NCBI GenBank assembly: GCA_018652265.1
Contig: JABICL010000039.1
Coordinates: 7,287 to 71,286, forward strand
Direction of reading: 5' to 3'
DNA: 64,000 bases
Source: Candidatus Peribacteria bacterium
Lineage (GTDB): Bacteria; Patescibacteriota; Gracilibacteria; Peribacterales; Peribacteraceae
Shown: in pieces, positions 1 through 64,000 of the stretch
Layout of the letters: each line of letters begins with the position of its first letter
Position numbering within the stretch: the first letter of the stretch is position 1
The notes under the pieces: generated by a model
What the model was told of the DNA's origin: nothing
What the model saw: the letters and a program-made list of their open reading frames with translations, nothing else
Databases searched by the model: none
Program-made: the position numbers and the translations under genes

Positions 1-70
1 CCTATGGCAACCATTATCAGCATTTTTCTTAAGGATTACAGAAGTAGCAAAGGAGCCAGAGAGCATGAAT

Positions 71-97
71 AAAAAAAGCGAGCCTTGAGGCCCGCTT
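71..97 (-). terminator. Rho-independent-type terminator downstream of the PUR-like gene
   Basis: Plus strand reads AAAAAAAGCGAGCCTTGAGGCCCGC. On the minus strand this is a GC-rich 7-bp stem (one mismatch), a TCAA/TTGA loop and a U7 run, about 24 nt after the stop at 121. Confidence 0.6.
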
Positions 98-120
98 TCT
101 ATCTTTAAATTCAGATGTTT

Positions 121-420
121 TTATAGTTTTCCTTTCATTTCTGAAAATGCATCTATGAATGCTTGTAGGTCTTCTGAATCAAACATAATAGTAGTTTTTC
201 TGCCTCCGCGTGACTTTTCTGAGACTTTGAAGAATTTACCATTTGCAGATTTCTTTAGGTCTATATAAAAAGTTCTCTGCTTAGCTCTAATAGTGATTGA
301 GTGAATCTCATCTCCATATTGCTTGGAGTCACCACCAGAAGCTGCTGGCTTAGGAGCAGATGTATCGTCATCGCCCTGTCCCTGACCTCCTCCTGAGAGA
401 TCATTCATTGGATCAAACAT
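121..420 (-). CDS. PUR-alpha-like (DUF3276-type) single-stranded nucleic-acid-binding protein
   Basis: 99 aa. Gly/Asp-rich N-terminus, then a PUR-repeat-like core: IRAKQRTFYIDLKKSANGKFFKVSEKSRGGRKTTIMFDSEDLQAFIDAF. Confidence 0.55.
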   Translation of the reverse strand: MFDPMNDLSGGGQGQGDDDTSAPKPAASGGDSKQYGDEIHSITIRAKQRTFYIDLKKSANGKFFKVSEKSRGGRKTTIMFDSEDLQAFIDAFSEMKGKL

Positions 421-512
421 AAATATTGGGGGAAATATAATATCTCGTCCCTCCTCCGCTTCACCTAAACTCCTCGGTCTGGTTTGCGTTTTGGAACATG
501 CAAAGGATAGTA

Positions 513-2027
513 TTATTTCTCCAAGTCCTCAAACAAAATCTCTGGCTTGCCTGCAGCACACCAAGACTTATCAGATCCCCATAAATTGATGCCTTCCAGA
601 GAAAATCCTTTATTCTGAAGTTTATCTGCATATGAAACTCCAAGTTGAATACTTATTATTTCTGCTGTATCTGGCACAAACGGAAGAAGCATGAGCCCAA
701 TATGTCTAAGGCATTCTGAAAGTACGCCCAAAACTTTTTCTCTATCTTCAATTTCTAGTCCCCATGGCTTTTTCTTGTCTATGTAAGCATTGCAATCAGA
801 TACAAGTGAACAAACTATCTGCAAAGCTTCTGAAAGTTCAAAGCTATTCATTTTTTCTGCATATTTTTTCCAAGTGTCTCCGATTATTTCTGTTTCCTCA
901 GGAACATTTATTTTTCCTCCATCTTTACCCACTAGAACGAGTACTCGATTAAGTAAGTTTCCTATGTCATTCCTGAGCTTAGAATCATACATTTTCTGCA
1001 TTCTATCCCACGAGAAATCACCGTCTCTTCCTACTGGAACTTCATGACTCAAATAAAATCTAAGTGGATCTATTCCGTACTTATCTATTACCTCAGAAGG
1101 AACTACTACATTTCCTAGAGACTTACTCATCTTCTGTCCTTCGCTAGTTAGAAATCCATGTACCAATAACTTATCTGGTGTTTTTACGCCTGCATTCTTA
1201 AGCATAGAAGGCCAATAGAGAGCATGAAAACGCGCAATATCTTTTCCTATTACATGTGTCACCTCAGCATCATCCCAGTAAGTCTTATCTTCTTTGTCTG
1301 TAAGGTATCCAAGAGGGGATATGTAATTGGTAAGAGCATCACACCATACATACATTGTTTGATTATCATCATCCGGTACTGGCACACCCCAATCCAAGCT
1401 CGACTTTGGACGAGAGAAAGAAATATCTTCTAAGCCTTGTTCTATAAGTGACAATGTTTCTTGCTGTCTAAATTTTGGGACTATCGTGTATCCATTTTTA
1501 TCCGTAAGAAGTTTTTTGAGCCATTTACTATCTTTGCTTAATAAAAAGAACCAGTTCTCTTCTGTTACTTCTTCTGGAGCTTTTTGATGGTCTGGACATT
1601 TGCCATCTACTAGATCTTTGTTTGTCATAAATCTTTCACACCCACTACAGTAGAGCGCAGTATAATTTCGTTTCTCAAGCATTCCTGAATCTTTCAATTT
1701 TTTCCATAATTCAATAACAGTTGGAAAATGTACATCTTGATCTGTTGTTCTTACAAAATAGTCATAAGAGATATTCAATTTGTCATATAAATCTTTAAAC
1801 AACGGCACATTTCTGTCTACTAACTCTTTTGGGGATATTCCTTCTTTTGCAGCAGTCCTTTGATTTTTTACTCCATGCTCATCTGTTCCTATCTGAAATC
1901 TAGTGTCATGTCCGCTTAATCTAAACCATCTAGCACAAACATCAGCAAGAACCTTCTCTAGCACATGTCCCATATGAGGTGCTGCATTTGGATAGTCTAT
2001 TGCCGTTGTTATGTATTTTTTGGACAT
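513..2027 (-). CDS. metG: Methionyl-tRNA synthetase
   Basis: 504 aa. Class-I aaRS motifs HMGH (HIGH type) and KMSKS, MetRS-like N-terminus YITTAIDYPNAAPHMGH, and a Cys knuckle CSGCERF...CPDH. Confidence 0.95.
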   Translation of the reverse strand: MSKKYITTAIDYPNAAPHMGHVLEKVLADVCARWFRLSGHDTRFQIGTDEHGVKNQRTAAKEGISPKELVDRNVPLFKDLYDKLNISYDYFVRTTDQDVHFPTVIELWKKLKDSGMLEKRNYTALYCSGCERFMTNKDLVDGKCPDHQKAPEEVTEENWFFLLSKDSKWLKKLLTDKNGYTIVPKFRQQETLSLIEQGLEDISFSRPKSSLDWGVPVPDDDNQTMYVWCDALTNYISPLGYLTDKEDKTYWDDAEVTHVIGKDIARFHALYWPSMLKNAGVKTPDKLLVHGFLTSEGQKMSKSLGNVVVPSEVIDKYGIDPLRFYLSHEVPVGRDGDFSWDRMQKMYDSKLRNDIGNLLNRVLVLVGKDGGKINVPEETEIIGDTWKKYAEKMNSFELSEALQIVCSLVSDCNAYIDKKKPWGLEIEDREKVLGVLSECLRHIGLMLLPFVPDTAEIISIQLGVSYADKLQNKGFSLEGINLWGSDKSWCAAGKPEILFEDLEK

Positions 2028-2077
2028 GCAATAATAATAGCAGTATTGGCTCTTTAAGGTTACTGCGAAGCAAGTTC

Positions 2078-2154
2078 TGGTCGGGGTAGCAGGACTCGAA
2101 CCTGCGGCCTCCTGCTCCCAAAGCAGGCACTCTAGCCAACTGAGCTATACCCCG
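2078..2154 (-). tRNA. tRNA-Pro (anticodon TGG), CCA encoded
   Basis: Reverse complement is CGGGGTATAGCTCAGTTGGCTAGAGTGCCTGCTTTGGGAGCAGGAGGCCGCAGGTTCGAGTCCTGCTACCCCGACCA. It folds as a cloverleaf with anticodon loop TTTGGGA. Confidence 0.9.
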
Positions 2155-2185
2155 GACTTGCGACAGTATACAGTATGTCAACGAA

Positions 2186-2764
2186 ATGCACCTTCTCTAT
2201 TCAGACACAATTGGCACAGAAATAATAGATGATATCGATCATCAAATTCAGGGGAAAGTAGCAGATATTCTTATAGAACCAGACAGAGGCAAGATAATTG
2301 CACTGCTTGTAGTTATTCCTGGAACATCAGAAATATATGCTCTTCAGACACAAGATATTTCCAGCTGGGGCAATCGTGTGCACATATGTGATTCAGATGT
2401 ACTGGGACCTGCAACTGATTTCGTAAGATTACAAGACATACTAAATGATCCAAGAACTGTAATAGGACAGAAAATAAAAACTGAGAGTGGTTTCCTAGTA
2501 GGAAAATGTATAGATCTACAATTTGAAGTAACAACTTTCATGATCGAATGGATTTTCCCTAGAAAATTTTTCTTTAGAAAACTGTCACTTCCAGCCAGTG
2601 ATATATTGGAAATCACAGAAAATGAGATCTTGGTTAAAGATCAAACTCCAGAAGTAGAGGAGATAGTAGAAGATGAGATAACAGATAGCGGAAATGTCCA
2701 AAATGTCACAGAACCGGCTGTAGGACGCTCGCTAAGGGGAAATCTAGACTCAAATAGAGATTGA
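2186..2764 (+). CDS. PRC-barrel-like domain protein
   Basis: 192 aa. N-terminal G.EI.D.....GKV.DILIEPDRGKIIALLV pattern typical of PRC barrels, repeated in the second half; acidic tail. Confidence 0.45.
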   Translation: MHLLYSDTIGTEIIDDIDHQIQGKVADILIEPDRGKIIALLVVIPGTSEIYALQTQDISSWGNRVHICDSDVLGPATDFVRLQDILNDPRTVIGQKIKTESGFLVGKCIDLQFEVTTFMIEWIFPRKFFFRKLSLPASDILEITENEILVKDQTPEVEEIVEDEITDSGNVQNVTEPAVGRSLRGNLDSNRD

Positions 2765-2961
2765 CATCTTATTAAGAATGTGTCAAATTATATACCTTCT
2801 GATCATTACAAATATTGATTTTCCTCATGAACAAGCTGCATAAGTAAATTAATTTTCAGCTTGATGCAAAGAGTTTGATAGAGAAAGTAATCTTTCCTAT
2901 TTGTCAAAAATCTGGTAAAAAGGAGGTTGTTCTTTCCTCTTTTTGACCCAACTAAAAAAAT

Positions 2962-4047
2962 ATGGCTACAACCACTTCAACTACCGCAGGCGATACAACA
3001 CTACAATTCAATCTACAGGACATGATTTCTGACCTATTTCTTGTTCTCACAGAGAAAGAGCAAGAAGTAATAAAGAGACGTTTTTCTATTACAGGAAGCT
3101 CTAGACAAACTCTCGAGAAGATAGGTAAGCATTTCAATGTTACTCGTGAGAGGATTAGACAGATAGAAAGTATTGCTCTTAATAAGCTTAGAAGAACTGT
3201 AGGAACTACGAAGTTGGATGACATAAACCAAATGGCCAAGGGAATCCTCCGAGCAAATGGCGGACTTATGCTCGAAGAAAGTCTAATTGCTAGCATTCTA
3301 AAAAGAATGGAGAATCCTACACCTACAGATGCATCTGTTTTGAAACTGTCTCTCTCGATAGACGGAGAGCTTTCTCATATAGGTCGTACTGGTTCTCTCA
3401 AGCCAAGCTGGAGATTCAATAGCCTTGCTCAAAAAGACATAAATGTTATTACAAATGGCGCAGTAAAAATACTAAAGAGAAGAGAAGAATGTATGAACGA
3501 AACAGAATTAGTCTCTGCTATACAGAACTTAGAATTATTCGGAGAGAAGAAGCCAAGTGATGAATTAATAGCATCAGCTCTTACTGTAGATAGTAGACTG
3601 AAAAATGTAGAGGCAGGATGGGGAATTACAGATTGGAGATTCGTTCGTCCAAGATCCATAAGAGACAAAGTAGAAATAATCCTGAAGAAAGAAGGCAGAC
3701 CACTTCACTTTGTAGAAATCGCTAATCGAATACGTGAAGCTAATTTTGATCACAAGAATGTAACAGTACAAGCTGTCCATAATGAATTGATCAGATACCC
3801 ACAGTTCGTTTTAGTTGGCCGTGGACTTTATGGTCTTAGCGAGTGGGGATTTGAACCTGGAACAGTTGCTGATGTAATAGAGAAGATTCTTGACGAAAAA
3901 GGTCCTCTCACAAAGAAAGAAATAATCGCAGAAGTTGCAAAACAGAGAAAAGTAAAAGTAGGAACCATTTCTCTGAATTTGCAGAAAATGCCTTACTTCG
4001 TTCGAGTTGGTCGTGCAGTTTACGATTTCGATAAGAGTAAGAAATAA
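2962..4047 (+). CDS. Sigma-70 region-4 domain fused to two HARE-HTH (RNAP delta-like) domains
   Basis: 361 aa. LTEKEQEVIKRRF...QTLEKIGKHFNVTRERIRQIESIALNKLRR matches sigma70_r4. GRPLHFVEIANRI...FVLVGRGLYGLSEWG and GPLTKKEIIAEV...FVRVGRAVYDF match HARE-HTH. No region 2 is recognisable. Confidence 0.6.
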   Translation: MATTTSTTAGDTTLQFNLQDMISDLFLVLTEKEQEVIKRRFSITGSSRQTLEKIGKHFNVTRERIRQIESIALNKLRRTVGTTKLDDINQMAKGILRANGGLMLEESLIASILKRMENPTPTDASVLKLSLSIDGELSHIGRTGSLKPSWRFNSLAQKDINVITNGAVKILKRREECMNETELVSAIQNLELFGEKKPSDELIASALTVDSRLKNVEAGWGITDWRFVRPRSIRDKVEIILKKEGRPLHFVEIANRIREANFDHKNVTVQAVHNELIRYPQFVLVGRGLYGLSEWGFEPGTVADVIEKILDEKGPLTKKEIIAEVAKQRKVKVGTISLNLQKMPYFVRVGRAVYDFDKSKK

Positions 4048-4058
4048 GTGGTGTCTTG

Positions 4059-4079
4059 CAGGCGTTCCGCCTGTTAATT
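4059..4079 (+). terminator. Possible terminator hairpin after the sigma-r4/HARE-HTH gene
   Basis: CAGGCG-TTC-CGCCTG is a perfect 6-bp stem, followed by TTAATT. Confidence 0.4.
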
Positions 4080-4149
4080 GTGACTAGAGGCCACAGAAAA
4101 CTCCTCATGTGCAAGATACACATGCCACGAGTTTTTAGAAGAATAATGT

Positions 4150-4226
4150 TGGTTGCGGGGACAGGATTTGAACCTGTGACCTCCAGGTTATGAGCCTGGC
4201 GAGCTACCGGACTGCTCCACCCCGCG
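4150..4226 (-). tRNA. Initiator tRNA-fMet (anticodon CAT), CCA encoded
   Basis: Reverse complement is CGCGGGGTGGAGCAGTCCGGTAGCTCGCCAGGCTCATAACCTGGAGGTCACAGGTTCAAATCCTGTCCCCGCAACCA. The C1:A72 mismatch and the CGCGGGG 5' end are typical of bacterial initiators. Confidence 0.85.
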
Positions 4227-4254
4227 TCATTCTTACGCATGTTACAATGTACTC

Positions 4255-4728
4255 ATGAAGGTGTCTATTATTCGTGTAGATAAAAATCTACCACTTCCGG
4301 GGTATGAAACTAGAGGATCATTAGGATTTGATCTGATTACAAGAGAAGATACTGTTATAGAACCAGGAAAAATAGCACTAGTGCCTGGAAATGCGATTGT
4401 TAAGATCCCAGAGGGGTATGCACTACTTCTTATTCCTAGGTCTTCGCTACCGCGCAAGAAATCGCTAATTTGCCCTCATAGTATCGGACTTATAGATCAA
4501 GATTATTGTGGTCCAAAAGATGAACTTATGGTCCAAGTTCAAAATATTTCTGATGAAAAAGTAACTGTTGAGCGTGGAGAAAAAATTGCTCAAGGACTTT
4601 TTGTAAAAGTAGAAAAAGCAGATTGGACAGAAGTATCAGGCCACAATGAAGAAACAAGAGGTGGATTTGGTTCTACTGACACCACTCCGTCCCTCGACAA
4701 GCTCGGGACTACGGCGGCGATATCATAA
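4255..4728 (+). CDS. dut: dUTP diphosphatase
   Basis: 157 aa. GSLGFDL, LIPRSS, GLIDQDY and C-terminal RGGFGSTD motifs. The last ~15 codons are encoded by repeat D1. Confidence 0.9.
   Translation: MKVSIIRVDKNLPLPGYETRGSLGFDLITREDTVIEPGKIALVPGNAIVKIPEGYALLLIPRSSLPRKKSLICPHSIGLIDQDYCGPKDELMVQVQNISDEKVTVERGEKIAQGLFVKVEKADWTEVSGHNEETRGGFGSTDTTPSLDKLGTTAAIS
4681..4726 (+). repeat. GC-rich repeat family D, copy 1
   Basis: ACCACTCCGTCCCTCGACAAGCTCGGGACTACGGCGGC is near-identical in pattern to 25451-25492 (ACCACTTCGTCCCTCGGCTAGCTCGGGACTTCGCGGC). Confidence 0.75.
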
Positions 4729-4733
4729 AATAT

Positions 4734-5177
4734 TCAAAAAGATCTCTTAAGCCTTTCAAGGCCATCATAATCCATTAAATATAGCCTCCAGTGCTCTATT
4801 GTGGGTATGTTTTGTAAATATTGCTTATAAGCTGCTTCTCTTTGTTTAAATCTGTCTGGATTATCATTTATCAGATAAGAGATAGGAGACTTTTCTGTAA
4901 GAATAAGAACTTTTTCTCCAGGATTTATACGTCCAAGGTTTTCTTTTGCATATTTATCTCTGTATTGCAGAGATCTGTAATATTCAAGCTCATTTAGTCC
5001 ATAGTCTATCTGAGCTCTGAGATCCTGGTTTCTTTTGGATAGATTTTCTAGCGTCTCTTCGAAAATAAGATTCCTGTAGAATGATATAGATAGACCAAAC
5101 GCCATTGCTCCCACAACTCCTAATCCGATTAGAATAGTAAGCCGTTTGGAAAAAGTTGATATCTCCTGTCTATGCAT
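4734..5177 (-). CDS. FtsB/DivIC-like septum formation initiator
   Basis: 147 aa. Single N-terminal TM, then a coiled coil, then the YAKENLGRINPGEKVLIL motif typical of the family. Confidence 0.55.
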   Translation of the reverse strand: MHRQEISTFSKRLTILIGLGVVGAMAFGLSISFYRNLIFEETLENLSKRNQDLRAQIDYGLNELEYYRSLQYRDKYAKENLGRINPGEKVLILTEKSPISYLINDNPDRFKQREAAYKQYLQNIPTIEHWRLYLMDYDGLERLKRSF

Positions 5178-5194
5178 ACTGTAATATTACAATA

Positions 5195-6508
5195 ATGAAA
5201 ATATTTTGTTCAGGTATAGGTGGCATAGGATTAAGTGCTTACGCAGCTTATCAGAAAGCGGCGGGTCACACAGTATGTGGATCTGATTCAGTGGACAGTG
5301 AAATTATTTTTGATCTTAGATCACAAGATGTAGAAATATCACTAAATCAAGACGGAAACGCTGTATCAGAACGTTTCGAATTATTTGTGCATACTTTGGC
5401 AATACCAGAGGATCATCCAGAATTATGCAAAGCAAAACAATTAGGAATTGAATGCATTACATATTTTGAAGCACTTGGAAGACTTACAGATACTTGGAAA
5501 TCAGTAAATAGAGAAGGGAAACTGATTGCTGTTTGTGGCACACATGGAAAATCTTCTACAACTGCAATGTGCACCAAGATGTTTTTAGATGCAGGCTTAA
5601 ATCCTTCTGTAATACTTGGAACTAAGATGAAGGAATTAAATGAAAGAAATTGGAGAAAGGCTGTGCCACGTGGCTCCGAAGGAGCTTTACGTGGGGATGG
5701 AAATATTTTTCTGGTAGAAGCGTGTGAGTATAGAAGATCATTTTTAAATTTAAATCCTGACATCATATTGGTTACAAATATAAATGGAGATCATTTTGAT
5801 GTTTTTAGGGACATGACAGATTATGAAAATGCATTTAAAGAATTTTTCGCAAAGCTAACTAAAAACGGCTCACTAATCACACATAACGATATAACGTTAT
5901 ATAGTAATAATTCTAAATTTAATATTATTGATACAGATAAATTTGACTCTCCAGAACTACAAGTACCAGGAAAGCATATGCAGGAAAATGCGAAGCTAGT
6001 AATGGCACTTGCAGATCACTTAGGAATCAAAGACATAGAAAAATCCCTATCTGAGTATTCAGGATGTTGGAGAAGGTCGGAAATAAAAGGTGAATTTAGC
6101 GACGCACTTCTAATAGATGATTACGCACATCATCCTAGAGAAATAAAAACTACTCTAGAGGGCATAAAAAAATCATATCCAGATAGAAGGCTAGTATGTG
6201 TATTTCAACCACATACTCACGATAGAACTATCAAATTATACGATGAATTTTTGGTCTCTTTTGAATCTGCAGATGTAGTAATAATTCCAAATATTTACGA
6301 TGCAAGAGGGGAGTGTGATAGCGGGAAAGTAGATATAGAGAAATTTATCGCAGATATTCAAGAAGGTTCAAACGCACAAGTAATACATGGAAAGTCTCTA
6401 GAAGAAACTGCTCTAGTTTTGAAAGATGAAATTATAAAACCTGGAGACGTTGTGATAACAATGGGAGCGGGTGATGTTTGGAAAATATGCGACATGCTAA
6501 ATCCCTAG
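5195..6508 (+). CDS. murC: UDP-N-acetylmuramate--L-alanine ligase
   Basis: The start is moved to [17 protein letters not shown]. Mur ligase P-loop GTHGKSSTT and DDYAHHP motif. The upstream in-frame ATG at 5156 would overlap the divergent gene. Confidence 0.9.
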
Positions 6509-6777
6509 CCCACACTTACAACCGTACATTTCCTTTTACTTCCATCAAACTTAGTTACTTGCTTTTTAGAAAATCTAACAACTCCTGCAATCAATGCATG
6601 TAAGGAGTGATCTTTACCGCAGTATGTGTTTTTTCCTGGTCTGAATTTGGTTCCTCTCTGTCTTATTATAATTCCGCCTGAATTTACTTTTTGTCCACCA
6701 AACAACTTAACGCCTAAGCGCCTTCCTTCACTATCCCGGACATTGGAGGTAGATCCTCCTGCTTTCTTGTGTGCCAT
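6505..6777 (-). CDS. rpmA: Ribosomal protein L27
   Basis: [24 protein letters not shown]...[10 protein letters not shown] is canonical L27. Confidence 0.95.
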
Positions 6778-6850
6778 ATCCCCAGAGTACGTTGATAGCC
6801 GCTGTAATGCAAGAATTCAAAAAGGAAAATCTTTCAAGATAACTTGCACT

Positions 6851-6966
6851 CCGCTCGCGTGCTTAAGACGGTATATGCGACGAAATCGACGTAACCCATC
6901 ACCGTTTATTACTTATCAGAGGTTTCGGATCGATTTCTTACGCAAAATACCGCCTGCACGCTTGCT
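6851..6966 (-). repeat. Family A long-hairpin repeat, copy A1 (centre type 1)
   Basis: Reverse complement of the consensus GCAAGCGTGCAGGCGGTATTTTGCGTAAGAAATC...GATTTCGTCGCATATACCGCCTTAAGCACGCGAGCGG. Lies between the divergent rpmA and rplK. Confidence 0.9.
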
Positions 6967-7071
6967 ACTTGGAATTTATAATTTGCTTGATTTTTGGTCC
7001 TCAAACCTTGAATTTCTCCATATATCCGTTTGACTTAATTATTTAGCCAAAGTACCCTTTCTGCACTTATT

Positions 7072-7497
7072 ATGGCAAAAAAGATAGCAAAAGTTATAAA
7101 GGTTCAGGCAATGGGAGGAAATGCAACACCAGCACCTCCACTTGGTCCAGCGCTCGGACAAGCGGGTGTAGATATAGGTGCTTTTGTAAATCAGTTTAAT
7201 TCCCAGACACAAGATAAGAAGGGACAGACTTTGCCTGTGCAGATAACTGTTTATGATGACAGAAGTTTTACATTTAAGATCAAATCTCCTCCAGCAGCAG
7301 TTCTTATAAGAGAGAAGATTAATTTGAAAAAAGGAAGTGGAGAACCAAATAAGAATAAGGTTGGAAAGATTTCACAAAAGCAATTAGAAGAGATTGCTGA
7401 GATAAAGAAGGCAGATTTAAATGCAAGAGACATAAAAGCAGGAGCAAAGATAATCGAAGGAACTGCCAGAAACATGGGAGTAGAAACCATTAAATAA
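7072..7497 (+). CDS. rplK: Ribosomal protein L11
   Basis: KVQAMGGNATPAPPLGPALGQAGVDIGAFVNQFN is canonical L11. Confidence 0.95.
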   Translation: MAKKIAKVIKVQAMGGNATPAPPLGPALGQAGVDIGAFVNQFNSQTQDKKGQTLPVQITVYDDRSFTFKIKSPPAAVLIREKINLKKGSGEPNKNKVGKISQKQLEEIAEIKKADLNARDIKAGAKIIEGTARNMGVETIK

Positions 7498-7514
7498 AAT
7501 TCCTAACTTTAACT

Positions 7515-8195
7515 ATGAATAAGAAACACAAAGAAAAGGCTGCTCTAATTACCAAGCCAGATTATCCTCTGGAAGAAGCGGTAGGAATGCTTACAGAGCT
7601 AAGCACATCTTCTTTTGATGGAACAGCAGAAGTACACATTGTACTTGGAATAGATACAAAAGCAGGTGATCAACAAGTTCGCTCTACAGTTGCCCTTCCA
7701 AATGGAACAGGTAAAGATGTAAGAATTGCCGCAATTGTTCCAGAAGATAAGGCAAAGGAAATGAAAGATGCAGGAGCAGTAGCTGCAGGAGAGGAAAGTC
7801 TCATAAAAGAAATAGAAAAAGGAAACTTAGACTTCGATGTCTTGATCGCTATGCCAACTGTTATGAAGAATCTTGGAAAAGTAGCTAAGACTTTGGGTCA
7901 GAAAGGCCTTATGCCAAATCCAAAAGCAGGAACAGTATCAGATGATCCTGTAAAAACTATTGGTGAATTAAAAAAGGGGAGAGTTGAGCTTCGTGCAGAC
8001 AAGCAGGGGATTGTACATACAATTTTTGGAAAGATTTCTTTCGGAAAAGAAAAGCTCGTAGAAAATCTAAACACTCTTCTACATGCACTAAATGAGGTAA
8101 AACCTTCTTCTCTTAAAGCCGAATATATCAAATCAATTACTTTATGTCCTAGTATGGGACCTGGAGTTAAGGTTGATCTAAGCAGCTTAAGCTAA
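7515..8195 (+). CDS. rplA: Ribosomal protein L1
   Basis: 226 aa, directly after rplK. FDGTAEVHIVLGID...LPNGTGK and GLMPNPKAGTV motifs. Confidence 0.95.
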   Translation: MNKKHKEKAALITKPDYPLEEAVGMLTELSTSSFDGTAEVHIVLGIDTKAGDQQVRSTVALPNGTGKDVRIAAIVPEDKAKEMKDAGAVAAGEESLIKEIEKGNLDFDVLIAMPTVMKNLGKVAKTLGQKGLMPNPKAGTVSDDPVKTIGELKKGRVELRADKQGIVHTIFGKISFGKEKLVENLNTLLHALNEVKPSSLKAEYIKSITLCPSMGPGVKVDLSSLS

Positions 8196-8200
8196 AAAAT

Positions 8201-8297
8201 ATGTCATGCTGAGCCGTACTGAGCGAGTGAGCACTTGAAGCAGAGCGACGAAGTCGCGATGCTTAAGTCTCGCGAGTCGAAGTGCGTGTCGAAGCAT
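8201..8297 (+). repeat. Family B repeat, copy B1
   Basis: ATGTCATGCTGAGCCGTACTGAGCGAGTGAGCACTTGAAGCAGAGCGACGAAGTCGCGATGCTTAAGTCTCGCGAGTCGAAGTGCGTGTCGAAGCAT. A long imperfect palindrome centred on GCGAC-GAA-GTCGC. Fills the gap between convergent stops. Confidence 0.9.
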
Positions 8298-8299
8298 AA

Positions 8300-9451
8300 T
8301 TAAACTAATTTTTCCTTTCTAAGACATTCTCCAGCTTCTTTGTAGAACATAATAAGTGTTCCGAAGCTAATTAGAGATATGGCCATTCCGATTAGAAAAC
8401 CAACTACAGGGATAATTCCTAATCCAAACAATACAAATGTGCCAAGTGTGAATCTTCCAAAAGTCTTAAATTGAGATTCTGTTTTCTTTGGTGGAAATAT
8501 CATTTGCATGAGAATAAATCCAGATAGTGCATTACCTACGTATAGAAGTGTTCCCCAAAGAACAAAAGTAATTATTGCGATAGGAATCGTTATTACTGGC
8601 ATCAGAAGAACCATTCCAACTATAGGCAAGACAATTACAGACACTAGTCCTATGAGGAGCATCTTAGAATAATGCCTCTTAGTAGCGCCTTTTGCTGTTT
8701 TTGAAGGTCGTGATCCATATCTAAGTGCAAATCTATGAGCTAGAGCAATTATAAGTCCTCCAATAATTAATCTAGAAAAGAAAGAGAAAAACTTAAATCC
8801 AGCAAAGAATGCTACGGCTCCTACTTCTTTTTCTGGCAAAGAATGAAATGCTCTATTTATTTCGCCACGTACAACATTTTCAGGAACTACTACATTCATG
8901 TCTTCTGGAATAGACATATGTAAATTCCCATATATTTTTGCATCTTCACTAATTTCTAGAGAGTCATATACATTAACTTTTACATCATCAAAATATGTTC
9001 CATTTAGCACTACATGTTTTCCCATAAATCTAACTGGATCATTGAACTTGCCACTTGCAGTTAAATCTTGTCCTCCAATTATAGATTCACCTTTTATATG
9101 AACATCTGGAGAAAGCATGATGCTTTGGCCAAACATAATCACATCACCAATAACACTATTATTGATAATTATCTTAGATCCTACCGCATGTAAATCATCA
9201 CCTATTTTCCCATTTATAGTTATATTCTCTCCTGCTATAAATACATCTTCACTTATATCTGCATTTATTTGAACAGCTTCTCCTGCAAGAAATGCATCAC
9301 CTCGAATTTCTTTTGCAATCTGCACCAAGCTACCTGCAGCATAGGAATTGCCATCAGGCTCTACTTCTACAACATCACCAACCTGAAAAGATGCTGCGGA
9401 TACTAGAGAAGGGGATAAAAATAAAACTAGAGAAAAAAGAAGTTTATGCAT
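8300..9451 (-). CDS. Secreted/membrane protein with bactofilin-like beta-helix repeats and a C-terminal multi-TM region
   Basis: Start set at MHKLLFSLVLFLSPSLVSAAS (signal peptide). Repeated D(V/A)F(I/L)AGE..(I/T)IN..I.(D)D motifs. Four to five hydrophobic helices at the C-terminus. Confidence 0.45.
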   Translation of the reverse strand: MHKLLFSLVLFLSPSLVSAASFQVGDVVEVEPDGNSYAAGSLVQIAKEIRGDAFLAGEAVQINADISEDVFIAGENITINGKIGDDLHAVGSKIIINNSVIGDVIMFGQSIMLSPDVHIKGESIIGGQDLTASGKFNDPVRFMGKHVVLNGTYFDDVKVNVYDSLEISEDAKIYGNLHMSIPEDMNVVVPENVVRGEINRAFHSLPEKEVGAVAFFAGFKFFSFFSRLIIGGLIIALAHRFALRYGSRPSKTAKGATKRHYSKMLLIGLVSVIVLPIVGMVLLMPVITIPIAIITFVLWGTLLYVGNALSGFILMQMIFPPKKTESQFKTFGRFTLGTFVLFGLGIIPVVGFLIGMAISLISFGTLIMFYKEAGECLRKEKLV

Positions 9452-9523
9452 AATGGATACAATTTTAGTAGATAATTGAAATATAGCCAACCTATGTTTT
9501 TTATAAAGCTCAACTAGATAGTA

Positions 9524-9591
9524 CCCCTTCGTCCGCCTGCGGCGAACTTCGGAACACGCCCGCCTACGCCAAGGCTTCGGTGGGCAGGCAG
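9524..9591. repeat. GC-rich CTTCG-type intergenic element (D-like)
   Basis: CCCCTTCGTCCGCCTGCGGCGAACTTCGGAACACGCCCGCCTACGCCAAGGCTTCGGTGGGCAGGCAG. GCCTGC/GCAGGC form an outer stem. It shares the CTTCGTCC start with D1 and D2. Confidence 0.5.
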
Positions 9592-9609
9592 TATCTTGCG
9601 ACTCAACTG

Positions 9610-9685
9610 TGGTGGCCCAGGTCGGGTTCGAACCGACGACACCTCGCTCTTCAAGCGAGTGCTCTACCAGCTGAGCTACCGGGCC
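9610..9685 (-). tRNA. tRNA-Phe (anticodon GAA), CCA encoded
   Basis: Reverse complement is GGCCCGGTAGCTCAGCTGGTAGAGCACTCGCTTGAAGAGCGAGGTGTCGTCGGTTCGAACCCGACCTGGGCCACCA. Confidence 0.9.
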
Positions 9686-9713
9686 TTGCTAATAGTATAA
9701 TGGAGGAAAATGT

Positions 9714-9741
9714 TTGCCACAAACAATGCAATGACTATAAT
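9714..9741 (+). promoter_or_regulatory. Sigma-70-type promoter giving a leaderless or near-leaderless mRNA for 9750..10079
   Basis: TTGCCA (9714-9719), 16-nt spacer, TATAAT (9736-9741), then only 8 nt before the ATG at 9750. Confidence 0.55.
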
Positions 9742-9749
9742 CGAGTACT

Positions 9750-10079
9750 ATGTCTGATGTCGATTCAAATCTTGAGGCTGATCTCTTGGCAGATGCTATG
9801 CAAAATCTAGAGTCATTTGAGAGAATGTACGGTGAATCGGATATTTGGGAAAGGTTTATACGCCTAATAGTATATCTTTCAATTAAAAATTACAGAGATG
9901 AGATAAATGATACCATCAGAAATATGACAGATCGTCGGTATGGGGATGGTCCTGATTCAGAAGCACAAACAAGGATTGTCGATAGAAATCCAAAAATATA
10001 TTATAAGCGCTATATTGGTATACGTATGAGAGAACTATTTGATCGTGTTGCAGAAAGATATGAACGTATTGATAGATAG
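9750..10079 (+). CDS. Hypothetical protein
   Basis: 109-aa ORF with a good promoter immediately upstream. No family recognised. Confidence 0.4.
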   Translation: MSDVDSNLEADLLADAMQNLESFERMYGESDIWERFIRLIVYLSIKNYRDEINDTIRNMTDRRYGDGPDSEAQTRIVDRNPKIYYKRYIGIRMRELFDRVAERYERIDR

Positions 10080-10134
10080 AAGTATCAATTCCTGCACAAA
10101 TTAGCTCCATTTTTTAAAAAACCCACACAAATAA

Positions 10135-10162
10135 TTGACTAGAATTTAATCAGTCGTAGAAT
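10135..10162 (+). promoter_or_regulatory. Sigma-70-type promoter, near-leaderless, for 10170..10358
   Basis: TTGACT (10135-10140), 16-nt spacer, TAGAAT (10157-10162), then 7 nt before the ATG at 10170. Confidence 0.55.
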
Positions 10163-10169
10163 CTTCGCA

Positions 10170-10358
10170 ATGTGTAATAACCCACCAGAACAGCCAATAA
10201 CTGAAGAGCTAGTATCATGCGAAGGACCAGAAGTAAAAGAAGGTTCCGATGATGCAAAGCCAGAAGTAAAAGAAAATTCCGATGATGGAAAAGTTGAGAA
10301 AAATACTCAGCCAGATCCAGCAGTTCTTTCATTCCTCGCAAGATCAAGCAGATGGTAA
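10170..10358 (+). CDS. Small acidic hypothetical protein with a 33-bp tandem duplication (PEVKEGSDDAK/PEVKENSDDGK)
   Basis: 62-aa ORF behind a consensus promoter. It ends 5 nt before the permease gene fragment. Coding status is uncertain. Confidence 0.25.
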   Translation: MCNNPPEQPITEELVSCEGPEVKEGSDDAKPEVKENSDDGKVEKNTQPDPAVLSFLARSSRW

Positions 10359-10362
10359 TAAT

Positions 10363-10487
10363 CTAACTAGACCTACTCTCACGAAAAGCTCGATCTACCT
10401 CTTCCATTTCTTCATCATCCATCTCATCCTCTGCATCAAGCAGGAGATTTCAAATGAACTTCTTTTGTATCTCTGCTTTGAATATTA
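10363..10487 (-). pseudogene. Duplicated 3' fragment of the low-affinity iron permease gene (13507..13899)
   Basis: 10363-10450 matches 13507-13594 at 86/88 positions. After a ~38-nt deletion, homology continues to ~10487. There is no start codon and the frame is broken. Confidence 0.85.
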
Positions 10488-10535
10488 AGGTCCAATTGGT
10501 TTACAATTGGTCTGTTTCTGATAAATTGCCATTTA

Positions 10536-13502
10536 ATGTTCAGATTCCCCAAAAATAGCATGAAATACTACATGACATATTTTTTTGCATTTGCAATTTT
10601 ATTTATTCCTCTAGCTAGCGAAGCAGTTACTGGCACTGCAACATTTATTCCTTGTGAAGGAGATGATTGTATTGGAGAGCTTTTTCTTACAGTTGAGCCA
10701 CGAGAAAACCATGTAAGTATCGAACCAGGAGCAACTGATGTAGAAGTATTTCGCATGAAAGCCAAATCAACGAAGGTTGAGCTTCTTCTTGGGGATTTAA
10801 ATCTACGCACAAGTCGTGGAGACATAGAAATGGCAGATAGCTATGACCTTTGGGTAGATACAGATAATAATGGAACTGTTGATCAAATTATTGATCGTGA
10901 TGGATTTATCAATACATCCAGAAATGCTGTGTCATTCGCAAGCCCAGAAGCTGGATGGTATACAGTTCCTTTCACAGATGTTTGGATAGTGGTACTTGCA
11001 GATATTGCAGATGATGTCCAAGGAGATGAGCTTCAATTAGAACTTGATACCAGTTTAAACAAATTCGTTTTATCTGAACATGCTCATGATGGCTTTGATA
11101 TTAATGGAATTGAACTTGATGGTAATTGTTCAGAGAATAAGTGTTTTCTACATGTAGAAACGGCTGATTCTGTTGTCTTACAATTTGCATCCTCTTGTAC
11201 AGAAACAGATAACGGAGCAGATAAAAATGTGAAAGGATCTGTAACTGCTAATGGACAAACCAAAACAGATTATTGCGAAGATAACCGAACTATTGTGGAA
11301 TATTCCTGTTTATTGAATGGAGCAATTATGGAAAGTGGAACACATTGCGATGGTGAGTGTGATGATGGAAGATGTGTAGAAGCAACACAGGTTTTCTCTG
11401 CTGTAGAACTCAATGTTACTTCACCAGCAGATCAAAGAATTGATGCTGTTATGGGACAGAAGAATATTGCAGCTCTAACATTTACAATTGAAAGTCGTAG
11501 CGATAAAACTTCATTCGACGGCCTTCGAATAAAAACAAAGCAAGGATGGGCTGATGATGCAAAATTTACTCTATTTGTAGATACAAATCGTGATGGCATT
11601 GGGGATCTTCCTCTTTCAACTGGTAAATCAAATGGCTCAAGAGAAGTGACATTTGATTTTGTCAGATCTCCATATGTTATACAAATAAATAGAACTGATA
11701 CATTTACTGTAAAGGCAAATTTAGATCCAAAGGTTCCTGTCGACATTCTACAAGTCATAATTGATGCAGTAGTAATGAGTAGTCCAGATTCTGGAATACA
11801 ACTTAATTCGGATAATCTATCAGTCAATAATACCAATGGACCGGTGATTTACATCGCAACGGTTCCTGGAAACGAAGGCAGTGTTGCCGTAAAACTTTTT
11901 CCACCATCAAGATTATATGTTGGAGATAAGGATGAACGAATACTACTTATGCGTTTTAATATAGATGATAAAGAAGATCAGACTTTTTACAGCATCACAT
12001 TATTTAATCAAGGAAATGCTCGAGATGGATCTCTTAGTAATATGACAATATATAGAGAAGGAAATGATGGGAAGCTTACGAACACGGTATCTGCATTTCA
12101 AAATGGAAAAGCAATTTTTACCTTCGATATACCCTTCACAGTTCTTGCAGGAGATTTGATCAGATTCGAGATTCGAGGTGACATTAGTGATGGAGGAGGA
12201 AAGACATTTGTTCCTTTATTTAGAAGTACCGATGGAGTTATTGCTGCAGGATCCATATATGGTTATACAAGTGGTAGCAGCCAAATAAATCCTTCTGAAA
12301 TAATTTACGAAAACAATTCTATTTCTACCCCTATTATTGGAGACAGCGAAGAAGAGGAATCTGATGAAACACAATCAGGAGGCACTCAAGAATCATCATC
12401 TCCATCATCTTCTGAATCTACTTCAGATAATAATAATTTACCTCTTATAACTCAAAATTATATAAAAGGCTATGAGCTTGATGTTGTAACGCCATCTGAC
12501 CAAGTAAATTGGTTTACAGATACAGACACTTTAAATAGCGAAGGAGAATCTGCAAATGTACTAGCACGTCTTGGTATAATAGGCGGATATCCTGACGGAG
12601 AATTTAAAGGATGGAAAGCGGTTAATAGAGCAGAAGCTGCAAAATTTATCCTTTATTCTAGATATGACAGAATTAGTAATATGAAAAATAATGATCGCTT
12701 TCCTGATGTCGTATCTGGAGAATGGTATGAAAAATTTGTAATGTTTGCCGAAAGACAGGGGATTATAAAAGGACATGATGATGGCTATTTCCGACCTGCA
12801 GACGGAGTAAATACAGCAGAATTTCTAGCAATGCTGCAGCGCGCATTTGGCCTTTCTTTTGATTTACCACAACAATATGAGGATGTCCCATCAAGTGCCT
12901 GGTATAACAATCTTGCCGGCATAGCAATTGAGTACAATCTATTTCCCGATAGAGCAACTCACCTAAATCCTGGCGCGCCTTTAACCAGAAAAGAAGTAGC
13001 TATTGCCATAAACAATCTTTTAACTGAATTGAATGAAATAAATCAATCAATGATTCGCTCAGTGGACCTTGGTCTTAGGGTAAATATGCCAGGATCTGTT
13101 CAGCGTTTTAGCAGCTTAGTTTTACAAGAAGCAATAAGCGGAGATGCTATGTACTACACACAATTGGATATTTTTCTTAGTACAGATAATTATGCTTTAT
13201 CTACCGGAAGCTTACCTGATCAAATTATTTACACTGGATCAGAAGAAGAACTTACGAGGATGTTAAATATGTCGATAGCTGGAATATCAGGCGGTAGCTT
13301 GATTTCACATTCTTTTGAGGAACATCAAGGATATCCTTCAATAAAATATTCGTTTAGTGGATTAGAAAATGGCATCCGAAAAGAGCACAGAGGATTTATA
13401 GTAGTTTCCAAGAGTCGTGTATATACACTTATTACAACTCCAGACCAAAGCGATGATTATTTCTCATCATTCGTAATACTTCCTGGAATTTTAAAGCCAT
13501 AA
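10536..13502 (+). CDS. Large secreted surface protein with three C-terminal-half SLH domains
   Basis: 988 aa. Signal-peptide-like MKYYMTYFFAFAILFIPLASEA. SLH motifs: LARLGIIGGYPDGEFKGWKAVNRAEAAKF, FPDVVSGEWYEKFVMFAERQGIIKGHDDGYFRPADGVNTAEFLAML and YEDVPSSAWYNNLAGIAIEYNLF...LTRKEVAIAI. Confidence 0.8.
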   Translation: MFRFPKNSMKYYMTYFFAFAILFIPLASEAVTGTATFIPCEGDDCIGELFLTVEPRENHVSIEPGATDVEVFRMKAKSTKVELLLGDLNLRTSRGDIEMADSYDLWVDTDNNGTVDQIIDRDGFINTSRNAVSFASPEAGWYTVPFTDVWIVVLADIADDVQGDELQLELDTSLNKFVLSEHAHDGFDINGIELDGNCSENKCFLHVETADSVVLQFASSCTETDNGADKNVKGSVTANGQTKTDYCEDNRTIVEYSCLLNGAIMESGTHCDGECDDGRCVEATQVFSAVELNVTSPADQRIDAVMGQKNIAALTFTIESRSDKTSFDGLRIKTKQGWADDAKFTLFVDTNRDGIGDLPLSTGKSNGSREVTFDFVRSPYVIQINRTDTFTVKANLDPKVPVDILQVIIDAVVMSSPDSGIQLNSDNLSVNNTNGPVIYIATVPGNEGSVAVKLFPPSRLYVGDKDERILLMRFNIDDKEDQTFYSITLFNQGNARDGSLSNMTIYREGNDGKLTNTVSAFQNGKAIFTFDIPFTVLAGDLIRFEIRGDISDGGGKTFVPLFRSTDGVIAAGSIYGYTSGSSQINPSEIIYENNSISTPIIGDSEEEESDETQSGGTQESSSPSSSESTSDNNNLPLITQNYIKGYELDVVTPSDQVNWFTDTDTLNSEGESANVLARLGIIGGYPDGEFKGWKAVNRAEAAKFILYSRYDRISNMKNNDRFPDVVSGEWYEKFVMFAERQGIIKGHDDGYFRPADGVNTAEFLAMLQRAFGLSFDLPQQYEDVPSSAWYNNLAGIAIEYNLFPDRATHLNPGAPLTRKEVAIAINNLLTELNEINQSMIRSVDLGLRVNMPGSVQRFSSLVLQEAISGDAMYYTQLDIFLSTDNYALSTGSLPDQIIYTGSEEELTRMLNMSIAGISGGSLISHSFEEHQGYPSIKYSFSGLENGIRKEHRGFIVVSKSRVYTLITTPDQSDDYFSSFVILPGILKP

Positions 13503-13506
13503 GTTA

Positions 13507-13899
13507 CTAACTAGACCTACTCTCACGAAAAGCTCGATCTACCTCTTCCATTTCTTCATCATCCATCTCATCCTCTGCATCCAGCAGAAGATTTCTTGCG
13601 TCTTCGTTTACAGCGATTAATTCATCTAATTTAAGATGAACTGCTTTTGTGTCTCTGTTCTGAGTATTCTGAAGTAGGAACACCATCAGAAAAGTAACTA
13701 TCGTGGTACTTGTATTTATCACAAGCTGCCAAGTATTGCTGTAATCAAATAATGGTCCAGAAATGAACCATACAAAAACAAAAAGACATGCACCCATAAA
13801 GGTCCACGAGGATCCAACTACTTTTCCAATCTTCTGAGAGACCTTACGAAAAAGCTTTGTAATAGGATTCACGCCCTTTTTTGTTCCATTTGTTTCCAT
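13507..13899 (-). CDS. Low-affinity iron permease family (Fet4-like, PF04120-type) membrane protein
   Basis: 130 aa. SSWTFMGACLFVFVWFISGPLFDYSNTWQLVINTSTTIVTFLMVFLLQNTQNRDTKAVHLKLDELI is the family signature. Confidence 0.75.
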   Translation of the reverse strand: METNGTKKGVNPITKLFRKVSQKIGKVVGSSWTFMGACLFVFVWFISGPLFDYSNTWQLVINTSTTIVTFLMVFLLQNTQNRDTKAVHLKLDELIAVNEDARNLLLDAEDEMDDEEMEEVDRAFRESRSS

Positions 13900-13971
13900 A
13901 TGAGTTTTATTTTTTATTTCACGTACATTATAACATTTTTTAGGCCATATGTGAATATCTATTGTAGCCCG

Positions 13972-14086
13972 CCGCTCACGTGCTTAAGGTGGTATATGCG
14001 ACGAAATCGACGTAACCCATCACCGTTTATTACTTATCAGAGGTTTCGGATCGATTTCTTACGCAAAATACCACCTGCACGCTTGC
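13972..14086 (-). repeat. Family A repeat, copy A2 (centre type 1)
   Basis: Same as A1, but with the paired arm change GGTGGTAT / ATACCACC instead of GGCGGTAT / ATACCGCC. Confidence 0.9.
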
Positions 14087-14176
14087 TGCCCGGCATGTTC
14101 ATGCTGCTTGCCGACCGAAGCATATTGTTCCCAAAAACCGCTATTTCTGGTAAAATAGACAGATTTATACAACTTT

Positions 14177-16387
14177 ATGAACCTAAATAGATTTACTTCC
14201 ATATCGGCAAAGGGAATCGCATCAATCATGTTTATATTGATTGGACTGATGGTGGGAATAAGTATGCCAGCAAATACTGCTATTTCTCCAGCTTATGGAC
14301 AAAGCAGTGAATCATCTGAGTACTATGAAGAAGAGGAATATGATGAGGAAGAGGAATACTCAGAAGAAGAAAGTTACGAAGAAGAATATGATTCATCTGA
14401 AACATCAGAAGAATATTCTGAAGAGGAGGAATATGAGGAAGAATATGATGAGGAAGAGGAATACTCAGAAGAAGAAAGTTACGAAGAAGAATATGATTCA
14501 TCTGAAGAATCTTACGAAGAAGAGTGCTACGATTCAGATGAATACTACGATGACGAGTGCTACGATTCAGATGAATACTACGACGAAGACTCAGACATAA
14601 TTTGTGGAGATGACTATTGTGATTCTATGTCTGGAGAGAGCTGCTCAAACTGTGGACAAGACTGCGGTGCTTGCCCTTCGATTTGTGGAGATGGCGCATG
14701 TAATTCAAACGAAAGCTGTAGTACATGCTCAGCAGATTGCGGCGCTTGCCGCGAACCATGTGGAAACAATGTATGTAATGAACTTTCTGGAGAAAAATGT
14801 AGTAACTGTCCACAGGATTGTGGAGAATGCAAAGATATAGCTCCTCCGACCATAAACATATGTGGAGACAATGTATGTCAGCAAACAGAAACAAAAACTA
14901 GCTGCCCAATTGATTGTGCTCCAGTAGCAACAGTCGCTTGTGGAGATAATGTGTGTACTGGGCAAGAAACATGTGGAAACTGCATGCAAGATTGCGGATT
15001 TTGTACTCCTGCTAGACCAGCTGATCTCACACAAGTAAATACATGTGGAGATAATGTATGTCACATACTTTCAGAAGATTGTAATTCTTGTTCAGAAGAT
15101 TGTGGATCATGCGGTTCATCTCTAGGTAATGTAGGAGGCATTGCTATAAGCGTAAAAGATGCGAGGCAACAAGCAGAGCGCATTGGAAATCTTATGCAGA
15201 TAGATCAAAGCCTTGCAGAAAGAATTAGCGAAAAATATGCAGAACAAATACAGGAGCTAAAAACTAGAGAAGATGATCAAGTGGCACTTAGCACTAAGGA
15301 AAAAAGGCAATTAGTAAAATTGACATCGGAAATAGGAAAGGCAACTAGAGACGAAGCAGATGAAATGAGATTTTTGGTAGCAAAAGGAGTTTTAGATAAT
15401 CCTACAGTATTATCATTACTTTACACTTTGCCAGGAAGAGAGGACCTCATGGCAGCAGCAAATTCAGGAGATATAGAAACTGTTATACGACTTATGCCAG
15501 AGGGAAATGCAGATATTGCAGAAATAAGTAGAAAAATTACTGTGATAGAAGATGGATTCCCTGACATCGTAGAAGAAATAGAAACAAACGAAGAAATATC
15601 TTTGATATTAAAAGCATTTGCATCTCATGTAGGGGAAAGCGAGGAAGAAGATGTAAAAATTAAATTTAAAAGATCTGTATCTCTACTTGGCAAAATGCGT
15701 GCCAAGGCAGCAGATCCAAATGAAAAATTGCCAGATCTAGAAGAAAGGCTTAATTATTTGATAGATAGAAGAAATTCAATATCAGGAATAATTGGTATCG
15801 CAAGTGATAATGTCGAAAATGATTTAGGAAAAGTAAAAGGAGAAGTAAGAGGAACGTTGACATCTGGAAATCCCAACAAAACTGAAAAACTTCTTAATCT
15901 TTCTGGAATATTTGAATACATACGATCTACTGCAAATTTTGAAACTCTGGAAAAAAGATTTACAAATGCCAAAGGAAGCATGAGATCTGGTATGGGTAAA
16001 TTAATTGCAATATTTACATTTGGCGGTGCTCCAGAGGCAGAGGCAGCAGAAATTCTGTCGGAAGAAGGCAATACTGATATGTTGCAAGCAGTCAAAGAAG
16101 ATAATGTTGAAAAACAAAAGGAATCTATAAGATTACTACTTTCTTCTAACATAAAAAATCTGGAGCCAGTTCTTTCAAAAATAAGTGAAGCTGAAAAACA
16201 ATCATTTAATGAAAAGATAGAAGCATGGCAAACAAAACTAGATTCAGCTCAAACACCAAGTGATATGAGTGTTTTACTTGGTGAACTGCAAACATATCTA
16301 GATGAGACAGAAGCTATTGCACGCGAAAAGAATGGGTGTTTCAAAAGAACTATGTACTTTATTCATGATTTCTTCGGGAAAAACTAA
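14177..16387 (+). CDS. Secreted protein: acidic E/Y/S low-complexity region, six CGDxxC...C..C..DCGxC cysteine-rich repeats, long helical C-terminal region
   Basis: 736 aa. N-terminal TM/signal IASIMFILIGLMVGISMPANTA. Repeats such as ICGDDYCDSMSGESCSNCGQDCGAC and ACGDNVCTGQETCGNCMQDCGFC. Confidence 0.7.
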   Translation: MNLNRFTSISAKGIASIMFILIGLMVGISMPANTAISPAYGQSSESSEYYEEEEYDEEEEYSEEESYEEEYDSSETSEEYSEEEEYEEEYDEEEEYSEEESYEEEYDSSEESYEEECYDSDEYYDDECYDSDEYYDEDSDIICGDDYCDSMSGESCSNCGQDCGACPSICGDGACNSNESCSTCSADCGACREPCGNNVCNELSGEKCSNCPQDCGECKDIAPPTINICGDNVCQQTETKTSCPIDCAPVATVACGDNVCTGQETCGNCMQDCGFCTPARPADLTQVNTCGDNVCHILSEDCNSCSEDCGSCGSSLGNVGGIAISVKDARQQAERIGNLMQIDQSLAERISEKYAEQIQELKTREDDQVALSTKEKRQLVKLTSEIGKATRDEADEMRFLVAKGVLDNPTVLSLLYTLPGREDLMAAANSGDIETVIRLMPEGNADIAEISRKITVIEDGFPDIVEEIETNEEISLILKAFASHVGESEEEDVKIKFKRSVSLLGKMRAKAADPNEKLPDLEERLNYLIDRRNSISGIIGIASDNVENDLGKVKGEVRGTLTSGNPNKTEKLLNLSGIFEYIRSTANFETLEKRFTNAKGSMRSGMGKLIAIFTFGGAPEAEAAEILSEEGNTDMLQAVKEDNVEKQKESIRLLLSSNIKNLEPVLSKISEAEKQSFNEKIEAWQTKLDSAQTPSDMSVLLGELQTYLDETEAIAREKNGCFKRTMYFIHDFFGKN
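14336..14590 (+). repeat. In-frame coding tandem repeats
   Basis: A perfect 66-bp repeat at 14336-14401 and 14441-14506 (105-bp period), and a 33-bp tandem pair at 14525-14557 / 14558-14590 (TGCTACGATTCAGATGAATACTACGA...). Confidence 0.9.
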
Positions 16388-16414
16388 TAATTCATATGAA
16401 CAATATTAAGAACA

Positions 16415-16498
16415 ATGACGGCGTAGCGGAATCGATATTCAACTTTAGTGATATAACAAAAATAAATCAGTATTTTTTTAAACGCGAAGACGCATAAT
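16415..16498 (+). repeat. Family E intergenic element, copy E1
   Basis: ATGACGGCGTAGCGGAATCG, 40 nt, then TTTTTAAACGCGAAGACGCATAAT. The second copy is at 37704-37782. It ends at the start codon of 16497..17291. Confidence 0.75.
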
Positions 16499-17291
16499 GA
16501 GCACAAACCAAGCTCCAAATCCGGCAGTAGAAAGAGATGATCTGGAAGAATCTGAGGACATGCTGTTTGATTTCTTCGACTTCTTCGATAAAACTGTGGA
16601 TGATTTATATGCATATGTTATTAATCGAATAGAAGAAGAGCAGGTAGCAGAAGATACTGTAGCTGACCTTTATTTCTCTCTAATACAGAGACGTAGATTC
16701 TTCTGGTGGAGAAAAGTAGTACAAATTTCTACATTACTTCTTATCGCAGACAAAAAGATAAGATCTATGGACAAAACCAGAAAGTCTATGAAGAGCGAAG
16801 TATTTGATGAGGCAAGCCTGGAATCATTCTTGGGGAATATAAATCCTGTACAACTTTCTGAAGTCAAAAAGGCTCAGATGAGAACACAGCTATTACAAAG
16901 ATACAGAGAATCCCAAATGAGTAGCATAAAATTTGTACCAGCCCTAACTACTGCTAGTGCTGCTGTAGGATGTTTTATGATATTTAGTTCAGTACTTACA
17001 AACCCAGTATCTGTAGGCAGTACAAGCAAGCAAGTAGCTGCCGCACAGGTATTACTAATGGATCAGCAAATTGAATATCACGAGAAATTCATAGAAGCAG
17101 AAGACAGTCTAAAGGGAATAGCTGCACACTTTGCAGAAAAGGATTTAGCAAAAATAACTTTGGATCTTGCTCCACAAGCACTACAAATACAGATGAAACA
17201 AGAAAGAGAAATGGGGACTCTTCTTAGAGGCATGAGCAAGAAGGCGTTGCTATCTTCTATAGAAGAATCTGTAAAACTTGCGATGAGGTAA
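16497..17291 (+). CDS. Hypothetical membrane protein (weak sigma-70 region-2-like N-terminus, one TM)
   Basis: 264 aa. DDLYAYVINRIEEEQVAEDTVADLYFSL loosely resembles ECF sigma region 2. TM segment at ALTTASAAVGCFMIFSSVL. Confidence 0.4.
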   Translation: MSTNQAPNPAVERDDLEESEDMLFDFFDFFDKTVDDLYAYVINRIEEEQVAEDTVADLYFSLIQRRRFFWWRKVVQISTLLLIADKKIRSMDKTRKSMKSEVFDEASLESFLGNINPVQLSEVKKAQMRTQLLQRYRESQMSSIKFVPALTTASAAVGCFMIFSSVLTNPVSVGSTSKQVAAAQVLLMDQQIEYHEKFIEAEDSLKGIAAHFAEKDLAKITLDLAPQALQIQMKQEREMGTLLRGMSKKALLSSIEESVKLAMR

Positions 17292-17293
17292 AT

Positions 17294-18049
17294 TTATATT
17301 TCAAAGAAGGAAACTGCATTACGCGTAGTAATTTCATCTATTTCTTTTGGAGACATATTTTTTACATCCGCAACACACTTTGCAATTTCTACTGTATAAG
17401 ATGGTTCATTTCTTTTTCCTCTATACAGAGCAGGGGACAAATATGGAGAATCTGTCTCCAGCATGATTCTATCTATTGGAGTTTTTTCTACTGTGTCTCT
17501 TATATCTTTTGCGTTTGGAAAAGTAATCATTCCAGTGAAAGATAGTAAATATCCTTCATCTAAAAACATTTTTATGTCTCCAAATTTTTCTGTGCAGCAA
17601 TGTACTACTAATTTTTTTGGCTTTATGTTTTTCACTATATCCCAAGTATCATTTATTGCCTCTCTAGTATGCACAACCACTGGCATATCATGATCATCTG
17701 CTATTTGTAACTGACGCTCAAAAACGTTTCTTTGTATATCTCTTGGAGACCTATCGTAATGATAATCAAGTCCTATCTCTCCAACTGCTACAACATTAAA
17801 ATCATCTATATGTTTTTTTAGCCTTTCCTCATATTCATCAGTCCATAAAGATGCATGATGTGGATGCAAGCCAGACATACAAGATATATCTTCATGCTCT
17901 TTTGAGAGTTTTATTGCATTGTTCGCTTCATCCAAAGAATCTACTGCGATTATCAATGGAGATACATTTGCTTCCCTAGATCTTTCTAGAACTTCTAGAA
18001 GATCATTTTTGTAAGCTTTATCTGTTAGATGGCAGTGTGTATCGATCAT
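17294..18049 (-). CDS. tatD: TatD-family metal-dependent hydrolase
   Basis: Start set at MIDTHCHLTD. Motifs HCH, GEIGLDYH, VVVHTR, HC and ETDSPYL. Confidence 0.9.
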   Translation of the reverse strand: MIDTHCHLTDKAYKNDLLEVLERSREANVSPLIIAVDSLDEANNAIKLSKEHEDISCMSGLHPHHASLWTDEYEERLKKHIDDFNVVAVGEIGLDYHYDRSPRDIQRNVFERQLQIADDHDMPVVVHTREAINDTWDIVKNIKPKKLVVHCCTEKFGDIKMFLDEGYLLSFTGMITFPNAKDIRDTVEKTPIDRIMLETDSPYLSPALYRGKRNEPSYTVEIAKCVADVKNMSPKEIDEITTRNAVSFFEI

Positions 18050-18071
18050 TAGTGATGCTAGAATACATGCA

Positions 18072-19067
18072 ATGTCACTTATCTTCAGCATATTACTGAT
18101 CATCGTAGGATTTTTCTTACTTATAAAAGGAGCAAATTTTCTAGTAGAAGGAGCATCTGTACTTGCTCACAGAGTAGGGGTTTCTGATCTTATGATTGGA
18201 CTCACCATAGTTGCGTTTGGTACCTCTATGCCTGAGCTACTTGTAAATATAATCGCAAGCTTGCAGGGAAATACAGATATAGCTATCGGAAATGTTGTAG
18301 GTAGCAATATAGCAAATACTTTTTTGGTACTAGGAGCTGCCGCATGCATTGCTCCACTATATGTCAAAGAAAGCACTGTCTGGAAAGAGATACCACTAGT
18401 TCTTCTTTCTACTGTAATTCTATTTGTACTTGTAAATGATGTTCTCATAGATGGTGAGTTCGTAGCGCAGATATCTAGATCAGAAGGAATGACACTAATT
18501 GGATTCTTTCTAATTTTTATGTACTACACATTTGGAATGGAATCTGTAAAAGACGGACATAAAGGCAAAGACATGCCTGTTCCATCAGCACTATTCTTCA
18601 TACTACTCGGATGTATTATGCTCCCGCTAGGAGGTAAATTATCTGTAGATGCTTCCATAGACATCGCACTTGCCTTTGGAGTAAGCGAGGCCTTTGTAGG
18701 ATTATCTATAGTTGCATTGGGAACTTCACTTCCAGAATTAGTAACTGCATGTGTAGCAACTTATAGAGGCAATGTAGATATGGCAATGGGTAACGTAGTA
18801 GGTAGTAATATTTTTAATATCTTATGGATCCTCGGAGCTAGCGCAATAATTAGACCATTGGTATTTAATCCAATTCTGAATCCAGATATTCTAATAGCCT
18901 TATTTGCATCGTTACTACTTCTGTTATTTATATATAACGGACCTTTTTATAAGAGAATGTTTTTCTTGTGGAGAAAAAGAGAGAGCTATGTGCTCGTAAG
19001 ATACGAAGGAATTATTTTGCTTCTATGTTATTTCGTATATATTGCTTATATTTCTATTAGGGGATAG
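18072..19067 (+). CDS. Ca2+/Na+ antiporter (CaCA/YrbG family)
   Basis: 331 aa, about 10 TM. Duplicated alpha-repeats GTSMPELLVNI...GNVVGSNIAN and GTSLPELVTAC...GNVVGSNIFN. Confidence 0.85.
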   Translation: MSLIFSILLIIVGFFLLIKGANFLVEGASVLAHRVGVSDLMIGLTIVAFGTSMPELLVNIIASLQGNTDIAIGNVVGSNIANTFLVLGAAACIAPLYVKESTVWKEIPLVLLSTVILFVLVNDVLIDGEFVAQISRSEGMTLIGFFLIFMYYTFGMESVKDGHKGKDMPVPSALFFILLGCIMLPLGGKLSVDASIDIALAFGVSEAFVGLSIVALGTSLPELVTACVATYRGNVDMAMGNVVGSNIFNILWILGASAIIRPLVFNPILNPDILIALFASLLLLLFIYNGPFYKRMFFLWRKRESYVLVRYEGIILLLCYFVYIAYISIRG

Positions 19068-19273
19068 ACCTTAATTTCTACAATATTTTTTGGAATATAC
19101 TTGTTGGTGAGAAAGTGAAGGATAAAACATCAGTTTTTGGTGGTATATGCAAGTGTAGCGGCTAATATGACATATAGGGCAAACACACTATTGTTCTTTG
19201 AAATGAGAGGCGAAAGGGGAGGAGTATCCCCTTACAAAGTTTCAGACTTTTGACAATTCGAGGAGTAAGAACG

Positions 19274-20131
19274 ATGAAGTACGGAATGAACATGTTGCTG
19301 TGGACAACAGAAGTGACTGATGCAGATGCGACTTTGCTGAATGATCTGAAGGAAGCAGGATTCGATGGAATCGAGGTCCCACTCTTTGATACCAATGTTA
19401 CAAAGAGCACGAAACTCAGGCCTATACTTGACGACATTGGTCTTGAGCGGACAGCTGTCACGATTTGCAGTGCAGATAGCAATCCTGTCAGCAGCATCAC
19501 TGCGAAGGCCGCCATCGATCATCTGAAGAGAGCGATTGACTCTTGTCATGAACTCGGAGTGAAGGTGCTATGCGGACCATTTCATTCGGCTCTTGGCGTA
19601 TTCTCAGATGCAGGACCAACTGCAGAGGAGCTTGAGTGCTCACAGAATGTGATGCGCACGGTTGCAGAGTATGCAAAAGAGGCAGAAGTCATGCTGGCAC
19701 TTGAATACCTCAATCGATTCGAGTGCTACCTGCTCAACTGCGCTGAAGACACAGCGAAATTCGTGGATGCTGTCGATCATCCAAATCTGAGATCGATGTA
19801 CGACACATTCCACGCACACATCGAGGAAAAAAACATCATTGACGCCATCAAAAACCTCGGAAACCGCATTGTGCATGTGCATGCCTCTGCGAACGATCGT
19901 TCAACACCAGGTACAGGTGCTGTGGACTGGGAAAACACGTTCGACGGTCTATATAACACCAGTTACGACGGCTGGATCGTCATCGAAGCCTTTGGAAGGT
20001 CGATGCCTGATCTGATCGCAGCGACCAAGATCTGGAGGTCCATGTTCAATGGGACCGAGTTGGAATTGGCAATCGCAGGATTGAAATTCTTGCGCAGAGA
20101 AGTACGAGCAGCTTGGGGTCTGCCCTCCTAG
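19274..20131 (+). CDS. Sugar phosphate isomerase/epimerase (xylose-isomerase-like TIM barrel), GC-rich and probably foreign
   Basis: Start set at MKYGMNMLLWT behind the AGGAG Shine-Dalgarno (GAGGAGTAAGAACGATG). Pattern E...H.H...D...IEAF is typical of the fold. The line 19561-19620 is 52% GC against 27% in 18901-18960. Confidence 0.75.
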   Translation: MKYGMNMLLWTTEVTDADATLLNDLKEAGFDGIEVPLFDTNVTKSTKLRPILDDIGLERTAVTICSADSNPVSSITAKAAIDHLKRAIDSCHELGVKVLCGPFHSALGVFSDAGPTAEELECSQNVMRTVAEYAKEAEVMLALEYLNRFECYLLNCAEDTAKFVDAVDHPNLRSMYDTFHAHIEEKNIIDAIKNLGNRIVHVHASANDRSTPGTGAVDWENTFDGLYNTSYDGWIVIEAFGRSMPDLIAATKIWRSMFNGTELELAIAGLKFLRREVRAAWGLPS

Positions 20132-20212
20132 AAGAACACAATCGTTTGCCCACGATTACAGCTGCATCATCCACTTGGCGATGTAGCTGTTTTCTCATAC
20201 AATCTGTATTGT

Positions 20213-20289
20213 GCCACGGTAGCTCAGTTGGTTAGAGCACGGGACTCATAAGCCCGGGGTCGCAGGTTCAATTCCTGCCCGTGGCACCA
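20213..20289 (+). tRNA. tRNA with CAT anticodon (elongator Met, or Ile2 if lysidinylated), CCA encoded
   Basis: GCCACGGTAGCTCAGTTGGTTAGAGCACGGGACTCATAAGCCCGGGGTCGCAGGTTCAATTCCTGCCCGTGGCACCA. An A31.G39 mismatch closes the anticodon stem. Confidence 0.8.
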
Positions 20290-20306
20290 AAGTGTACAAT
20301 ACCTCC

Positions 20307-21410
20307 ATGCGCGTTGCACTAGTCCACGAATTACTTACTATGAGAGGCGGAGCAGAGAGGCTATTTAAAACAGTTTCTGATATGTTTCCAGAGGCTCCCA
20401 TATATACGTTGCTATACGATAAAAAGAAGCTCGGAGACTGGTTCTCGCAAGAACGCATAATTACATCCAAGCTTCAAAAGTTTGCCTTTAGTTACAATCA
20501 CCATTTGTATCTAAGAAGATTTCCAAAAGCTATAGAGTCTTTCGATTTTTCTGATTTCGATGTTGTCATAAGTTCTTCATCTGCTTTTGCGCACGGAATA
20601 ATTACAAAAGGCCGCACTAAACATATCTGCTATGTAAACAGTCCAGCGAGATATTTGTGGGATAGAACTCACGATGTGATAGATAAAGCAAATACTGGAA
20701 TTCTAGGTCCTATAAAAAAGAAATATCTGGAAAATACTTTCCATAAGCTCAGACAATGGGACTGTTATGCTGCGGATAGACCAGATGTGATTTTGTCTGC
20801 TTCGAAAGAAGTACAGAAACGAGTAGAGCTTTATTGGAGGAGAGAAAGTGAAGTGGTGTATCCATGTGTGGATGACTTCTGGCTTGCGCCAGAAATGAAT
20901 AATGAAAAATGTATAATGAACAATTTTGGAAAATATTTCTTAATAGTTTCTACTCTTGTCCCATACAAACGAATCGAGATCGCAATAGAAGCATGTGAAA
21001 AAGCAGGAGCAAGCTTAAAGATAGTAGGGGAGGGGCCAGATAAAAAAAGGCTCATGAAACTTGCAGGAAACCACACTGAATTTCTAGGATACAAAACACA
21101 TGAAGAAGTTCGAGATTTATATACAAATGCGAAGGCAACTCTATTTCCTGGAGAAGAAGACTTTGGACTTGTACCACTAGAATCTATGTCCTGTGGCACA
21201 CCTGTAATTGCATACGAAAAAGGCGGAGCACTGGAAACTATTTTAGAAAATCAGACTGGAGAATTTTTCCAAGACCCAGATCAGCTAGAGCTAATTATTA
21301 AAAACTTTGATAAAACAAAATTCGATCCACAGGCATGCAAAAATAGAGCTCAGGAATTTTCTAGAGATAGGTTTGAAGAAGGAATTCGCTCTGCAATAGC
21401 TAAAGCATAG
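20307..21410 (+). CDS. Glycosyltransferase family 4 (GT-B)
   Basis: MRVALVHELLTMRGGAERLF N-terminus and the C-terminal EX7E-type motif GEEDFGLVPLESMSCGTPVIA. A GTG at 20292 is an alternative start 3 nt after the tRNA. Confidence 0.8.
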   Translation: MRVALVHELLTMRGGAERLFKTVSDMFPEAPIYTLLYDKKKLGDWFSQERIITSKLQKFAFSYNHHLYLRRFPKAIESFDFSDFDVVISSSSAFAHGIITKGRTKHICYVNSPARYLWDRTHDVIDKANTGILGPIKKKYLENTFHKLRQWDCYAADRPDVILSASKEVQKRVELYWRRESEVVYPCVDDFWLAPEMNNEKCIMNNFGKYFLIVSTLVPYKRIEIAIEACEKAGASLKIVGEGPDKKRLMKLAGNHTEFLGYKTHEEVRDLYTNAKATLFPGEEDFGLVPLESMSCGTPVIAYEKGGALETILENQTGEFFQDPDQLELIIKNFDKTKFDPQACKNRAQEFSRDRFEEGIRSAIAKA

Positions 21411-22446
21411 CTTCCTGTACAACTCCTCCTGGTACTTCCAGGCCCATATGTGCATAAGCAAGAGGAGTAACCTCTCTTCCTTGCGTTGTCCTCTTCAAAA
21501 ATCCAAGCTGAAGTAAGTATGGCTCATATACATCTTCTAGAGTTTGTTCTTCTTCTGCAGTGGCAGCTGCCAAGGTAGAAAGTCCTACAGGGCCTCCTGC
21601 AAATTTCTCTATTATTGTAGACAGAATTTCACGATCAGTTGCATCCAATCCCTTACCATCTATATCCAAAGATTTCAGAGTATCTCGAGCGCGAGACTCA
21701 CAGATATTTTCTTCTTTATTCATCTGTGCAAAGTCACGCACAGATCGCAAGATTCTATTTGCAATTCTAGGTGTTGATCTACTAGAACATCCAATCATAT
21801 GTGCTGCACTTTCTTCTATAGATAGATTTAAAATATTTGCAGAACGATTCACTATGGATGTCATCTCTATATGATTATAAAAACTTAATTTAAAATTATG
21901 TACAAACCTATCTCTAAGAGGCGCACTTACTGAACCTACTTTTGTAGTCGCTCCAACCAAAGTAAACGGCTTTACATCTATTCTCATAGATCTCGCTGAT
22001 GGCCCTTTTCCGATCATTATATCCAGAACAAAGTCTTCCATAGCACTATATAAAACCTCTTCTATAGCAGGACGAAGTCTATGAATCTCATCTATAAATA
22101 AAACATCACCTGATTGTAAGTTTGTAAGTATAGAAGCTAAATCTCCAGGCTTTTCTATAGCAGGACCTGTAGTAAGTCTGATCTGGGAATTCATCTCTGA
22201 TGCTACGATGTGAGCCAAGGTTGTTTTACCAAGACCTGGAGGCCCATGAAGAATAGTGTGACCAAGAGGTTCTTTCCTTTGCTTCGCCGCTTGCATATAT
22301 ACAAGCATGTGTTCTTTTATTTTTGATTGTCCTATATATTCCTTAATCGATTTAGGACGTAACGTCTGTTCAAAAACCTCAGTGTCATTATTCTTAGACT
22401 TAGTATCTACTACTTTTTGCCTTCTAGCTGGACGCTTGATTGCCAC
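21400..22446 (-). CDS. ruvB: Holliday junction DNA helicase RuvB
   Basis: Walker A GPPGLGKTTLA, Walker B LFIDEIHRL, sensor RDRF, and a C-terminal winged helix. Confidence 0.95.
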   Translation of the reverse strand: MAIKRPARRQKVVDTKSKNNDTEVFEQTLRPKSIKEYIGQSKIKEHMLVYMQAAKQRKEPLGHTILHGPPGLGKTTLAHIVASEMNSQIRLTTGPAIEKPGDLASILTNLQSGDVLFIDEIHRLRPAIEEVLYSAMEDFVLDIMIGKGPSARSMRIDVKPFTLVGATTKVGSVSAPLRDRFVHNFKLSFYNHIEMTSIVNRSANILNLSIEESAAHMIGCSSRSTPRIANRILRSVRDFAQMNKEENICESRARDTLKSLDIDGKGLDATDREILSTIIEKFAGGPVGLSTLAAATAEEEQTLEDVYEPYLLQLGFLKRTTQGREVTPLAYAHMGLEVPGGVVQEAML

Positions 22447-22461
22447 GCGTAGATTGTACCA

Positions 22462-23334
22462 CTACTCGTGCTTATGAACCCCCCGATCTATCATCTTTTG
22501 AATTTCCTCGATTAGATCAAGTAGCTCCTCAAAATCCTTAAGTCTGTGATGCGGAGACTGCTTTCTCCAAAAATGCACAATTCCATTACAGGTCTCAAGT
22601 AGCTGGTGAAGCTCGGAAACACATTCTTTTTGAGCAATCCAATCTACATGTTTAGATCCAAGCATAGAAATCAATCTATCCACACGATACATAGTTCTAT
22701 GAACACCTTCTTGCAGAAGTTCTTCGCGTTTATCATCTATCGTATAAAGCCTGTTTTTCTCATCATAAAAATCAGGTATACGACGCAAATAACTCTGCGC
22801 TTGTCTGTATGCAGTTGTTAAATCAAACCATTCATCTTCACTTATTGCATGTTTTTCATTTGCCAGAATCATAATTCTATCTAGATCTTTTCTGACTATA
22901 TAAAATCCTTCACGGATATTATGGAACATATCTTCAAATGAAAGCTTATGTATTTGTTTGAGAGCAATGTCTTGCCTGTGTGAAACTAGCTTTGTTACAA
23001 ATACAGCAAATACAAATAACGCAGACATACTCTGAATTGCTGCCAAGAATTTAGAAAAACCATTCGGTGTCACATCACCATATCCTGTAGAAGTTGCAGT
23101 TATCACACTGAAATACAAAGTATTTGCGAGTCTCTGCATCGTATTCATTCCCTCTAGTGCTTCTGGTCCATGTCCAGGTAAATATTCAAGCAAGAAATAT
23201 ACAACACCAAATCCAAGAGCTAATCCTATCCATATGAGAAACAAAGTCTGATAAGAAAGGCTAGTTATGGAATCCATCGCTCGCATAAGGCGACCGTGGT
23301 TCCTTTGCCAGAAATTTTTCATTCCACTAAGCAT
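22462..23334 (-). CDS. Two-TM potassium channel family protein
   Basis: K+ selectivity filter TATSTGYGDVTP between two TM helices. The cytoplasmic C-terminal domain is of unknown type. Confidence 0.7.
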   Translation of the reverse strand: MLSGMKNFWQRNHGRLMRAMDSITSLSYQTLFLIWIGLALGFGVVYFLLEYLPGHGPEALEGMNTMQRLANTLYFSVITATSTGYGDVTPNGFSKFLAAIQSMSALFVFAVFVTKLVSHRQDIALKQIHKLSFEDMFHNIREGFYIVRKDLDRIMILANEKHAISEDEWFDLTTAYRQAQSYLRRIPDFYDEKNRLYTIDDKREELLQEGVHRTMYRVDRLISMLGSKHVDWIAQKECVSELHQLLETCNGIVHFWRKQSPHHRLKDFEELLDLIEEIQKMIDRGVHKHE

Positions 23335-23405
23335 TTCCTACTATTTTACCAGAAATAGCCGTTTTTTGGAATAATATGCTTCGACTCAGCCTGACATACA
23401 GAATA

Positions 23406-23520
23406 GCAAGCGAGCAGGCGGTATTTTGCGTAAGAAATCGATCCGAAACCTCTGATAAGTAATAAACGGTGATGGGTTACGTCGATTTCGTCGCATATAC
23501 CGCCTTAAGCGAGCGAGCGG
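23406..23520 (+). repeat. Family A repeat, copy A3 (centre type 1)
   Basis: GCAAGCGAGCAGGCGGTATTTTGCGTAAGAAATCGATCCGAAACCTCTGATAAGTAATAAACGGTGATGGGTTACGTCGATTTCGTCGCATATACCGCCTTAAGCGAGCGAGCGG. Confidence 0.9.
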
Positions 23521-23524
23521 AATG

Positions 23525-24079
23525 CTAAACAGAAATTAGCGACAATGCCTCATCGAAAGCACCATCTATCTTCCCTCTATCATTCTCAGTAGGCCTAGAA
23601 AGCACATAAGAAGATAGATCAACGCCTGCCTGCTGAAAGCTTCCAGATTCTGGAGCTGTTTCACCTCGTATTCCAATTCTGATTCTTGGAAAGATTTCTC
23701 CAATCTGTTCCACAATAGATTTAAGTCCATTATGAGATCCTGCACTACCAGAATCTTTCAGGCGAGTCATTCCAACTCCTAGGTCTATATCATCTGCAAG
23801 AACTAAAACATCTTTTGGTTCAAGCTTGTAAAAATCAATTATTTTTTTCACACATTCACCTGATCTATTCATATATGTAGCAGGCTTAACAAGTAGAGCA
23901 GGAGAGTCCTCAATATTTGCCTCCATTGTGTCTGCCATAAACTTCTGATTTGGCTGCCAATTAGATTCGCCAAATTTTTCTCCAATCTTATCTATCGCTG
24001 CAAACCCAACATTATGACGAGTTCCATCATAATCCTTTCCTGGATTACCTAGCCCAATGATTACTCTTTTTGGCTTCAT
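23525..24079 (-). CDS. pth: Peptidyl-tRNA hydrolase
   Basis: IIGLGNPGKDYDGTRHNVGF and SAGSHNGLKS motifs. Confidence 0.9.
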   Translation of the reverse strand: MKPKRVIIGLGNPGKDYDGTRHNVGFAAIDKIGEKFGESNWQPNQKFMADTMEANIEDSPALLVKPATYMNRSGECVKKIIDFYKLEPKDVLVLADDIDLGVGMTRLKDSGSAGSHNGLKSIVEQIGEIFPRIRIGIRGETAPESGSFQQAGVDLSSYVLSRPTENDRGKIDGAFDEALSLISV

Positions 24080-24093
24080 ATTAAATTAAAAAT

Positions 24094-24702
24094 TTATTCT
24101 ACTTCTACTTCTTCCTCCTCTCCTTCTCTCTCTTTTAAATACATTCTCTCTGAAACTATATCTGCGATTATATCTTTTATAGCTGAGCTATCCTTCATAT
24201 TCTTTGTACGTATACAAGATTCCTGACACGCAAGAATTGTAGATTCTACATCCCGCGGACGCTTAACATCTTCTATAGAGAAAACAGAGCCAGTACTTAT
24301 TTTTTCTATACTTACAGTTCCAAATCCAAAAATAGTTCCTAGTATTCCTTCTATCTCATAACTTACCCCCTCTATAGAACTATAATCTATTCTGGTGCTT
24401 TGCCTATGAAACCATCCATGCCATTCCACATCTATCACAGCAGTATTAGTAATAAGCCAAGCATCTAGATAATAATCCAAAAAATTTCTAAGCATCCACA
24501 CCAATATTCCTATATCCACTGCAATAATTAGTATTACCATTGGAGTAAATGGCAAATAATAAAGCACTCCCCAAGATGCAACTAAAGAAATAAAAGGTAA
24601 GACCAATTCCTTCACTCCATGTACCCAGTGCTTATGTATAGCGACATACAATTCCTCATCATCCTCCAGATGTTTATAAAAGAGGCGTTCAAACATGTTC
24701 AT
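24094..24702 (-). CDS. Membrane protein with bacterial PH (YdbT-like) domain
   Basis: 202 aa. E.LY.AIHKHW start, two TM helices, then a beta-rich domain and an acidic tail. Confidence 0.4.
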   Translation of the reverse strand: MNMFERLFYKHLEDDEELYVAIHKHWVHGVKELVLPFISLVASWGVLYYLPFTPMVILIIAVDIGILVWMLRNFLDYYLDAWLITNTAVIDVEWHGWFHRQSTRIDYSSIEGVSYEIEGILGTIFGFGTVSIEKISTGSVFSIEDVKRPRDVESTILACQESCIRTKNMKDSSAIKDIIADIVSERMYLKEREGEEEEVEVE

Positions 24703-24757
24703 ATTCTATAGCATCCGTTATTTTTGTAATAGGGGAACTCGTGTTATCCTGTACCCA

Positions 24758-25393
24758 ATGCCATTTAATAGATCTGTGAATAAGGCGCAAAAAAGTTTTC
24801 TATACAACGTATGCGACGTTCTTTTGAATGTTGTAATTATCGTAGCCACAGTGGCAGTTATACGTACTTTTATAGTTTCACCCTTCGAAGTAGAAGGTAA
24901 TTCTATGGTTCCAACTCTAGAAGATAATCAATACATCATAATAAATAAATTCAATTATATTTTTGGAGAACCATCTCGTGGAGATGTAGTCGTATTTCAC
25001 CCACCATCTGATTCACGAAAATATTACGTAAAAAGAATAATAGGAATGCCAGGCGATAAGATTGTTATTCGTGATGGAGACGTATTTATAGAAGACAATG
25101 GTGTTGAACGTGAACTAAAAGAAAATTACTTAGATGAAAAAAATACAGGTCGTACTTTTATAGCGCCTGTGGGAACAGGGGATAAGAGTGAGAAAAAATA
25201 TTTTGTACCAAACGGATCTTACTTTTTACTTGGCGACAACAGACAGGGGAGCTTAGATTCCAGAAGCTTTCGTAACGCTCAGGGAGAGGAGACTCCATAT
25301 GTAGAGACAGAAAATATTTCTGGAAGAGTTTGGCTTGTAGCACTTCCAATTACGAAGAGTCACGCACTGCAAACACCAAATTACGAGCAGTAG
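24758..25393 (+). CDS. lepB: Signal peptidase I
   Basis: Start set at MPFNRS. Motifs EGNSMVPTL (Ser), GDVVVF, YVKRIIGMPGD (Lys) and LGDNRQGSLDSR. Confidence 0.85.
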   Translation: MPFNRSVNKAQKSFLYNVCDVLLNVVIIVATVAVIRTFIVSPFEVEGNSMVPTLEDNQYIIINKFNYIFGEPSRGDVVVFHPPSDSRKYYVKRIIGMPGDKIVIRDGDVFIEDNGVERELKENYLDEKNTGRTFIAPVGTGDKSEKKYFVPNGSYFLLGDNRQGSLDSRSFRNAQGEETPYVETENISGRVWLVALPITKSHALQTPNYEQ

Positions 25394-25450
25394 AGGTAAT
25401 TTAGCATAGATGACTAATGTATAGATATATTGTATAATATAAGATGTGAT

Positions 25451-25492
25451 ACCACTTCGTCCCTCGGCTAGCTCGGGACTTCGCGGCATCAG
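25451..25492 (+). repeat. GC-rich repeat family D, copy 2
   Basis: ACCACTTCGTCCCTCGGCTAGCTCGGGACTTCGCGGCATCAG; compare 4681-4726. Confidence 0.75.
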
Positions 25493-25510
25493 ACTTAATT
25501 ACAACTTGAT

Positions 25511-26263
25511 ATGAGAAAGTATTTGCTACTGTTCACCCTAGCACTTTCCGCCTGTATCGGCGGAGACAAAGAATTCGATCCATCTAGCATACAAACTGGT
25601 AGAAGCTCTATGCGCGCAAGTGCAGAATTTGCCAAAAAGATAATACGAAAATCAAATAAAAAGGCTGCATTGGTAGGAACTTATGTTGGTACAGATTTAA
25701 GTATGGAAGCAAAAGCAGACGAAGAAATTCCAGATGAAATAAATCTGCCAAAAGGAAGAATCACAGAAGATACTGAACTTATAGATGCACTTGTAGAAGT
25801 ATTAGAAGTAGATGTTCAAAATTATCTAAACAGATCAAAAGATAGATCTATTGCACTTAGAGAATATATTTCATCTCTTTCATCTCATGTTAAACAAGCA
25901 GAAGTAAGAATAAGAACTTTGTCTGATAATAGAGATTCTTATTCAGATGATGTAAAAAGGCTTGGCAGGGGAGTAAAAGATCTAAGAAAAGAGATAGATG
26001 ATTCTATACTTGATAGTTCAGGAAGAAGTACTACGTTGCTACTGGATGATATAAAAAACAGACAAGACACTCTCTCTGAAGCAGAGACAGATTTAGTAAT
26101 TACAGAACGATTACTAGATGCATACGAAGATATAATAGAACCAGGACAAAAACGCTTAAGCGCAATACAAGAAAATATGGATGCTCTAGTAAAAGGTGTA
26201 AAAGTTGTAGATATTCCAGGAGCAGAGGAATTGGGAGTGTTAGAAAGTGGTGGTAGGAGATAG
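25511..26263 (+). CDS. Lipoprotein, coiled-coil rich, unknown function
   Basis: Lipobox in MRKYLLLFTLALSAC. The remainder is charged and helical. Confidence 0.5.
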   Translation: MRKYLLLFTLALSACIGGDKEFDPSSIQTGRSSMRASAEFAKKIIRKSNKKAALVGTYVGTDLSMEAKADEEIPDEINLPKGRITEDTELIDALVEVLEVDVQNYLNRSKDRSIALREYISSLSSHVKQAEVRIRTLSDNRDSYSDDVKRLGRGVKDLRKEIDDSILDSSGRSTTLLLDDIKNRQDTLSEAETDLVITERLLDAYEDIIEPGQKRLSAIQENMDALVKGVKVVDIPGAEELGVLESGGRR

Positions 26264-26280
26264 CAACTCTATTATTAAAC

Positions 26281-26424
26281 AGTGGTTAGTGACTATGCTT
26301 CGACTCGCACTTCGACTCGTAGAACTTAAGCATCGCGACTTCGTCGCTCCGCTTCAAGTTCAACTCGCTCAGTACGGCTCAGCATGACATATTCATCACA
26401 ACTACCCACTACTCACTAACCACT
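26281..26424 (-). repeat. Family B repeat copy B2 (26295-26390) enclosed by a perfect 12-bp inverted repeat
   Basis: AGTGGTTAGTGA (26281-26292) and TCACTAACCACT (26413-26424) bracket the reverse-oriented B copy ATGCTTCGACTCGCACTTCG...GCTCAGCATGACAT. Confidence 0.85.
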
Positions 26425-26486
26425 AACTACTTGTTATTAACTTCTTTTTATTATCTCAATCTTACCTCTCCTGCTACAATCTCCCT

Positions 26487-28259
26487 ATGTGTGGAATCTT
26501 TGGTTATGTAGGAAATAGAAAGGATGCAGGACGCATCGTAGTTCGTGGCATAAAGAGCCTAGAATACAGAGGATACGATTCTTGGGGAGTAGCTAGAATG
26601 ATTGATGGAGATATTTTTATAGAAAAAAATGTAGGAAAGATTGGAGGAGTAAATCCAGAATCATTTTCTGAACTTAGCAGTATAGCGATCGCTCATACGC
26701 GTTGGGCAACACACGGTGGAGTAACAAAAGAAAATGCTCACCCTCATATTTCTTGTGATAAGAAAATTTCAGTAGTTCACAATGGAATCATAGAAAATTA
26801 CCAAGAGCTTAGAGAGGAGCTAAAAAACAAAGGTCATACATTCACATCCGAAACAGACACAGAAATCATATGTCATATGATCGCAGAGAATCTAAAAACC
26901 AGTAAGGATCTTCCAGAGGCAGTTAGAATTACATGTCAGAGATTTGAAGGTCGTTACGGATTTCTTATTATAAACACTGAAACAAATGAGCTAATAGCAG
27001 CTCGAACAGGATCTCCACTTATTGTAGGAAGAGGAGAAGATGAAACCTTCATAGCTTCAGATATTCCTGCATTCATGGAGCACACAAAAACTGTAAATTA
27101 CATAGACGATGGAGAAATGGTAATAACAGACGGAAAAGAAACTCGTTTCTATGAAATAAATTCAGGCAAAGAAATAGATAAAAGAAATGTAGAAATCACT
27201 CTGGATATAGAGGAAGCAAAGAAGGGTGAATACGAGCACTTCATGTTAAAAGAAATAATGGATCAGAAAGATACTATTGCTAGAGCAGTGAACCAAGACG
27301 AAGAACAGATTCAAACAATTGCAAATGCTATTCGCGATGCCCAAGGAACATTCTTATCTGCCTGCGGAACTGCCGGAAAGGTTTGTATGGCATCTGAGTA
27401 CTTCTTCTCTGTAGTTGCAGAGAAACATGTAAATTTCACTCCAGCATCTGAGTTTCCTATATACCATCATTTCTTGGTGCCAGAGAGTTTGCTTATTGTG
27501 GTCTCACAAAGTGGAGAAACTGCAGACGTACTAGAAGCTATGAAAGTCGCAAAGTCTAAGAGGGCAAAGGTTCTCGCAGTAGTAAACTCAGAAGGATCTA
27601 CGATAGATAGAGAAGCAGATTACACATTGCTTATAAATGCAGGCCCAGAACGAGCTGTAGCCTCCACAAAAGCTGCTACAGGACAAATGGCAGTTATGCT
27701 TCTGGTTGCTTATGCACTTGCAGATAAACTAAACGAGGGAAGGGCAGTGCTGCTAGAAACTGCTTCTATGATTAATGACATGTTGAATCCTAGATATATG
27801 GAACACGTATCTGGAATCGCGGAAAATATAAAAGAAGAAGAGAACGTATACATAATAGGAAAAAGTTGGAATTATCCTATGGCACTAGAAAGTGCTATAA
27901 AAATTCAAGAAGTAAGTTATGTTCATGCAGAAGGATTTGCAGGCGGAGAACTTAAACATGGTCCTATAGCTTTGATCCAAAAAGGAACTCCTTGTATTGC
28001 ACTGATCGGTAATGATGAAACCAAAATGGACACTCTAAGTAATACCATAGAACTAAAAGCCAGAGGTGCTCACATAATAGGAGTAGCACCAGAAAATAAT
28101 GAAGTTTTCGATGAATGGATAAAAGTACCAGATGCAGAAACTGCTCAGGCAATAGTAAACATAATTCCTATCCAAGTCCTCGCATATTATCTCGCAATTA
28201 AACGAGGTAAAGATCCGGATATGCCAAGGAATTTGGCGAAGAGTGTGACGGTTAAATAG
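26487..28259 (+). CDS. glmS: Glutamine--fructose-6-phosphate aminotransferase
   Basis: MCGIFGYVG Ntn start, two SIS domains, and the C-terminal LAKSVTVK. A TACAAT -10 box sits 6 nt before the ATG. Confidence 0.95.
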   Translation: MCGIFGYVGNRKDAGRIVVRGIKSLEYRGYDSWGVARMIDGDIFIEKNVGKIGGVNPESFSELSSIAIAHTRWATHGGVTKENAHPHISCDKKISVVHNGIIENYQELREELKNKGHTFTSETDTEIICHMIAENLKTSKDLPEAVRITCQRFEGRYGFLIINTETNELIAARTGSPLIVGRGEDETFIASDIPAFMEHTKTVNYIDDGEMVITDGKETRFYEINSGKEIDKRNVEITLDIEEAKKGEYEHFMLKEIMDQKDTIARAVNQDEEQIQTIANAIRDAQGTFLSACGTAGKVCMASEYFFSVVAEKHVNFTPASEFPIYHHFLVPESLLIVVSQSGETADVLEAMKVAKSKRAKVLAVVNSEGSTIDREADYTLLINAGPERAVASTKAATGQMAVMLLVAYALADKLNEGRAVLLETASMINDMLNPRYMEHVSGIAENIKEEENVYIIGKSWNYPMALESAIKIQEVSYVHAEGFAGGELKHGPIALIQKGTPCIALIGNDETKMDTLSNTIELKARGAHIIGVAPENNEVFDEWIKVPDAETAQAIVNIIPIQVLAYYLAIKRGKDPDMPRNLAKSVTVK

Positions 28260-28367
28260 GTATTTTAGGTACATTAGGTATCGTAGGTAATGTAGGCAGA
28301 ATTTAATTCGTCGTATTAAATTTGTACCTAAATTACTTAAAGTACCTAAGATACATAAAATACCTAA
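28257..28367. repeat. T1: ~110-bp palindrome built from 5 x TAGGTAnnn and 5 x TACCTAnnn units at a 9-bp period
   Basis: TAGG(T/C)A starts at 28257, 28266, 28275, 28284 and 28293. TAC(C/T/A)TA starts at 28325, 28334, 28343, 28352 and 28361. The arms are about 75-80% complementary. The first unit contains the glmS stop codon. Confidence 0.9.
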
Positions 28368-28423
28368 CACGAGCAGGTCGAACCAGTCTGCCTTTCGGCA
28401 GACCGGCTCTTCGCGAATCTCAC
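28364..28423 (-). CDS. Candidate mini-ORF 1 inside the 3' element (19 aa, MRFAKSRSAERQTGSTCSC)
   Basis: GGAGG is 6 nt upstream of a GTG start. The equivalent SD+start+short ORF is present in all three element copies. Coding status is unproven. Confidence 0.25.
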   Translation of the reverse strand: MRFAKSRSAERQTGSTCSC

Positions 28424-28478
28424 GTTTAGCCTCCTTCCTTTGGCTAAGGATTCACGACAGTGTTCACATGTGTTTCGG
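28366..28478 (-). repeat. STAS-unit 3' structured element, copy 1
   Basis: Minus strand: CACATGTG, CGTGAATC, [TTAGCC-loop with GGAGG-GGCTAA], GAGATTCGCG, CCGGTCTGCC-GAAA-GGCAGACTGG, TTCGACCTG. About 90% identical to copy 2. Confidence 0.85.
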
Positions 28479-28844
28479 CTAGAATTCCAGCAACGCCACT
28501 TCGCGATTTTCGTGGATATCGAAAGTAAGATATAGCTTTGTAGCCTTGAAGAGACCTGCGTAGACATCTTCAGAAATTCCGCAAAGTTTGAGATTCTTTG
28601 CTGAGCTTGTTACCCTCTCCAGCTTTTTTTGCAGGGTCATCAGCTTGCCAATAAACACACTGCTTGTTTGCTGAATCACAGAGAAATCGATCAACACTTT
28701 CCTTTTGCCATCCTTCTCAACTAGGGCAAATAGTCTTTCTCCAGCATGGAGAATGAGCGTCTCGTTCGTGAGCTGCTCTGCAGCAGGAGTGACAACTGTC
28801 ACACCATCCACATCTTCAACTTGCAATTCCGCTGTTTCTTTCAT
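28479..28844 (-). CDS. STAS-domain protein (anti-sigma-factor-antagonist-like), paralog 1
   Basis: 121 aa from MKETAELQVEDVDGVTVV. KVLIDFSVIQQTSSVFIGKL resembles the SpoIIAA DxS...S motif. SD GGAGTGGAG upstream. The longer ORF start at 28886 lies in the conserved leader. Confidence 0.7.
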   Translation of the reverse strand: MKETAELQVEDVDGVTVVTPAAEQLTNETLILHAGERLFALVEKDGKRKVLIDFSVIQQTSSVFIGKLMTLQKKLERVTSSAKNLKLCGISEDVYAGLFKATKLYLTFDIHENREVALLEF

Positions 28845-29054
28845 CGCTCCACTCCGTTTACAAGGATCAAAAATGTCCCCCGACACATGTTCACTACAAG
28901 TAGTAAGTCACTATGAAAGCCAAAAATCAATCAGAATCGGGGTAATTTTACACAGGTCGAACCAGCCTGCCTTTCGGCAGACCGGCTCCTTGTGAATCTC
29001 ACGTTTAGCCTCCTTTCTTTGGCTAAGGATTCACGGATTGTCACATGTGTTTTA
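28845..29054 (-). repeat. Conserved inter-STAS scaffold (leader of paralog 1 plus 3' element copy 2)
   Basis: The 3' element is at 28945-29054. The leader core GTGACTTACTACTTGTAGTGAACATGTG and TTGATTTTTGG are shared with 29418-29636. Confidence 0.85.
28931..29002 (-). CDS. Candidate mini-ORF 2 (23 aa, MRFTRSRSAERQAGSTCVKLPRF)
   Basis: GGAGG, then CTAAAC, then a GTG start. Same position as mini-ORF 1. Confidence 0.25.
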   Translation of the reverse strand: MRFTRSRSAERQAGSTCVKLPRF

Positions 29055-29417
29055 CTAGAAGTCGACGAGAGCGTCTTCACGATTACCATCAAAGACGTCG
29101 AAAAACTGTACAAGATTGGTCATTGTGAAGACTTCAAAAACATCTCGCTTCATTCCACAGAACCTCATTTTTCGTGGCTGACCCCGAACCCATTTCTTAC
29201 TGATATTCATCAACATACCAAGGGCAGGGGAACTAGGAAATTCCATATTGCAGAAATCAACCAGAACCTTATTAGCCCCTTCTTCAAACACCGCAGTGAG
29301 CACCGTCCTGACTGACCCGGTCTGTTCGGATCCAAGGAATTGTGGATCCATTATGGTCAATACGGAAACTCCTCCTACCACTTCAACATTGGGTTCAGTA
29401 CTTTGTGTTGGATCCAT
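29055..29417 (-). CDS. STAS-domain protein, paralog 2
   Basis: 120 aa from MDPTQSTEPNVEVVGGVSVLTI. KVLVDFCNMEFPSSPALGML motif. SD AAGGAGTG upstream. Confidence 0.65.
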   Translation of the reverse strand: MDPTQSTEPNVEVVGGVSVLTIMDPQFLGSEQTGSVRTVLTAVFEEGANKVLVDFCNMEFPSSPALGMLMNISKKWVRGQPRKMRFCGMKRDVFEVFTMTNLVQFFDVFDGNREDALVDF

Positions 29418-29636
29418 CTCTCTACACTCCTTTGAAGGAACGATTCGAATATTTTGCACACATGTGCACTATCAAATAGTAAGTCACTCTGAAAGGCAAA
29501 AATCAATCATTATCATGATAATTTTACACAGGTCGAACCGGCCTCCCTGTAACAGGAAGCCGGTTTTTCGTGAATCTCATATGCCACCTCCTTTCGGGTT
29601 GGTTGGGATTCACGGATGTTCACATGTGTTTCGGAG
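29418..29636 (-). repeat. Conserved inter-STAS scaffold (leader of paralog 2 plus 3' element copy 3)
   Basis: The 3' element is at 29524-29636, with the hairpins kept but their sequence changed: CCGGCTTCCTG-TTAC-AGGGAGGCCGG, and CCAACC..GGTGG replacing TTAGCC..GGCTAA. Confidence 0.85.
29524..29580 (-). CDS. Candidate mini-ORF 3 (18 aa, MRFTKNRLPVTGRPVRPV)
   Basis: GGAGG, then TGGCAT, then an ATG start. Only the first ~7 residues are shared with mini-ORFs 1 and 2. Confidence 0.25.
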   Translation of the reverse strand: MRFTKNRLPVTGRPVRPV

Positions 29637-29981
29637 CTAGAAGCCCTCGAGGGCTTCTTCGAGCGTGTCGAAGATGTCGAAGAGCCTGTTTAGCAGGCTG
29701 ATAGTAAAGACTTCAAGTGGCTGGCCAGAAATGCAACAAAATCTTAGTCTACTTTTTGCGTTTTTCGCCCTCTTATTCATTGTAGTGAACTTGCTAAGCG
29801 CTGCAGTATGCAGATACTTGACATTCGAAAAATCTAATATTATTTTCTTTCTTCCATCCTCATCAACGAGACCAAACATTTGATTTCCCATGATTTGAAT
29901 GTTGCCCTCGTCCATAATCTTTTCATCCACAAATTTCACGACAGTCACGCCACCAATTTCCTCGATTTCTATTCTTCGCAT
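29637..29981 (-). CDS. STAS-domain protein, paralog 3
   Basis: 114 aa from MRRIEIEEIGGVTVVKFV. KIILDFSNVKYLHTAALSKF motif. SD ACGGAGTGG upstream. Confidence 0.7.
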   Translation of the reverse strand: MRRIEIEEIGGVTVVKFVDEKIMDEGNIQIMGNQMFGLVDEDGRKKIILDFSNVKYLHTAALSKFTTMNKRAKNAKSRLRFCCISGQPLEVFTISLLNRLFDIFDTLEEALEGF

Positions 29982-30070
29982 TTCAACCACTCCGTTTTGA
30001 AAGGACAATTCGAATATTTCGCACACATGTGCACTACAAGTAGTAAGTCACTACTTGGCAAGTATTACAA
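29982..30070 (-). repeat. Conserved leader of STAS paralog 3
   Basis: AGTGACTTACTACTTGTAGTGCACATGTGTGCGAAATATTCGAAT...ACGGAGTGG is near-identical to the paralog 2 leader. Confidence 0.8.
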
Positions 30071-30115
30071 GAAATATCTTTGGATTCTTATTTGAAAACA
30101 TGCAAAGTATTATTA

Positions 30116-30218
30116 TAGGTATGGTAGGTATTGTACGTAATGTAGGTACAGACTTAATCCTACAAATTAAATGCTACCTACATTACCTACGATACCTACT
30201 GTACTTACAATACCTAAG
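30116..30218. repeat. T2: second 9-bp-periodic TAGGTA/TACCTA palindrome
   Basis: TA(G/C)GTA starts at 30116, 30125, 30134 and 30143. TAC(C/T)TA starts at 30175, 30184, 30193, 30202 and 30211. 30177-30198 is the exact reverse complement of 28275-28296 (22/22). It ends 2 nt before the PBP stop. Confidence 0.9.
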
Positions 30219-30220
30219 CC

Positions 30221-32749
30221 CTATTTCTCATCCGGAGGTATTCCGTAATAGTCAAACAACACCTTAGAAACCTCCTTAAATACCGGTGCAGCGGACTGGG
30301 AGCCATATTCCACAGTTCTAGGACGATCAAATTTTACTATCATTACAAATCTAGGCTTATCTACAGGAGCATATCCAGCAAAAGAGGTAATAGAAGATCC
30401 ACTTCCAGTGCTTTCATATTTACCACCAGGACCAGCTATCTGACTGGTGCCAGTTTTTCCAGCCATACGATATCCATCTACTTTTGCAGCACGAGCAAAT
30501 CCTTCATTCATACCCTTTGTAAGCATTGCAGTTACTGTTGCTGCAGCTTCTTCTGTAATTACTTGTTCCAAGGTCTTTGAATAAACTTCTTCTATAGTTC
30601 CATCCGAATCAATCCAACTATCTATTATTGTAGGCTTCACAAGCTTGCCTCCATTTGCAAGTACAGAGAAAGCAGTAACAATTTGAAGTGGAGTAGCAGA
30701 AATTCCCTGACCATAAGAAGCAGTAGCGAGCAGAGCATCACTCCATCTTCTCCAATCCAAAACATTACCTGGCTTTTCATCTTCAAGCTGAATTCCAGTT
30801 ATACGACCAAAACCAAATCTCTTTATGTAGTTTGCAAAAAGTTTCTTACCAAGTTTTCTAGAGACATGCGTCATACATGTATTTACAGAATATGAAAGAC
30901 AATCCGTCATAGTTACCTCATCGAAAACTCTATTTTCTGCATTGGCAATAATATATTCGTCTATCTCTACAGTACCTTCATCTAAGTACATATCATCTGG
31001 AGTTATCTCCCCCTGATCTATTGCTATAGACATTGTAATAGGCTTAAAAACAGATCCAGGCTCATATATTTCTTGGCTAATACGATTTATATAAGCACCC
31101 ACTCCTATGCGATTTTTATATCTAAGCCAGTGATAATCTCCATCATTTCCACGCTCTAGGAATAGTTCGAAACGATTATTTTCACCTGTATATAAGAAAT
31201 ATCTCTTCAAATCATCTATGTCATAGTACTTCTCTAAATCTAGTAGCTCTTCCTGAAGCTCTCGACTCAAATGAACACGCCCCTCAGGAGTTGCATCATT
31301 CAAATATCCTCTCATTACCAGATCATTAGTTTCTGGATCTGCTATCTCTACTACTATGCTTGGGATCAAATCATCTGGAATATCGTAAGGCTCTTTTTTA
31401 AAAACCAAACTATAATTATTTGCATCCACAAGTGGAGCATTTGCAGCAACTATTATTCTGCCCGTAGAAGGATCCATTACAATTACTTGTCCACTATCTG
31501 CTTCGAACTCATCTACAGCTGCAGAAAGAATATTTTCTACTTTCTTTTGCAAAAATCTATCTATAGTTAGGATTACGCTTCTTCCATCCAAAGCATGGAT
31601 TATACTTTGATCATCTGAAACTATTTGTCCTCCAAAAGGATCAGTAAGCGCACTTATACGACCTTCTTGACCACGTAGATCATGATCGAAAGTTCTCTCT
31701 ATTCCATTTTGCGGTTGCTGATTAATATTTAAAAATCCTGCAATCTGAGATGCTACAGTTCCATCTGGATATATTCTCCAATGTTCAGGAATAAGTGCTA
31801 TTCCACGCAATGGATCATAAATATTATTTGCCGTTTCTTTATCTCCTCTTTTTATAAGCTCCTTTCTCTGCTGCGCAGTACGTTCTATTGATTCTTTCTT
31901 AAGCGATTTTATCCTCTTGGAAAACTCTGGCTTTATCCTTCTCATTATAGGTACATATCTAAGCCTTCTTTTTACTAATCTCTCTCGTATAAATTCAGGT
32001 TCAAGTGCAAGTGATGGAGAAATAATTTTTGCAATTCTGTGACGTTCATACTGAGGAATATGAACCGGATTCGCATACACAAGTTTACTGTTTTCTGATG
32101 CATAAATACCTGGTATACCAAACTCTTGAATTTTTCTTACCTGAACTTTGTTTGCTCCATACAAAAGCGGAATAAAAGATACAAACTCTTCATTTATTCT
32201 TTTAAAAATATCATTTGAAAATTGACCTCTTATTGTTTCTATAGGAAGTATAATTCTATTATTTGATTCACCTTCATCAGATTCGTTTATCTGATTATTT
32301 ATTTCTTTTAGAGGATCAAAGGCTGACTCATAGTACTCGCGAAGTTCGCGTGGACAATCTTTGTCTCCCTCTCTACACAGATTGTCATATTCTGTTATAA
32401 GTAATTCTTCTGCAAGAAGTCTCGAAACTGTACTCTTGTCATCCGTCACAAACGGATCTACATATAAAAGATCGAGAGTTGTATTTGTAGCCAAGATATT
32501 CAATTCATTTGTTTTGCTATTTCTACTAAGAATTTCACCTCTTTTAGCAGGAAGAACAATACCTCCGAAATGCTGTGCGCGAGCTATTTCCTCATATTCT
32601 GCTCCACGTATGATTTGTAGTTCTATAAGCCTTGCTACTATCACCAGAAGTATCACAAGCAAGATTCCATGAACTATCTCTATTCTACGCGAAAACATGC
32701 GCTTTCTATGCGTATCACTCACCTGGGAAGTAGTGCGATATCTCGCCAT
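30221..32749 (-). CDS. Class B penicillin-binding protein (PBP2/FtsI-type transpeptidase)
   Basis: Start set at MARYRTT, before the TM helix. SxxK (SVFK), SxN (SVN) and KTG (KTGTS) motifs. Long insertion-rich N-terminal module. Confidence 0.85.
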   Translation of the reverse strand: MARYRTTSQVSDTHRKRMFSRRIEIVHGILLVILLVIVARLIELQIIRGAEYEEIARAQHFGGIVLPAKRGEILSRNSKTNELNILATNTTLDLLYVDPFVTDDKSTVSRLLAEELLITEYDNLCREGDKDCPRELREYYESAFDPLKEINNQINESDEGESNNRIILPIETIRGQFSNDIFKRINEEFVSFIPLLYGANKVQVRKIQEFGIPGIYASENSKLVYANPVHIPQYERHRIAKIISPSLALEPEFIRERLVKRRLRYVPIMRRIKPEFSKRIKSLKKESIERTAQQRKELIKRGDKETANNIYDPLRGIALIPEHWRIYPDGTVASQIAGFLNINQQPQNGIERTFDHDLRGQEGRISALTDPFGGQIVSDDQSIIHALDGRSVILTIDRFLQKKVENILSAAVDEFEADSGQVIVMDPSTGRIIVAANAPLVDANNYSLVFKKEPYDIPDDLIPSIVVEIADPETNDLVMRGYLNDATPEGRVHLSRELQEELLDLEKYYDIDDLKRYFLYTGENNRFELFLERGNDGDYHWLRYKNRIGVGAYINRISQEIYEPGSVFKPITMSIAIDQGEITPDDMYLDEGTVEIDEYIIANAENRVFDEVTMTDCLSYSVNTCMTHVSRKLGKKLFANYIKRFGFGRITGIQLEDEKPGNVLDWRRWSDALLATASYGQGISATPLQIVTAFSVLANGGKLVKPTIIDSWIDSDGTIEEVYSKTLEQVITEEAAATVTAMLTKGMNEGFARAAKVDGYRMAGKTGTSQIAGPGGKYESTGSGSSITSFAGYAPVDKPRFVMIVKFDRPRTVEYGSQSAAPVFKEVSKVLFDYYGIPPDEK

Positions 32750-32771
32750 ATATGGTAGAATAGAGGGATAA

Positions 32772-33905
32772 ATGAAACAAATACAGACCAGACTCGAAAA
32801 CAAAAAAGGGGATGAATTCCTATCCACTCTTCATGACATAGCAGTCGAAGAGGGGATATCCGATCTCCACTTTTTCCCAAAGAAAGAAAATGTGGAACTT
32901 GGATGGCGTCAGGACGGAATCATGCAGTCGGTATTTACAATGACCCACGAACTATACACTGATGTAGTTAGGCGAATAAAGTTTGCTTCGAAACTAAGTT
33001 TGAATATTACAAATGTTCCACAAGATGGAGAATATGCTTTTGCTCATAACATAAAAGATAGTGATGAAAAACGTGAAGTAAAAGTTCGTGTATCTTCATT
33101 GCCATCTAAATTCGGTGAAGTGTTTACTCTTCGTTTACTTGATCCAAAGAAGGGGATAGTGCCACTTGAAAAACTTGGATTCCAAGCAGACATAGAAAAA
33201 GAAATGAGAGACTTAGTACAAAAGCCACATGGAATTATGCTTGTAACTGGTCCTACTGGATCTGGTAAAACTACTACTCTTTATTCACTTCTATCCACAC
33301 TTGTTGGAACTGGTAAAAATATAATTACACTAGAAGATCCAGTCGAATATCCACTAGAAGGAATAGTACAGAGTCAGATAGACCACAAACATGATTACAC
33401 TTTTGCAAAAGGGCTTCGTGCAATTCTCAGACAAGACCCAGATGTAATTCTGGTAGGTGAGATACGTGACGCAGAAACTGCAAAAACAGCGGCAGACGCT
33501 GCTCTTACTGGTCACATGGTTTTCGCCACTCTTCATACAAACTCAGCTATAGAAAGTATTCCACGACTTCTCTCTATGGGAGTAGATTCTTATATGCTCG
33601 CTCCAGCACTTAGAGGCATCTTGGCTCAGAGGCTTATAAGGAGAGTATGCAAAGATTGTGACGGCAAAAAAGAAAATAACTCCTGCGATACATGTATTGG
33701 CACAGGATATAAAGGAAGAATGACTCTTCCTGAACTTCTTATGATAGATGATGGTATGAGAAATTTAATTCTAGAAGGAGCATTACAAAAAGAACTAGAA
33801 GAATATGCTAAGAAGCACGGATTCAAAACCATGAAAGAGCGAGGAGAAGAAGTAGCAAATCAAGGCGATACGGATATGGCAGAGGTGTCTAGAGTTACTT
33901 CATAA
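32772..33905 (+). CDS. GspE/PilB-family secretion ATPase, short form lacking the N-terminal GSPII domains
   Basis: 377 aa. Walker A GPTGSGKTTT, Asp box, Walker B ILVGEIRD, His box TLHTNSA, and the tetracysteine CKDC...CDTC. Confidence 0.8.
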   Translation: MKQIQTRLENKKGDEFLSTLHDIAVEEGISDLHFFPKKENVELGWRQDGIMQSVFTMTHELYTDVVRRIKFASKLSLNITNVPQDGEYAFAHNIKDSDEKREVKVRVSSLPSKFGEVFTLRLLDPKKGIVPLEKLGFQADIEKEMRDLVQKPHGIMLVTGPTGSGKTTTLYSLLSTLVGTGKNIITLEDPVEYPLEGIVQSQIDHKHDYTFAKGLRAILRQDPDVILVGEIRDAETAKTAADAALTGHMVFATLHTNSAIESIPRLLSMGVDSYMLAPALRGILAQRLIRRVCKDCDGKKENNSCDTCIGTGYKGRMTLPELLMIDDGMRNLILEGALQKELEEYAKKHGFKTMKERGEEVANQGDTDMAEVSRVTS

Positions 33906-33911
33906 ACTTTA

Positions 33912-33934
33912 GTTAATTTTCAATTTTCATTCAA
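33912..33934. repeat. Left inverted repeat bracketing the four-helix-bundle gene
   Basis: GTTAATTTTCAATTTTCATTCAA. Its reverse complement is found at 34406-34442. Confidence 0.85.
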
Positions 33935-33959
33935 ATTTCAATATATAATTTCCAAACTT

Positions 33960-34346
33960 CTACTCAGATGGTTTTAAGGATGAAGTAATTTTTTGAAAAA
34001 TTAATGTTAGCTCTTGGCATTCTTGCCATAATTTACGAATTTCCTGTTTTTTCTCCGGAACTGCTGCTGCTAGCATACGAAGATGATGTTTTGTCTCTTG
34101 ACATTCTTTCTTTGCAATATGAATCTTATTACGAAAATCTTTTTTGGAACTTGCACCATTTGCCTCCATGTAATTAGCACCAATACTCGTCGCAGAACCA
34201 ACAATCTGATCAATTATACGACGTGTGATTACATCTTTTATAACAGATTTGCATAAATGTATTACATTTTCACCAAAAACTGCCGTTCTCTCCTCCAGAT
34301 CAAACTTTTTATCAGTTTGTGTACTCCTAGAAATCATAGGAAACAA
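33960..34346 (-). CDS. Four-helix-bundle protein (23S rRNA intervening-sequence protein family)
   Basis: 128 aa. GSATSIGANYMEANGASSKKDFRNKIHIAKKECQETKHHLRML is the family signature. Confidence 0.75.
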   Translation of the reverse strand: MFPMISRSTQTDKKFDLEERTAVFGENVIHLCKSVIKDVITRRIIDQIVGSATSIGANYMEANGASSKKDFRNKIHIAKKECQETKHHLRMLAAAVPEKKQEIRKLWQECQELTLIFQKITSSLKPSE

Positions 34347-34405
34347 TAATAGACCTTAATACTCCAAATGCAAATATTTGAACATTGCACATTGAATCTT
34401 TATCC

Positions 34406-34442
34406 TTGAATGAAAATTGAAAATTAGAAATTGAAAATTAAC
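34406..34442. repeat. Right inverted repeat bracketing the four-helix-bundle gene
   Basis: TTGAATGAAAATTGAAAATTAGAAATTGAAAATTAAC is the reverse complement of the left repeat with an internal 14-bp duplication. Confidence 0.85.
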
Positions 34443-34510
34443 ATCAGTCAACTGTCTCAGAATCTAACTGCCCCTTTCCTACAACGCAACAATGTTCTAC
34501 GATAAACACC

Positions 34511-36586
34511 ATGCCAGAAGGCGTGGATCCACTTTCACCAGTTGAGTCTCCAAATGAACCAGAGGAGAGCACAACAGAAGCTATTGAAGAAGCTCCTGCA
34601 AGCGATGCAGCGTTTGCTGCTAAGAAGAAAAAACTTCTTCTTATGATTCTCGGTGGAGCAGGAATATTTTTTATGTTCTATATATTCTTTGCATTTTATC
34701 TCATGGTATCTCTTCCATCTCCAGATGGAGGAGGACAGGGACTTAAAGCTTTTGGAAACTTGTTCTACGGTGCAGTAAGCGCTCTATCACTTTCCTTGCT
34801 TGCACTCATAGCACTCAGGATGATCAAATCTGGCGCTGAGCCTGCAGATCTTCAGCGCGCACTTATGAGACCAGGAATACTCACACTTATAATCATAATG
34901 GTTGCAGTTATGGTCTTTGGATCTATAAATAGATCTGTTCCAATTCCTGTAGACATTATAGAGCCAGAAGACACACAAGGTCTTACAGCTCCTGTAACAG
35001 TTACATTCGGAGTCCACTCTATGCAAGATATATTAAAAAAACAGGGACTCTCTGCCAAAAAATATAAATGGGATTTCAATGGTGATGGAAAAGCTGATGC
35101 AGACACAAAAGAAAAAGAAGTTACAACTGTATACGAAAGAAAGGGAACATTTTTCCCAAACGTAAAAGTGCTTTTAAGTAATGGTAAAACTCAAACAGCA
35201 AGAACACGAATTTCTATACCAAATATAATGATCAGCATATCTCCAGAAGATCCGATCATAAACGAAGATATAACCTTTGATGCTACTTACTTAGCACAAG
35301 ATCCACAGAATGTTGAAGTCTTGCTTTGGGATTTTAATGGTGATGGCACTGCAGAAATACAAAGTGCTGCCGCTGTCGATGGATTAACTTCTGTACATTC
35401 TTTTTCTGAGATTGGAACTCACCAATCTAGAGTAACTATAAAATATAAGGGTGGCTTACAAGAGGTATATACAAGGCCAATAAACGTAGAAGAGAGTAGA
35501 GAACAGCCATTTGAGATATCTATGGAAATAGAAGGAGAACTCACAGGTACCGCACCACTTGGAATAATCTTCAAAGCAAAAACTGAAGAAGCAATAGAAG
35601 CAAAAGATATTTCCTGGGAGTTTCTCGAAACTGGCTCATCCAATGCTAGAAAAGAAGAAGATTCAGGAGAAAGAATAAGTCATATCTTTTCGAAAAAAGG
35701 AGATTACCGAGTAACTCTAAAGGTAACAGATAAAATAGGAAGAATAGCCAGGACTTCTACAGAAGTGAATGTAATGGAACCACTGTCTTTGAATGATGTT
35801 GTAATTACAGGCTCACCAAAACCATCAAATAAAATTGTAGAAGGAAGGGAACCACTTGAAGTTGAGCTGGATGCTTCTACAAAAACTCCGCTTATTACTT
35901 TTAAATGGGAACAAGAAGGAGCCTCTCGAGTATTTTCATCAGAAGATACATATCATGCTAGATATCAAAAAGAAGGATCATATCCTGTAGTTTTAATTGC
36001 ATCTGATGCTGAAGGTAGAATCCAAAAATTCCCAATGGAAATAAAAGTTCTTCCTCCTAAATCTCGTGTTACTTTTTCTGCACTACCTTCTACTGGCATA
36101 GCTCCACTTTCTGTTAACTTCGATGCATCACAATCATTTATACCTGATGCAAGAATAACTGGTTTTGCATGGCTATTTGGAGATGAACAAAAATTACAAT
36201 CAGAGCCACAACTTCTTGGCGCCCGAGCTTCTCATAGATACGAAGAAGAGGGGACATACACAGTAGTAGTAAAAGCTCTCACAGAAGAAGGTGGTTCATA
36301 TGAGGCAAATAAAGTCATAGTAGTTAGATCTCCTATTTTAGATGCATGCTTCTTCCCAAGTAGATCTATAGGAGAAGCTCCACTCGAAGTAAGATTAAAC
36401 GCAGGATGTTCTACTGGAAATATTTCTACTTACTCTTGGACTTTCGGAGATGGAGAAAAGGAAAGTAGCTCTGGATCAATTCTCGATCACACATTCACTG
36501 TCCCTGGAACATACATGACAACCCTCGAAGTAAATGACGCACAAGGAAGCTTTAGTCAAACTACTTCGGAAATTATAGTTAAGTAA
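34511..36586 (+). CDS. Membrane-anchored surface protein with multiple PKD-like domains
   Basis: 691 aa. N-terminal TM helices, then repeated WDFNGDG(K/T)A..., FGDE and WTFGDGEKESS motifs. Confidence 0.75.
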   Translation: MPEGVDPLSPVESPNEPEESTTEAIEEAPASDAAFAAKKKKLLLMILGGAGIFFMFYIFFAFYLMVSLPSPDGGGQGLKAFGNLFYGAVSALSLSLLALIALRMIKSGAEPADLQRALMRPGILTLIIIMVAVMVFGSINRSVPIPVDIIEPEDTQGLTAPVTVTFGVHSMQDILKKQGLSAKKYKWDFNGDGKADADTKEKEVTTVYERKGTFFPNVKVLLSNGKTQTARTRISIPNIMISISPEDPIINEDITFDATYLAQDPQNVEVLLWDFNGDGTAEIQSAAAVDGLTSVHSFSEIGTHQSRVTIKYKGGLQEVYTRPINVEESREQPFEISMEIEGELTGTAPLGIIFKAKTEEAIEAKDISWEFLETGSSNARKEEDSGERISHIFSKKGDYRVTLKVTDKIGRIARTSTEVNVMEPLSLNDVVITGSPKPSNKIVEGREPLEVELDASTKTPLITFKWEQEGASRVFSSEDTYHARYQKEGSYPVVLIASDAEGRIQKFPMEIKVLPPKSRVTFSALPSTGIAPLSVNFDASQSFIPDARITGFAWLFGDEQKLQSEPQLLGARASHRYEEEGTYTVVVKALTEEGGSYEANKVIVVRSPILDACFFPSRSIGEAPLEVRLNAGCSTGNISTYSWTFGDGEKESSSGSILDHTFTVPGTYMTTLEVNDAQGSFSQTTSEIIVK

Positions 36587-36597
36587 CTCTTATTATT

Positions 36598-36687
36598 ATG
36601 AATAAAAAAGTCGTTCGTGTTATAGCATTTGTAGGATTAATCGCACTTGTTGGAGGATCGCTACTGCCTATGTTTGCAGGACTCTAA
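36598..36687 (+). CDS. Candidate 29-aa hydrophobic peptide (MNKKVVRVIAFVGLIALVGGSLLPMFAGL)
   Basis: ATG-initiated, with a basic N-terminus and one TM-like stretch. It overlaps the tsaD 3' end by 27 nt on the opposite strand. Not in the ORF track because it is too short. Confidence 0.2.
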   Translation: MNKKVVRVIAFVGLIALVGGSLLPMFAGL

Positions 36688-37665
36688 GAAGTAAGCAGCA
36701 CTCGCTATCATCGCTCCGTTATCCGTACAATACTTAGGCTCTGGAATTCTAAGTGTTTTATCTCCACAGGCTTTCTTCATCATATCTCGTAAATAAGAAT
36801 TGCAAGCAACTCCGCCTACTATATGCACCTCAGAAATATCTGAATGATTTTCTAATGCTTTTTTTACACGACTTACAAGCTGAGAACAGATCGCATGTTG
36901 ATAACTTGCTGCTATATCTTTTTTCTCTTCAGAAGAAAGTTCATCTAGCCCACCCTTATCTCTTAAATAATATTTAAGTGAAGTCTTCATCCCCGAAAAA
37001 CTAAAGTCAGTTGAGTGAACTGCAAAATTAGATCCTTTACTACAAAAATCTGCATAATAAGGATTACCTCCGAGTGCCAATTTAGAAATTTCTGGTCCGC
37101 CAGGATATGGAAGCCCAAGAAGAACAGCTCCTTTATCGAAAGCTTCTCCTGCAGCATCATCTAAAGTTCTACTTATTATTTCTCCATCTTTGTGACTTTG
37201 CCTCAGCCAAAGCTCGCTGTGACCCCCGCTTACACTTAGAGACAAAACTGGAAACTTAACTTCATCTTCACTAGTCGTAAGCCATGGAGAAGATAGATGC
37301 CCCATAGTGTGATGAACTTTCATGAGCTTCTTTTTCCATACAGAAGAAAGAGTCTCTGCAGTCATTATTCCAACCAAGAGAGATGTCTGAAGTCCTGGCT
37401 GATCTGTTACTGCAATTAAATCTATCTGATCTATAGATATTCCAGAATCACTCAAGGCTTTATCTATCACAGGAATCATATACTCAACCTGACGCCTAGC
37501 TGCTATTTCTGGAAATATACCTCCATACTTTGCATGATCCTCAATAGAACTTGTCACGGCGTTTGCAAGAATCTTTCTACCGTCCTTCACAACTGCCACA
37601 GAGGTCTCATCGCACGATGTTTCTATTCCTAGTACAATCACGCGAAATATGATACCGATTTGCAT
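36661..37665 (-). CDS. tsaD: tRNA N6-adenosine threonylcarbamoyltransferase TsaD
   Basis: LGIETSCDETSVAVV, HHTMGH and GGVACN motifs. A GTG at 37641 is an alternative start. Confidence 0.9.
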   Translation of the reverse strand: MQIGIIFRVIVLGIETSCDETSVAVVKDGRKILANAVTSSIEDHAKYGGIFPEIAARRQVEYMIPVIDKALSDSGISIDQIDLIAVTDQPGLQTSLLVGIMTAETLSSVWKKKLMKVHHTMGHLSSPWLTTSEDEVKFPVLSLSVSGGHSELWLRQSHKDGEIISRTLDDAAGEAFDKGAVLLGLPYPGGPEISKLALGGNPYYADFCSKGSNFAVHSTDFSFSGMKTSLKYYLRDKGGLDELSSEEKKDIAASYQHAICSQLVSRVKKALENHSDISEVHIVGGVACNSYLRDMMKKACGDKTLRIPEPKYCTDNGAMIASAAYFLESCKHRQ

Positions 37666-37703
37666 TTAAAACACCATAATTCACATGAGCAATACTGAGA
37701 ATA

Positions 37704-37782
37704 ATGGCGGCGTAGCGGAATCGTCGGTAAATTTTGGCAATATGACGAAAAGGTGACCTTTTTAAACGCGAAGCCGTATGAT
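37704..37782 (+). repeat. Family E intergenic element, copy E2
   Basis: ATGGCGGCGTAGCGGAATCG, 35 nt, then TTTTTAAACGCGAAGCCGTATGAT; compare 16415-16498. Confidence 0.75.
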
Positions 37783-37826
37783 ATAATAGTTACTTAAGAA
37801 AACACACACAAAACCCAACATTTAGA

Positions 37827-38600
37827 ATGCTTCATAAGCATCACTCACATCACCACGCGATTCTCTTTTTACTAAGTGTCATCTTCATAGGAGGCGCTCT
37901 GGGCGGCGTATCTGGAGCTTTGGATAAGGACATTATATTTGATGCAAATGCACTCAGAGCAGATGGAACTGCGCTCAGTAAATCTGCTCAAAAAAGACTA
38001 GAAAGAATAGAAAAAAGGAGACTCGCCAGAGAGAGAAAAGCACAAAGATCAGGACAAATTGCAAAAAAGGCAAAAATTACATATCCGATGCAAGCAAGCA
38101 CTCTACAAAAAGAAGCAGAAAAAAGATGGGACACAGAACTGGATGTCGGTCGACTTGTATATAGTAATTTAGGAATAGTTGCTCCACTTGGAAGACCATC
38201 TGACATTCATTGGAAAAATAAAAATTGGCGTGAGCTAGAAAATCAGATGCAGTACGCACTCAAGAACGGACTCGCTCTTTATCCTCATTCTCCAGCAGTC
38301 GGAAGTAGGGGGCAGGTAATAATTGCAGGTCATAGTAGCGCTCCTACTTTGGATGCAATAGGGGATCCATTCGAAGACATCTTTGCTGCACTTCCAAATT
38401 CAGAGGTAGGGGACATAGTGGAAGTAAAAGACAAATACGAAAATACTTATAAGTACGAGGTAACCAAATCCAAGGAGATTTCTGCCTCTCAGACTTCGCT
38501 ACTTTTGCAAAACAAGAGCAAGAGCGAGATTATAATGTTTACCTGCTATCCCGTAGGAACTACGAGAAACAGGTGGGCTGTTTGGGCAAGACTTCTTTAG
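37827..38600 (+). CDS. Sortase-family transpeptidase
   Basis: 257 aa. N-terminal TM, then IIAGHSS (His), MFTCYP (Cys) and TTRNRW (Arg). Confidence 0.7.
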   Translation: MLHKHHSHHHAILFLLSVIFIGGALGGVSGALDKDIIFDANALRADGTALSKSAQKRLERIEKRRLARERKAQRSGQIAKKAKITYPMQASTLQKEAEKRWDTELDVGRLVYSNLGIVAPLGRPSDIHWKNKNWRELENQMQYALKNGLALYPHSPAVGSRGQVIIAGHSSAPTLDAIGDPFEDIFAALPNSEVGDIVEVKDKYENTYKYEVTKSKEISASQTSLLLQNKSKSEIIMFTCYPVGTTRNRWAVWARLL

Positions 38601-38624
38601 TATATTTATATCGCCTCTCAACTC

Positions 38625-38695
38625 GTTGTGCTTTCCTCGAGCATTCGCCTTTGGCGAATGTCGAGAGGCAGCACAACTCACTCGAGGAAAGCAAC
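38625..38695. repeat. Family F element, short copy F1 (hairpin after the sortase gene)
   Basis: GCTTTCCTCGAG...CTCGAGGAAAGC is a perfect 12-bp outer stem enclosing CATTCGCC-TTTG-GCGAATG and TCGAGAGGC. Confidence 0.85.
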
Positions 38696-38754
38696 ATATA
38701 TTTAAGCCACTATTTAACTAGAAACTAACAGCTATAAACTAGTAAACTTCATAT

Positions 38755-39519
38755 ATGAGCATCTTCCCAACGAGACAAATTTTCCTAGAAATCGGACCGC
38801 TTACAATTCATTGGTACGGCATCATGTATATGATTGCTTTTCTTTTGGTTCTTTGGATTGTTCCACGAATAAAAAAATATCGTGACGTGCATCTATCATC
38901 TGAATATCTCTCCACATTACTTTTATATGGAATAGTGGGAACTATAGTCGGTGGAAGGCTTGGGTATGTAATCTTTTATGGCGCAGACTATTTCGGAGAT
39001 AATCCTTTAGAAATATTTATGGTGTGGAAAGGAGGGATGTCTTCTCATGGCGGGATAATAGGAGTAGCAATTGCTGCGTGGATTTTCTCTAAAAAGCATG
39101 CAATCGATATATGGCGTCTTGCAGATGTACTAGTAATTCCAGCAGCTATAGGACTTGCATTTGGAAGATTCGGCAATTTTATAAATCAGGAACTCTATGG
39201 CTCTGTCACAGATCTCCCATGGGCAATATCTATACCAGGAGAAATGGATCTCAGACATCCAACACAGATATATGCAATTATAAAAAATCTATTTATAACT
39301 TCTGTATGTTTTATGCATCTAAAGAAATATAAAAAGCCAGGAACAACTCTTGGGCTATTTATAATACTCTATGGAATTCTGAGATTTCTTATAGAGTTTA
39401 TAAGAGTAGAAACCTCGGAAGGATTCGACATTGCCTTTATGCATCTAACAAGAGGACAGATGCTTACTGTTCCTTTGATAGTTATTGGGGTTTGGATTAT
39501 GAGAACAAAAAGAAAATAG
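38755..39519 (+). CDS. lgt: Prolipoprotein diacylglyceryl transferase
   Basis: IHWYGIMY, GGRLG and FGRFGNFINQELYG motifs. Confidence 0.9.
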   Translation: MSIFPTRQIFLEIGPLTIHWYGIMYMIAFLLVLWIVPRIKKYRDVHLSSEYLSTLLLYGIVGTIVGGRLGYVIFYGADYFGDNPLEIFMVWKGGMSSHGGIIGVAIAAWIFSKKHAIDIWRLADVLVIPAAIGLAFGRFGNFINQELYGSVTDLPWAISIPGEMDLRHPTQIYAIIKNLFITSVCFMHLKKYKKPGTTLGLFIILYGILRFLIEFIRVETSEGFDIAFMHLTRGQMLTVPLIVIGVWIMRTKRK

Positions 39520-39532
39520 TATTTCTTTATTA

Positions 39533-40168
39533 TTATCTCTCCCATTCAGTCAAATCACCTTCTTCTGCATCAAGCTCTGCTAGCTTTGCTAGCTCTGCTA
39601 GAACTATTTCGTTTAAAACATTTGCATCTCTTTCTATATCATCATGATAAGTAGGATCTAAATCTGATACAACAGCTTCACAAGATTCTGAAACACCAAA
39701 TGCTCCTATAAGAACATTCATATCTTTTTCATCTACAGGCAAGCTTTGTTCCGCTCTACTAGACTCCCAATCAAATGATGTCAGACTTTCTCCATCACCA
39801 AGATATTGTGATAATGATTCGTTTGAAATTTGTACCATCTCACTAAGAGTTTTTCCTACATGATCAACTGGCACTGCTAAACCAGGACTATGATTTTCAA
39901 TATGTCTTAGTATTTTCAAAACACTATCTCTAAATAATGGGTGTGAAGCAACTAAAGAAGCTACTCCGACCAAAGGAATAATAGGCGCATCAGCTGTTAC
40001 ATTTACACTAGTATCAATTAATTCTTTTTGTTCTTTCATAGCTTCAAAAAGTAACCTATGTGCAATCTGCCGTTGTATTGCAATAAATTGTGATTGATTA
40101 ATATTTAACGCCCATGACGCTCCATCGATTTTTCTGGGCGTTTGCTCATGATTTCTTCTTAAATCCAT
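39533..40168 (-). CDS. Hypothetical acidic protein
   Basis: 211-aa ORF. No family recognised. Confidence 0.4.
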   Translation of the reverse strand: MDLRRNHEQTPRKIDGASWALNINQSQFIAIQRQIAHRLLFEAMKEQKELIDTSVNVTADAPIIPLVGVASLVASHPLFRDSVLKILRHIENHSPGLAVPVDHVGKTLSEMVQISNESLSQYLGDGESLTSFDWESSRAEQSLPVDEKDMNVLIGAFGVSESCEAVVSDLDPTYHDDIERDANVLNEIVLAELAKLAELDAEEGDLTEWER

Positions 40169-40314
40169 AATTATAATTTAAACATTATTTTAACATATGT
40201 CAATCCTTCAAAACTCCAAAATTCTTATGCTAGAGCCAAATTTCTAGTATATATTGACAATATAGCAACATATTAGACTAAAATCAGACATATTCTATAT
40301 CCAACTTAATAAAA

Positions 40315-40599
40315 ATGAATACCACAATAGACACTGAAATGAAGCTTATAACACCATATTTTGACTGCTCTGAAGAAGGAGTTGTAACTGCTGTGCCGCT
40401 TTCATGTGAAAATTTAGATTCAATACCAGATGAAATACTGGATTTATCAACTAGTGTACTACATGAATTATATGAAATTCATGTTGATTGCTCTCATGTT
40501 GCAAAAGAAGAATCTGAAGATGACATTCAGGCCTGCTTAAAAAAAACTCGCTCTAAATTACAAGAAAAAAGCATAAACATGTCTGTATCAGGCATTTAA
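40315..40599 (+). CDS. Hypothetical acidic protein
   Basis: 94-aa ORF, divergent from 39533..40168. No family recognised. Confidence 0.3.
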   Translation: MNTTIDTEMKLITPYFDCSEEGVVTAVPLSCENLDSIPDEILDLSTSVLHELYEIHVDCSHVAKEESEDDIQACLKKTRSKLQEKSINMSVSGI

Positions 40600-40681
40600 T
40601 AATTAAGAGTCTAAAATGAAAATATGATATTCTTATAACATAAAAGACACATTACCATTCTCGGCAGGAACAGATGAGGAA

Positions 40682-43018
40682 GTGCAAAAGTTACTCAAAG
40701 AATACTCAATAGGCCTCACAGTAGAAGAGGCACGTAAGATAGTAGATTTCCTAGGTAGAGATCCTACGCTCGTAGAAGCCGTTATATGGGGTATTCAGGG
40801 ATCTGAGCACTGTAGCTACAAATCTAGTAAGAAGTTCCTGAAATACTTCCCTACAAGCGGGAAAAAGGTGATTTTGGGGCCATGTGAGGATTCAGGAATA
40901 GTGGCGATTACAGATGGTCCAGAAGGTAAAAGATGGGGGATTGTAGTAAGTCACGAGAGCCATAATCATCCATCGCAAATAGTTCCATACGAAGGAGCAG
41001 CTACTGGAGTAGGAGGAATTGTTCGTGATGTTCTATGTATGGGAGCACGAGTTGTTGGATCACTCGATCCACTTAGATTGGGAGATTTAAAAACTGAAGA
41101 ATCAGTATCTATAGCAAAAGAAGTTATTCGTGGGATCGCCGGATATGGAAATCCACTTGGTATTCCAAATCTAGGTGGAGATGTTCAGTTTGATAGTGAC
41201 TATAATTTTAACTGCCTGGTGAATGTAGTGTGTCATGGAATAGTAAGAGAAGATGAAATAATTCATAGTTATGTTCCAGAAGAAGCAGGAGAAGTTGGTT
41301 ACGACATAATACTTATAGGAAAACCAACAGATAGAAGTGGATTCGGAGGAGCCTCATTTGCGAGTGTAATTTTGGAAGAAGATGAAAAAGAAAAAAACAC
41401 AGGAGCAGTACAAGAACCAAATCCATTCCTAGAAAGACATATCCTAGTCTCTACTTACGCACTATTTGACTGGTTAGTTGCAAATAACAAACTAGATAAA
41501 GTTAGCTTCAAAGATTTAGGAGCTGGAGGAGTGGTTTGTGCATCTGTAGAACAAGTATCGGAACAAGGATTTGGAGCAGAGGTAGATATAGACAAAGTTC
41601 ATACTGCAATTTCTGATCTTCCACCGGAAGTAATTGCATGCGCAGAGACGCAAGAGAGATTCTGTTGGATGTGTCATCCTGACCTCACAGAACATATTCT
41701 GCAGCACTACAATGAAGATTGGGATTTACCAGGCATTGCAGAAAATGCTCGTGCATCACTTATAGGAAAAGTAACCAAGGAACCTATATATAAACTTAAT
41801 TACAAAGACGAAAGAATATGCGAAGCTCGTGCAAAAGATATTACATGTGGGCTTGAATACGACAGAGAGATTTCTGAACCTACATTTAATCTCACTGAAC
41901 CAAACTTAAAGCCAGAGAACATCGAAACTATATTGAAGAATATAATCTCAAATCCAAACTACGCATCAAAAGCACCAATTTTCAGACACTACGATAAGAA
42001 TGTTATAGGAAATACTGTTATAGAATCTGGAGAAGCAGATGCTGGAGTAATTGCTCCGTTACAGGATTTACAAAGTTATGTTCATGAAGGAACTCATCCT
42101 GGATGGGATATAAGCGAAGAGGATAAACTTACAGGAGTGGCAGTATCTTGTGATGGGAATGGGAAATATGGGAAAATTTCTCCTTACTGGCAAGGAGTGA
42201 ATGCAACTCTAGAATCTATGAGAAATGTGGCAGCAGTCGGTGCAACAGCTTGCGCACTTACTGATTGCTTAAATTATGCAAATCCTGAAGTCCCAGAAAA
42301 ATTATGGGAACTAAAAGAAGGAATTCGTGGAATCGCAGAAACAGCTAAAGGAATAGATATAGACGGAGAACCTGTACCTATAGTTAGCGGAAATGTAAGT
42401 TTGTATAATTCCACACCTGACGGTAAATCTATTCCTCCTACAGCAGTAGTCAGTTGTGTTGGAGTTATCAAAGATCACAGAAAAGCAGTAACTAGTTCTA
42501 TAAAGAACACAGGGTCGAAAATATTACTTGTAGGAGAAAGAAAAGATGAATGCGGAGGATCCGCTTACTACGAAGTTAATGGAGAGCTTGGAGCAAATGT
42601 TCCTAAACCAGATTTTGCAGAATCAAAAAAACAAATCGAATTTGTGATAGATGCCATAGATCAGCGCCTTGTAGAAAGCTCACACGATATTGCAGAAGGA
42701 GGACTTATGCTTGCATTATTTGAGATGCTTACTGTTACTTCTCCTCTAGAGAAAGTGAAATTTGGGATAAGTGCAACTATGAAGAATTTGAGAAGTGATC
42801 TATCTGCAGAAAAAATGCTATTTAGTGAAACACCTGGATTTATTTTGGTCACAAGTGATGAAGACAAATTAAAAGATTTAGCCAAAAAACATGGATTGGA
42901 TATTTTTGAAATAGGGGAGACTACTTCGGATAAGATTTTGAAAGTAGATGATTTGATATCAGCTGATATGGAAGAATTGATTGAAGTTTGGAAGAAGCCG
43001 CTAGAGGAAATTATTTAG
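40682..43018 (+). CDS. purL: Phosphoribosylformylglycinamidine synthase subunit PurL
   Basis: 778 aa, GTG start. GSEHCSYKSS, ESHNHPSQIVPYEGAATGVGG, and two AIR-synthase-like repeats. Confidence 0.9.
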   Translation: MQKLLKEYSIGLTVEEARKIVDFLGRDPTLVEAVIWGIQGSEHCSYKSSKKFLKYFPTSGKKVILGPCEDSGIVAITDGPEGKRWGIVVSHESHNHPSQIVPYEGAATGVGGIVRDVLCMGARVVGSLDPLRLGDLKTEESVSIAKEVIRGIAGYGNPLGIPNLGGDVQFDSDYNFNCLVNVVCHGIVREDEIIHSYVPEEAGEVGYDIILIGKPTDRSGFGGASFASVILEEDEKEKNTGAVQEPNPFLERHILVSTYALFDWLVANNKLDKVSFKDLGAGGVVCASVEQVSEQGFGAEVDIDKVHTAISDLPPEVIACAETQERFCWMCHPDLTEHILQHYNEDWDLPGIAENARASLIGKVTKEPIYKLNYKDERICEARAKDITCGLEYDREISEPTFNLTEPNLKPENIETILKNIISNPNYASKAPIFRHYDKNVIGNTVIESGEADAGVIAPLQDLQSYVHEGTHPGWDISEEDKLTGVAVSCDGNGKYGKISPYWQGVNATLESMRNVAAVGATACALTDCLNYANPEVPEKLWELKEGIRGIAETAKGIDIDGEPVPIVSGNVSLYNSTPDGKSIPPTAVVSCVGVIKDHRKAVTSSIKNTGSKILLVGERKDECGGSAYYEVNGELGANVPKPDFAESKKQIEFVIDAIDQRLVESSHDIAEGGLMLALFEMLTVTSPLEKVKFGISATMKNLRSDLSAEKMLFSETPGFILVTSDEDKLKDLAKKHGLDIFEIGETTSDKILKVDDLISADMEELIEVWKKPLEEII

Positions 43019-43028
43019 AATTTAGTAG

Positions 43029-43078
43029 CCCTTCGACTTCGCCGCTCGCAAGGCTCGCAGCTTCGCTCAGGATGACAT
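43029..43078 (-). repeat. B-related short element (CCCTTCGAC...CTCAGGATGACAT type)
   Basis: CCCTTCGACTTCGCCGCTCGCAAGGCTCGCAGCTTCGCTCAGGATGACAT; compare 45824-45869. Confidence 0.7.
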
Positions 43079-43099
43079 TTTAATCCGTTACAACAAAAT

Positions 43100-43189
43100 A
43101 TGTCATGCTGAGCCGTACTGAGCGAACGAGCACTTGAAGCGGAGCTGGCGACGCTTAAGTCTCGTGAGACGAAGTACGTGTCGAAGCAT
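43100..43189 (+). repeat. Family B repeat, copy B3 (7-bp shorter centre)
   Basis: ATGTCATGCTGAGCCGTACTGAGCGAACGAGCACTTGAAGCGGAGCTGGCGACGCTTAAGTCTCGTGAGACGAAGTACGTGTCGAAGCAT. Confidence 0.9.
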
Positions 43190-43193
43190 TAAG

Positions 43194-43212
43194 CCTTAAG
43201 CACGCGAGCGGG
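43194..43212 (+). repeat. Solo right terminus of family A
   Basis: CCTTAAGCACGCGAGCGGGG abuts B3. No left arm is present. Confidence 0.7.
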
Positions 43213-43262
43213 GTGCTTAATCTAGGTATAACGAACATTTATATTGCTTATCGCGTAAATCT

Positions 43263-43931
43263 ATGTTTACATATCCTCCTTTTATTATGATTCTTCGATC
43301 TGCAATCTTAGGCATCTCAATAGCAGCAGCACTTGTCATTGTAATGATTGCAATCCCTCAGAGGACTACAGAACCTGAGCTATCTGATTTTCAAAGTGAA
43401 CTCACAGAGAGTGATCTACCTCCAAGGCTTTTTCCTATGTTTGCACATGAAGAAGAGGGAGAAGTAGCTTTAAGAATAAGCAAAACACCAGAAAACAGAG
43501 ACACTGCACCTGGAAGCAGATTCACATGGCAGGTAGAGCTAGAAAACTTGGGATCAAAGGATTTGAAAAATCTAAAAGTAGAAGAAAGATACGATGCATC
43601 TAGAATTTCTATACTTGATGCACACGAAGGAGAAATTGAAGAAAATAAAATCTCTTGGGAGATAGACGAAATAGATTCTGGAAACGTATGGTTTGCACGT
43701 ATCGAAGCAGAGGTCCCTAATGATGCTGAGAACAATTCATTCTCCGTAACTTCATATGTATCTGGAGATATGATAAAAGAAATACCTAGTAGCTCTAGAA
43801 TGGCAACTAGCTCTGTGACTGTTGTGGATTTACCAGAGACAGGAGCAGATATGAGTACGCTACTCGCTTTCTTGGTTGCATTGGCTATTGTTTCTCCAGC
43901 AGGAATAAAAACGTTTAGAAATCTATCTTAA
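43263..43931 (+). CDS. Cell-surface protein with C-terminal LPETG sorting signal
   Basis: 222 aa. N-terminal TM/signal, a DUF11/CARDB-like beta domain, then LPETG, a hydrophobic stretch and KTFRNLS. Confidence 0.7.
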   Translation: MFTYPPFIMILRSAILGISIAAALVIVMIAIPQRTTEPELSDFQSELTESDLPPRLFPMFAHEEEGEVALRISKTPENRDTAPGSRFTWQVELENLGSKDLKNLKVEERYDASRISILDAHEGEIEENKISWEIDEIDSGNVWFARIEAEVPNDAENNSFSVTSYVSGDMIKEIPSSSRMATSSVTVVDLPETGADMSTLLAFLVALAIVSPAGIKTFRNLS

Positions 43932-43966
43932 GTAGGATAAACATAGACTAAAGTACATCGGCTTGT

Positions 43967-44356
43967 TTATGCATGTCTTGAATCGTTTCTGGTAAGAAAA
44001 TCTGCAAAATCAAATGTTACAACTGCAATCCAGAAAAGAACTATTGCTAATCTAAATACCAATACATTTCCAATCATATAAATTAATAAAACATCCAAAG
44101 TAACAAAAAGCATGCCAATTACAAGTATCGAAAATAGTGTAGTTATATGCCCCCAAATAATCGCCTTACCCGATATAGCATCTTTGTATTTATAAACAAA
44201 ATTACTAGTAATTGGTGCAATTACAATCAAGCCAACAAAAAGCAAAAGAGTATCCAATTTATCATTTGGCATAAGAGCTACCTCCTTTGTAGCAAAGAAA
44301 TAAAATGGAACAAGTGCCGCATGTATTAGAATGTTTTTAATAATTAGAAGTTTCAT
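43967..44356 (-). CDS. Hypothetical integral membrane protein (4 TM)
   Basis: 129 aa, almost entirely hydrophobic helices. Confidence 0.45.
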   Translation of the reverse strand: MKLLIIKNILIHAALVPFYFFATKEVALMPNDKLDTLLLFVGLIVIAPITSNFVYKYKDAISGKAIIWGHITTLFSILVIGMLFVTLDVLLIYMIGNVLVFRLAIVLFWIAVVTFDFADFLTRNDSRHA

Positions 44357-44404
44357 GTTTCACAAGAAATATTAGTGTTTTCGCACTATTTATTCAATAG
44401 GGCC

Positions 44405-45163
44405 CTACTCATCGATGTAAACTCCAGCAGGATAGCCCGAAAGTCCTTCTGGAGGATTTCCAAGTTCTATATGCGCCCTTTTGCCATTACATTTATCAAC
44501 AAAATCTTCACCTTGCGTATTTCCAACATGATATACAAGAGGAACGAAGCCATCCCCATCTGGAACAGCTAATCTTTGGGTTGCTGAAAAACCTGTATCA
44601 TCATCCTGCAACTCAAAACTTATATTATCCACCATAATAGCACTAGGGCTTCTACTACTTAACTCAACGGCTCCATTTGCAGTAAGGCCAGGTCGATCTT
44701 TCTGTGTTTTAGAAAGCCGATTATAATCAGGTGTACCTGTATTATCTGTAATATTTAGAATGCTTGCCATCAGCTGTGTACGTAGCAATACAATTTTACC
44801 TACCAAGCTTTTGCAAGCTTTACATTCTTCGAGCAAATTTTTTATTTCTTCTCTTGTATATGCAACGCCTTTCTGCAAATTTAGAATTAAAAGATCACCA
44901 TGCAACCTAGGCCTATCCAAAGTATCTACATTTAAATGAGAAAGATTAGAATTGAATGCTGAAGGAGTCAGCAATGCAGTACCACTAAAAGTAAACATTC
45001 TAATCATTGCACTACGTTCAAAACTGCATTCTCCAGTATCAGGATTTATAAAAATAATTTTAGGCAAAACACTATCTTCGCCATTAAAGACTCGTTGATC
45101 CACTTCAGTTGGAATGCCATCGATTGAGAACCTATTTGGCGGAATGGTTAATTTCATTCGCAA
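44405..45163 (-). CDS. Hypothetical protein
   Basis: 252-aa ORF with only a faint cyclase/formamidase-like layout (GKIVLLRT...PGLT). Not assignable. Confidence 0.4.
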   Translation of the reverse strand: MRMKLTIPPNRFSIDGIPTEVDQRVFNGEDSVLPKIIFINPDTGECSFERSAMIRMFTFSGTALLTPSAFNSNLSHLNVDTLDRPRLHGDLLILNLQKGVAYTREEIKNLLEECKACKSLVGKIVLLRTQLMASILNITDNTGTPDYNRLSKTQKDRPGLTANGAVELSSRSPSAIMVDNISFELQDDDTGFSATQRLAVPDGDGFVPLVYHVGNTQGEDFVDKCNGKRAHIELGNPPEGLSGYPAGVYIDE

Positions 45164-45235
45164 AAATAGTATTTTGTAAAAGGAAAATATTATGTGACTT
45201 TTTATTATTTATGTCAAGCATAATGTACACCACAT

Positions 45236-45676
45236 TTAGGAACCATCCCCAACCTGCACCTTAGCAGGACGCACTACTTTGCCGTGTAGTTCGAATCCAT
45301 CCTGATGCACTTCTGTGACTATGTCCTTCTCGCCAGGTGCTGTATTTACTACTTCATGCTTAGATGGATCTATAGCACTCCCCATAGGAGTCATTTTTGT
45401 AAGTCCTGCATCTATAAATACTTTCTCTAGTTTTTCTAGAACCTGTTTAAATCCTTCATCGTGATCTACACCTCTAGACAAATCATCATACACAGGAAGC
45501 AAATTCAATATAAAAGGCACAGCTGCAAACTTTCTAAGCTCCTGCGCCTCTTTTTGCATTCTAGTCTTAAAGTTCTGCAAATCTGCCTGCGCACGCGCTG
45601 CTACTTCTTTGAAATTATCAGCTTCTTTCTCTTCTTCTTTGCCATCTTGTTTCTGATCTTTTGGGTCTGAAGTCAT
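45236..45676 (-). CDS. grpE: Nucleotide exchange factor GrpE (short)
   Basis: ARAQADLQNFKTRMQKE...LLPVYDDLSRG, then the C-terminal beta domain HEV...GF.LHGKVVRPAKV. Confidence 0.85.
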   Translation of the reverse strand: MTSDPKDQKQDGKEEEKEADNFKEVAARAQADLQNFKTRMQKEAQELRKFAAVPFILNLLPVYDDLSRGVDHDEGFKQVLEKLEKVFIDAGLTKMTPMGSAIDPSKHEVVNTAPGEKDIVTEVHQDGFELHGKVVRPAKVQVGDGS

Positions 45677-45767
45677 ATTTAATTACGGTTAAATTATGTC
45701 ACTATTCTAACCCGCAGTTTAGTAAACTCACTAATTTTCTTTGTTTTATATATACAAATCCAACGCA

Positions 45768-45823
45768 GCAAGCGTGCAGGCGGTATTTTGCGTAAGCTTT
45801 AAAGCTTAGCGAGCATGTGAGCG
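45768..45823 (+). repeat. Miniature family A derivative (two termini joined by a short loop)
   Basis: GCAAGCGTGCAGGCGGTATTTTGCGTAAG-CTTTAAAG-CTTAGCGAGCATGTGAGCG. Confidence 0.75.
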
Positions 45824-45869
45824 CCCTTCGACACGGCGATGCTGAAGCATCGCCTGCTCAGGATGACAT
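45824..45869 (-). repeat. B-related short element
   Basis: CCCTTCGACACGGCGATGC-TGAA-GCATCGCCTGCTCAGGATGACAT, with a perfect 8-bp hairpin. Confidence 0.75.
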
Positions 45870-45875
45870 ATACCC

Positions 45876-47162
45876 CTATTCACTAAGCCCCTTAACTATA
45901 TCTATGCTCCCATCTTCATTCTTTTTCTGATCCTTCTTCTTGGATCCAGAATCAGAAGGTTTTACGGTGAAATCTTCATTTACACCCTGCATTTTAGAAA
46001 TCACTTTCTTTACACAATCTAAAACCTCCAACTGGAAGTTTCCATATCCTTCGCGTCTAAATCCTGCAGCACGATTATGACCACCTCCTTCAAAGAGCTC
46101 AGAGGCTATAACACTCGCATCTTTTTCTTCGCTTGTCCTCATGCTGGCTTTTAATTTTCCTTCCTCAATCTCGGTAAACAGAATATATACATCGGCTCCA
46201 GGAATAGTAGTAAGAAGATCATCTATTATTCCATGAGTCTCTTTACTGGTTGCATCCATCTCGGCGAGGTCATCTCTACTTATAGTCGACCAAACTATGT
46301 GATCTTTTTTATTTACCTGAATGTTATTTAGAGCACGTCCCCAGATCTTCAGAGTGCTTAGTGGCTTTGTTTTATATATAAATTGAATGATCTCCTGCTG
46401 CCTTGCACCCATATCTAGAAGTTCTGCAGCAATTTCTAGAGATCTAGGCGTGGTATTTGGATTCTGGAAACTTCTGGTATCTGTTATAAGTCCTGTAAGT
46501 AAAAGTGTAGCTATATCTGATGTTATTTTTGCCTTCCATTCGCCTACAGACATAAACCATTCATACAAAACTTCTGTAGCACTGGCAGAAGAAGTAGATA
46601 GTAAATTACAAGTACCAAACTTAGAATTGCTAATATGATGATCTATGTTTAGGACAGGAACTTTATCGAACAAATCTTTATGTGTTTCATAAAAAGATCC
46701 AAGAAGTTTTACATCTGCAGTATCCACTACCACTACCAAATCATAGGGCAGGGGACCATCTTTTAGAGAAATATCGCTTTCTCTTAGATCTCCTTTCTTT
46801 GGAGTGATTATTATATTCACCCCATTTTCTTCTGGAACATATCTGAGCTTATCTACCTCAAATCCATTTGCACAATTTAATGTGATGATGAAATCTTTCT
46901 TGTAATCAATCTCTTGTTCTAGCTTATTAAATCCAGGTAAGAACGATAACGACTCAGGTAGTGTGTCTGGACATATCACAGTGCATTTTTTGTCCAAAGT
47001 AGTGAAAAGCATGTAGCAGGCAAGTGCAGAGCCAAGTCCATCAGGATCTACATTTGCATGAGGGACTATGAGTATATTTGTCGCCTCATCTATAGTTTTT
47101 TTGGCCTCTACTTGCGCTTTTTTAGTATTTAGCACGGGTTTTTTGATATCACTGGTTATCAT
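45876..47162 (-). CDS. DHH/DHHA1 phosphoesterase (NrnA-like), paralog 1
   Basis: 428 aa. HANVDPDGLGS, IDHHISN and GGGHNRAAGF motifs, plus a Lys-rich tail. Confidence 0.8.
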   Translation of the reverse strand: MITSDIKKPVLNTKKAQVEAKKTIDEATNILIVPHANVDPDGLGSALACYMLFTTLDKKCTVICPDTLPESLSFLPGFNKLEQEIDYKKDFIITLNCANGFEVDKLRYVPEENGVNIIITPKKGDLRESDISLKDGPLPYDLVVVVDTADVKLLGSFYETHKDLFDKVPVLNIDHHISNSKFGTCNLLSTSSASATEVLYEWFMSVGEWKAKITSDIATLLLTGLITDTRSFQNPNTTPRSLEIAAELLDMGARQQEIIQFIYKTKPLSTLKIWGRALNNIQVNKKDHIVWSTISRDDLAEMDATSKETHGIIDDLLTTIPGADVYILFTEIEEGKLKASMRTSEEKDASVIASELFEGGGHNRAAGFRREGYGNFQLEVLDCVKKVISKMQGVNEDFTVKPSDSGSKKKDQKKNEDGSIDIVKGLSE

Positions 47163-47268
47163 AGTATTATAACATATTTCTAGGATTCATGCAATTTAAG
47201 CCCAGGAAAGACCAGATTGTAGATATTTCAAGCAGAATTGCCAAGGGAATATGTGGTATAATTACTAG

Positions 47269-47631
47269 ATGCTGAAGACACTATTTATAGCAAAGGCACT
47301 GGTGCTAGATGCAATCCTGATTAAAAAGGCATTAGCTACATCTCCACCAAGTACCACACCTATGCAATTAGATGTTTGTTGGGGTGGAATACCTTGTATG
47401 ACTCTGAATGATATAACTATCACTTCTACCAATTCGATGTTCCTAGTAGCATTTTTTATAGGACTTGCGATCTTTATAGTTGGAGCATTTATGATGGTTA
47501 TTTCCGGTGGAAATGACACTCTTTTGCAATCTGCCAAAAGAGCAATGAAAGGCTCTCTTATAGGAGTTGCATTTGTAGCTGGAGCATATGGAATGTATAG
47601 AACAGTTGTGTACATATTCTATGTACTCTAA
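47269..47631 (+). CDS. Small two-TM protein, possibly T4SS-pilin-like (TrbC/VirB2-type)
   Basis: 120 aa. The pattern FLVAFFIGLAIFIVGAFMMVISGGNDTLLQSAKRAMKGSLIGVAFVAGAYGM resembles CPR 'T4SS pilin' ORFs. An extended -10 TGGTATAAT ends 6 nt before the ATG. The antisense ORF 47265..47615 is judged a shadow. Confidence 0.4.
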   Translation: MLKTLFIAKALVLDAILIKKALATSPPSTTPMQLDVCWGGIPCMTLNDITITSTNSMFLVAFFIGLAIFIVGAFMMVISGGNDTLLQSAKRAMKGSLIGVAFVAGAYGMYRTVVYIFYVL

Positions 47632-47711
47632 ACACTAACCAACAATCCGGATTACGCTGCAACACGTTACACGTTGTTAAACATACAAACAGAAAGTAAA
47701 ATTTCCCCCTT

Positions 47712-48728
47712 ATGTTGAATGTAAATCAAACATCACAATTACTTACGCAAATGGAAAATTCTAAGCGTATTGTGTGTGTTTGTCATGATAATCCAGATGG
47801 AGATGCAATTGGGTCTATGTTAGGCCTTTCATTGATACTAAAGGAAAATTTCAAAGATAAAGAAATAATTTCAGCATGCAAAGACCAAGCTCCTGCATCA
47901 TTTAAATTTATAAAGAGTGTTGAATCTATAAAAAACATAATAAATCCACAAAGCGGAGATCTATTCTTTTTCCTAGACTCTGCAGAACCAAAATTAATTA
48001 GCTTTCATGAAATTCATCCGTATCTATTCTCTCCTGAGACTACAAAAGAAAAAGGGATATCTACCATAAAAGCAGATCACCATCCTTCGGGTTCAGAATT
48101 TGGTCAGATTAATTTTCTAGATCCAGAGGCAGCATCTACATGTGAAATCGTTGTAGATATGATGGATGCAGTTGATTTCAAAATAAATACAGATGCAGCA
48201 ACCGCACTACTAACTGGAATATATACAGATACAGGAAGCATGATGCATAGTAATACTTCCCAGAGAGTATATAGAACATCTGCCAGACTTCTGCGCGCTG
48301 GAGCAGATCAAAAGAAGATAGTAGAAAATGTATACAGAACTACAAAGCCATCCTCTCTAAGATTATGGGGGAAAGTATTAGAAAAAATATCCATAACCCC
48401 AGAAGGAGGAGCTGTATCTGCTGTAACAATGTCTGATTTTAGAAGCACTGGATCTCATTTTTCGGAACTAAATGGAGCAATAGATTATCTAAATTCAATT
48501 CCTGGAATGAAGTTTTCTATGATCCTCTCCGAACGTGATGGAAAGGTAAAAGGATCACTCAGAACACTCAGAGAAGATGTCGATGTCTCTGCTATGGCAC
48601 AAAAATTCTCAGGAGGAGGACATAAAAAGGCTGCAGGATTTTCGCTAGATGGAACACTGGAAGAAGAGCGTAGGTGGAAAGTGGTGCCGGGCGATGCTTC
48701 AACACGCACTTCAACAAACTCAGGATAA
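47712..48728 (+). CDS. DHH/DHHA1 phosphoesterase (NrnA-like), paralog 2
   Basis: 338 aa. HDNPDGDAIGS, DHH and GGGHKKAAGF motifs. The last 11 codons are encoded by a B-like repeat. Confidence 0.8.
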   Translation: MLNVNQTSQLLTQMENSKRIVCVCHDNPDGDAIGSMLGLSLILKENFKDKEIISACKDQAPASFKFIKSVESIKNIINPQSGDLFFFLDSAEPKLISFHEIHPYLFSPETTKEKGISTIKADHHPSGSEFGQINFLDPEAASTCEIVVDMMDAVDFKINTDAATALLTGIYTDTGSMMHSNTSQRVYRTSARLLRAGADQKKIVENVYRTTKPSSLRLWGKVLEKISITPEGGAVSAVTMSDFRSTGSHFSELNGAIDYLNSIPGMKFSMILSERDGKVKGSLRTLREDVDVSAMAQKFSGGGHKKAAGFSLDGTLEEERRWKVVPGDASTRTSTNSG

Positions 48729-48742
48729 CAAAGTATGACATG
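48695..48742 (-). repeat. Degenerate B-like element overlapping the DHH paralog 2 stop
   Basis: ATGCTTCAACACGCACTTCAACAAACTCAGGATAACAAAGTATGACAT; compare ATGCTTCGACACGTACTTCG...CATGACAT. Confidence 0.6.
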
Positions 48743-48749
48743 ACAGGCA

Positions 48750-48855
48750 GCAAGCGTGCAGGCGGTATTTTGCGTAAGAAATCATTCTTGGGTACCAATA
48801 TATTATCAATCCCATGTTGATTTCGTCGCATATACCGCCTTAAGCACGCGAGCGG
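48750..48855 (+). repeat. Family A repeat, copy A5 (centre type 2)
   Basis: GCAAGCGTGCAGGCGGTATTTTGCGTAAGAAATCATTCTTGGGTACCAATATATTATCAATCCCATGTTGATTTCGTCGCATATACCGCCTTAAGCACGCGAGCGG. Confidence 0.9.
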
Positions 48856-48906
48856 GGTGCTTCTTGCTACTTTGGAGGTGATATCAAATAAGCTAATATA
48901 ATCAGG

Positions 48907-49779
48907 ATGTCTAAACACTCTGTCATCTTCTTCGGTACTCCAGAGTTTGCTTGCCCAACACTGCAGGCCCTAAATGATGATGGCAATTTCGAGGTATCAC
49001 TTGTAATTACTCAGCCAGATAAACCGGTGGGCAGAAAACAAGAAATCACTCCTCCTTCTGTAAAAGACTTAGCTATTGAACTCGGAATACCTGTATTTCA
49101 AACAGATGATATAAACAAAGACTTCGCAGAAATTCCAAGACATGTTTACAAGCCGCCAGATTTTCTAGTTGTAGTTGCATTTGGACAAATACTTTCGAAG
49201 GCAATTTTGAAAGTGCCAAAGGTTGCAGCTATAAACGTGCATGCATCTCTTCTTCCTAGATGGAGAGGGGCATCTCCTATACAAAACAGCATAATGAGTG
49301 GCGATGAAGAGACTGGGGCAACTGTACAAAGAATGGAAGAAGAATTTGATACTGGCCCTGTGCTTGCACAAAGCAAAACTAAAATTGAAAAATACGATAC
49401 AACTGCATCGCTTGGGAAAAGGCTTTCTGAAATTGGTGCAGATTTACTAACAAAAACAATCAAGAAGAATTTGCCAGAAAAGGAGCAAGATAAATCTGAA
49501 GCAACTTACTGCAAAAAACTTACACGAGAATCAGGAATAGTGAGCCCTTCAGAAATGACAGCAGAAGAAATAGATAGATATGTAAGAGCACTAGTCCCAT
49601 GGCCTGGAGTTACAATTTCTTCAAATGACAAAAAAATTAAACTTATAGAAACATCACTTTCGGATGCAACAGATTCTATTGAACTTAAATGTAAAGACGA
49701 CACAACATTAAACATAATTAAGCTACAAGCTCCAGGGAGGAATATTGTAAGCGGAAAAGAAGGAAAAAACTTAATCTGA
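48907..49779 (+). CDS. fmt: Methionyl-tRNA formyltransferase
   Basis: VIFFGTPEFA and HASLLPRWRGASPIQ motifs, short C-terminal domain. Confidence 0.9.
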   Translation: MSKHSVIFFGTPEFACPTLQALNDDGNFEVSLVITQPDKPVGRKQEITPPSVKDLAIELGIPVFQTDDINKDFAEIPRHVYKPPDFLVVVAFGQILSKAILKVPKVAAINVHASLLPRWRGASPIQNSIMSGDEETGATVQRMEEEFDTGPVLAQSKTKIEKYDTTASLGKRLSEIGADLLTKTIKKNLPEKEQDKSEATYCKKLTRESGIVSPSEMTAEEIDRYVRALVPWPGVTISSNDKKIKLIETSLSDATDSIELKCKDDTTLNIIKLQAPGRNIVSGKEGKNLI

Positions 49780-49849
49780 ACCATCTACTAAAAAAGTCAA
49801 ATCACGTTACGGGCTTAAACATGCGTAATATGGTAATATATTCAGACTA

Positions 49850-49885
49850 TTAGCACTTTTAGCAGTCTAAAACTGAGAGTGCTAA
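49850..49885 (+). promoter_or_regulatory. CIRCE (HrcA operator) upstream of clpC, with an extra upstream half-site
   Basis: TTAGCAGTC-N9-GAGTGCTAA at 49859-49885 matches the consensus TTAGCACTC-N9-GAGTGCTAA at 17/18. It is preceded directly by TTAGCACTT at 49850-49858. Confidence 0.7.
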
Positions 49886-49930
49886 AGTAAATATGAAACA
49901 CATAAGCATTTAATTCGTTTTAAACACATT

Positions 49931-52537
49931 ATGCACCCATTCGATCGATTCACTCCAAACGCAAAACTAGCTCTACAAATCGCAGAACAAGAAGCAAAAA
50001 ACATGAAGTCTGCATACATAGGTACAGAACATTTATTGCTTGGACTTCTTAGTATTCCAAAATCTCTAGGATTTTCTATCCTTACAGGAGCTGGAGTAAC
50101 TCAAGAAAATGTTCGCATACTTCTAAAGGCAAACAAGATAAAAGATATAGAAGGACAAAACACAAAGCATGGTCTTTCTGCATATTTACATGATGTAATA
50201 GAGCAGAGCGTACTTACTGCTCATAAGTTCAGACATCCAAATGTAGGAACTGAGCATTTGTTACATGCACTAGTAACCGGGGAAAAGAATGCAGCAACAC
50301 TGCTATTTGAAAGTATGCAGGTAGATCCTTCTGATCTTAAGCTTCATATAGAAGAGATGTTTGGTCAGATAAGTGAATTTAAGCAGCAAAATAAGAACCT
50401 CGAATACTCTCTGGAAAATTTCTTCCAAGGACTTCAGGGAGCCATTGCAGGAATGCAAGGACAAATGGTGGAACCTGATGCACTACAAAGAAAAAAACAA
50501 ACTGGAAAAAGTAAAACTCCAGTTCTGGATTACTTCACTACAGATCTAATAGAAAAAGCTGCTACTGGAGATCTAGATCCAATTATAGGAAGAGATACAG
50601 AAATAGAACGAATGATTCACATCCTGAATCGTAAGACCAAAAACAATCCTATCCTTATAGGAGAACCAGGAGTAGGTAAGACTGCAGTTGTAGAAGGTCT
50701 TGCTCAGAGAATTGCGAAGGAGAACGTTCCAGGATCTCTAATAGGAAAAAGAGTTCTTATGCTTAATCTAGGATCTGTAATCGCTGGGACAAAATACAGA
50801 GGAGAGTTTGAACAAAGATTCGATGACATCATAAAAGAAGCAGGGGAGAGCGAAGGAGAATTAATTCTATTTATAGATGAAATTCACACTATCGTAGGAG
50901 CTGGGTCTGCAGAAGGATCACTAGATGCTGCAAATATTCTTAAGCCCGCTCTAAGTCGTGGAACATTACAAGTAATAGGTGCAACTACTACAGACGAATA
51001 TAGAAAATCAGTAGAAAAAGATCGAGCACTAGAAAGAAGGTTCCAATCAATACTGCTTGAGGAGCCAAGCGTAGAAGACAGCATACAAATTCTGCAAGGA
51101 CTCAAAAAATCTTATGAAGAATTCCATCACCTTTCTATAAGCGATGAGGCTATTTCTTCTTCTGTTAAACTCAGCAAAAGATATCTAACCGAGAAATATC
51201 TGCCAGATAAAGCCATAGATCTTCTAGATGAAGCTTCTGCATGGAGAGGGATTGCATCATCAGATGGACAATCAAAGATCAAACAAATTAAGAAAGAGTT
51301 GGAAAAAATTGAATCTACAAAAATAGCTGCAGTAAAAGAGCAAAAATATCACAAAGCACTTGAGCTCAGACAAAAAGAAGAAGATTTACAAAAAAGAATG
51401 GTAGAACTGCGCGGCCAAGGAGATGGAGATATGAGAAGTCCTATAACAATTACCGAAGATGACATCACAGCCATAATTTCTAAGATGACAAACATTCCTG
51501 TTACAAAACTAATGAAGACAGAAACCAAGAGATTACAATCTTTGGAATCAGTTCTTCATAAGAAAGTAGTAGGACAAGAAGATGCAATTTCACATGTATC
51601 TAAGGCTATTCGAAGAAGTAGAGTAGGTATATCAAACGCCAAAAGACCTATAGGAACATTCCTGTTCCTAGGGCCTACCGGAGTAGGAAAAACAGAACTT
51701 GTAAAACAGATAGCTTCCGAGATTTTCAATCGTGAAGATGCACTTATAAAGATAGATATGTCTGAGTTTATGGAAAGACATAATGTCTCTCGTCTTACTG
51801 GAACTACAGCAGGTTATGTAGGCTATGAAGAAGGTGGACAGCTTACAGAATCAGTAAGGAGAAAACCTTATTCTGTGGTGCTATTTGATGAAATAGAAAA
51901 AGCTCATCCAGATTTCTTCAATATTCTTCTTCAGATAATGGAAGATGGATGCCTTACAGATGGACAAGGAAAGAAGGTTGATTTCACAAATACTATTATA
52001 ATTATGACCAGTAATATCGGAGCAGATAAGCTAACAAAGCAAGCTGCAAAGATAGGATTCAAAGTCGAAGATACTCAAGCAGAAGACAAAGAATATGAAG
52101 AAAAGAAAAAAGAAGTTTTGAAAGAACTAAAAGGACACATGCGACCTGAGTTCTTAAATCGTCTAGATCATATAATTGTCTTTAATGCGCTTAATCAGAA
52201 ACAGATAATGAAGATTGTAGATCTCCACATTGGAGAACTTGCCAATCGTCTAAAAGAGAAAGACTTAGGCATGGAAGTCGACAAAAAAGTTATTTCATTC
52301 CTAGCAAAGGAAGGATTTGATCCTGATTATGGAGCAAGGCCAGTTAGACGAGTCGTTCAAGAAAAAATAGAAGACGGTATAGCAGAAAATATGCTTAGTG
52401 GAGCTTTCAAGAAAGGAGATACCATAAAGGTAGTCATGCAAGGAAAAGATAAAATTGATTTCATGCATGCAGAAAAGAAGAAGACTCCTACTAGAAAACC
52501 TAGAAAGACTAGCAAGGCTGCTTCTACATCCGCATAG
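49931..52537 (+). CDS. clpC: Class I Clp/Hsp100 AAA+ chaperone, ClpC type
   Basis: 868 aa. Two Clp_N repeats, two AAA modules (GEPGVGKTA, GPTGVGKTE), a short UVR-like linker (KEQKYHKALELRQKEEDL), and an IGF ClpP-docking tripeptide (AAKIGFKV). Confidence 0.85.
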   Translation: MHPFDRFTPNAKLALQIAEQEAKNMKSAYIGTEHLLLGLLSIPKSLGFSILTGAGVTQENVRILLKANKIKDIEGQNTKHGLSAYLHDVIEQSVLTAHKFRHPNVGTEHLLHALVTGEKNAATLLFESMQVDPSDLKLHIEEMFGQISEFKQQNKNLEYSLENFFQGLQGAIAGMQGQMVEPDALQRKKQTGKSKTPVLDYFTTDLIEKAATGDLDPIIGRDTEIERMIHILNRKTKNNPILIGEPGVGKTAVVEGLAQRIAKENVPGSLIGKRVLMLNLGSVIAGTKYRGEFEQRFDDIIKEAGESEGELILFIDEIHTIVGAGSAEGSLDAANILKPALSRGTLQVIGATTTDEYRKSVEKDRALERRFQSILLEEPSVEDSIQILQGLKKSYEEFHHLSISDEAISSSVKLSKRYLTEKYLPDKAIDLLDEASAWRGIASSDGQSKIKQIKKELEKIESTKIAAVKEQKYHKALELRQKEEDLQKRMVELRGQGDGDMRSPITITEDDITAIISKMTNIPVTKLMKTETKRLQSLESVLHKKVVGQEDAISHVSKAIRRSRVGISNAKRPIGTFLFLGPTGVGKTELVKQIASEIFNREDALIKIDMSEFMERHNVSRLTGTTAGYVGYEEGGQLTESVRRKPYSVVLFDEIEKAHPDFFNILLQIMEDGCLTDGQGKKVDFTNTIIIMTSNIGADKLTKQAAKIGFKVEDTQAEDKEYEEKKKEVLKELKGHMRPEFLNRLDHIIVFNALNQKQIMKIVDLHIGELANRLKEKDLGMEVDKKVISFLAKEGFDPDYGARPVRRVVQEKIEDGIAENMLSGAFKKGDTIKVVMQGKDKIDFMHAEKKKTPTRKPRKTSKAASTSA

Positions 52538-52539
52538 GA

Positions 52540-52683
52540 CGCTCGCGTACGTACGATGGCATTATTGCGACGAAATCAGTGTAACTGAGTCAATTCCATC
52601 TGTATTCGAACTTGTATAGCTACATTTCTTGTTCTGTTGGTTACAATTGATTTCTTACGCAAAATGACCATCAGTACGCTCGC
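52540..52683 (-). repeat. Family A repeat, divergent copy A6
   Basis: CGCTCGCGTACGTACGATGGCATTATTGCGACGAAATCAG...CAATTGATTTCTTACGCAAAATGACCATCAGTACGCTCGC. The arms changed in a paired way (GATGGTCAT / ATGCCATC). Confidence 0.8.
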
Positions 52684-52692
52684 TAAAAATGT

Positions 52693-52725
52693 ATGTCATG
52701 CTTTTGTCATCCTGAGATTGTCGAA
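52693..52725 (+). repeat. Mini B-type element
   Basis: ATGTCATGCTTTTGTCATCCTGAGATTGTCGAA carries the B terminal motifs only. Confidence 0.6.
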
Positions 52726-53112
52726 TTAAAAATTCCGCTTTATAAACATTCTAAGAATTTCAGTAGCAGCTTGAGCATTTGGGTCTTTGCTTTTTTGTAG
52801 TTGCGGCATGTTACTAGTACCTCTTTCATCTATAAATTCTATAGCACTTTCCGGGCACTTTTCTTTTATAAGCTCTGCAACTATTTTTGTATATCTAGTC
52901 TGTTCACTTTCTTCGCCACTCATAAAAAGTGGCATTCCTATAACTAGGATAGATATTTCCCTTTCTTTTACCAGTACAGACACTGCCTCAACTAGCTCTT
53001 CCACTTCTTCGTGATCAATAGTATCTAAGGGCATTGCAAGCTTAATTTCGGTATCACAATAAGCAACACCTGTGTGTCTTTTGCCTACATCGAGAGATAG
53101 TATCTTTTGCAT
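52726..53112 (-). CDS. ruvX: Holliday junction resolvase-like RuvX (YqgF)
   Basis: ILSLDVGKRHTGVAYCD and GMPL.MSGEES motifs. Confidence 0.85.
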   Translation of the reverse strand: MQKILSLDVGKRHTGVAYCDTEIKLAMPLDTIDHEEVEELVEAVSVLVKEREISILVIGMPLFMSGEESEQTRYTKIVAELIKEKCPESAIEFIDERGTSNMPQLQKSKDPNAQAATEILRMFIKRNF

Positions 53113-53379
53113 CTACTTTCCGATTTTATTTACAGCCTTACTCATAGTAGATTTTCTTCTATCTGCTGTTTTACCATTTATTATATTTTTCTTTGCTGCT
53201 GTATCTACTGCTTTAAATGCTTCTGGAAGTATCTTCTCTGCCTCTTCTTTTTTACCCTCCTTTGCCAAAGCCATCACTTTCTTTACCATTGTCTTCATGT
53301 GACTACGGTATGGAAGCAGGCGCTCTGTGCGTCTCTTTGTTTGTTTTACCCTTTTTATGGCTGATTTGATAATTGGCAT
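53113..53379 (-). CDS. rpsT: Ribosomal protein S20
   Basis: Start set at MPIIKSAIKRVKQTKRRTERLLPYRS. Confidence 0.9.
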   Translation of the reverse strand: MPIIKSAIKRVKQTKRRTERLLPYRSHMKTMVKKVMALAKEGKKEEAEKILPEAFKAVDTAAKKNIINGKTADRRKSTMSKAVNKIGK

Positions 53380-53445
53380 ACCAGAGGATATTAGGGAAAT
53401 ATTGCGTAATTGCAAGAATAGAAACAGGTTTTTGGGAACTAGGTA

Positions 53446-53666
53446 GCAAGCGTGCAGGCGGTATTATCCTGTTCTAGCCATCAAACTTAGCAAGCATGCC
53501 GTTTCATATTGCGTAAGCGATCTTTCAGCAGTCACGTTCCTTATTCGAATAAAACCACAAATTTAACCGTACCAGATAAAGTTGAGCTGCGTTGATCGCG
53601 ACGCAATATGAAACATTCAGCATGCGAGCGGACCTTATTCAGAATAAAAATTAAGCACGCGAGCAG
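53446..53666 (+). repeat. Composite family A locus: A-type termini bracketing a complete divergent A copy (53490-53631)
   Basis: Outer termini are GCAAGCGTGCAGGCGGTATTA and TTAAGCACGCGAGC. The inner copy is GCAAGCATGCCGTTTCATATTGCGTAAGCGATC...GATCGCGACGCAATATGAAACATTCAGCATGCGAGCGG, with perfectly complementary new arms. Confidence 0.75.
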
Positions 53667-53668
53667 CT

Positions 53669-55603
53669 CTATATACAAGACACAGGATCCACATCGATCT
53701 TGCACCCAAATCTAGAGGCTCCTTTTATCATGCCTCTAGCATTTTTCCCTCGCACAATTACGTACCAAACTTTTCCACCCTGGAATATAGACTTCATACG
53801 CGAGATTTTGGATTCTCCCGATTTATTTTTTTTTATCAAACTTTTTACAAATTCACCACTTTTCAAGCTTGCATCATCACCAGAAAATATAAAACTTATC
53901 ATTTGTGAATCTGGCGGATAGTGTGATGATTTTCTATTTGCGATCTCTTTTTCTAAATACTCTTTAACTTGCATTTTGGATGACATTTCTATTTCAAATG
54001 ATTTTGGACTAAAAGATTGAATAACAACTTCTGCATTTTCTTTATTTACCAATTTGCTCACAATTTGCACAAGTAATTGAAACACCCTTTCTCCAGCACG
54101 AAAATGAGGAAGACTAAGGCCTATATCTGCAACTACAACAGAAGCTAAAGTTACATTCGGAATGCTAAGCATTCTTATAACAGATTGTGTACCTACAATT
54201 ATATCTATATCTTCATCATTTATTTTTTTATAAGCTTCTCTGAATTTCTTAGGAGAAGTAACAGTATCTGAATCTATTCGAAAAACTTTCGCTGATGGAA
54301 ATACTTCTTTTAGCAAGTTTTCTATTCGCTGTGTTCCAGCTCCTATTTCTTTCAAATCAACAGATCCACAATTTGTGCAACCTGCAGGAATTTCAATCTT
54401 TTCTCCAGTTTTATTGGATACCATATATGACTGATCAGAACTTTTGTGAACTGCATATGGAAGCCCTGTTTCACTGTCTTCGAATCTAAATCTGCAATCC
54501 TTACACATAAGTGAAGTTGCAAAACCTTTTTTATTTAGAAGCAGTACAGACTTCTCTTTTTTCTCTATTCTATTTTTTATTGCATGTATCAGAGTAGGGG
54601 ACAGTGGATAATATTTTCCAAAATCAACCTGCATCATATCTACAACTTTTACATTTTTTATATCACTTAAATTTGCATTATCTTTTATTTCTACAAGCTC
54701 ATATTTACCTTCTTGTATTTTATGCCAACTACCAACAGAAGGACTCGAGCTTCCTAACACTAATTTAATGTCTCCATTCACATCACACATATGTTCTGCA
54801 GCTTGAATTGCATTATATCTAGGCGTTTGTTCATTTTTATAAGTCCATTCGTGTTCATCATTTACTATGATAAGCCCTAGATTTTCTACAGGTGCAAATA
54901 GAGCAGACCTAGTTCCTAGAACCAATTTTGTCTGTCCAGAGATACATTTTTGCCACTGCTTTCTACGACAGGCAGGCGTAATTTTTCCATGAATTACTGA
55001 TATATAATTTTCATCTACAATTTTTTTAAATTCATTAAATGCATTTTCTACTCCTGATAATTCAGGTAGCAAAATAATTGCTGATTTTCCTTTTTTTACT
55101 ACGTCCAAAATAAGTGATTTATAAATTTTAAATTTATCTTCAGAAAAAAGTAATGATGGCTTTTGAGATATTAAAATAGATTCAAATGCAGCATTTTCTG
55201 AGGGAATTAAATCAACATAATCTTTTAAAGCAATACTATCCACTGACCACTGGCCACTAACCACTTGCACAAACTTGCTCCACTGTTTACCGGGCAAGAA
55301 AGGGGAAAGCGAGCTCCTTAAATTACATACATAGTAATCGGAAATCCACTTAGCAATTTCTATGTGACACTTATTTAAAACCACTTTGTCGCTAACCACC
55401 TCTACAACTTCTCTTATATCAAAATTTGCAGAAGGCTTTTCTTTCGTTATTTCTATAACAATTCCTTCTACTATATTTCCTCTAAGTGGAACTCTAACTA
55501 TGCATCCCACTTGTACATTTAATTCTTCACTATAAGAATAGGTAAGACCATTGCCGATACCATTCTGCTTAGATGTTGTTATTACAGTCAAATAATTCAT
55601 CAA
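53669..55603 (-). CDS. priA: Primosomal protein N' (PriA helicase)
   Basis: 644 aa. DEHE box (VNDEHEW), Cys-rich insertion CKDC...CTNCGS, and a C-terminal domain. Confidence 0.9.
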   Translation of the reverse strand: MMNYLTVITTSKQNGIGNGLTYSYSEELNVQVGCIVRVPLRGNIVEGIVIEITKEKPSANFDIREVVEVVSDKVVLNKCHIEIAKWISDYYVCNLRSSLSPFLPGKQWSKFVQVVSGQWSVDSIALKDYVDLIPSENAAFESILISQKPSLLFSEDKFKIYKSLILDVVKKGKSAIILLPELSGVENAFNEFKKIVDENYISVIHGKITPACRRKQWQKCISGQTKLVLGTRSALFAPVENLGLIIVNDEHEWTYKNEQTPRYNAIQAAEHMCDVNGDIKLVLGSSSPSVGSWHKIQEGKYELVEIKDNANLSDIKNVKVVDMMQVDFGKYYPLSPTLIHAIKNRIEKKEKSVLLLNKKGFATSLMCKDCRFRFEDSETGLPYAVHKSSDQSYMVSNKTGEKIEIPAGCTNCGSVDLKEIGAGTQRIENLLKEVFPSAKVFRIDSDTVTSPKKFREAYKKINDEDIDIIVGTQSVIRMLSIPNVTLASVVVADIGLSLPHFRAGERVFQLLVQIVSKLVNKENAEVVIQSFSPKSFEIEMSSKMQVKEYLEKEIANRKSSHYPPDSQMISFIFSGDDASLKSGEFVKSLIKKNKSGESKISRMKSIFQGGKVWYVIVRGKNARGMIKGASRFGCKIDVDPVSCI

Positions 55604-55757
55604 ATCTGATCGGAGAAAATTTAAAATTTTAAATGTTAAATTTTAAAACATCTCTAAGCGTACACAGTATATTTAAAATTTAAAATTTATAATTTAAAAT
55701 TATCTCTGAAATACTAAATCTACGCAGTATTTGCCAATAAATATTATTAGCAGTTAT

Positions 55758-55798
55758 TTGACACTCCGAAATTAGCACTCTAGAATATCGAGTGCTAA
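55758..55798 (+). promoter_or_regulatory. dnaK promoter with an overlapping perfect CIRCE operator
   Basis: TTGACA (55758-55763), 17-nt spacer, TAGAAT (55781-55786). CIRCE TTAGCACTC-TAGAATATC-GAGTGCTAA at 55772-55798 matches the consensus 18/18. Confidence 0.9.
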
Positions 55799-55802
55799 TT
55801 CC

Positions 55803-55892
55803 GCTTTCCTCGAGTGAGGCTTCTCGCAAGAAGCTGAATCGAGAGGCAGCCTCTCCACTCATCCGCCTCGGCGGACTCGGTCGAGGAGAGCA
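55803..55892 (+). repeat. Family F element, copy F2, inside the dnaK 5' leader
   Basis: GCTTTCCTCGAGTGAG, [GCTTC-TCGCAA-GAAGC], GAATCGAGAGG, [C-A-G]CCTCTCCACTC, [CCGCC-TC-GGCGG], CTCGGTCGAGGAGAGCA. Confidence 0.85.
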
Positions 55893-55914
55893 TATATCTT
55901 ACCAACGAATTACC

Positions 55915-57819
55915 ATGCCAAAAGCTATAGGAATCGACCTCGGAACCACAAATTCATGTATGGCCTTTATAGAAGGAGGTGAGCCTGCAGTAATCCCAAA
56001 TGCAGAGGGGAATCGTACTACGCCTTCTGTAGTCGCTATAAAAGACTCAGAAAGACTCGTAGGAGTGTCTGCAAAGCGTCAGGCTGTCACAAATCCAAAA
56101 GATACTGTCTTTTCTTCTAAGAGATTCATAGGTCACACCTATAAGGAAATAGAGAAAGACATAAAAAAAATTCCTTTCGAAATGGGAGAAGGCAAGGGCG
56201 GAAGAGCAACGATTAAATTAGATGGAACAGATAATCTGCCACAGGCAATTTCTGCAATGATCTTGGGCAAACTCAAAAAAGATGCAGAAGAATATATAGG
56301 AGATACAGTAGATAAAGCAGTTATAACAGTTCCTGCTTATTTCAATGACTCACAAAGACAAGCAACTAAAGAGGCTGGAGAAATTGCAGGACTAGAAGTC
56401 CTTAGAATAATAAACGAACCAACTGCAGCAGCCCTCGCATATGGGCTAGACAAAGGTCACGATGAAAAGATCATTGTATATGATCTAGGAGGAGGAACTT
56501 TTGATGTATCTGTACTAGAGCTTGGTGATGGAGTATTCGAAGTAATTGCAACAAATGGTGACACTCATCTTGGTGGTGATGATTTTGACAATGCAATAAT
56601 CGATTGGCTTGCAGAAGAATTCAAGAAAGATCAAGGAGTTGATCTACATGGAGATGCGGTAGCAATGCAACGATTAAAAGAAGGCGCAGAAAAAGCAAAG
56701 ATAGAACTTAGCTCAGCCACAGAAACAGAAATCAATTTGCCATTTATAACCGCAGACAGCTCTGGTCCAAAACATTTGAATATAAAACTCTCTAGATCAA
56801 AAATGGAAGCACTAATAGGTGATCTAATAGAAAGAACAGCAGGACCATGTGAACAAGCACTAAAAGATGCTGGAATAAGCAAGGATGAGATAGACGAAGT
56901 AGTACTAGTAGGTGGAATGACACGAATGCCAGCAGTTCATGCAAAAGTAAAAGAATTATTTGGCAAAGAACCACACAAAGGAGTAAATCCAGATGAAGTA
57001 GTAGCGATAGGCGCAGCAATACAAGCTGGAGTTCAATCTGGAGATATAGATAAAGATCTAGTTCTTGTAGATGTAACTCCACTTAGCCTAGGAATAGAAA
57101 CACTTGGAGGAGTTTGCACGAAACTTATAGAGAAAAATACAAAGATCCCTACAAGTAAATCTCAAGTCTTTTCTACAGCAGCAGACAATCAACCATCTGT
57201 AGAAGTACATGTAGCACAAGGAGAACGCGAAATGGCATCAGACAATAAATCTCTTGGTAGATTTATATTGGATGGGATACCTCCTGCTCCACGTGGAATT
57301 CCTCAGGTAGAAGTAACCTTCGACATAGATTCGAATGGGATTCTAAATGTAAAAGCAAAAGATAAAGGCACAGGAAAAGAACAAAATATAGTTATACAAG
57401 GATCAACAGGTCTTTCTGATGAAGAAGTAGAGAAGATGAAAAAAGATGCAGAGCTACACGCAGAAGAAGACAAGCAAAAGAAGGAAGGGGTAGATATAAG
57501 AAACCAAGCAGATGCACTTATATTTAATCTGGAAAAACAAATGCGAGAACATGATGCAAAGATTCCAGATGATGTGAAGAAGCAAGTAAATACTGATGTC
57601 ACTGCCTTGAAAGATCTTCTAAAAGATGAAAATGCGACCAATGAGCAGATAAAAAACGCTACCGAAATGTTGGGTCAACATGCTCAGAAGATTGGAGAAG
57701 TTATTTACAAAGAAGCAAACGAAGCAGAAGCAGCAAAAGGATCCGAAGAGAAGAAAGAAGATGTCGTAGATGCTGAAGTCGTTGAGGAGGATAAGAAAGA
57801 TGATGATAAGAAAAATTAA
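55915..57819 (+). CDS. dnaK: Chaperone DnaK (Hsp70)
   Basis: Start set at [22 protein letters not shown] and [10 protein letters not shown] motifs, acidic C-terminal tail. The upstream in-frame extension only translates the repeat and CIRCE. Confidence 0.97.
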
Positions 57820-57913
57820 GCTTTCCTCGAGTGAGTCAGTCGCGGCTGACGAATCGAGAGGTTTTCTTTACAATCTCTCCACTCGCTCTGAAGAGCTCGG
57901 TCGAGAAGAGCAC
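57820..57913 (+). repeat. Family F element, copy F3, immediately after the dnaK stop
   Basis: Same framework as F2, but the three internal hairpins have different sequences: GTCAG-TCGCGG-CTGAC, GAGAGG-N13-CTCTC and GCTCT-GAA-GAGC. Confidence 0.85.
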
Positions 57914-57919
57914 TAATTA

Positions 57920-58894
57920 CTATCCAACAATCTTAGCTAACTCTACAAGCCTACAGCTGTAACCCCACTCGTTGTCATACCAGCCAAGAACTTTAACGAG
58001 TGTTGAATTGCCTTCCGAGATCACCTTTGTAGACATTCCATCTACTATGCAGCTTCTGGAATCTCCTACAAAGTCCTTGAGGACTAGTGGCCTTGGCTCA
58101 TAGCCCAAAATTCCTTTCATAGGACCGTTTGCAGCAGCTTCGAAAGCTTTGTTTACCTCTTCTGCACTAGTGTCTTTACTTACCGTAACAGTTAGATCTG
58201 TAATACTTCCTGTAGGAGTAGGCACACGCACAGACATTCCATCTAATTTTCCTGCGAGCTCTGGCATTACAAGCCCTACTGCTTTTGCAGCTCCAGTAGT
58301 TGTAGGAATCATGTTTTCAGCTGCACTTCTTGCACGACGAAGATCTGAGTGAGGTAGATCAAGAAGTCGCTGATCATTTGTATAACTATGAATAGTTGTC
58401 ATGAATCCTTGTTCTACTGTGAAGTTTTCGTGTAACACCTTCACCATAGGAGCAAGACAATTCGTAGTACACGAAGCATTAGATAAAACCTCCATACTTG
58501 AATCATATTTATCATCATTTACTCCTATACAAAAAGTTCCATCCACATCTCCTTTAGCAGGAGCAGAGATTATTACTTTCTTAGCTCCAGCCTCCAGATG
58601 TTTTGCTGCCGCTTCTCTTGTCCGGAAAACTCCTGTGCACTCTAGAACCACATCTACTTTTAGCTCAGAGTGGGGGAGAGCTGTTGGATCTTTTTCTGCA
58701 GTCATTTTTACTCCGCTAAATGCACTCGAATTCTCATATTTCCCATATGTGGAATCGAATTCAAACAAATGCTTAAGAGTTTCATCATCTGTGAGGTCAT
58801 TTATGAGAACCACCTTCATATCTGGGTGCTCTTCTAGAATTATTCTGTATACCTGTCTTCCTATTCGGCCGAAGCCGTTGATTGCAATATTCAT
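57920..58894 (-). CDS. gap: Glyceraldehyde-3-phosphate dehydrogenase, type I
   Basis: INGFGRIGR and SCTTNCLAP motifs, 324 aa. Confidence 0.95.
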   Translation of the reverse strand: MNIAINGFGRIGRQVYRIILEEHPDMKVVLINDLTDDETLKHLFEFDSTYGKYENSSAFSGVKMTAEKDPTALPHSELKVDVVLECTGVFRTREAAAKHLEAGAKKVIISAPAKGDVDGTFCIGVNDDKYDSSMEVLSNASCTTNCLAPMVKVLHENFTVEQGFMTTIHSYTNDQRLLDLPHSDLRRARSAAENMIPTTTGAAKAVGLVMPELAGKLDGMSVRVPTPTGSITDLTVTVSKDTSAEEVNKAFEAAANGPMKGILGYEPRPLVLKDFVGDSRSCIVDGMSTKVISEGNSTLVKVLGWYDNEWGYSCRLVELAKIVG

Positions 58895-58932
58895 ACCTAT
58901 ACTTTATCACAAAATTTTGTATCTCAAATGTA

Positions 58933-59038
58933 GCAAGCGTGCAGGTGGTATTTTGCGTAAGAAATCATTCTTGGGTACCAATATATGATCAATCCCATGT
59001 TGATTTCATCGCATATACCACCTTAAGCACGCGAGCGG
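58933..59038 (+). repeat. Family A repeat, copy A8 (centre type 2; paired GGTGGTAT/ATACCACC variant)
   Basis: GCAAGCGTGCAGGTGGTATTTTGCGTAAGAAATCATTCTTGGGTACCAATATATGATCAATCCCATGTTGATTTCATCGCATATACCACCTTAAGCACGCGAGCGG. It overlaps the last 5 codons and the stop of 59023..59862. Confidence 0.9.
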
Positions 59039-59862
59039 GGCGCATCGTACTCTCCTTTAAGCACCAAAGTATCTTCTTCCAAACTAGGTGATTCACAAAT
59101 CAGCACTCCTCCTATATTTCTATCTTTAAGTACACCCACAAATTCTTTCCAGTTCGCATCACTTTCCTCAAACACAAGATGCTTTCTTTCTCCCTTTTCA
59201 CCATATTCAATGCCAGAATAATGCATATGCATATTAGACAAAGATTCCTCGCCTAAATATTTGGCATAAGTATCAAATAGCTGATTCCATTCTTCTTTTG
59301 AATTCCACATACCTTTGTATCTTGCGTGGATGTGAGCGAAATCAACACAAGGATACATATCAAATTCTTTGCCAAGTTCTAGAAGCTCTTCTAGAGTTCC
59401 AAACTGCGTTCCTTTTCCCATTGTTTCATATGCCAGATTCACATCTGGAAAATATTTATCTTTCTTATCTAGAATATCTTCAGTAGCATTTCTTACATTC
59501 TCGTACACATCAGTAGGATCCATGCCCAAGTAAAACGCTGAGTGAACACATACAGACTTAGCCCCACATATCTGCGCCATTGTGAGAGCTTGAAGTATTC
59601 GCTGCTTACTTTTTTCTAATTTCTCTTCTTCTTTTGCATTTAAGTTAACATAATACGGAGCATGAACAGTTAAAACTATATCTAGTTCCCGAGCTTTCCT
59701 TCCAACTTCTTCAATATGTTCAGTGTTCAGTGGAACTCTCTGTACCCATTCAAGTTCCATAGCATTTATTCCAAGCTCATGTGCTCTTTCAAGTCCTTTC
59801 AAAGTTCCACTAGGAGAAGGGGTTGAATGTGGCGAGCCTGCAACAGCAATACGTAGTGACAT
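59023..59862 (-). CDS. nfo: Endonuclease IV-like (AP endonuclease family 2 / xylose-isomerase-like TIM barrel)
   Basis: 279 aa. The pattern VHAPYYVNL ... VHSAF ... YETMGKG ... CVDFAHIHARY ... HMHYSG ... LICES is collinear with the Nfo metal ligands. Confidence 0.65.
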   Translation of the reverse strand: MSLRIAVAGSPHSTPSPSGTLKGLERAHELGINAMELEWVQRVPLNTEHIEEVGRKARELDIVLTVHAPYYVNLNAKEEEKLEKSKQRILQALTMAQICGAKSVCVHSAFYLGMDPTDVYENVRNATEDILDKKDKYFPDVNLAYETMGKGTQFGTLEELLELGKEFDMYPCVDFAHIHARYKGMWNSKEEWNQLFDTYAKYLGEESLSNMHMHYSGIEYGEKGERKHLVFEESDANWKEFVGVLKDRNIGGVLICESPSLEEDTLVLKGEYDAPRSRA

Positions 59863-59901
59863 CTAGTCTTATCATAGATCTCAAATTTCAAAACTCAAGT
59901 A

Positions 59902-60007
59902 GCAAGCGTGCAGGCGGTATTTTGCGTAAGAAATCATTCTTGGGTACCAATATATGATCAATCCCATGTTGATTTCGTCGCATATACCGCCTTAAGCACG
60001 CGAGCGG
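59902..60007 (+). repeat. Family A repeat, copy A9 (centre type 2)
   Basis: Nearly identical to A8, in the same orientation, on the other side of the nfo-like gene. Confidence 0.9.
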
Positions 60008-60056
60008 CGGCATTAGACTTTTGATTTCTCAAATTATCCAATATCATTAGATATGT

Positions 60057-61409
60057 ATGCCACTTTCACAAGAAATAATAGACAGAACTCTAGCAACGCC
60101 CCAGGGCACTGCTGCTTATCACATAGTAGAAAAGCTAACAGATGAAGGGCATGAGGCTTGGTGGGTAGGAGGATGTGTAAGAGATATGCTAATCGATGAA
60201 ATTCCAGAGGATATAGATATAGCTACTTCTGCTCTTCCAGATGAAATAAAAAAACTTTTCGAAAAACATGATGCAGCTTCAGAAAGTTACGGCAGCATAT
60301 TGGTAGCAAGCGGGGGAGATGTATTTGAACTAACTACATTTCGTGAAGATTCTGCAGCATCAGACGGACGACATCCTGAAAATGTAATCTTTACCAAAGA
60401 AAAAGAAAAAGATGCTGCAAGGCGCGATGTAACTATAAATGCTTTGTACTATCATCCGATATCCGGAGAATTATTTGATCCATTCGAAGGAGAAAAAGAC
60501 TTGAATGAAAGACTTATAAGAATAATAGGAGATGCAGAAAAAAGAATAGAAGAAGATAATCTAAGATTACTTCGAGTAATAAGATTCAAAGCTTATATAG
60601 AAGGTCAGTATCATCCAGATACTTTCAAGGCACTTCACAAGAAATCTAAATCTATTGAAAAGCTGTCAGGCACTAGAAGATTTAAAGAAATAGAAAAAAT
60701 ACTACTTGGACCACATCCAGAAATTGCATTAGAAGATTTATGGGAGACAGACATACTTGAATACTTACTTCCTGAGGTTCACGCATGCAAAGGAGTAGCT
60801 CAGCCTGCTCATTTACATCCAGAAGGGGACGTTTGGAATCATGTAATGAGAATTTTATCTTCATTCACAGAAGACCATGAAAAAGACGTAAGATGGGCAG
60901 CTCTTTTTCATGACACAGGTAAGCCAAAAACATTTTCTATAGACGCCGATCGCATTCACTTCAATGATCATGCATCTGTAGGAGCAGATGTTACAAAAGA
61001 AGCACTGGATAGATTGCAATTCACATCAAGCCGAAGAGATAAAATTGCATGGCTCGTAAAACATCACATGATGATGGCTGCATTTTCGGAAATGGATGAC
61101 AAAAGAAAAGCTCATTGGTACTACCACCCGTGGTTCCTGGAGCTTCTACAGCTTTTTTGGCTAGATATGATAGGAACACAGGATTACAAAACAGATTTGT
61201 ACGATAAGATAATAGAAGACTACAACAAGTTTCTAGATGCTCATCCCAGACCAAAGAAGCCACTAATTTCTGGAGATGAAATTATGGATCTAATGGATAT
61301 AGAGCCAGGTGAAAAAGTAGGAGAGATACTTGAGATGCTTCACGAAAAACAAATCAAAAAAGAGATTACTTCGAAAAAAGAGGCGATGGAATTTATAAAG
61401 CAGCTTTGA
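60057..61409 (+). CDS. cca: CCA-adding tRNA nucleotidyltransferase with HD domain
   Basis: GGCVRD, DIDIAT, RRDVTINA and the HD motif (LFHDTGK). Confidence 0.85.
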   Translation: MPLSQEIIDRTLATPQGTAAYHIVEKLTDEGHEAWWVGGCVRDMLIDEIPEDIDIATSALPDEIKKLFEKHDAASESYGSILVASGGDVFELTTFREDSAASDGRHPENVIFTKEKEKDAARRDVTINALYYHPISGELFDPFEGEKDLNERLIRIIGDAEKRIEEDNLRLLRVIRFKAYIEGQYHPDTFKALHKKSKSIEKLSGTRRFKEIEKILLGPHPEIALEDLWETDILEYLLPEVHACKGVAQPAHLHPEGDVWNHVMRILSSFTEDHEKDVRWAALFHDTGKPKTFSIDADRIHFNDHASVGADVTKEALDRLQFTSSRRDKIAWLVKHHMMMAAFSEMDDKRKAHWYYHPWFLELLQLFWLDMIGTQDYKTDLYDKIIEDYNKFLDAHPRPKKPLISGDEIMDLMDIEPGEKVGEILEMLHEKQIKKEITSKKEAMEFIKQL

Positions 61410-61411
61410 GC

Positions 61412-61507
61412 ATGCTTCGACACGTACTTCGCCTTACAGAACTTAAGCATCGCGACTTCGTCGCTCTGCTTCAAGTTCAGCTCGCTCAGTACGGCTCAGC
61501 ATGACAT
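61412..61507 (-). repeat. Family B repeat, copy B4
   Basis: ATGCTTCGACACGTACTTCGCCTTACAGAACTTAAGCATCGCGACTTCGTCGCTCTGCTTCAAGTTCAGCTCGCTCAGTACGGCTCAGCATGACAT. It starts 3 nt after the cca stop. Confidence 0.9.
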
Positions 61508-61526
61508 AGTTAATAATGTTTTAATA

Positions 61527-61877
61527 TCAATCACTTCTTTCAGCCAAAGCCCCACCTTCTTCTATATATTTTGCCCTCTTCATTCTGGGCATAGCGAGTA
61601 TTGCAGGATCATTTTCGAATGTATCAAGTGCTTGAGCTTCTGCAATATGCATTTTTAGTATCTCTTCTGTAAGAAGTAGTTGTGATCTCTCTCTTTCCAA
61701 AGTTCTAAGCTTATATCCTTTAGTCGCATTGTAATTTTCATTAAAAAGAATAAGCAATGCAAGCACAACAATCAAAGCTCCAGTAGAAAACAAAAGAGTT
61801 ACAGTACTTGCGGTAACCATACGACCAAGCGTCTGACGTTTCTCAGGCAGGCCGGATTTTGTAGGTATTGTAGGCAA
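61527..61877 (-). CDS. FtsL-like cell-division membrane protein
   Basis: Directly downstream of rsmH. Basic N-tail, one TM, then a coiled coil. The start is uncertain: TTG at 61877 or ATG at 61820. Confidence 0.45.
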   Translation of the reverse strand: MPTIPTKSGLPEKRQTLGRMVTASTVTLLFSTGALIVVLALLILFNENYNATKGYKLRTLERERSQLLLTEEILKMHIAEAQALDTFENDPAILAMPRMKRAKYIEEGGALAERSD

Positions 61878-61888
61878 GGTATGTAATG
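61862..61888. repeat. Third, half-length T-type array (3 x 9-bp units)
   Basis: TAGGTATTG TAGGCAAGG TATGTAATG; compare the T2 left arm TAGGTATGG TAGGTATTG TACGTAATG. No TACCTA arm follows. Confidence 0.6.
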
Positions 61889-61939
61889 TTGATCGCGGCG
61901 TAATCCTGAGTTTATCGAAGGACGAAGCCGGATGGGCTA

Positions 61940-62833
61940 TTAGGTCTTTTTTATAATTCTCAAACGTGCACTTCTTGCACGTGGATTACTTTCTATCTCC
62001 TGTAGATTCGCTTGAACTGCCTTTTTAGTCAAGAGCTCATAGGATGGCGGACATATTGGCGCACCAGTTATAGCATCTTTCTGCGAAGTTGTGAGATTTT
62101 TGAATCTTTGCTTTACCTTGCGATCTTCTAGAGAGTGGTAGCTAATTATACCCATTCTTCCGCCTGGCCTTAAAAAATGTGGCCCCTGCTCAAGCAATTC
62201 ATCTAACGCTCCAATCTCATCATTTACTTCTATTCTGAGTGCTTGGAATATTTGTGGCAGAACTTTGTTTGCTTTCCACTTATAAACTTTTTCTACAATT
62301 TCTCTAAGGTCTGAAGTTGTTTCTATTTTTTTCGCCTCACTAATTTCCCTGGAAAGTGCATATATCTTTTCTACTTCTGCATATTCTTTGAAAATTCTTA
62401 TCAGATCATTTTCCGATGAATTATTTAGAAGAGTTGCAGCTGATATTCCTTTTGATTTATCAAATCTACAATCAAGTGAAGAGTCTCCCCGAAAACTAAA
62501 CCCTCTTTCTGGATCATCTATATGAGGAGAGCTAAGACCAAGATCTGCAAATAAAATATTACATTGTGGTAAATCCAAATCATTTATATCTCGAAAATTG
62601 GCATTAATAAATTCAATTTTTTCGCTGATCGCGGGTCGCTGATCGCGGGTCGCTGATAAGTTCTCCTCATCCGCATCCACCCCAATCAACTTTCCCTTAG
62701 CGCCTATCTTCTCCAAAAACTTCTCCGCATGCCCTCCAAGCCCAAGAGTTACATCTATTACAACCTCACCTGATTTGGGATCAAGTAGTTCTAGAGTGGG
62801 GGATAGGAGGACGGGAATATGAGTCACCGACAC
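61940..62833 (-). CDS. rsmH: 16S rRNA (cytosine1402-N4)-methyltransferase RsmH
   Basis: GTG start. HIPVLL, DVTLGLGGH and SYHSLEDR motifs. Confidence 0.9.
   Translation of the reverse strand: MSVTHIPVLLSPTLELLDPKSGEVVIDVTLGLGGHAEKFLEKIGAKGKLIGVDADEENLSATRDQRPAISEKIEFINANFRDINDLDLPQCNILFADLGLSSPHIDDPERGFSFRGDSSLDCRFDKSKGISAATLLNNSSENDLIRIFKEYAEVEKIYALSREISEAKKIETTSDLREIVEKVYKWKANKVLPQIFQALRIEVNDEIGALDELLEQGPHFLRPGGRMGIISYHSLEDRKVKQRFKNLTTSQKDAITGAPICPPSYELLTKKAVQANLQEIESNPRARSARLRIIKKT
62623..62657. repeat. GC-rich 14-bp tandem repeat (2.5 copies) inside rsmH
   Basis: CGCTGATCGCGGGT CGCTGATCGCGGGT CGCTGAT encodes LSATRDQRPAIS in the variable linker. Confidence 0.85.
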
Positions 62834-62853
62834 AGTTTAGCAGAGTGGCCAGC

Positions 62854-62930
62854 CATGAACCGGAGCGCGGATGTATTTTTGGTAATACCAAAAATACAAA
62901 TGCCGAAGGCATCCGCGTGACTGGTTCATG
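62854..62930 (-). other. Compound hairpin element abutting the 3' end of tRNA-Ser(TGA)
   Basis: The outer stem CATGAACC/GGTTCATG plus CGCGGATG/CATCCGCG encloses the perfect palindrome ATTTTTGGTA/TACCAAAAAT and GCC-GAA-GGC. Confidence 0.7.
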
Positions 62931-63018
62931 GCGGTGGGAGTGGGATTCGAACCCACGAGAGGCTTGCACCTCTAACAGTTTTCAAGACTGCCGCCATCGA
63001 CCACTCGGCCATCCCACC
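62929..63018 (-). tRNA. tRNA-Ser (anticodon TGA), long variable arm, CCA encoded
   Basis: Reverse complement is GGTGGGATGGCCGAGTGGTCGATGGCGGCAGTCTTGAAAACTGTTAGAGGTGCAAGCCTCTCGTGGGTTCGAATCCCACTCCCACCGCCA. Confidence 0.9.
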
Positions 63019-63072
63019 GCCGGATATGATACACTAGTCATCAGAAAATTTGACGACCAAAATAGACACCGT

Positions 63073-63165
<93 letters not shown>

Positions 63166-63244
63166 CATTTACCACTATTAGTACTTGTATCAAATTCTTC
63201 ACATAACTACACTGCATTAGTTAATTTAACTAATCCTATTTATT

Positions 63245-64000
63245 ATGAAAAAAATCACATTCGCTGCGTTTTTGATTTCCATTTTTGCCATCACTTCTGC
63301 ATCATCTGCTGAAAGCCCAAGAGATTTTCCAGAACATTTGAAATTGTGGGGCTCAGAAGGAAACACTGCTTTTTATATACTACTTGTAGGGGAGAGGATG
63401 GTGCTTACCGCAGGACCCCAACAAAACAATGATCGACTTATATTGGAAAATTACAAAACCGATCAACTAAATTGTTACGACGTTCCATCTTCATATCAAG
63501 AATCACAGAATGCGAACCAAAAATGGGAATGTGAAGCAATAGCAACCGGAGATTCAAACAGTGAAGTGTTTTTTCGTGTTGGATCTGAAAGATCCAACAC
63601 TATCGTCATACAAATAAATGAATCCGAACAGACTTCTATGGGTTATTGCTGTGCCCCAAACAATCCTGAATTTAACCAATGTCAAAATCTTGTAAGTAAG
63701 GATATGTGTGATGCAATGAGTGGAACGCTAAGTGAGTTTAGAAACACTGGAAATTGTGCAACTTGTCGCTCAGTCCCTAAACCAAAAGTAAGCTGCTGTT
63801 TCGAACCTACAGGCGGAGGATTAGCATGCGAACAATGGAGAACAGAAGATTGCCATAAAAAAGATGGCAGAATTCTTGATTCCTGTGAGCAATGTTGGGA
63901 ATCATACAATGATAATCCACCTCCCACTCCTTATCCTAATCCAAACATACCTCCTGCAGGCTACGAAGATGAAGTGCTTGTAAATATAGAAGATTACGAT
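63245..64000 (+). CDS. Secreted cysteine-rich protein, 5' partial (runs off the window)
   Basis: I translated this by hand: MKKITFAAFLISIFAITSASSAESPRDF... with no stop through 64000 (252 codons). It has a signal peptide, CC doublets (GYCCAPNN, VSCCFEP) and a Pro-rich PPPTPYPNPNIPP. It is absent from the ORF track because it is open-ended. Confidence 0.55.
   Translation, partial: MKKITFAAFLISIFAITSASSAESPRDFPEHLKLWGSEGNTAFYILLVGERMVLTAGPQQNNDRLILENYKTDQLNCYDVPSSYQESQNANQKWECEAIATGDSNSEVFFRVGSERSNTIVIQINESEQTSMGYCCAPNNPEFNQCQNLVSKDMCDAMSGTLSEFRNTGNCATCRSVPKPKVSCCFEPTGGGLACEQWRTEDCHKKDGRILDSCEQCWESYNDNPPPTPYPNPNIPPAGYEDEVLVNIEDYD

Follow-up and report, generated by a model that had tools for sequence, protein, structure and literature searches.

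Family A copies in the window

The window, that is, the whole 64,000-nucleotide stretch analysed here, has a G+C content of 38% and contains ordinary bacterial housekeeping genes, including metG, a murC-like gene, rplK, pth, ruvB, a gene for a PBP2-type transpeptidase, purL, grpE, clpB, ruvX, priA, dnaK, gap and cca. It also contains a repeat, family A, present as seven full copies, one nested composite, one miniature and one solo end. Together these loci span 1104 bp, or 1.73% of the window, with a density of about one copy per 6 kb. The nhmmer profile built from the seven copies finds all the full, miniature and composite loci, and the solo end is found with separate arm profiles; thus, all ten loci proposed in an earlier note on this DNA are confirmed at their coordinates. 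The core 14-mer, with up to three mismatches allowed, has 10 matches in the window versus 1.96 expected, and none of 100 shuffles reaches 10. Two of the 14-mer matches, at 9587 and at 42139 within purL, lie outside family A and are likely due to chance.

The full copies of the main form, A1, are 115 or 106 nt long. Three of them have the longer form. The copy at 6851-6965 (minus strand, nhmmer E=1.7e-36) had been assigned an end at 6966; the locus stands and the end does not, since the extra 5' A is part of the flank tag and the true length is 115 nt. This copy has the centre type GATCCGAAACC... and is located in the gap between the divergent L27 and L11 genes. The copy at 13972-14086 (minus strand, 115 nt, E=6e-36) carries the GGTGG/CCACC arm variant and is also found in a divergent gap. 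The copy at 23406-23520 (plus strand, 115 nt) has an RNA fold of -45.4 kcal/mol (z -3.7) and bears the ‘A-type’ outer box, with GCGAGC on both arms. It begins 4 nt past the pth stop and is antisense to pth.

Three copies have the shorter form of 106 nt, all on the plus strand. The one at 48750-48855 (E=2.7e-31) has the centre type ATTCTTGGGTACC..., is placed in sense orientation in a tandem gap and folds with -49.2 kcal/mol (z -5.9). The two others were also recovered with nhmmer; the copy at 58933-59038 overlaps the 3' end of an AP-endonuclease gene, and the copy at 59902-60007 lies in a divergent gap. The seventh full copy, at 52540-52683 (minus strand, E=3.6e-22), is diverged and 144 nt long. 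It has the compensated arms GATGGTCAT/ATGCCATC and a fold with z of -4.1, and it begins 2 nt past the clpB stop in a convergent gap.

The composite at 53446-53666 (plus strand) was delineated with nhmmer and the arm profiles. Its description as a composite holds for the locus; its true nature is a copy of a diverged subfamily, A2, nested in a shell of A1 arms. The inner A2 copy, GCAAGCATGCCGTTTCATATTGCG ... CGCAATATGAAACATTCAGCATGCGAGCGG, occupies 53490-53631 (plus strand), and its arms are fully complementary to each other and not to the A1 arms. The miniature at 45768-45823 (plus strand) consists of the A1 left arm, a linker and then GCGAGCATGTGAGCG. It looks like an A2 copy with the interior deleted between terminal direct repeats, and its folding is no better than that of shuffles (z 0.06). 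The solo right end, CCTTAAGCACGCGAGCGG, is located at 43191-43212 (plus strand; right-arm profile, E=1.2e-4).

Host and distribution

The homologues of the AP endonuclease are named Candidatus Peribacteria, Peribacteraceae or Peregrinibacteria, and therefore the host is a CPR bacterium. Proteins identical to those of the window are present in several assemblies, e.g. GCA_018655505.1 and GCA_018649385.1, whose contigs carry the same copies. These contigs are 99.98-100% identical to the window, and no polymorphism is seen within its own population.

The scan of metagenome contigs with a left-arm 21-mer resulted in 37 loci, all in one JGI contig set. Where the JGI loci overlap the window, the nucleotide identity is 75-86% (95% in dnaK), and we therefore treat this set as a sister species, species J. 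It provides another ~40 copies of family A. Among 185,579 species representatives, with one genome scanned for each, there were 37 single matches in unrelated taxa versus 34.7 by chance, with no real copy, and in viral contigs there were three matches, all at the chance level. An open reading frame runs along the bottom strand of the element, and its peptide occurs as one called ORF among 5.8 billion proteins, at a J-like pth site. No copy is present in a syntenic relative (L088, 68% protein identity), in which ruvX and clpB overlap at the position of the 144-nt copy of the window. Based on the scans, the single peptide match and this copy-less relative, family A appears to be confined to one genus.

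Architecture of the repeat unit

The anatomy of the element was derived from 49 unique copies with their flanks. The unit is a single imperfect palindrome of 106-145 nt and is non-coding. Its arms pair as four helices with conserved bulges and internal loops between them; the stem comprises ~28 interrupted base pairs, and the centre is 33-42 nt in the common types and longer in the diverged copies. The common A1 form reads GCAAGCGTGCAGGCGGTATTTTGCGTAAGAAATC, followed by the centre and then by GATTTCGTCGCATATACCGCCTTAAGCACGCGAGCGG. The two centre types described before are real and are the main ones in A1, giving the total lengths of 106 and 115 nt. Variable sites are fewer in the arms (11/73 and 16/73) than in the centres (12/33 and 22/42).

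In the seven copies of the A2 subfamily the arm sequences differ from those of A1 and are still fully complementary (GTTTCATATTGCR with YGCAATATGAAAC, GCGATC with GATCGC), and the terminal GCAAGC...GCGAGCGG is retained. Six of the A2 copies are nested in a shell of the A1 left arm, AAAYAAAAAGGTA and a diverged right-end module, and the composite architecture of 53446 recurs at at least five sites of the sister species. An extra right-end module follows several A1 copies. The arm profiles also reveal solo ends, and in two samples a 60-bp unit with a left arm forms arrays, of three units in one and of four in the other. Deletion between short direct repeats can account for the two miniatures. 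Nearly all combinations of the variant states of the outer box, helix 2, helix 4 and the centre occur, and we therefore conclude that there is exchange among copies.

Arm pairing and strand asymmetry

Full copies fold with z of -3 to -7 on either strand, and the whole unit forms one long hairpin of ~100 nt, as REPINs do. Over 40 distinct arm pairs, 94.9% of the stem cells are paired versus 22-44% when the partners are slid by 1-3 columns. Both sides have changed in 13 of the 28 pairs, compared to 5.4±1.5 in shuffles (0 of 500 reach 13), in a set of copies that are related to one another, so that the events are not independent. Hence, the arm pairing noticed earlier has statistical support, and all the paired changes listed for it are present: GGTGG/CCACC at 13972 and 58933, the arms of the 52540 copy given above, and GTTTCATATTGCG/CGCAATATGAAAC at 53490. 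Compensated divergence is clearly seen in the A2 subfamily and in the 52540 variant. The duplex energy of a copy's own arms is -40.5 kcal/mol in A1 and -40.1 kcal/mol in A2, versus -14 to -20 for A1×A2 cross pairs. The arms folded singly have no structure (z 0.19, 0.19, 0.37 and -1.12); thus, the unit is one tagged long hairpin and not a pair of small palindromes.

The two strands are not equivalent. The 43 A1 copies provide 1204 stem cells, of which 1152 are Watson-Crick pairs, 21 are top-strand G·T pairs (8 distinct states) and one is A·C, the equivalent of a bottom-strand G·T; the G·T excess rests on ~9 distinct states among related copies. A further 28 cells belong to the outer-box variant with GCGAGC on both arms, which results in tandem G·A mismatches. 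This ‘A-type’ box changes in parallel on both arms, and simple pairing does not explain it. The fold of the top strand is the more stable one in 39 of the 48 copies under RNA parameters and in 45 under DNA parameters. The G·T excess could originate from a C-to-T mutation bias of the top strand and not from selection. Either selection for top-strand folding or such a bias could yield this asymmetry, and both readings suggest that the top strand is at times not paired with its complement.

Comparison of the sites in the two species

Six sites could be compared between the window and species J. At 59902 the window has a copy and J has none; the intergenic spacer measures 194 nt in the window and 21 nt in J (contig L079). 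At 43191-43212 the window has the solo end and J has a full copy in the same intergenic region (contig L078, 638-752). At 6851 and 58933 both species carry a copy, in opposite orientation. The flipped unit comprises a left module of ~20-26 nt, the copy and a short right tail, and is located between conserved boundaries.

At the two other sites the orientation is the same in J (both on contig L086). The 13972 copies are 95.7% identical, and two of their five differences make up one compensatory pair; the 23406 copies are ~92% identical and differ by two compensatory pairs and a three-base switch of the outer box, among others. Most of the differences between the species at these two sites thus come as coordinated sets. 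Across all copies there are no fixed differences between the species: copy identity is 94.2-94.3% between the window and J and 93.2% within J, while the genomes are 75-86% identical. We conclude that family A is older than the species split and has not diverged alongside the genomes, and that individual sites turn over. Mobility is shown indirectly, by the sites that differ between the two sister species. One more contig (L087) was considered as a strain-level polymorphism at 58933 and rejected. Its last 150 nt are identical to species J, and it is therefore a chimeric contig end or a recombinant.

Element boundaries and the search for an enzyme

There is no target-site duplication: the direct-repeat score of a copy's own flanks is 11.9 versus 11.7 for the flanks of different copies. 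There is also no systematic outer inverted repeat (own-flank inverted score of 12.2 versus 11.7 in the control). The left flank is marked by A at position -1 in 100% of copies, T at -2 in 82% and G at -3 in 73%; an A-rich tract lies before these positions. With the invariant first G of the element included, the left boundary reads GTAG in 29 of 49 copies (59%), NTAG in 40 of 49 and NNAG in every copy. On the right side, 2 of 49 copies have the inverted tag CTAC, and the right flank shows a weak NGTGC. Some copies are flanked by palindrome halves or centred in a palindrome. A TA target duplication with the element ending in ...GCGGNGTGC was rejected, as TA is present on the right side of only ~55-60% of copies. 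An extended outer inverted repeat or a 9-bp duplication around 59902 was likewise discarded, being not systematic across all copies.

A mobilising enzyme was sought in ~64 kb from the host and in roughly 250 kb from species J. With Pfam, neither the 85 genes that are the closest neighbours of all copies nor the other ORFs of the window gave a transposase or recombinase. The earlier statement that the window contains no transposase is borne out over 20 scanned ORFs and over those other ORFs that are 100-620 aa long. Over these ~300 kb no ORF is bracketed by a pair of left and right arms, and no multi-copy segment exceeds 250 bp. The genes bracketed by two copies look like ordinary housekeeping genes from their N-terminal sequences, and most of them were covered by the Pfam scans. 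The screen of 834 ORFs for the HUH and tyrosine motifs gave a single match, a UDP-glucose dehydrogenase, which is false.

Gene context

As the earlier note had it, copies are found in all three kinds of gap; the counts over both species are 16 divergent, 22 tandem and 5 convergent. In the tandem gaps the incoming transcription is antisense to the element in 15 cases and sense in 7. In 34 of 47 cases a gene transcribed away from the element has its start on the side of the left end, and many copies adjoin stop codons, at a distance of 1-4 nt for pth, clpB and priA. A transcript of the bottom strand would read the hairpin and then UACUUUU; an intrinsic terminator has a GC-rich hairpin with the U-tract directly behind it, in the orientation of the upstream gene. 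At copies into which no gene reads, the A-tract has the same strength (4.8 vs 4.4 A's, p=0.42).

At 58933 the copy supplies the last five codons and the stop of the AP-endonuclease gene (59023-59862, minus strand). The protein ends with ...EYDAPRSRA*, where PRSRA and the stop are derived from the element, and it has 279 residues; its homologues have ~274 and are thus five residues shorter. In the sister species the gene keeps its own stop, and the copy is flipped.

Only tRNAs are found with Rfam at the gathering thresholds, and at E≤10 there is nothing relevant in the copies 23406 and 52540 and the composite 53446. No promoter for a top-strand RNA is evident. The generic promoter/terminator scan is blind to loops as long as these. 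Of the initial proposal of a structured RNA or DNA element, the abundant hairpin stands, and the RNA option is weakened by the mixed orientation, the mostly antisense position in tandem gaps and the absence of an Rfam match.

Proposed mechanism and alternatives

We tentatively suggest, at somewhat less than even confidence, that family A is a lineage-specific, non-autonomous, non-coding DNA repeat of the REP/REPIN kind, the single-stranded top strand of which is handled by an HUH Y1 enzyme. The analysis establishes the family, its hairpin with compensatory changes, the asymmetry of the strands, the lack of target duplications and of a neighbouring transposase, and the differences at sites shared by the species, whereas the single-stranded DNA intermediate and the type of the enzyme are what we infer. 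When single-stranded, e.g. during replication, the top strand would fold into the long bulged hairpin. The shape of the hairpin together with the tag may then be recognised by a trans-acting HUH tyrosine (Y1) enzyme of the RAYT, TIR-associated or IS200 type, presumably encoded elsewhere in the genome, which would cut and rejoin the element without target duplication. In this account the copies, which predate the split of the sister species, have since been kept uniform because the recognised structure is constrained and because copies exchange with or replace one another. Now and then a single site is gained, lost, truncated or flipped.

The element might instead serve the host as a structured RNA or a part of transcripts, e.g. 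as a 3' stabiliser or to terminate or insulate transcription between neighbouring genes, being conserved by the host with its mobility incidental or extinct. Conservation across the species that equals that within the species would agree with this, as would the compensatory changes with G·U-compatible intermediates, the many copies placed 1-4 nt from the stop codons of pth, clpB and priA, and the left end facing a downstream gene start (34/47). The bottom-strand hairpin followed by UACUUUU has the same bearing, and known REPs have RNA-level effects (PMC3733652). However, 16 copies are located between divergent genes, where there is no read-through, and their A-tract is equally strong. Transcripts of tandem genes carry mainly the bottom strand (15 vs 7), yet the better-folding strand, and the one that admits only G·T, is the top one. 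Together with the lack of an Rfam family even at E≤10 and of an evident top-strand promoter, and with nested copies, solo ends, tandem arm arrays and in-place flips, which are behaviours of a DNA element, this makes the host-serving RNA rather unlikely to us. It is also quite unlikely that family A, rather than being a parasite in wait for its transposase, is a structured DNA module that a CPR symbiont with a reduced genome maintains on fixed intergenic landing pads beside promoters. Selection would then keep it identical in the species, and in-place flips or replacement would come from a mechanism that is new for REP-like elements, with the companion family B and a repeated promoter motif possibly belonging to the same modular intergenic system.

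We consider it very unlikely that family A is a classical MITE, a deletion derivative of an IS with a DDE transposase that moved as double-stranded DNA through binding of the transposase to two terminal inverted repeats. Its two ends differ, the tag being on one side, a target-site duplication is absent (TA occurs at -2/-1 and inconsistently on the right), and the mismatch spectrum is strand-specific. Inverted arms of ~35 bp, variable swappable centres, nesting and the intergenic location are what such an element would have; however, A2 keeps the pairing and not the sequence of the arms, which a single sequence-specific protein binding double-stranded DNA would not tolerate, and no IS with the ends of family A is found in ~300 kb. 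The inversion of the whole unit between conserved boundaries at two of five shared sites could suggest the substrate of a site-specific or RNA-guided recombinase (IS110-like, or an invertase) with fixed landing pads and in-place flips or replacement. Same-orientation orthologues differ by whole variant sets as if replaced, and the lack of target duplication and the central position of some copies in a palindrome are in line with it. Nevertheless, such a substrate is highly improbable, as no recombinase is found near any copy and flips are seen between the species and never within the population. Only the copies with a left module of the AAATYCCAAG type are flipped, and therefore recombination between flanking inverted modules could suffice, with no dedicated enzyme.

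CPR bacteria (Patescibacteria) have compact genomes of ~1 Mb, in which repeats and mobile DNA are usually said to be scarce. That a structured repeat makes up 1.7% of the sequence is therefore unexpected in such a genome. Should a single-copy HUH enzyme be found, the long-term association of the REPIN-RAYT type would be extended to a distant bacterial branch, with an unusual one-piece hairpin substrate; should there be none, the conservation would point to a host function of the hairpin. Family A alters at least one gene end and shows no species-specific divergence across ~20% genome divergence. Its copies are specific markers of this genus. They also interrupt the assembly of metagenomes: copies form the ends of two contigs, and one contig end appears to be a chimera of the two species.

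Comparison with known repeat classes

On the features tested, family A fails the strict definitions of REP, REPIN, MITE and IS200/IS605 elements. It had initially been described as a REPIN/MITE-like element moved in trans; the general idea of an abundant, hairpin-forming, non-coding element with paired arm changes, which would be moved in trans if at all, is retained, and both specific labels are not. The MITE label, in its usual sense, fails because there is no target-site duplication: the direct-repeat scores of own flanks equal those of the mismatched-flank controls. The strict REPIN label fails because the arms are not palindromic REPs singly (z +0.4 to -1.1) and the tag is one-sided.

The MITEs Correia/NEMIS, ERIC, BOX and RUP are ~100-150 bp long, have long hairpin potential and modular centres, are adjacent to genes and sometimes contribute coding ends. 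Family A is similar to them in size, hairpin potential, mosaic centres, gene-adjacent location and contribution to a coding end, and resembles none of them in sequence. In Correia elements the TIRs are symmetrical and TA is duplicated. Unlike them, family A has no duplication and its ends are asymmetric.

Elements of the IS200/IS605 family are recognised as single-stranded hairpins and produce no target duplication. Like derivatives of this family, family A lacks target duplication and has a conserved short sequence 5' of the left end; strand-specific behaviour is a further likeness (PMC8266576). However, IS200/IS605 elements have separate subterminal hairpins on the same strand, whereas the ends of family A pair with each other.

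The TIRs of the RAYT-like ‘TIRYT’ transposases (Di Nocera et al. 2013) are also close, being moderately abundant families of inverted repeats that are not REPs (PMC3733652). They are thought to be spread by the Y1 enzyme whose gene they flank and occur in species without REPs, in which RAYT-like genes are flanked by long TIRs able to form repeat families (PMC3733652). The class is defined by the link to a TIRYT gene. Unlike family A, the published TIRs share GGGGWSAS or are mutually unrelated, and none of them resembles GCAAGCGTGCAGGCGGTAT.

GTAG REPs are defined by an unpaired GTAG at one end in >90% of members and by a stem-loop of 20-40 nt, with a stem of 5-13 bp, a loop of 2-20 nt and a cognate RAYT gene flanked by the repeats (PMC3733652). 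In contrast, family A has no REP unit of 20-40 nt, its interrupted stem is ~28 bp, and its length is 3-4 times that of any described REP. Its tag is one-sided and reads exactly GTAG in 59% of the copies. Among the 85 neighbour genes, in the window and in the motif screen no RAYT was found, and the host is a CPR bacterium. The literature searched contains no paper that links CPR bacteria with REP, REPIN or RAYT, and the paper on complete Peribacteria genomes reports one direct repeat region per genome and short repeats near the replication origin, with no interspersed family mentioned.

At the same time, the likeness to GTAG REPs and REPINs (RAYT/TnpA-REP) extends over most of the organisation of family A. 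It is extragenic, has a high copy number and carries an unpaired AG-ending 5' tag beside a bulged stem. The E. coli RAYT/TnpA-REP binds single-stranded REP and not its complement, and its cleavage requires GTAG and a bulge in the stem (PMC8266576). GTAG repeats form dimers able to fold as one large stem-loop, and some are located within palindromes (PMC3733652). Family A shares with REPs and REPINs the hairpin of ~100 nt with a spacer of 20-100 nt, the lack of target duplication and the complementary stem changes (PMC3733652, PMC8266576, PMC3116915). Clusters, solo units, tandem arrays, occasional insertion in palindromes or at gene ends and persistence across related species are also common to both. 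Family A thus works like a REP-type element, and we do not file it as a member of the class. An element of the REP/REPIN kind with its HUH tyrosine enzymes accounts for these features better than either a dedicated RNA gene or a DDE-type MITE does, because of the absence of target duplication, the one-sided AG-ending tag, the bulged hairpin conserved in shape and the mismatch spectrum of the top strand, and also because of its clusters, solo units, nesting and persistence across species.

Parallel change in the arms of family A

In 14 of the 43 copies of A1, the common form of family A, the 6-nt outer box reads GCGAGC on both arms, as at 23411-23416 with 23507-23512 in the window. The change is parallel rather than complementary, and it places tandem G·A mismatches in the hairpin. 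The AAGCGAGC at the left end and the AAGCGAGC at the right end are direct repeats. Base pairing does not account for this pattern, which may reflect either a protein that recognises a motif shared by the two ends or copying of one end from the other.

Association with family B and copy-number variation at the repeats

Besides family A, the window carries a second abundant repeat of about 95 nt, family B, with the layout ATGCTTCGACACGYACTTCG...CTTAAGCATCGCGACTTCGTCGCTCAAGTTCARCTCGCTCAGTACGGCTCAGCATGACAT. It is found at 8201-8297 (-), 26295-26390 (+), 43100-43189 (-) and 61412-61507 (+), and short forms lie at 23376-23397, 48694-48741, 52693-52714, 43068-43078 and 45859-45869. The tail of family B (..GCATGACATNNNGGGTA) often directly adjoins the left end of family A, and its head (TGCTTCGAC) is often found after the right end. 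A GC-rich intergenic stretch (ccttcgtccgcctgcggcgaacttcgg...ggtgggcaggcagtatcttgcg) at 9520-9600, next to tRNA-Phe (9610-9685), is similar to the GC-rich interior of some sister-species family B copies, for example in the left flank of locus L078. Elsewhere in the window, a 23S rRNA intervening-sequence protein (PF05635) is encoded at 33960-34346 (-), next to the gene of a type II/IV secretion ATPase.

Outside the window, at loci L058 (1589-1742) and L080 (825-1038), a full family A copy is preceded by tandem repeats of a 60-bp unit, in which an A1 left arm of diverged sequence is joined by AACAAATAAAAAA and a family B tail. The array holds three left arms in one sample versus four in another, hence the 60-bp unit is polymorphic in copy number between samples. 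Contigs of one sample end within family A copies (L087, 8502-8651; L049, 1-52). Over its final 150 nt L087 matches the sister species exactly, although the remainder of the contig shares 99.8% identity with the window; its end is either an assembly chimera or the product of recombination between the two species at the repeat.

Repeats at gene boundaries

A promoter-like repeated motif, ATTGTTCCCAAAAACCGCTATTTCTGGTAAAATAG, whose -10 is of the extended type (TGgTAAAAT), occurs in the window and in the sister-species sequence L086. In the window it lies at 14119-14158 (+), upstream of a 736-aa gene at 14177, and at 23341-23380 (-), upstream of an ion-channel gene at 23334, and at both sites the order is gene, motif, then a family B remnant with a family A copy. 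The motif is highly conserved between the window species and the sister species. At 59023-59040 a family A copy provides the last five codons and the stop (PRSRA*) of an AP-endonuclease gene. The window gene product exceeds all its homologues in length by about 5 residues, and the sister-species gene retains the native end, ...KQEYKR*.

Follow-up and report, generated by a model that had tools for sequence, protein, structure and literature searches.

How can neighbouring genes of one family diverge until their synonymous sites are saturated while the non-coding DNA around them stays closely similar? The question is raised by a block within a 64-kb stretch of DNA (the window) from an uncultured marine Peregrinibacteria (CPR) genome, where three minus-strand units with 576-579 bp spacing lie in the gap between the convergent genes glmS and PBP. 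Each unit consists of a leader, a STAS coding sequence (CDS) and a 3' element of two hairpins. This block is a lineage-specific insert of foreign composition at a conserved convergent junction.

Anatomy of the block

A preliminary description of this DNA gave coordinates and content correctly, with three ORFs between the stop codons of glmS (28257-28259) and PBP (30221-30223). The same three-unit array occurs in more than 20 independent contigs from different samples. Its features, in window coordinates, are:

28257-28366, unstranded: left boundary hairpin, ~106 nt, with arms of 9-nt TAGGTANNN tandem repeats; begins on the glmS stop codon
28374-28478, minus: 3' element of unit 1, with post-stop CACATGTG palindrome (28465-28472), hairpins 1 and 2 and the end GGTTCGACCTG; 94% identical to unit 2; 123 bits
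28479-28844, minus: STAS1 CDS, 121 aa; SpoIIAA/RsbV-type fold, without a Pfam match
28845-28913, minus: leader of unit 1, with core AGTGACTTACTACTTGTAGTGAACATGTGT, type-I 5'UTR and Shine-Dalgarno (SD) GGAGTGG; core 97% identical to unit 3
28914-28952, minus: spacer between units 2 and 1, with -35-like TTGGCT (putative promoter, from its sequence); 82% identity to spacer 29489-29528
28953-29054, minus: 3' element of unit 2, with palindrome (29042-29049) and hairpins 1 and 2; 124.7 bits
29055-29417, minus: STAS2 CDS, 120 aa; PF01740 (1.2e-6), without a close relative
29418-29488, minus: leader of unit 2, with core containing palindrome 29459-29466, type-II 5'UTR and SD GGAGTG; 90% identical to unit 3
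29489-29528, minus: spacer between units 3 and 2, with -35-like TTGCCT
29529-29636, minus: 3' element of unit 3, a divergent allele of both hairpins with stems largely paired; palindrome 29621-29628; 117.8 bits
29637-29981, minus: STAS3 CDS, 114 aa; PF01740 (7.5e-13); 60-67% identity to planctomycete RsbV-like proteins
29982-30110, minus: leader of unit 3 and the array's upstream promoter-like region; core 30023-30053, palindrome 30024-30031; conserved with sister species L032 from ~30081
30111-30216, unstranded: right boundary hairpin, likewise with TAGGTANNN-repeat arms; stops 4 nt short of the PBP stop codon

The scaffold does not extend into the outermost ~110 nt at either end of the block, which form two long TAGGTANNN-repeat hairpins (106 nt each), absent from the preliminary description, of which the left (-42.3 kcal/mol) is an inverted copy of the right (-46.0 kcal/mol), with 86% identity over 80 nt.

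The motif CACATGTG occurs five times where 0.62 occurrences are expected, and all five lie inside the block. Each STAS CDS follows a short 5'UTR that carries a strong Shine-Dalgarno sequence, and the leaders share a series of a -35-like TTGNCN, 17-19 nt and then TGTAGT or GATAGT. Judged from these motifs the leaders are promoter-like, and their CACATGTG palindrome would lie at the expected transcription start, an operator-like position; a consensus promoter scan gave the proposed promoters no special rank. A second CACATGTG palindrome lies 2-5 nt past the stop codon in each unit. The two GC-rich hairpins may form a terminator, insulator or stabiliser-like RNA element, and a terminator scan found no T-tract terminator. 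Over four copies the stem of hairpin 2 is 98% paired, being kept by compensatory changes on both sides and by G-U pairs, and hairpin 1 has an outer stem that is 94% paired, with one-side changes only. The sense-strand fold of units 1 and 2 is about 10 kcal/mol more stable than the antisense one. In unit 3, however, hairpin 1 is slightly more stable on the antisense strand, so that a role at the DNA level is possible.

Identity and origin of the STAS genes

All three proteins are SpoIIAA/RsbV-type STAS proteins, a type supported by Pfam and NCBIfam matches. STAS2 scores 28.7 bits and STAS3 48.6 bits against the Pfam model PF01740, both above its cut-off; the model misses STAS1, yet STAS1 is a STAS protein by phmmer (873 relatives), by blastp (38-43% identity to PF01740-bearing proteins, E about 1e-23) and by its AlphaFold model (pLDDT 91.5; TM 0.81 to SpoIIAA 1tid_B). 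All copies retain the phosphorylatable Ser/Thr, in the alignment column of the TM1442 serine. As had been noted before, no kinase, phosphatase or complete sigma factor adjoins these genes; there is none among the Pfam-annotated ORFs of the window either, where neither a PP2C phosphatase nor a recombinase was found.

The proposal of a horizontal origin is supported by composition, affinity and distribution. To call the whole block GC-rich was an overstatement (43% GC, where the window averages 38%), but the compositional signal is real at third codon positions, with GC3 of 0.45-0.49 in STAS1-STAS3 and 0.45-0.50 in STAS1-STAS4 (STAS4 being the gene of the sister species), about twice the 0.23-0.27 of host genes including glmS and PBP. 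Each of the four proteins has its closest relatives among planctomycete RsbV-like proteins. Furthermore, about 20 Peribacteria relatives lack a STAS gene at the glmS-PBP junction.

Their gaps contain other cargo and measure between 13 nt and 2.9 kb. The glmS-PBP gap is a general insertion hotspot in the lineage, a feature that had previously been missed.

A neighbour-joining (NJ) tree does not group the three array proteins: STAS1 and STAS2 are sisters in 35 of 200 bootstraps and STAS3 falls inside the planctomycete clade. This topology would fit separate imports as well as one import with later fast divergence. Simple amelioration does not explain a high GC3 after a residence spanning the species split (dS about 0.5-0.6), and the searches found no scaffold-carrying donor.

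Divergent coding sequences in a shared, mosaic scaffold

The amino-acid identity among STAS1-3 is 30-35%, and the codon-aligned CDSs are 46-53% identical in nucleotides (25-43% at third positions), far below the 87-97% of the flanking modules between closest copies. For example, the 3' elements of units 1 and 2 are 94% identical over 83 nt, with 5 of 83 positions differing even with loops and linkers included; the spacer and leader repeat reaches 87% over 76 nt, the leaders of units 2 and 3 reach 90% over 41 nt, and the leader cores of units 1 and 3 reach 97% over 31 nt. The similarity of the unit 3 copy to the other two 3' elements is only about 72-74%. In a control planctomycete tandem STAS pair (L077) the normal pattern is seen, with CDSs 78% identical and upstream regions about 73%. 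The claim of a diverged coding core in a kept scaffold is thus borne out, but diversification by point mutation is unsupported: pS among the three CDSs is 0.64-0.89 and pN is below pS, so the genes are old paralogs or xenologs rather than recent hypervariable copies.

Sister species L032 carries one STAS unit at the same glmS-PBP site. Its flanking genes have diverged from those of the array host (glmS dS 0.64, dN 0.029; PBP dS 0.50), and its CDS, STAS4, is a fourth type with 45% amino-acid identity to STAS3 and saturated differences (pS 0.855, dN 0.40). The scaffold around it is conserved at levels that all exceed the roughly 60% of neutral sites: 95% over 62 nt in the leader, 97% in the leader core, 95% in the post-stop palindrome and 89% in hairpin 1. 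Together with the contrast between CDSs and flanks, the same scaffold round a different STAS CDS upholds a cassette-like organisation in the descriptive sense. The scaffold is also mosaic. In L032 hairpin 1 resembles that of unit 3 (89%) rather than that of unit 1 (67%), whereas hairpin 2 resembles that of unit 1 (95%) rather than that of unit 3 (74%); of the two 5'UTR types, one is common to unit 1 and L032 and the other to units 2 and 3. The mosaic fits homogenisation by recombination, in line with the preliminary description.

The scaffold is restricted in its occurrence. Within the window, BLAST and an unfiltered covariance-model search found no other copy; only the three 3' elements of the block score highly (118-125 bits), the next match reaching 18 bits. 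No copy was found in about 350 kb of relatives' loci, in GTDB species representatives or in IMG/VR, and a JGI metagenome scan returned the orthologous L032 locus only. Half-elements lie at the ends of the array: upstream of STAS3 there is only a leader, and downstream of STAS1 only a 3' element. In the single L032 unit both parts surround one CDS. The repeated unit is therefore leader, CDS and 3' element, not an intergenic piece.

Competing explanations and known systems

On balance we favour, with modest confidence, ancient foreign STAS paralogs whose flanks are under functional constraint and recombine between units, these repeats also being the route by which units are gained or lost. The block would comprise three expression units, each self-contained and encoding a single-domain SpoIIAA/RsbV-type STAS protein with planctomycete affinity. 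The CDSs, as ancient paralogs or xenologs, would already have diverged, probably in a background of higher GC, when the two known host species split. Similarity among the non-coding modules would persist because they are functional, and hence under purifying selection, and because they also recombine through gene conversion and unequal crossing-over, which would yield the mosaic scaffold. The same repeats would allow gain or loss of whole units, so that the sister species would carry different STAS sets (STAS1-3 and STAS4). These sets fit the 'exchangeable' modules suggested earlier or differential loss from a larger ancestral array, and the two cannot be separated. With two carrier genomes only, the array host and L032, selection, gene conversion and CDS replacement are statistically inseparable.

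An integron-analogous system seems doubtful. The CACATGTG palindromes or hairpins would be its recombination sites, its recombinase would lie elsewhere, and STAS CDS and 5'UTR modules would be swapped singly. Each 5'UTR and CDS is bracketed by an inverted ~14-nt pair with a CACATGTG core, and high similarity ends at the 5' palindrome (unit 1 and L032) and returns 2-5 nt past each stop codon, but some mosaic breakpoints lie between the two hairpins instead of at the palindromes. The different CDS in the same scaffold in L032 would suit such swapping, as would STAS3 and STAS4 each being nearer planctomycete RsbV than one another, and the conserved hairpins could fold as single-stranded DNA. However, the array is identical in the more than 20 contigs from different samples and hence shows no visible ongoing turnover, the Pfam-annotated ORFs of the window include no integrase or recombinase, no attC-like site was found, and reading of the sequence showed neither an attC-type R''/L''-L'/R' layout nor a GTTRRRY core. 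There is no indication of an integron-like mechanism.

It is unlikely that the 3' element is mainly a cis-regulatory RNA in which a mini-ORF has its conserved SD and start codon hidden by hairpin 1, and its translation across hairpin 2 controls termination or read-through into the next unit. Attenuator selection would then be the main cause of conservation, which is compatible with recombining paralogs. AAGGAGG, 6 nt and a start codon (GTG in units 1 and 2, ATG in unit 3 and L032) followed by AGATTC are present in four of four copies, the mini-ORF spans hairpin 2 in every copy, and sense-strand G-U pairs are retained there. Nevertheless, the mini-ORFs range from 18 to 35 aa, the unit 3 peptide is not conserved (its frame being shifted by a 2-nt longer loop), no T-tract follows hairpin 2, no Rfam family matches, and unit 1's element has no STAS gene downstream to regulate.

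Plain ancient tandem duplication, with the non-coding DNA held by very strong purifying selection alone and redundant CDSs drifting under relaxed constraint, is very unlikely. Long-term structural selection would be expected to leave the compensatory hairpin changes, scaffold conservation between species exceeds the neutral level, and the divergence of the CPR copies would fit relaxed constraint after loss of an adjacent kinase. Yet these copies are not decaying (no ORF is broken, pN stays below pS and the Ser/Thr is retained), the 5/83 differences between the 3' elements of units 1 and 2 against about 28% for unit 3 are uneven for selection alone, and the segment phylogenies conflict (hairpin 1 against hairpin 2, 5'UTR types, leader-core patches), so recombination is required. 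Just as improbable is a MITE, REP or BIME-like repeat that spread recently into gaps between pre-existing tandem STAS paralogs: the genome does hold several families of GC-rich structured intergenic repeats, one flanking the L032 unit, RAYT-like transposase genes occupy the glmS-PBP gap of two relatives (L047 and L053), and inverted CACATGTG motifs bound the whole intergenic element, but the restricted occurrence and the half-elements described above argue against it.

As the preliminary description supposed, comparison with Rfam, PADLOC and the literature gave no match to a described system; coding divergence within conserved non-coding DNA is an unusual pattern. Under the favoured account of recombining paralogs, the array would supply several co-regulated STAS antagonist variants, whose kinase or anti-sigma partners may be encoded elsewhere. 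Planctomycete RsbV relatives of STAS3 always adjoin an RsbW kinase; no kinase was found among the Pfam-annotated ORFs of the window. The CPR copies, at 34-65% identity, are far more divergent than the tightly conserved planctomycete family. Unlike integron cassettes, the STAS units all encode one protein family and come with individual promoter-like leaders, which counts further against an analogous system.

The array and its junction

The 1.96 kb between the stop codons of the convergent glmS (28257-28259) and PBP (30221-30223) genes hold three minus-strand ORFs, at the coordinates given for three same-strand STAS genes in a preliminary description of this sequence. Each ORF belongs to a repeat unit of 576-579 bp (repeat finder), referred to here as units 1 to 3, in which the coding sequence (CDS) is surrounded by a non-coding scaffold consisting of a leader and a two-hairpin 3' element. 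The main features of the block are listed below.

28257-28366, left boundary hairpin, ~106 nt, arms of 9-nt TAGGTANNN tandem repeats, abutting the glmS stop codon
28479-28844, minus strand, STAS1 CDS, 121 aa
29055-29417, minus strand, STAS2 CDS, 120 aa
29637-29981, minus strand, STAS3 CDS, 114 aa
30111-30216, right boundary hairpin, ~106 nt, arms of 9-nt TAGGTANNN tandem repeats, abutting the PBP stop codon

The leader of each unit contains a 30-nt core (minus strand, AGTGACTTACTAC/TTTG(A)TAGTG(A/C)ACATGTGT), and the 5'UTR of 37-41 nt ends in GGAGTG(G), with the CDS next. A CACATGTG palindrome, the second in each unit, lies 2-5 nt past the stop codon, and two GC-rich hairpins close the unit with an invariant GGTTCGACCTG at the end. 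Two spacers of ~40 nt each, 82% identical, join the units. There are five copies of CACATGTG in the 64 kb, for an expected 0.62, and every one of them is inside the block. The boundary hairpins, a feature distinct from the scaffold, are inverted copies of one another (86% over 80 nt) with only short direct matches, which disfavours a Campbell-type integration through them. As the three-unit array is found in more than 20 independently assembled contigs, ten of which were aligned base for base and are 99.9-100% identical, it is not an assembly artefact. These contigs come from different samples and have the same three units in the same order; they carry no turnover information.

The host was placed in the Peregrinibacteria/Peribacteria of the CPR by glmS-based retrieval. 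In ~20 relatives glmS and PBP are also convergent neighbours, separated by 13 nt to 2.9 kb, and a STAS gene was never found in the gap among them. The gap cargo in these relatives is varied and lineage-specific, and includes other ORFs in addition to the following genes.

L043, 4247-4981, short RpoD/RpoS-like (sigma-70) gene
L046, 3624-4472, short RpoD/RpoS-like (sigma-70) gene
L047, 4238-4846, RAYT-like tyrosine transposase gene
L053, 8191-8625, RAYT-like tyrosine transposase gene

Long hairpins with short-period repeat arms are present in many of these gaps, for instance with TTAGGG-like units in L059 and GTGAATA-like units in L063. Given this varied cargo and these hairpins, the junction is an insertion hotspot and the periodic-arm hairpins are a habit of the lineage. 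The TAGGTANNN end hairpins look native to the junction, since short TAGGT/ACCTA motifs occur at the same place in L041 and L069. Elsewhere in the window, the divergent priA and dnaK genes are separated by a long, AT-rich hairpin (55610-55709) whose arms are periodic, of the AAATTTTAAAT type, so hairpins of this kind are not confined to convergent junctions.

By its third codon positions, the block is compositionally foreign: GC3 is 0.45-0.49 in the STAS CDSs, compared to 0.23-0.27 in glmS and PBP. Together with the planctomycete type of the proteins and the lack of STAS genes at the junction of the ~20 relatives, this agrees with the horizontal acquisition suggested in the preliminary description. 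Tn7-like elements, which also use the glmS-adjacent attTn7 site, are recognised by tnsABCD-type genes, ends with TnsB sites and a 5-bp target duplication; such an element is rejected here, as the block consists of three STAS ORFs only, with no Tn7 ends and no transposase domains among the Pfam-scanned ORFs of the window.

Conserved scaffold and divergent coding sequences

The three STAS proteins share 30-35% identity, and their codon-aligned CDSs are 46-53% identical, with 25-43% identity at third positions and pS values of 0.64-0.89, such that synonymous sites are saturated. The surrounding DNA is far more similar. Units 1 and 2 are 94% identical over 83 nt of the 3' element and 87% over 76 nt of spacer and leader, the leaders of units 2 and 3 are 90% identical over 41 nt, and the leader cores of units 1 and 3 reach 97% over 31 nt; the 3' element of unit 3 is about 72-74% identical to those of units 1 and 2. 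The claim that the scaffold was kept while the coding core diverged thus holds, with flanks at 87-97% and the identity of the CDSs far lower, not as high as that of the intergenic DNA. A tandem STAS pair on a planctomycete-like contig (L077, GC 61%) served as a control.

L077, 2180-3357, tandem STAS pair, followed by an RsbW-type kinase gene

Its CDSs are 78% identical in nucleotides and 70% in amino acids, and its upstream regions ~73%, the pattern of an ordinary duplication; the conservation in the block is inverted relative to it. A diversity-generating retroelement or hypermutation is rejected: neither a reverse transcriptase nor a template repeat is present, and the differences have reached saturation at all codon positions. 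Diversification by point mutation is not shown by the data.

The same pattern is seen in a sister species, represented by JGI metagenome contig Ga0233437_1000056 (L032), whose glmS is 88% identical in nucleotides to that of the window (dS 0.64, dN 0.029) and whose PBP C-terminal part has a dS of 0.50. The same glmS-PBP site is occupied by one unit only, whose scaffold is that of the array. Over 62 nt that take in the upstream promoter-like stretch, its leader matches that of unit 3 at 95% (97% in the core); its post-stop palindrome is 95% identical, and the covariance model described below gives its 3' element 122.6 bits. The enclosed CDS, STAS4 (GC3 0.50), shares 45% identity with STAS3 (pS 0.855, dN 0.40), 36-38% with STAS1 and STAS2, and 55-60% with planctomycete RsbV. 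Synonymous sites of the flanking genes set a neutral level of ~60% identity between the two species. Conservation of the scaffold exceeds this level, and the CDS is far beyond this divergence; a simple ortholog relationship does not hold between STAS3 and STAS4.

The scaffold itself is a mosaic. Hairpin 1 of the sister species is 89% identical to that of unit 3 and 67% to that of unit 1, whereas its hairpin 2 is 95% identical to that of unit 1 and 74% to that of unit 3. Two 5'UTR types can be distinguished, one in unit 1 and the sister species and the other in units 2 and 3. Mosaicism between the units and the sister locus fits recombination, in line with the homogenised scaffold of the preliminary description. 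The surroundings of the units differ, with TAGGTANNN hairpins in the window versus two direct copies of a GC-rich MITE-like repeat in the sister species. The window has four copies of this MITE-like family, one of them just upstream of glmS, as well as further repeats.

Window 8196-8297, 26290-26391, 43095-43189 and 61407-61508, GC-rich MITE-like family (ATGTCATGCTGAGCCGTACTGAGC...GAAGTRCGTGTCGAAGCAT)
L032 965-1085 and 1762-1850, same MITE-like family (ATGTCATGCTGAGCCGTACTGAGC...GAAGTRCGTGTCGAAGCAT), two direct copies bracketing the single STAS unit
Window 23393-23526, 45755-45796, 48737-48868, 53433-53474, 58920-59051 and 59889-60020, second GC-rich intergenic family (core GCAGCAAGCGTGCAGGCGGTATTTTGCGTAAG ... 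GTTGATTTCGTCGCATATACCGCCTTAAGC), six copies
Window 6846-6989 and 13967-14110, long direct repeat, 89% identical
Window 10363-10451 and 13507-13595, long direct repeat, 98% identical, overlapping the start of an iron-permease ORF (13507-13899)

At 836-935 of the sister contig, the last PBP codons (GGTATTCCTCCTGAYGARAA) are present twice, flanking a GC-rich insert of ~54 nt; this arrangement suggests that the 3' end of PBP received a repeat and that the C-terminus was regenerated.

With a covariance model of the 3' element, the three copies of the array score 118-125 bits and nothing else in the window exceeds 18 bits. No scaffold copy was found outside the array in the 64-kb window, or in ~350 kb of relatives' loci other than at the orthologous site of the sister species, and wide occurrence next to unrelated genes, which would have marked it as a generic intergenic repeat, was therefore not seen there. 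There were no matches among GTDB species representatives, a set that does not include the source genome, or in IMG/VR with two patterns. JGI metagenomes gave 20 matches; 19 of these lack the second motif and are due to chance, and the remaining one, confirmed by BLAST, is the sister contig. The known carriers number only two, both uncultured genomes. REP, BIME and MITE repeats resemble the scaffold in being GC-rich imperfect palindromes downstream of genes, and such repeats and RAYT-like genes exist in the host and its relatives; a dispersed repeat of this kind is nevertheless improbable, because in the window the scaffold is restricted to the array and in the ~350 kb of relatives' loci to the orthologous site.

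Over the four 3' elements, pairing amounts to 94% in the outer stem of hairpin 1 and to 98% in hairpin 2; in the latter, two changes affect both sides of the stem and four (G-U) affect one side. In units 1 and 2, the fold of the sense strand is favoured over that of the antisense strand by ~10 kcal/mol, a preference that unit 3 does not show. The hairpins are not followed by a T-tract, and consensus promoter and terminator scans show no enrichment. In Rfam only spurious, sub-threshold miRNA-type matches were obtained, on the boundary hairpins and none on the 3' elements or leaders, and ARAGORN found no tRNA or tmRNA. All copies (units 1 to 3 and the sister species) contain a mini-ORF with an AAGGAGG SD, 6 nt and a GTG or ATG start.

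28364-28423, minus strand, mini-ORF of unit 1; equivalents in units 2 and 3 and at ~1638 in L032; 18-35 aa

Its start lies within hairpin 1 and its frame continues across hairpin 2. The copies share the start context, but conservation of the peptide is lost in unit 3.

The STAS proteins and their potential partners

STAS2 (28.7 bits) and STAS3 (48.6 bits) pass the Pfam cut-off of 22.6 for PF01740, and both match TIGR00377 below its cut-off. The STAS layout earlier noted by eye is therefore confirmed by Pfam for these two; STAS1 has no Pfam match and was recognised by other means. It has 873 STAS relatives by phmmer and is 38-43% identical to PF01740-bearing proteins (blastp, E ~1e-23). Its predicted model (pLDDT 91.5) has SpoIIAA 1tid_B as best PDB match (TM 0.81) and also superposes on TM1442, RsbV 6m36 and the Planctomyces STAS 3t6o (TM 0.79 to a Planctomyces STAS), so that STAS1 is predicted to have a STAS fold superposable on SpoIIAA/RsbV. 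By alignment, the residue at the phosphorylation position is serine in STAS1, STAS2 and STAS4 and threonine in STAS3. This column corresponds to the second serine of planctomycete YLSSAALG and, in the PDB alignment, to the serine of TM1442 YMDSAGLG, which is the phospho-site (N-terminus of helix 3, DSSG-type motif).

With RsbV-like proteins from Gimesia and further Planctomycetes, STAS3 shares 60-67% identity, and it falls inside the planctomycete clade in a neighbour-joining tree (200 bootstraps). Close relatives of STAS1 and STAS2 were not found in 5.8 billion proteins; their best distant matches are 33-44% identical, and those in the planctomycete RsbV-like family 33-43%. The two pair weakly in the tree (35/200 bootstraps), and the tree gives no support for the monophyly of STAS1 to STAS3. 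Overall, divergence among the CPR STAS copies far exceeds that within the planctomycete family, which is tightly conserved. PADLOC anti-phage models gave zero matches for STAS1, STAS2 and STAS3.

The array shares with the RsbV-RsbW (BtrV-like) pairs of Gimesia and relatives a single-domain STAS fold and a retained Ser/Thr. Every planctomycete locus examined has an RsbW-type HATPase_c_2 kinase gene immediately downstream of the STAS gene. In contrast, the array has no such neighbour: no RsbW-type (HATPase_c_2) kinase, PP2C phosphatase or SigB/F-type sigma factor was found among the Pfam-annotated ORFs of the 64-kb window, as the preliminary description had stated for the adjacent genes. The scaffold, in turn, is absent from the rsbV loci of Gimesia and other planctomycetes. 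Going only by family membership, the STAS proteins would be antagonists that can be phosphorylated and whose partners lie elsewhere; they are candidate members of a partner-switching module, with neither kinase nor phosphatase found among the Pfam-annotated ORFs of the window. The sole sigma-related gene in the window is a 361-aa ORF (2962-4047, plus strand) of unusual architecture, with N-terminal sigma-70 region 4 only and a HARE-HTH (RNA polymerase delta-like) domain.

Interpretation and comparison with known systems

The reading that fits best is that the planctomycete-type STAS genes would be old paralogs or xenologs sitting in a functional expression scaffold, which would be under selection and recombine between units, and that units could be gained or lost through the same scaffold repeats. 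The differing STAS sets of the two species may reflect CDS replacement or differential loss from a larger ancestral array. Another conceivable reading is a new kind of cassette system, distinct from integrons. Located in an episymbiotic CPR host at the hotspot next to glmS, it would use recombination to exchange the palindrome-bounded CDS modules, all of a single regulator family, carried by a fixed promoter-plus-hairpin expression scaffold, with the variable planctomycete-type STAS proteins, which have no cognate kinase nearby, perhaps serving as a mimic or decoy repertoire for partner switching, possibly that of another organism. This is very improbable, and a site-specific cassette mechanism is not shown by the data.

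The inverted conservation, with flanks at 87-97% and saturated CDSs, is found again in a second species, where the scaffold surrounds another CDS. If scaffold recombination is the cause, it would provide tiny CPR genomes with a simple, recombinase-independent route to a changeable regulator set under one control circuit. Furthermore, planctomycete-type partner-switching components are documented here in Peregrinibacteria without their kinase, and candidate cis-elements (the 30-nt leader core, the paired CACATGTG palindromes and the two-hairpin 3' element) are added to a lineage with almost none known.

No match to the array was found in Rfam, PADLOC or the literature, where searches on STAS in CPR/Peregrinibacteria and on similar arrays gave nothing relevant. 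Integron arrays such as the Vibrio chromosomal integron have ~90%-identical VCR/attC repeats and mostly promoterless cassettes of unrelated functions. By analogy, the short same-orientation units (~0.6 kb), the similar hairpin-forming repeats between dissimilar ORFs and the variation of unit content between related genomes could all be taken as integron-like. However, an integron gene-cassette array is rejected by its defining tests: there is no IntI tyrosine recombinase or attI, no recombinase domain among the Pfam-scanned window ORFs, and no attC layout (R''-L''...L'-R') or GTTRRRY-RYYYAAC pair on either strand of two intergenic regions read directly. Unlike attC, the repeats of the array are two separate hairpins plus CACATGTG palindromes; the conserved part amounts to ~210 nt and includes the 5' leader, a promoter-like leader and an SD are present in every unit, and all ORFs are STAS.

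In the erp/'upstream homology box' loci of Borrelia and the vlp/vsp genes of Mycoplasma, near-identical upstream regions precede divergent coding regions for surface lipoproteins under immune selection. The likeness to the array may be that flanks evolve in concert and outdo the coding similarity, with recombination between copies, and that they presumably give common regulation. Conservation in those families is mainly 5', whereas the array is conserved at both 5' and 3' sides of genes for cytoplasmic regulators in a CPR host.

What the first reader, a model, noticed from the sequence alone, without database searches (positions are those of the whole stretch)
28257..28367. T elements: ~110-bp palindromes made of TAGGTA / TACCTA units at a strict 9-bp period, bracketing the STAS cassette
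Seen in the sequence: T1 has TAGG(T/C)A at 28257, 28266, 28275, 28284 and 28293, and TAC(C/T/A)TA at 28325, 28334, 28343, 28352 and 28361. T2 (30116-30218) has TA(G/C)GTA at 30116, 30125, 30134 and 30143, and TAC(C/T)TA at 30175, 30184, 30193, 30202 and 30211. Each element is itself an imperfect hairpin with arms of about 45 bp.
In addition, 28275-28296 (TAGGTATCGTAGGTAATGTAGG) is the exact reverse complement of 30177-30198, so the cassette is bracketed by a perfect 22-bp inverted repeat. T1 begins with the glmS stop codon itself, and T2 ends 2 nt before the PBP stop.
Inference: these could be iteron-like protein-binding arrays, since 9 bp is not the helical repeat. They could be very long bidirectional terminator or RNase III stems. 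They could also be the duplicated ends of an insertion or an invertible segment. A single ancestral T palindrome between glmS and the PBP gene, duplicated on cassette insertion, would explain the layout.
Basis: seen in the sequence. Interest (0 to 1): 0.7.

Follow-up and report, generated by a model that had tools for sequence, protein, structure and literature searches.

The report
Repeat-built hairpins flanking an inserted gene cassette
Two ~107-bp hairpin-forming DNA palindromes built from 9-bp TAGGTA units mark both ends of a foreign three-gene insertion in a candidate-phyla-radiation bacterium, and they resemble repeat-built inverted ends found around small inserted genes in several phyla.

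Summary

The window comes from a marine Peregrinibacteria (CPR) genome. Relatives have PBP and glmS convergent and only about 47 bp apart, with no T element and no STAS genes. T1, the three STAS units and T2 are therefore a ~1.96-kb lineage-specific insertion. No ancestral T was seen at the empty site.

T1(+) matches T2(-) at 83%, spacers included, so they are two inverted copies of one element. The STAS genes look planctomycete-derived and are GC-richer. The T elements are AT-rich. TAGGTA arrays recur in other Peregrinibacteria genomes and are absent from nine planctomycete-type STAS loci.

All five clear 23S-rRNA-IVS-protein genes examined, and two weaker ones, are flanked by inverted or palindromic arrays of 7-9-bp units. 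One is in this window. In another genome a TAGGTA-flanked gene splits secY-adk.

I read the T elements as ORF-less "foldback" members of this class. They most likely act as long RNA hairpins (RNase III substrate or 3'-end barrier) that insulate the insert. That function is inferred, not shown. No transposase is nearby, no inversion was seen, and no known family fits.

The parts
28257..28298 (+). T1 left arm: five 9-bp units, TAGGTA(ttt/cat/tcg/atg) then TAGGCA. The first TAG is the glmS stop codon.
28299..28324 (.). T1 centre. It contains an inner mini-hairpin, TTTAAT-tcgtcgt-ATTAAA.
28325..28366 (+). T1 right arm: five units, TACCTA / TACTTA / TACCTA / TACATA / TACCTA.
30116..30148 (+). T2 left arm: TAGGTA, TAGGTA, TACGTA, TAGGTA at period 9.
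30149..30174 (.). T2 centre, with an inner mini-hairpin (CTTAAT..ATTAAA) homologous to the T1 centre in inverted orientation.
30175..30216 (+). T2 right arm: five TACCTA/TACTTA units. It ends 4 nt before the PBP stop codon (30221-30223).
28368..30110 (-). The inserted cargo. It holds three tandem ~579-bp units, each with a promoter-like region containing CACATGTG palindromes, a STAS gene and a conserved ~110-nt two-hairpin element. The STAS genes are at 28479-28844, 29055-29417 and 29637-29981. GC is 0.44, against 0.38 for the window.
26487..28259 (+). glmS, the host gene on one side of the insertion. Its C-terminus (..AKSVTVK*) is conserved with relatives up to the stop codon.
30221..32749 (-). 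PBP2/FtsI-type transpeptidase, the host gene on the other side. Its homologs place the genome in Peregrinibacteria/Peribacteria.
33914..34442 (-). A second insertion of the same architecture. A 23S_rRNA_IVP gene (33960-34346) is bracketed by inverted arrays of ~8-bp units, AATTTTCA.. on the left and ..TGAAAATT on the right. The arms are 47 nt, 77% complementary and 419 nt apart. It is absent from the same gene pair in L134/L135.

Best explanation
What T1 and T2 are. They are two inverted copies of a ~107-bp ORF-less foldback element. Each arm is a tandem array of 9-bp units: a TAGGTA core plus a 3-nt spacer.

The class they belong to. Inverted or palindromic arrays of 7-9-bp units delimit small inserted genes in Peregrinibacteria, Neomarinimicrobiota, Prevotella and an IMG/VR contig. 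[quoted passage not shown]

What they do here. They form the two boundaries of a ~1.96-kb lineage-specific insertion. The cargo is three STAS genes of planctomycete-like ancestry. The insertion replaced the ~47-bp spacer between the convergent glmS and PBP genes.

How they probably work (inferred). Whichever strand is transcribed, each T folds into a ~45-bp RNA hairpin. On a long transcript T2 and T1 could instead pair with each other. Such stems would act like the terminal stems of rRNA intervening sequences or like REP hairpins. They would be RNase III substrates, 3'-exonuclease barriers or non-canonical terminators. This would uncouple transcription of the foreign cassette from the two essential flanking genes.

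Shown: the structure, the periodicity, the insertion, the inverted homology, the recurrence of the architecture, and the element's host-like composition.
Inferred: cleavage or termination at the RNA level, and derivation of the T elements from gene-carrying elements.
Unknown: how the elements move.
For: Structure and non-randomness.

Insertion:
- The contig is a Peregrinibacteria MAG.
- In relatives PBP and glmS are separated by ~47 bp. The spacer read in L134/L135 has no T and no STAS.
- The 77%-identical relative has no T after the PBP stop.
- No TAGGTA arrays occur in 74 kb of syntenic relatives.
- Both host C-termini are intact up to the stop codon.

Foreign cargo, host-like ends:
- The closest STAS3 homologs (60-67% identity) are in Gimesia and other Planctomycetaceae, next to HATPase_c_2 kinases.
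- GC is 0.44 for the cargo, 0.28-0.33 for the T elements and 0.38 for the window. The nine planctomycete-type STAS loci have no TAGGTA arrays.
- TAGGTA arrays occur in five other Peregrinibacteria/Peribacteria loci.

Recurrent bracket architecture:
- L123: secY stop, TAGGTAarg x14, IVP gene, TACCTA-type x5, adk ATG.
- The window's own IVP gene.
- L137 IVP, L014 IVP and L224 IVP, which was found by protein alone.
- Prevotella L098: a full TACCTA/TAGGTA palindrome on each side of an IVP-like ORF, the same layout as T1-cargo-T2.
- L117: two T-like palindromes about 2 kb apart.

Multi-copy family: at least 12 palindromic copies lie on contigs of similar coverage in one assembly. They favour the 3' sides of genes: 10 convergent, 8 co-directional and 4 divergent contexts.

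Precedent: IVS elements carrying an S23p ORF are bordered by terminal inverted repeats that form a 28-bp stem cut by RNase III (PMC4990558).
Against: - There are no expression, cleavage or termination data.
- Neither T is followed by a U-tract.
- The sense strand is not consistently the better-folding strand: it is more stable in 10 of 16 elements with one tie, and not for T2.
- The TAGGTA core is conserved across genera and even phyla while the spacers vary. A pure RNA-stem function does not require this; it fits a sequence-specific factor or common descent better.
- No transposase, integrase, reverse transcriptase or IVP gene lies inside the T-bracketed segment, and no mobility enzyme is found anywhere in the 64-kb window.
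- No target-site duplication was noticed.
- Copy number in this genome is unknown. Only the 64-kb window could be read, and a T-specific 24-mer found nothing in the metagenome collection.
- Two of the five clear IVP examples were ascertained through their TAGGTA arrays.
Confidence: 0.45

Rival explanations
1. DNA-level protein-binding arrays. The phased TAGGTA cores would be operator- or centromere-like sites for an oligomeric protein. Candidates are a ribbon-helix-helix-type binder of contiguous short repeats or the pentameric S23p/Avd-like protein. Such a protein would coat both ends of the insert, to silence it, insulate it or recombine it.
For: - Cores are conserved far better than spacers across genera.
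- In T1 several spacer pairs are not complementary although the cores are.
- One-armed arrays with no hairpin partner exist: L040 with 7 units, and L123 with 14 units on the left against 5 on the right.
- Most arms have about five units, and S23p proteins are pentamers of four-helix bundles (cited).
- Arrays co-occur with IVP genes in seven of seven cases.
Against: - The unit sequence differs between IVP elements (GAAAATT, GAAYTGGT, TTAGGAG, TAGGTA). One conserved binder therefore cannot explain them all.
- The only IVP gene in the window is flanked by GAAAATT arrays, not TAGGTA arrays.
- No DNA-binding gene lies in the T-bracketed segment.
- No binding data exist.
Confidence: 0.2
2. Hairpins that evolved in place. 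Replication slippage and intrastrand template switching would have grown ordinary intergenic hairpins into repeat-built palindromes. These fill the spacers and serve as non-canonical bidirectional terminators. On this view there is no mobility and no special relation to insertions.
For: - Unit numbers differ between arms and between copies, as expected for slippage.
- Solitary T-like palindromes fill short spacers between ordinary housekeeping genes, for example PPIase/gltX and UDG/next gene.
- Canonical terminators are not enriched in this genome (13 found, 11.1 expected), so another 3'-end signal may be needed.
- Host stop codons fuse with the first unit, at glmS here and in L218.
Against: - T1 and T2 share spacer sequences and loop sequence at 83%. 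They are copies of each other, not independent growths.
- They flank exactly the lineage-specific DNA.
- The same bracket recurs around inserted IVP genes in conserved gene pairs such as secY-adk.
Confidence: 0.2
3. Invertible (phase-variable) segment. The 106-bp inverted repeats would mediate flipping of the STAS cassette.
For: Inverted repeats of 106 nt, 83% complementary and containing a perfect 22-mer, flank 1.75 kb.
Against: - Ten contigs from independent assemblies align collinearly with the window region at 99.9-100%.
- All nine loci shown for the identical PBP that extend past T2 carry the cassette in the same gene order.
- No invertase or recombinase gene is in the window.
- Each STAS gene has its own promoter-like region inside the segment, so flipping would not switch expression.
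Confidence: 0.03
4. Coding or guide-RNA readings. Either the arrays encode small (GxxGxx)n / (YLx)n peptides, or they are CRISPR/TIGR-like guide arrays.
For: - One frame of TAGGTAnnn is open by construction, and ORFs of 70 and 105 codons run through T2(+) and T1(-).
- TIGR arrays occur in CPR bacteria.
Against: - The T1 left arm has no start codon and has a stop 2 codons upstream in that frame.
- The ORFs run antisense into conserved glmS and PBP coding sequence.
- TIGR units are 36 nt with two 8-12-nt spacers, box C/D motifs and an adjacent Nop-domain Tas gene. Here the variable part is 3 nt, and no such gene is present.
- Rfam gives only sub-threshold look-alikes of miRNA hairpins.
Confidence: 0.02

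Closest known systems
23S rRNA intervening sequences (IVS), with or without an S23p ORF (Leptospira, Coxiella, Salmonella)
   Same: - IVS elements are selfish-looking inserts of about 100-750 bp, bordered by terminal inverted repeats.
- In the transcript the repeats form a long stem that RNase III cuts (PMC4990558).
- The gene-carrying relatives of T carry the same protein family, PF05635.
- ORF-less IVSs are ~100-nt hairpins, like T (my own knowledge of the Salmonella IVS).
   Different: - T elements and their relatives sit between protein-coding genes, not in 23S rRNA.
- Their arms are tandem arrays of 7-9-bp units, which I have not seen described for IVSs.
- Here two ORF-less copies bracket unrelated cargo (STAS genes).
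- RNase III cleavage is untested.
REP/BIME and REPIN elements with RAYT (Y1) transposases
   Same: - Both are extragenic imperfect palindromes, enriched at the 3' sides of genes.
- Both are often paired in inverted orientation, are multi-copy, and are thought to stabilise or terminate transcripts.
- A RAYT-like Y1_Tnp gene flanked by inverted GC-rich hairpins occupies the very same PBP/glmS spacer in relative L133.
   Different: - REPs are 20-40 nt, GC-rich and not internally periodic. T is 107 bp, AT-rich and built of phased 9-mers.
- No Y1 transposase is present in the window.
Foldback (FB) transposons of Drosophila and other eukaryotes
   Same: Long inverted terminal arms composed of tandem short subrepeats of variable number. 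Copies exist with or without internal cargo (my own knowledge).
   Different: They are eukaryotic and kilobase-scale. This is a structural analogy only; no homology or shared enzyme is implied.
MITEs and BOX/ERIC-type small mobile repeats of bacteria
   Same: About 100-bp non-coding intergenic repeats with inverted ends, able to fold into stable RNA hairpins (reviewed in PMC3184786 and PMC2229807, listed).
   Different: No target-site duplication or parent IS was identified. The arms are internally periodic. The TAGG-type unit recurs across phyla.
Arrays of contiguous short repeats bound by small dimeric or oligomeric repressors (MetJ metboxes, omega heptads, ParR/ParG sites)
   Same: Phased 7-9-bp units in direct and inverted orientation. 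In those systems a period below the helical repeat is normal (my own knowledge).
   Different: No cognate binding protein or par/rep gene is present. T-like arrays occur at many chromosomal spacers.

Membership tests
rRNA intervening sequence (IVS) element | Terminal inverted repeats able to form a long stem around the insert | tested here: met
   T1 and T2 are 83% complementary over 106 nt, and each T is self-complementary. Flanks of the IVP genes are 77-91% complementary.
rRNA intervening sequence (IVS) element | Located inside a 23S rRNA helix | tested here: not met
   The element lies between glmS and PBP. The Rfam scan at gathering thresholds finds no rRNA in the window.
rRNA intervening sequence (IVS) element | Excision or cleavage by RNase III | not testable with these tools
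   This needs RNA ends or an enzyme assay.
REP/REPIN-RAYT | Short (20-40 nt) GC-rich palindrome; cognate Y1 (RAYT) transposase in the genome | tested here: not met
   T is 107 bp with GC 0.28-0.33. tblastn with the L133 Y1_Tnp finds nothing in the window. The rest of the genome could not be read.
MITE | Terminal inverted repeats plus a target-site duplication; many copies; a related autonomous IS | tested here: inconclusive
   Inverted ends are present. No direct repeat was noticed at the T or insert borders. Copy number in this genome is unknown: there are two full copies plus one degenerate one-armed array in 64 kb. No IS is present.
Intrinsic (Rho-independent) terminator | GC-rich stem followed by a U-tract | tested here: not met
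   The scan reports no terminator at T1 or T2. The stems are AT-rich and no T-run follows.
Integron attC site | R''/L''-L'/R' core sites (RYYYAAC..GTTRRRY) in the right order; IntI integrase; an attC after each cassette | tested here: not met
   Only chance-level, wrongly ordered core-like heptamers occur in T1 and none in T2 (read). There is no integrase. The T elements flank the whole array, not each gene.
TIGR (Tas) or CRISPR guide arrays | 36-nt (or ~60-nt) units with 8-12-nt or longer variable spacers; adjacent Tas or Cas gene | tested here: not met
   Units are 9 nt with 3 variable nt. No Nop-domain or cas gene is in the window.
Iteron or centromere-like binding array | Phased short repeats together with a cognate Rep/Par/repressor gene | tested here: inconclusive
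   Phased repeats are present. No cognate gene is nearby. Binding is untestable here.

The most novel reading that the evidence does not exclude
Inverted arrays of 7-9-bp tandem units would define an undescribed, cross-phylum class of small insertion elements (CPR, Marinimicrobia, Bacteroidota). Their typical cargo is the S23p/Avd-like pentameric protein. That protein would recognise, or help generate, the repeat-built ends. T1 and T2 would be ORF-less derivatives that have captured or delimited a horizontally acquired STAS cassette. This would also explain what the long-enigmatic 'IVS proteins' are for, and how IVS-like inserts spread outside rRNA genes.
Probability: 0.25. Interest if true: 0.8.

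Novelty: new variant of a known kind. Interest (0 to 1): 0.6.

Why it matters
CPR bacteria have tiny, tightly packed genomes. How they take up foreign genes and tolerate them between essential genes is poorly understood. Here a foreign regulatory cassette sits between glmS and a PBP with no spare nucleotides, enclosed by two repeat-built hairpins.

The same kind of repeat-built inverted ends surrounds every 23S-rRNA-IVS-protein gene I could examine, in several phyla. If that association holds, three things follow:
- It gives a sequence signature for finding such inserts.
- It gives a concrete hypothesis for the function of S23p/Avd-like proteins outside diversity-generating retroelements.
- It gives testable RNA-processing sites (RNase III) in organisms that cannot be cultured.

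If the association does not hold, the T elements are still a clean example of a lineage-typical REP-like repeat.

Tried and rejected
1. Planctomycete origin of the contig. STAS3 homologs suggested it. PBP homologs and synteny show a Peregrinibacteria genome.
2. Assembly chimera. Rejected: the junctions are identical in 10 independent contigs, and the cassette is present in the other contigs that encode the identical PBP.
3. Population variation for covariation analysis. All copies are 99.9-100% identical, so they carry no information.
4. Small-ORF reading. Rejected; see the rival explanations.
5. Y1/RAYT link. There is no Y1 gene in the window. In L047 a TAGGTAtaa array lies upstream of a RAYT-like gene, but it looks like repeated -10 boxes and is incidental.
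6. Integron attC, TIGR, CRISPR, riboswitch or other Rfam family. All were rejected.
7. RNA versus DNA function from the strand asymmetry of fold energies. The sense strand is more stable in 10 of 16 elements, which is inconclusive.
8. T-specific 24-mer in metagenome contigs. It gave 0 hits. The cassette's conserved intergenic element gave only chance-level hits in viral contigs.
9. Literature searches for TAGGTA 9-bp arrays, Peregrinibacteria palindromes, bacterial foldback elements, and IVP with tandem repeats. Nothing relevant turned up.
10. Whether TAGGTA is special among hexamers could not be tested. The window itself has AAAATTT- and GAAAATT-based examples.
Full report
1. The observation

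- T1 (28257-28366) has five TAGGTA-type hexamers at a strict 9-bp period. A 26-nt centre follows, with its own small hairpin, and then five TACCTA-type hexamers at the same period.
- T2 (30116-30216) has four TAGGTA-type and five TACCTA-type units.
- In both elements the last left unit and the first right unit start 32 nt apart.
- A three-unit pattern with up to 3 mismatches hits 13 times in the window, 12 of them in T1 or T2. The expectation from shuffles is 0.05.
- Tandem Repeats Finder gives period 9 for all four arms.
- As RNA, each element folds into a hairpin with a stem of about 45 bp on either strand. Energies are -37 to -46 kcal/mol, z-scores are -6.0 to -7.5, and none of 200 shuffles folds as well.
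- The perfect 22-bp inverted repeat is real. It is the best-preserved part of a 106-nt inverted repeat, 83% complementary. Read in direct orientation the two elements are only 70% alike.
- Spacers and loop are shared too: ttt/ttg, cat/cag, tcg/tcg, atg/atg. T1(+) and T2(-) are therefore two copies of one element in opposite orientation.
- The glmS stop codon is the first TAG of T1. The last T2 unit ends 4 nt before the PBP stop codon.

2. The organism and the locus

The window is contig JABIJO010000021.1 of MAG GCA_018655505.1. The PBP has 53-77% identical homologs, and those that carry a name are Candidatus Peregrinibacteria or Peribacteria. This is therefore a CPR bacterium.

The surrounding gene order is LGT, sortase, TsaD, PKD protein, T2SSE ATPase, PBP, glmS, signal peptidase, Pth. 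It is conserved in relatives.

In those relatives PBP and glmS are convergent and about 47 bp apart.
- The spacer in L134/L135 has no T and no STAS gene. The P0051 contig has the same 47-bp gap, but no DNA was returned for it.
- The 77%-identical relative has no T after the PBP stop, although that contig ends 51 bp later.
- None of the five syntenic relative loci (74 kb) contains a TAGGTA array.
- The C-termini of both host proteins are conserved to the last residue.

So the whole 1,961 bp between the two stop codons is a lineage-specific insertion that replaced the spacer. It comprises T1, three STAS units and T2.

The insertion is not an assembly artefact.
- The region is 99.9-100% identical and collinear in ten contigs from independent assemblies.
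- It is present in all nine loci shown for the identical PBP that extend past T2. These include a Saanich Inlet 200-m sample.

That also means there is no sign of inversion and no presence/absence polymorphism within the species.

3. The cargo is probably foreign; the ends are not

The nearest homologs of STAS3 outside the species are 60-67% identical. Those that carry a name are from Gimesia and other Planctomycetaceae. In every context examined they sit next to an RsbW-like HATPase_c_2 kinase. The cassette has no kinase.

GC content points the same way:
- cargo: 0.44
- whole window: 0.38
- T elements: 0.28-0.33

The nine planctomycete-type STAS loci contain no TAGGTA arrays. By contrast, a scan of one genome per species for three perfect phased units returned five loci from other Peregrinibacteria or Peribacteria genomes among 116. 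I judge this a clear over-representation for such a small clade, but I could not compute it.
- Three of these are T-like palindromes in short spacers between ordinary genes: PPIase/gltX, UDG/next gene, and ribH/SLH protein.
- One locus (L117) holds two such palindromes about 2 kb apart.

The T elements therefore belong to the host lineage's repertoire and did not arrive from the donor.

4. A recurrent architecture

In Peregrinibacteria locus L123 the universally adjacent genes secY and adk are split by a 23S_rRNA_IVP gene (PF05635, E = 3e-26) on the opposite strand. It is bracketed by 14 TAGGTAarg units on one side and five TACCTA-type units on the other. The arrays touch the secY stop and the adk start.

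That led me to look at every IVP gene within reach.
- The window's own IVP gene (33960-34346) is absent from the same gene pair in L134/L135. It is flanked by inverted arrays of ~8-bp AATTTTCA/TGAAAATT units, 47 nt long and 77% complementary.
- The L137 gene is flanked by inverted GAAYTGGT arrays.
- A Neomarinimicrobiota gene (L014) is flanked by about 25 TTAGGTWGA/TTGGGTTGA units and about nine inverted units.
- The one IVP gene recovered from viral contigs by protein similarity alone (L224) is flanked by inverted GAGTTAGGA/CCTAACT arrays, 32 nt long and 91% complementary.
- Two weaker IVP-like ORFs in Prevotella loci are also flanked by arrays.
- In one of these (L098) there is a complete TACCTAtag...ctaTAGGTA palindrome on each side. 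That is exactly the layout of T1-cargo-T2.

In total, five of five clear cases and two of two weak cases show the bracket. Three of the clear cases were found without reference to repeats.

In the unbiased 64-kb window, the five longest inverted repeats within 4 kb are the following:
- T1 with T2
- T1 with itself
- the IVP bracket
- an AAAATTT-based palindrome upstream of dnaK
- T2 with itself

5. Distribution beyond CPR

A scan of metagenome contigs for palindromic TAGGTA arrays returned 61 loci. They fall into several sequence classes.
- The largest class resembles the Alistipes hits of the genome scan.
- It is multi-copy within single assemblies. At least 12 copies lie on contigs of similar coverage in ERZ827168.
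- Unit numbers differ between arms.
- With crude ORF calls, these copies lie in 10 convergent, 8 co-directional and 4 divergent spacers. That is a REP-like preference for the 3' sides of genes.
- The 9-bp phasing is kept in all of them.

I could not test whether TAGGTA is commoner than other hexamers in such arrays.

6. How it most likely works

The following is shown:
- each T can form a very stable hairpin on either strand;
- T1 and T2 are complementary to each other on any transcript that spans the cassette;
- they sit exactly at the borders between host and foreign DNA.

Established knowledge supplies the precedent. IVS elements, which carry the same protein family, are bordered by inverted repeats whose stem is cut by RNase III. 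This removes the insert from the host RNA (PMC4990558). REP hairpins similarly protect or terminate transcripts.

My best-supported reading is that the T elements act at the RNA level. They would be processing sites, 3'-end barriers or non-canonical terminators that uncouple the cassette from glmS and PBP. Each STAS gene has its own conserved promoter-like region.

This genome does not show an excess of canonical terminators (13 found, 11.1 expected), so other 3'-end signals are plausible.

Evidence against a purely structural role:
- the TAGGTA core is much better conserved than the spacers;
- one-armed arrays exist;
- the transcribed strand is not consistently the better-folding one.

These points keep a protein-binding explanation alive. 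That protein could be the pentameric S23p/Avd-like protein where one is present.

How the elements move is unknown. No transposase, integrase or reverse transcriptase is in the window, and I noticed no target duplication.

In relative L133 the same PBP/glmS spacer holds a RAYT-like Y1 transposase gene between two inverted GC-rich hairpins. This convergent spacer therefore accepts insertions repeatedly.

7. Comparison with known families

- The closest functional analogue is the rRNA intervening sequence. T fails membership because it is not in rRNA, and RNase III cleavage is untested.
- It is REP-like in location and in its presumed role. It differs in size, composition, internal periodicity and the lack of a RAYT.
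- It resembles eukaryotic foldback transposons in having arms made of tandem subrepeats. That is an analogy only.
- Integron attC sites, TIGR and CRISPR arrays, intrinsic terminators and every Rfam family were tested and not met.
- I found no description of such arrays, or of their link with IVP genes, in the searchable literature.

8. Verdict

The finding is real.
- The 'ends of an insertion' reading is supported.
- The 'ancestral single T' and 'invertible segment' readings are not.
- The choice between RNA stem and protein site remains open.

I rate it a new variant of a known kind: palindromic intergenic repeats, or IVS-like inserts. It also gives a moderately novel, testable lead, the association of repeat-built inverted ends with S23p/Avd-like genes across phyla.

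Noticed in passing
window 28368-30110 (minus strand): The three STAS proteins are only 31-41% identical. The non-coding parts of the three ~579-bp units are 87-97% identical. These are a promoter-like region with CACATGTG palindromes and a ~110-nt element with two hairpins, one closed by a GAAA loop. The second hairpin shows two compensatory pairs. The best Rfam look-alike is PtaRNA1 at E = 0.08, below threshold. This points to concerted evolution or strong constraint on the intergenic RNA or DNA.
   Followed up: partly
window 29637-29981 and loci L127-L132, L221-L223: The closest STAS3 homologs outside the species (60-67% identity) are planctomycete-type. They always sit next to an RsbW-like HATPase_c_2 kinase. 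The CPR cassette has three STAS genes and no kinase, which suggests horizontal transfer of an orphan anti-sigma-antagonist module.
   Followed up: partly
window 33914-34442: A 23S_rRNA_IVP (S23p/Avd-like) gene is inserted between the T2SSE ATPase gene and the PKD-protein gene, on the opposite strand. It is bracketed by inverted ~8-bp tandem arrays. Relatives L134/L135 have the two host genes 48 bp apart.
   Followed up: yes
L133 10634-11339: In a relative with 71% PBP identity, the same PBP/glmS spacer holds a 182-aa Y1_Tnp (RAYT-like) gene. It lies between two inverted GC-rich hairpins (tgcagctctccagagctgca and cgcaggtctggagacctgcg) that differ by compensatory changes.
   Followed up: partly
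window 55610-55709 and 55772-55798: A 100-bp palindrome built of 7-bp AAAATTT/ATTTAAA units lies in the divergent priA/dnaK spacer. A perfect CIRCE operator (TTAGCACTC-N9-GAGTGCTAA) lies just upstream of dnaK.
   Followed up: no
window 61862-61885: A degenerate one-armed array (TAGGTAttgTAGGCAaggTATGTA) lies in the short spacer after the mraW gene. It overlaps the predicted start of the next minus-strand ORF.
   Followed up: no
L014 1368-2036: In a Neomarinimicrobiota genome the IVP ORF reads on through the 9-bp array. If the array is translated, the protein carries a (PNQ)n tail of about 25 repeats.
   Followed up: no
L040 4570-4640; L123 866-912; L218 5925-5935: In Peregrinibacteria from one lake metagenome the arrays abut coding boundaries with almost no spare bases. 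The sequence TACCTTCC(N)ATG lies directly before nusA and adk, with no Shine-Dalgarno-like sequence. A host stop codon TAG is supplied by the first unit, as at glmS here.
   Followed up: no
loci L163, L169, L172, L174, L188, L192, L195, L207, L208, L215, L220 (assembly ERZ827168): One Alistipes-like genome (contig coverage about 23-25x) carries at least 12 palindromic (TAGGTAnnn)n-(nnnTACCTA)n elements. The arms have unequal unit numbers and the centre has the conserved form TATAGG-N-CCTATA.
   Followed up: partly
window 26401-26453 and 62622-62657: Further short tandem repeats lie in spacers: ACTACCC/ACTAACC x4 upstream of glmS, and TCGCTGATCGCGGG x2.6.
   Followed up: no
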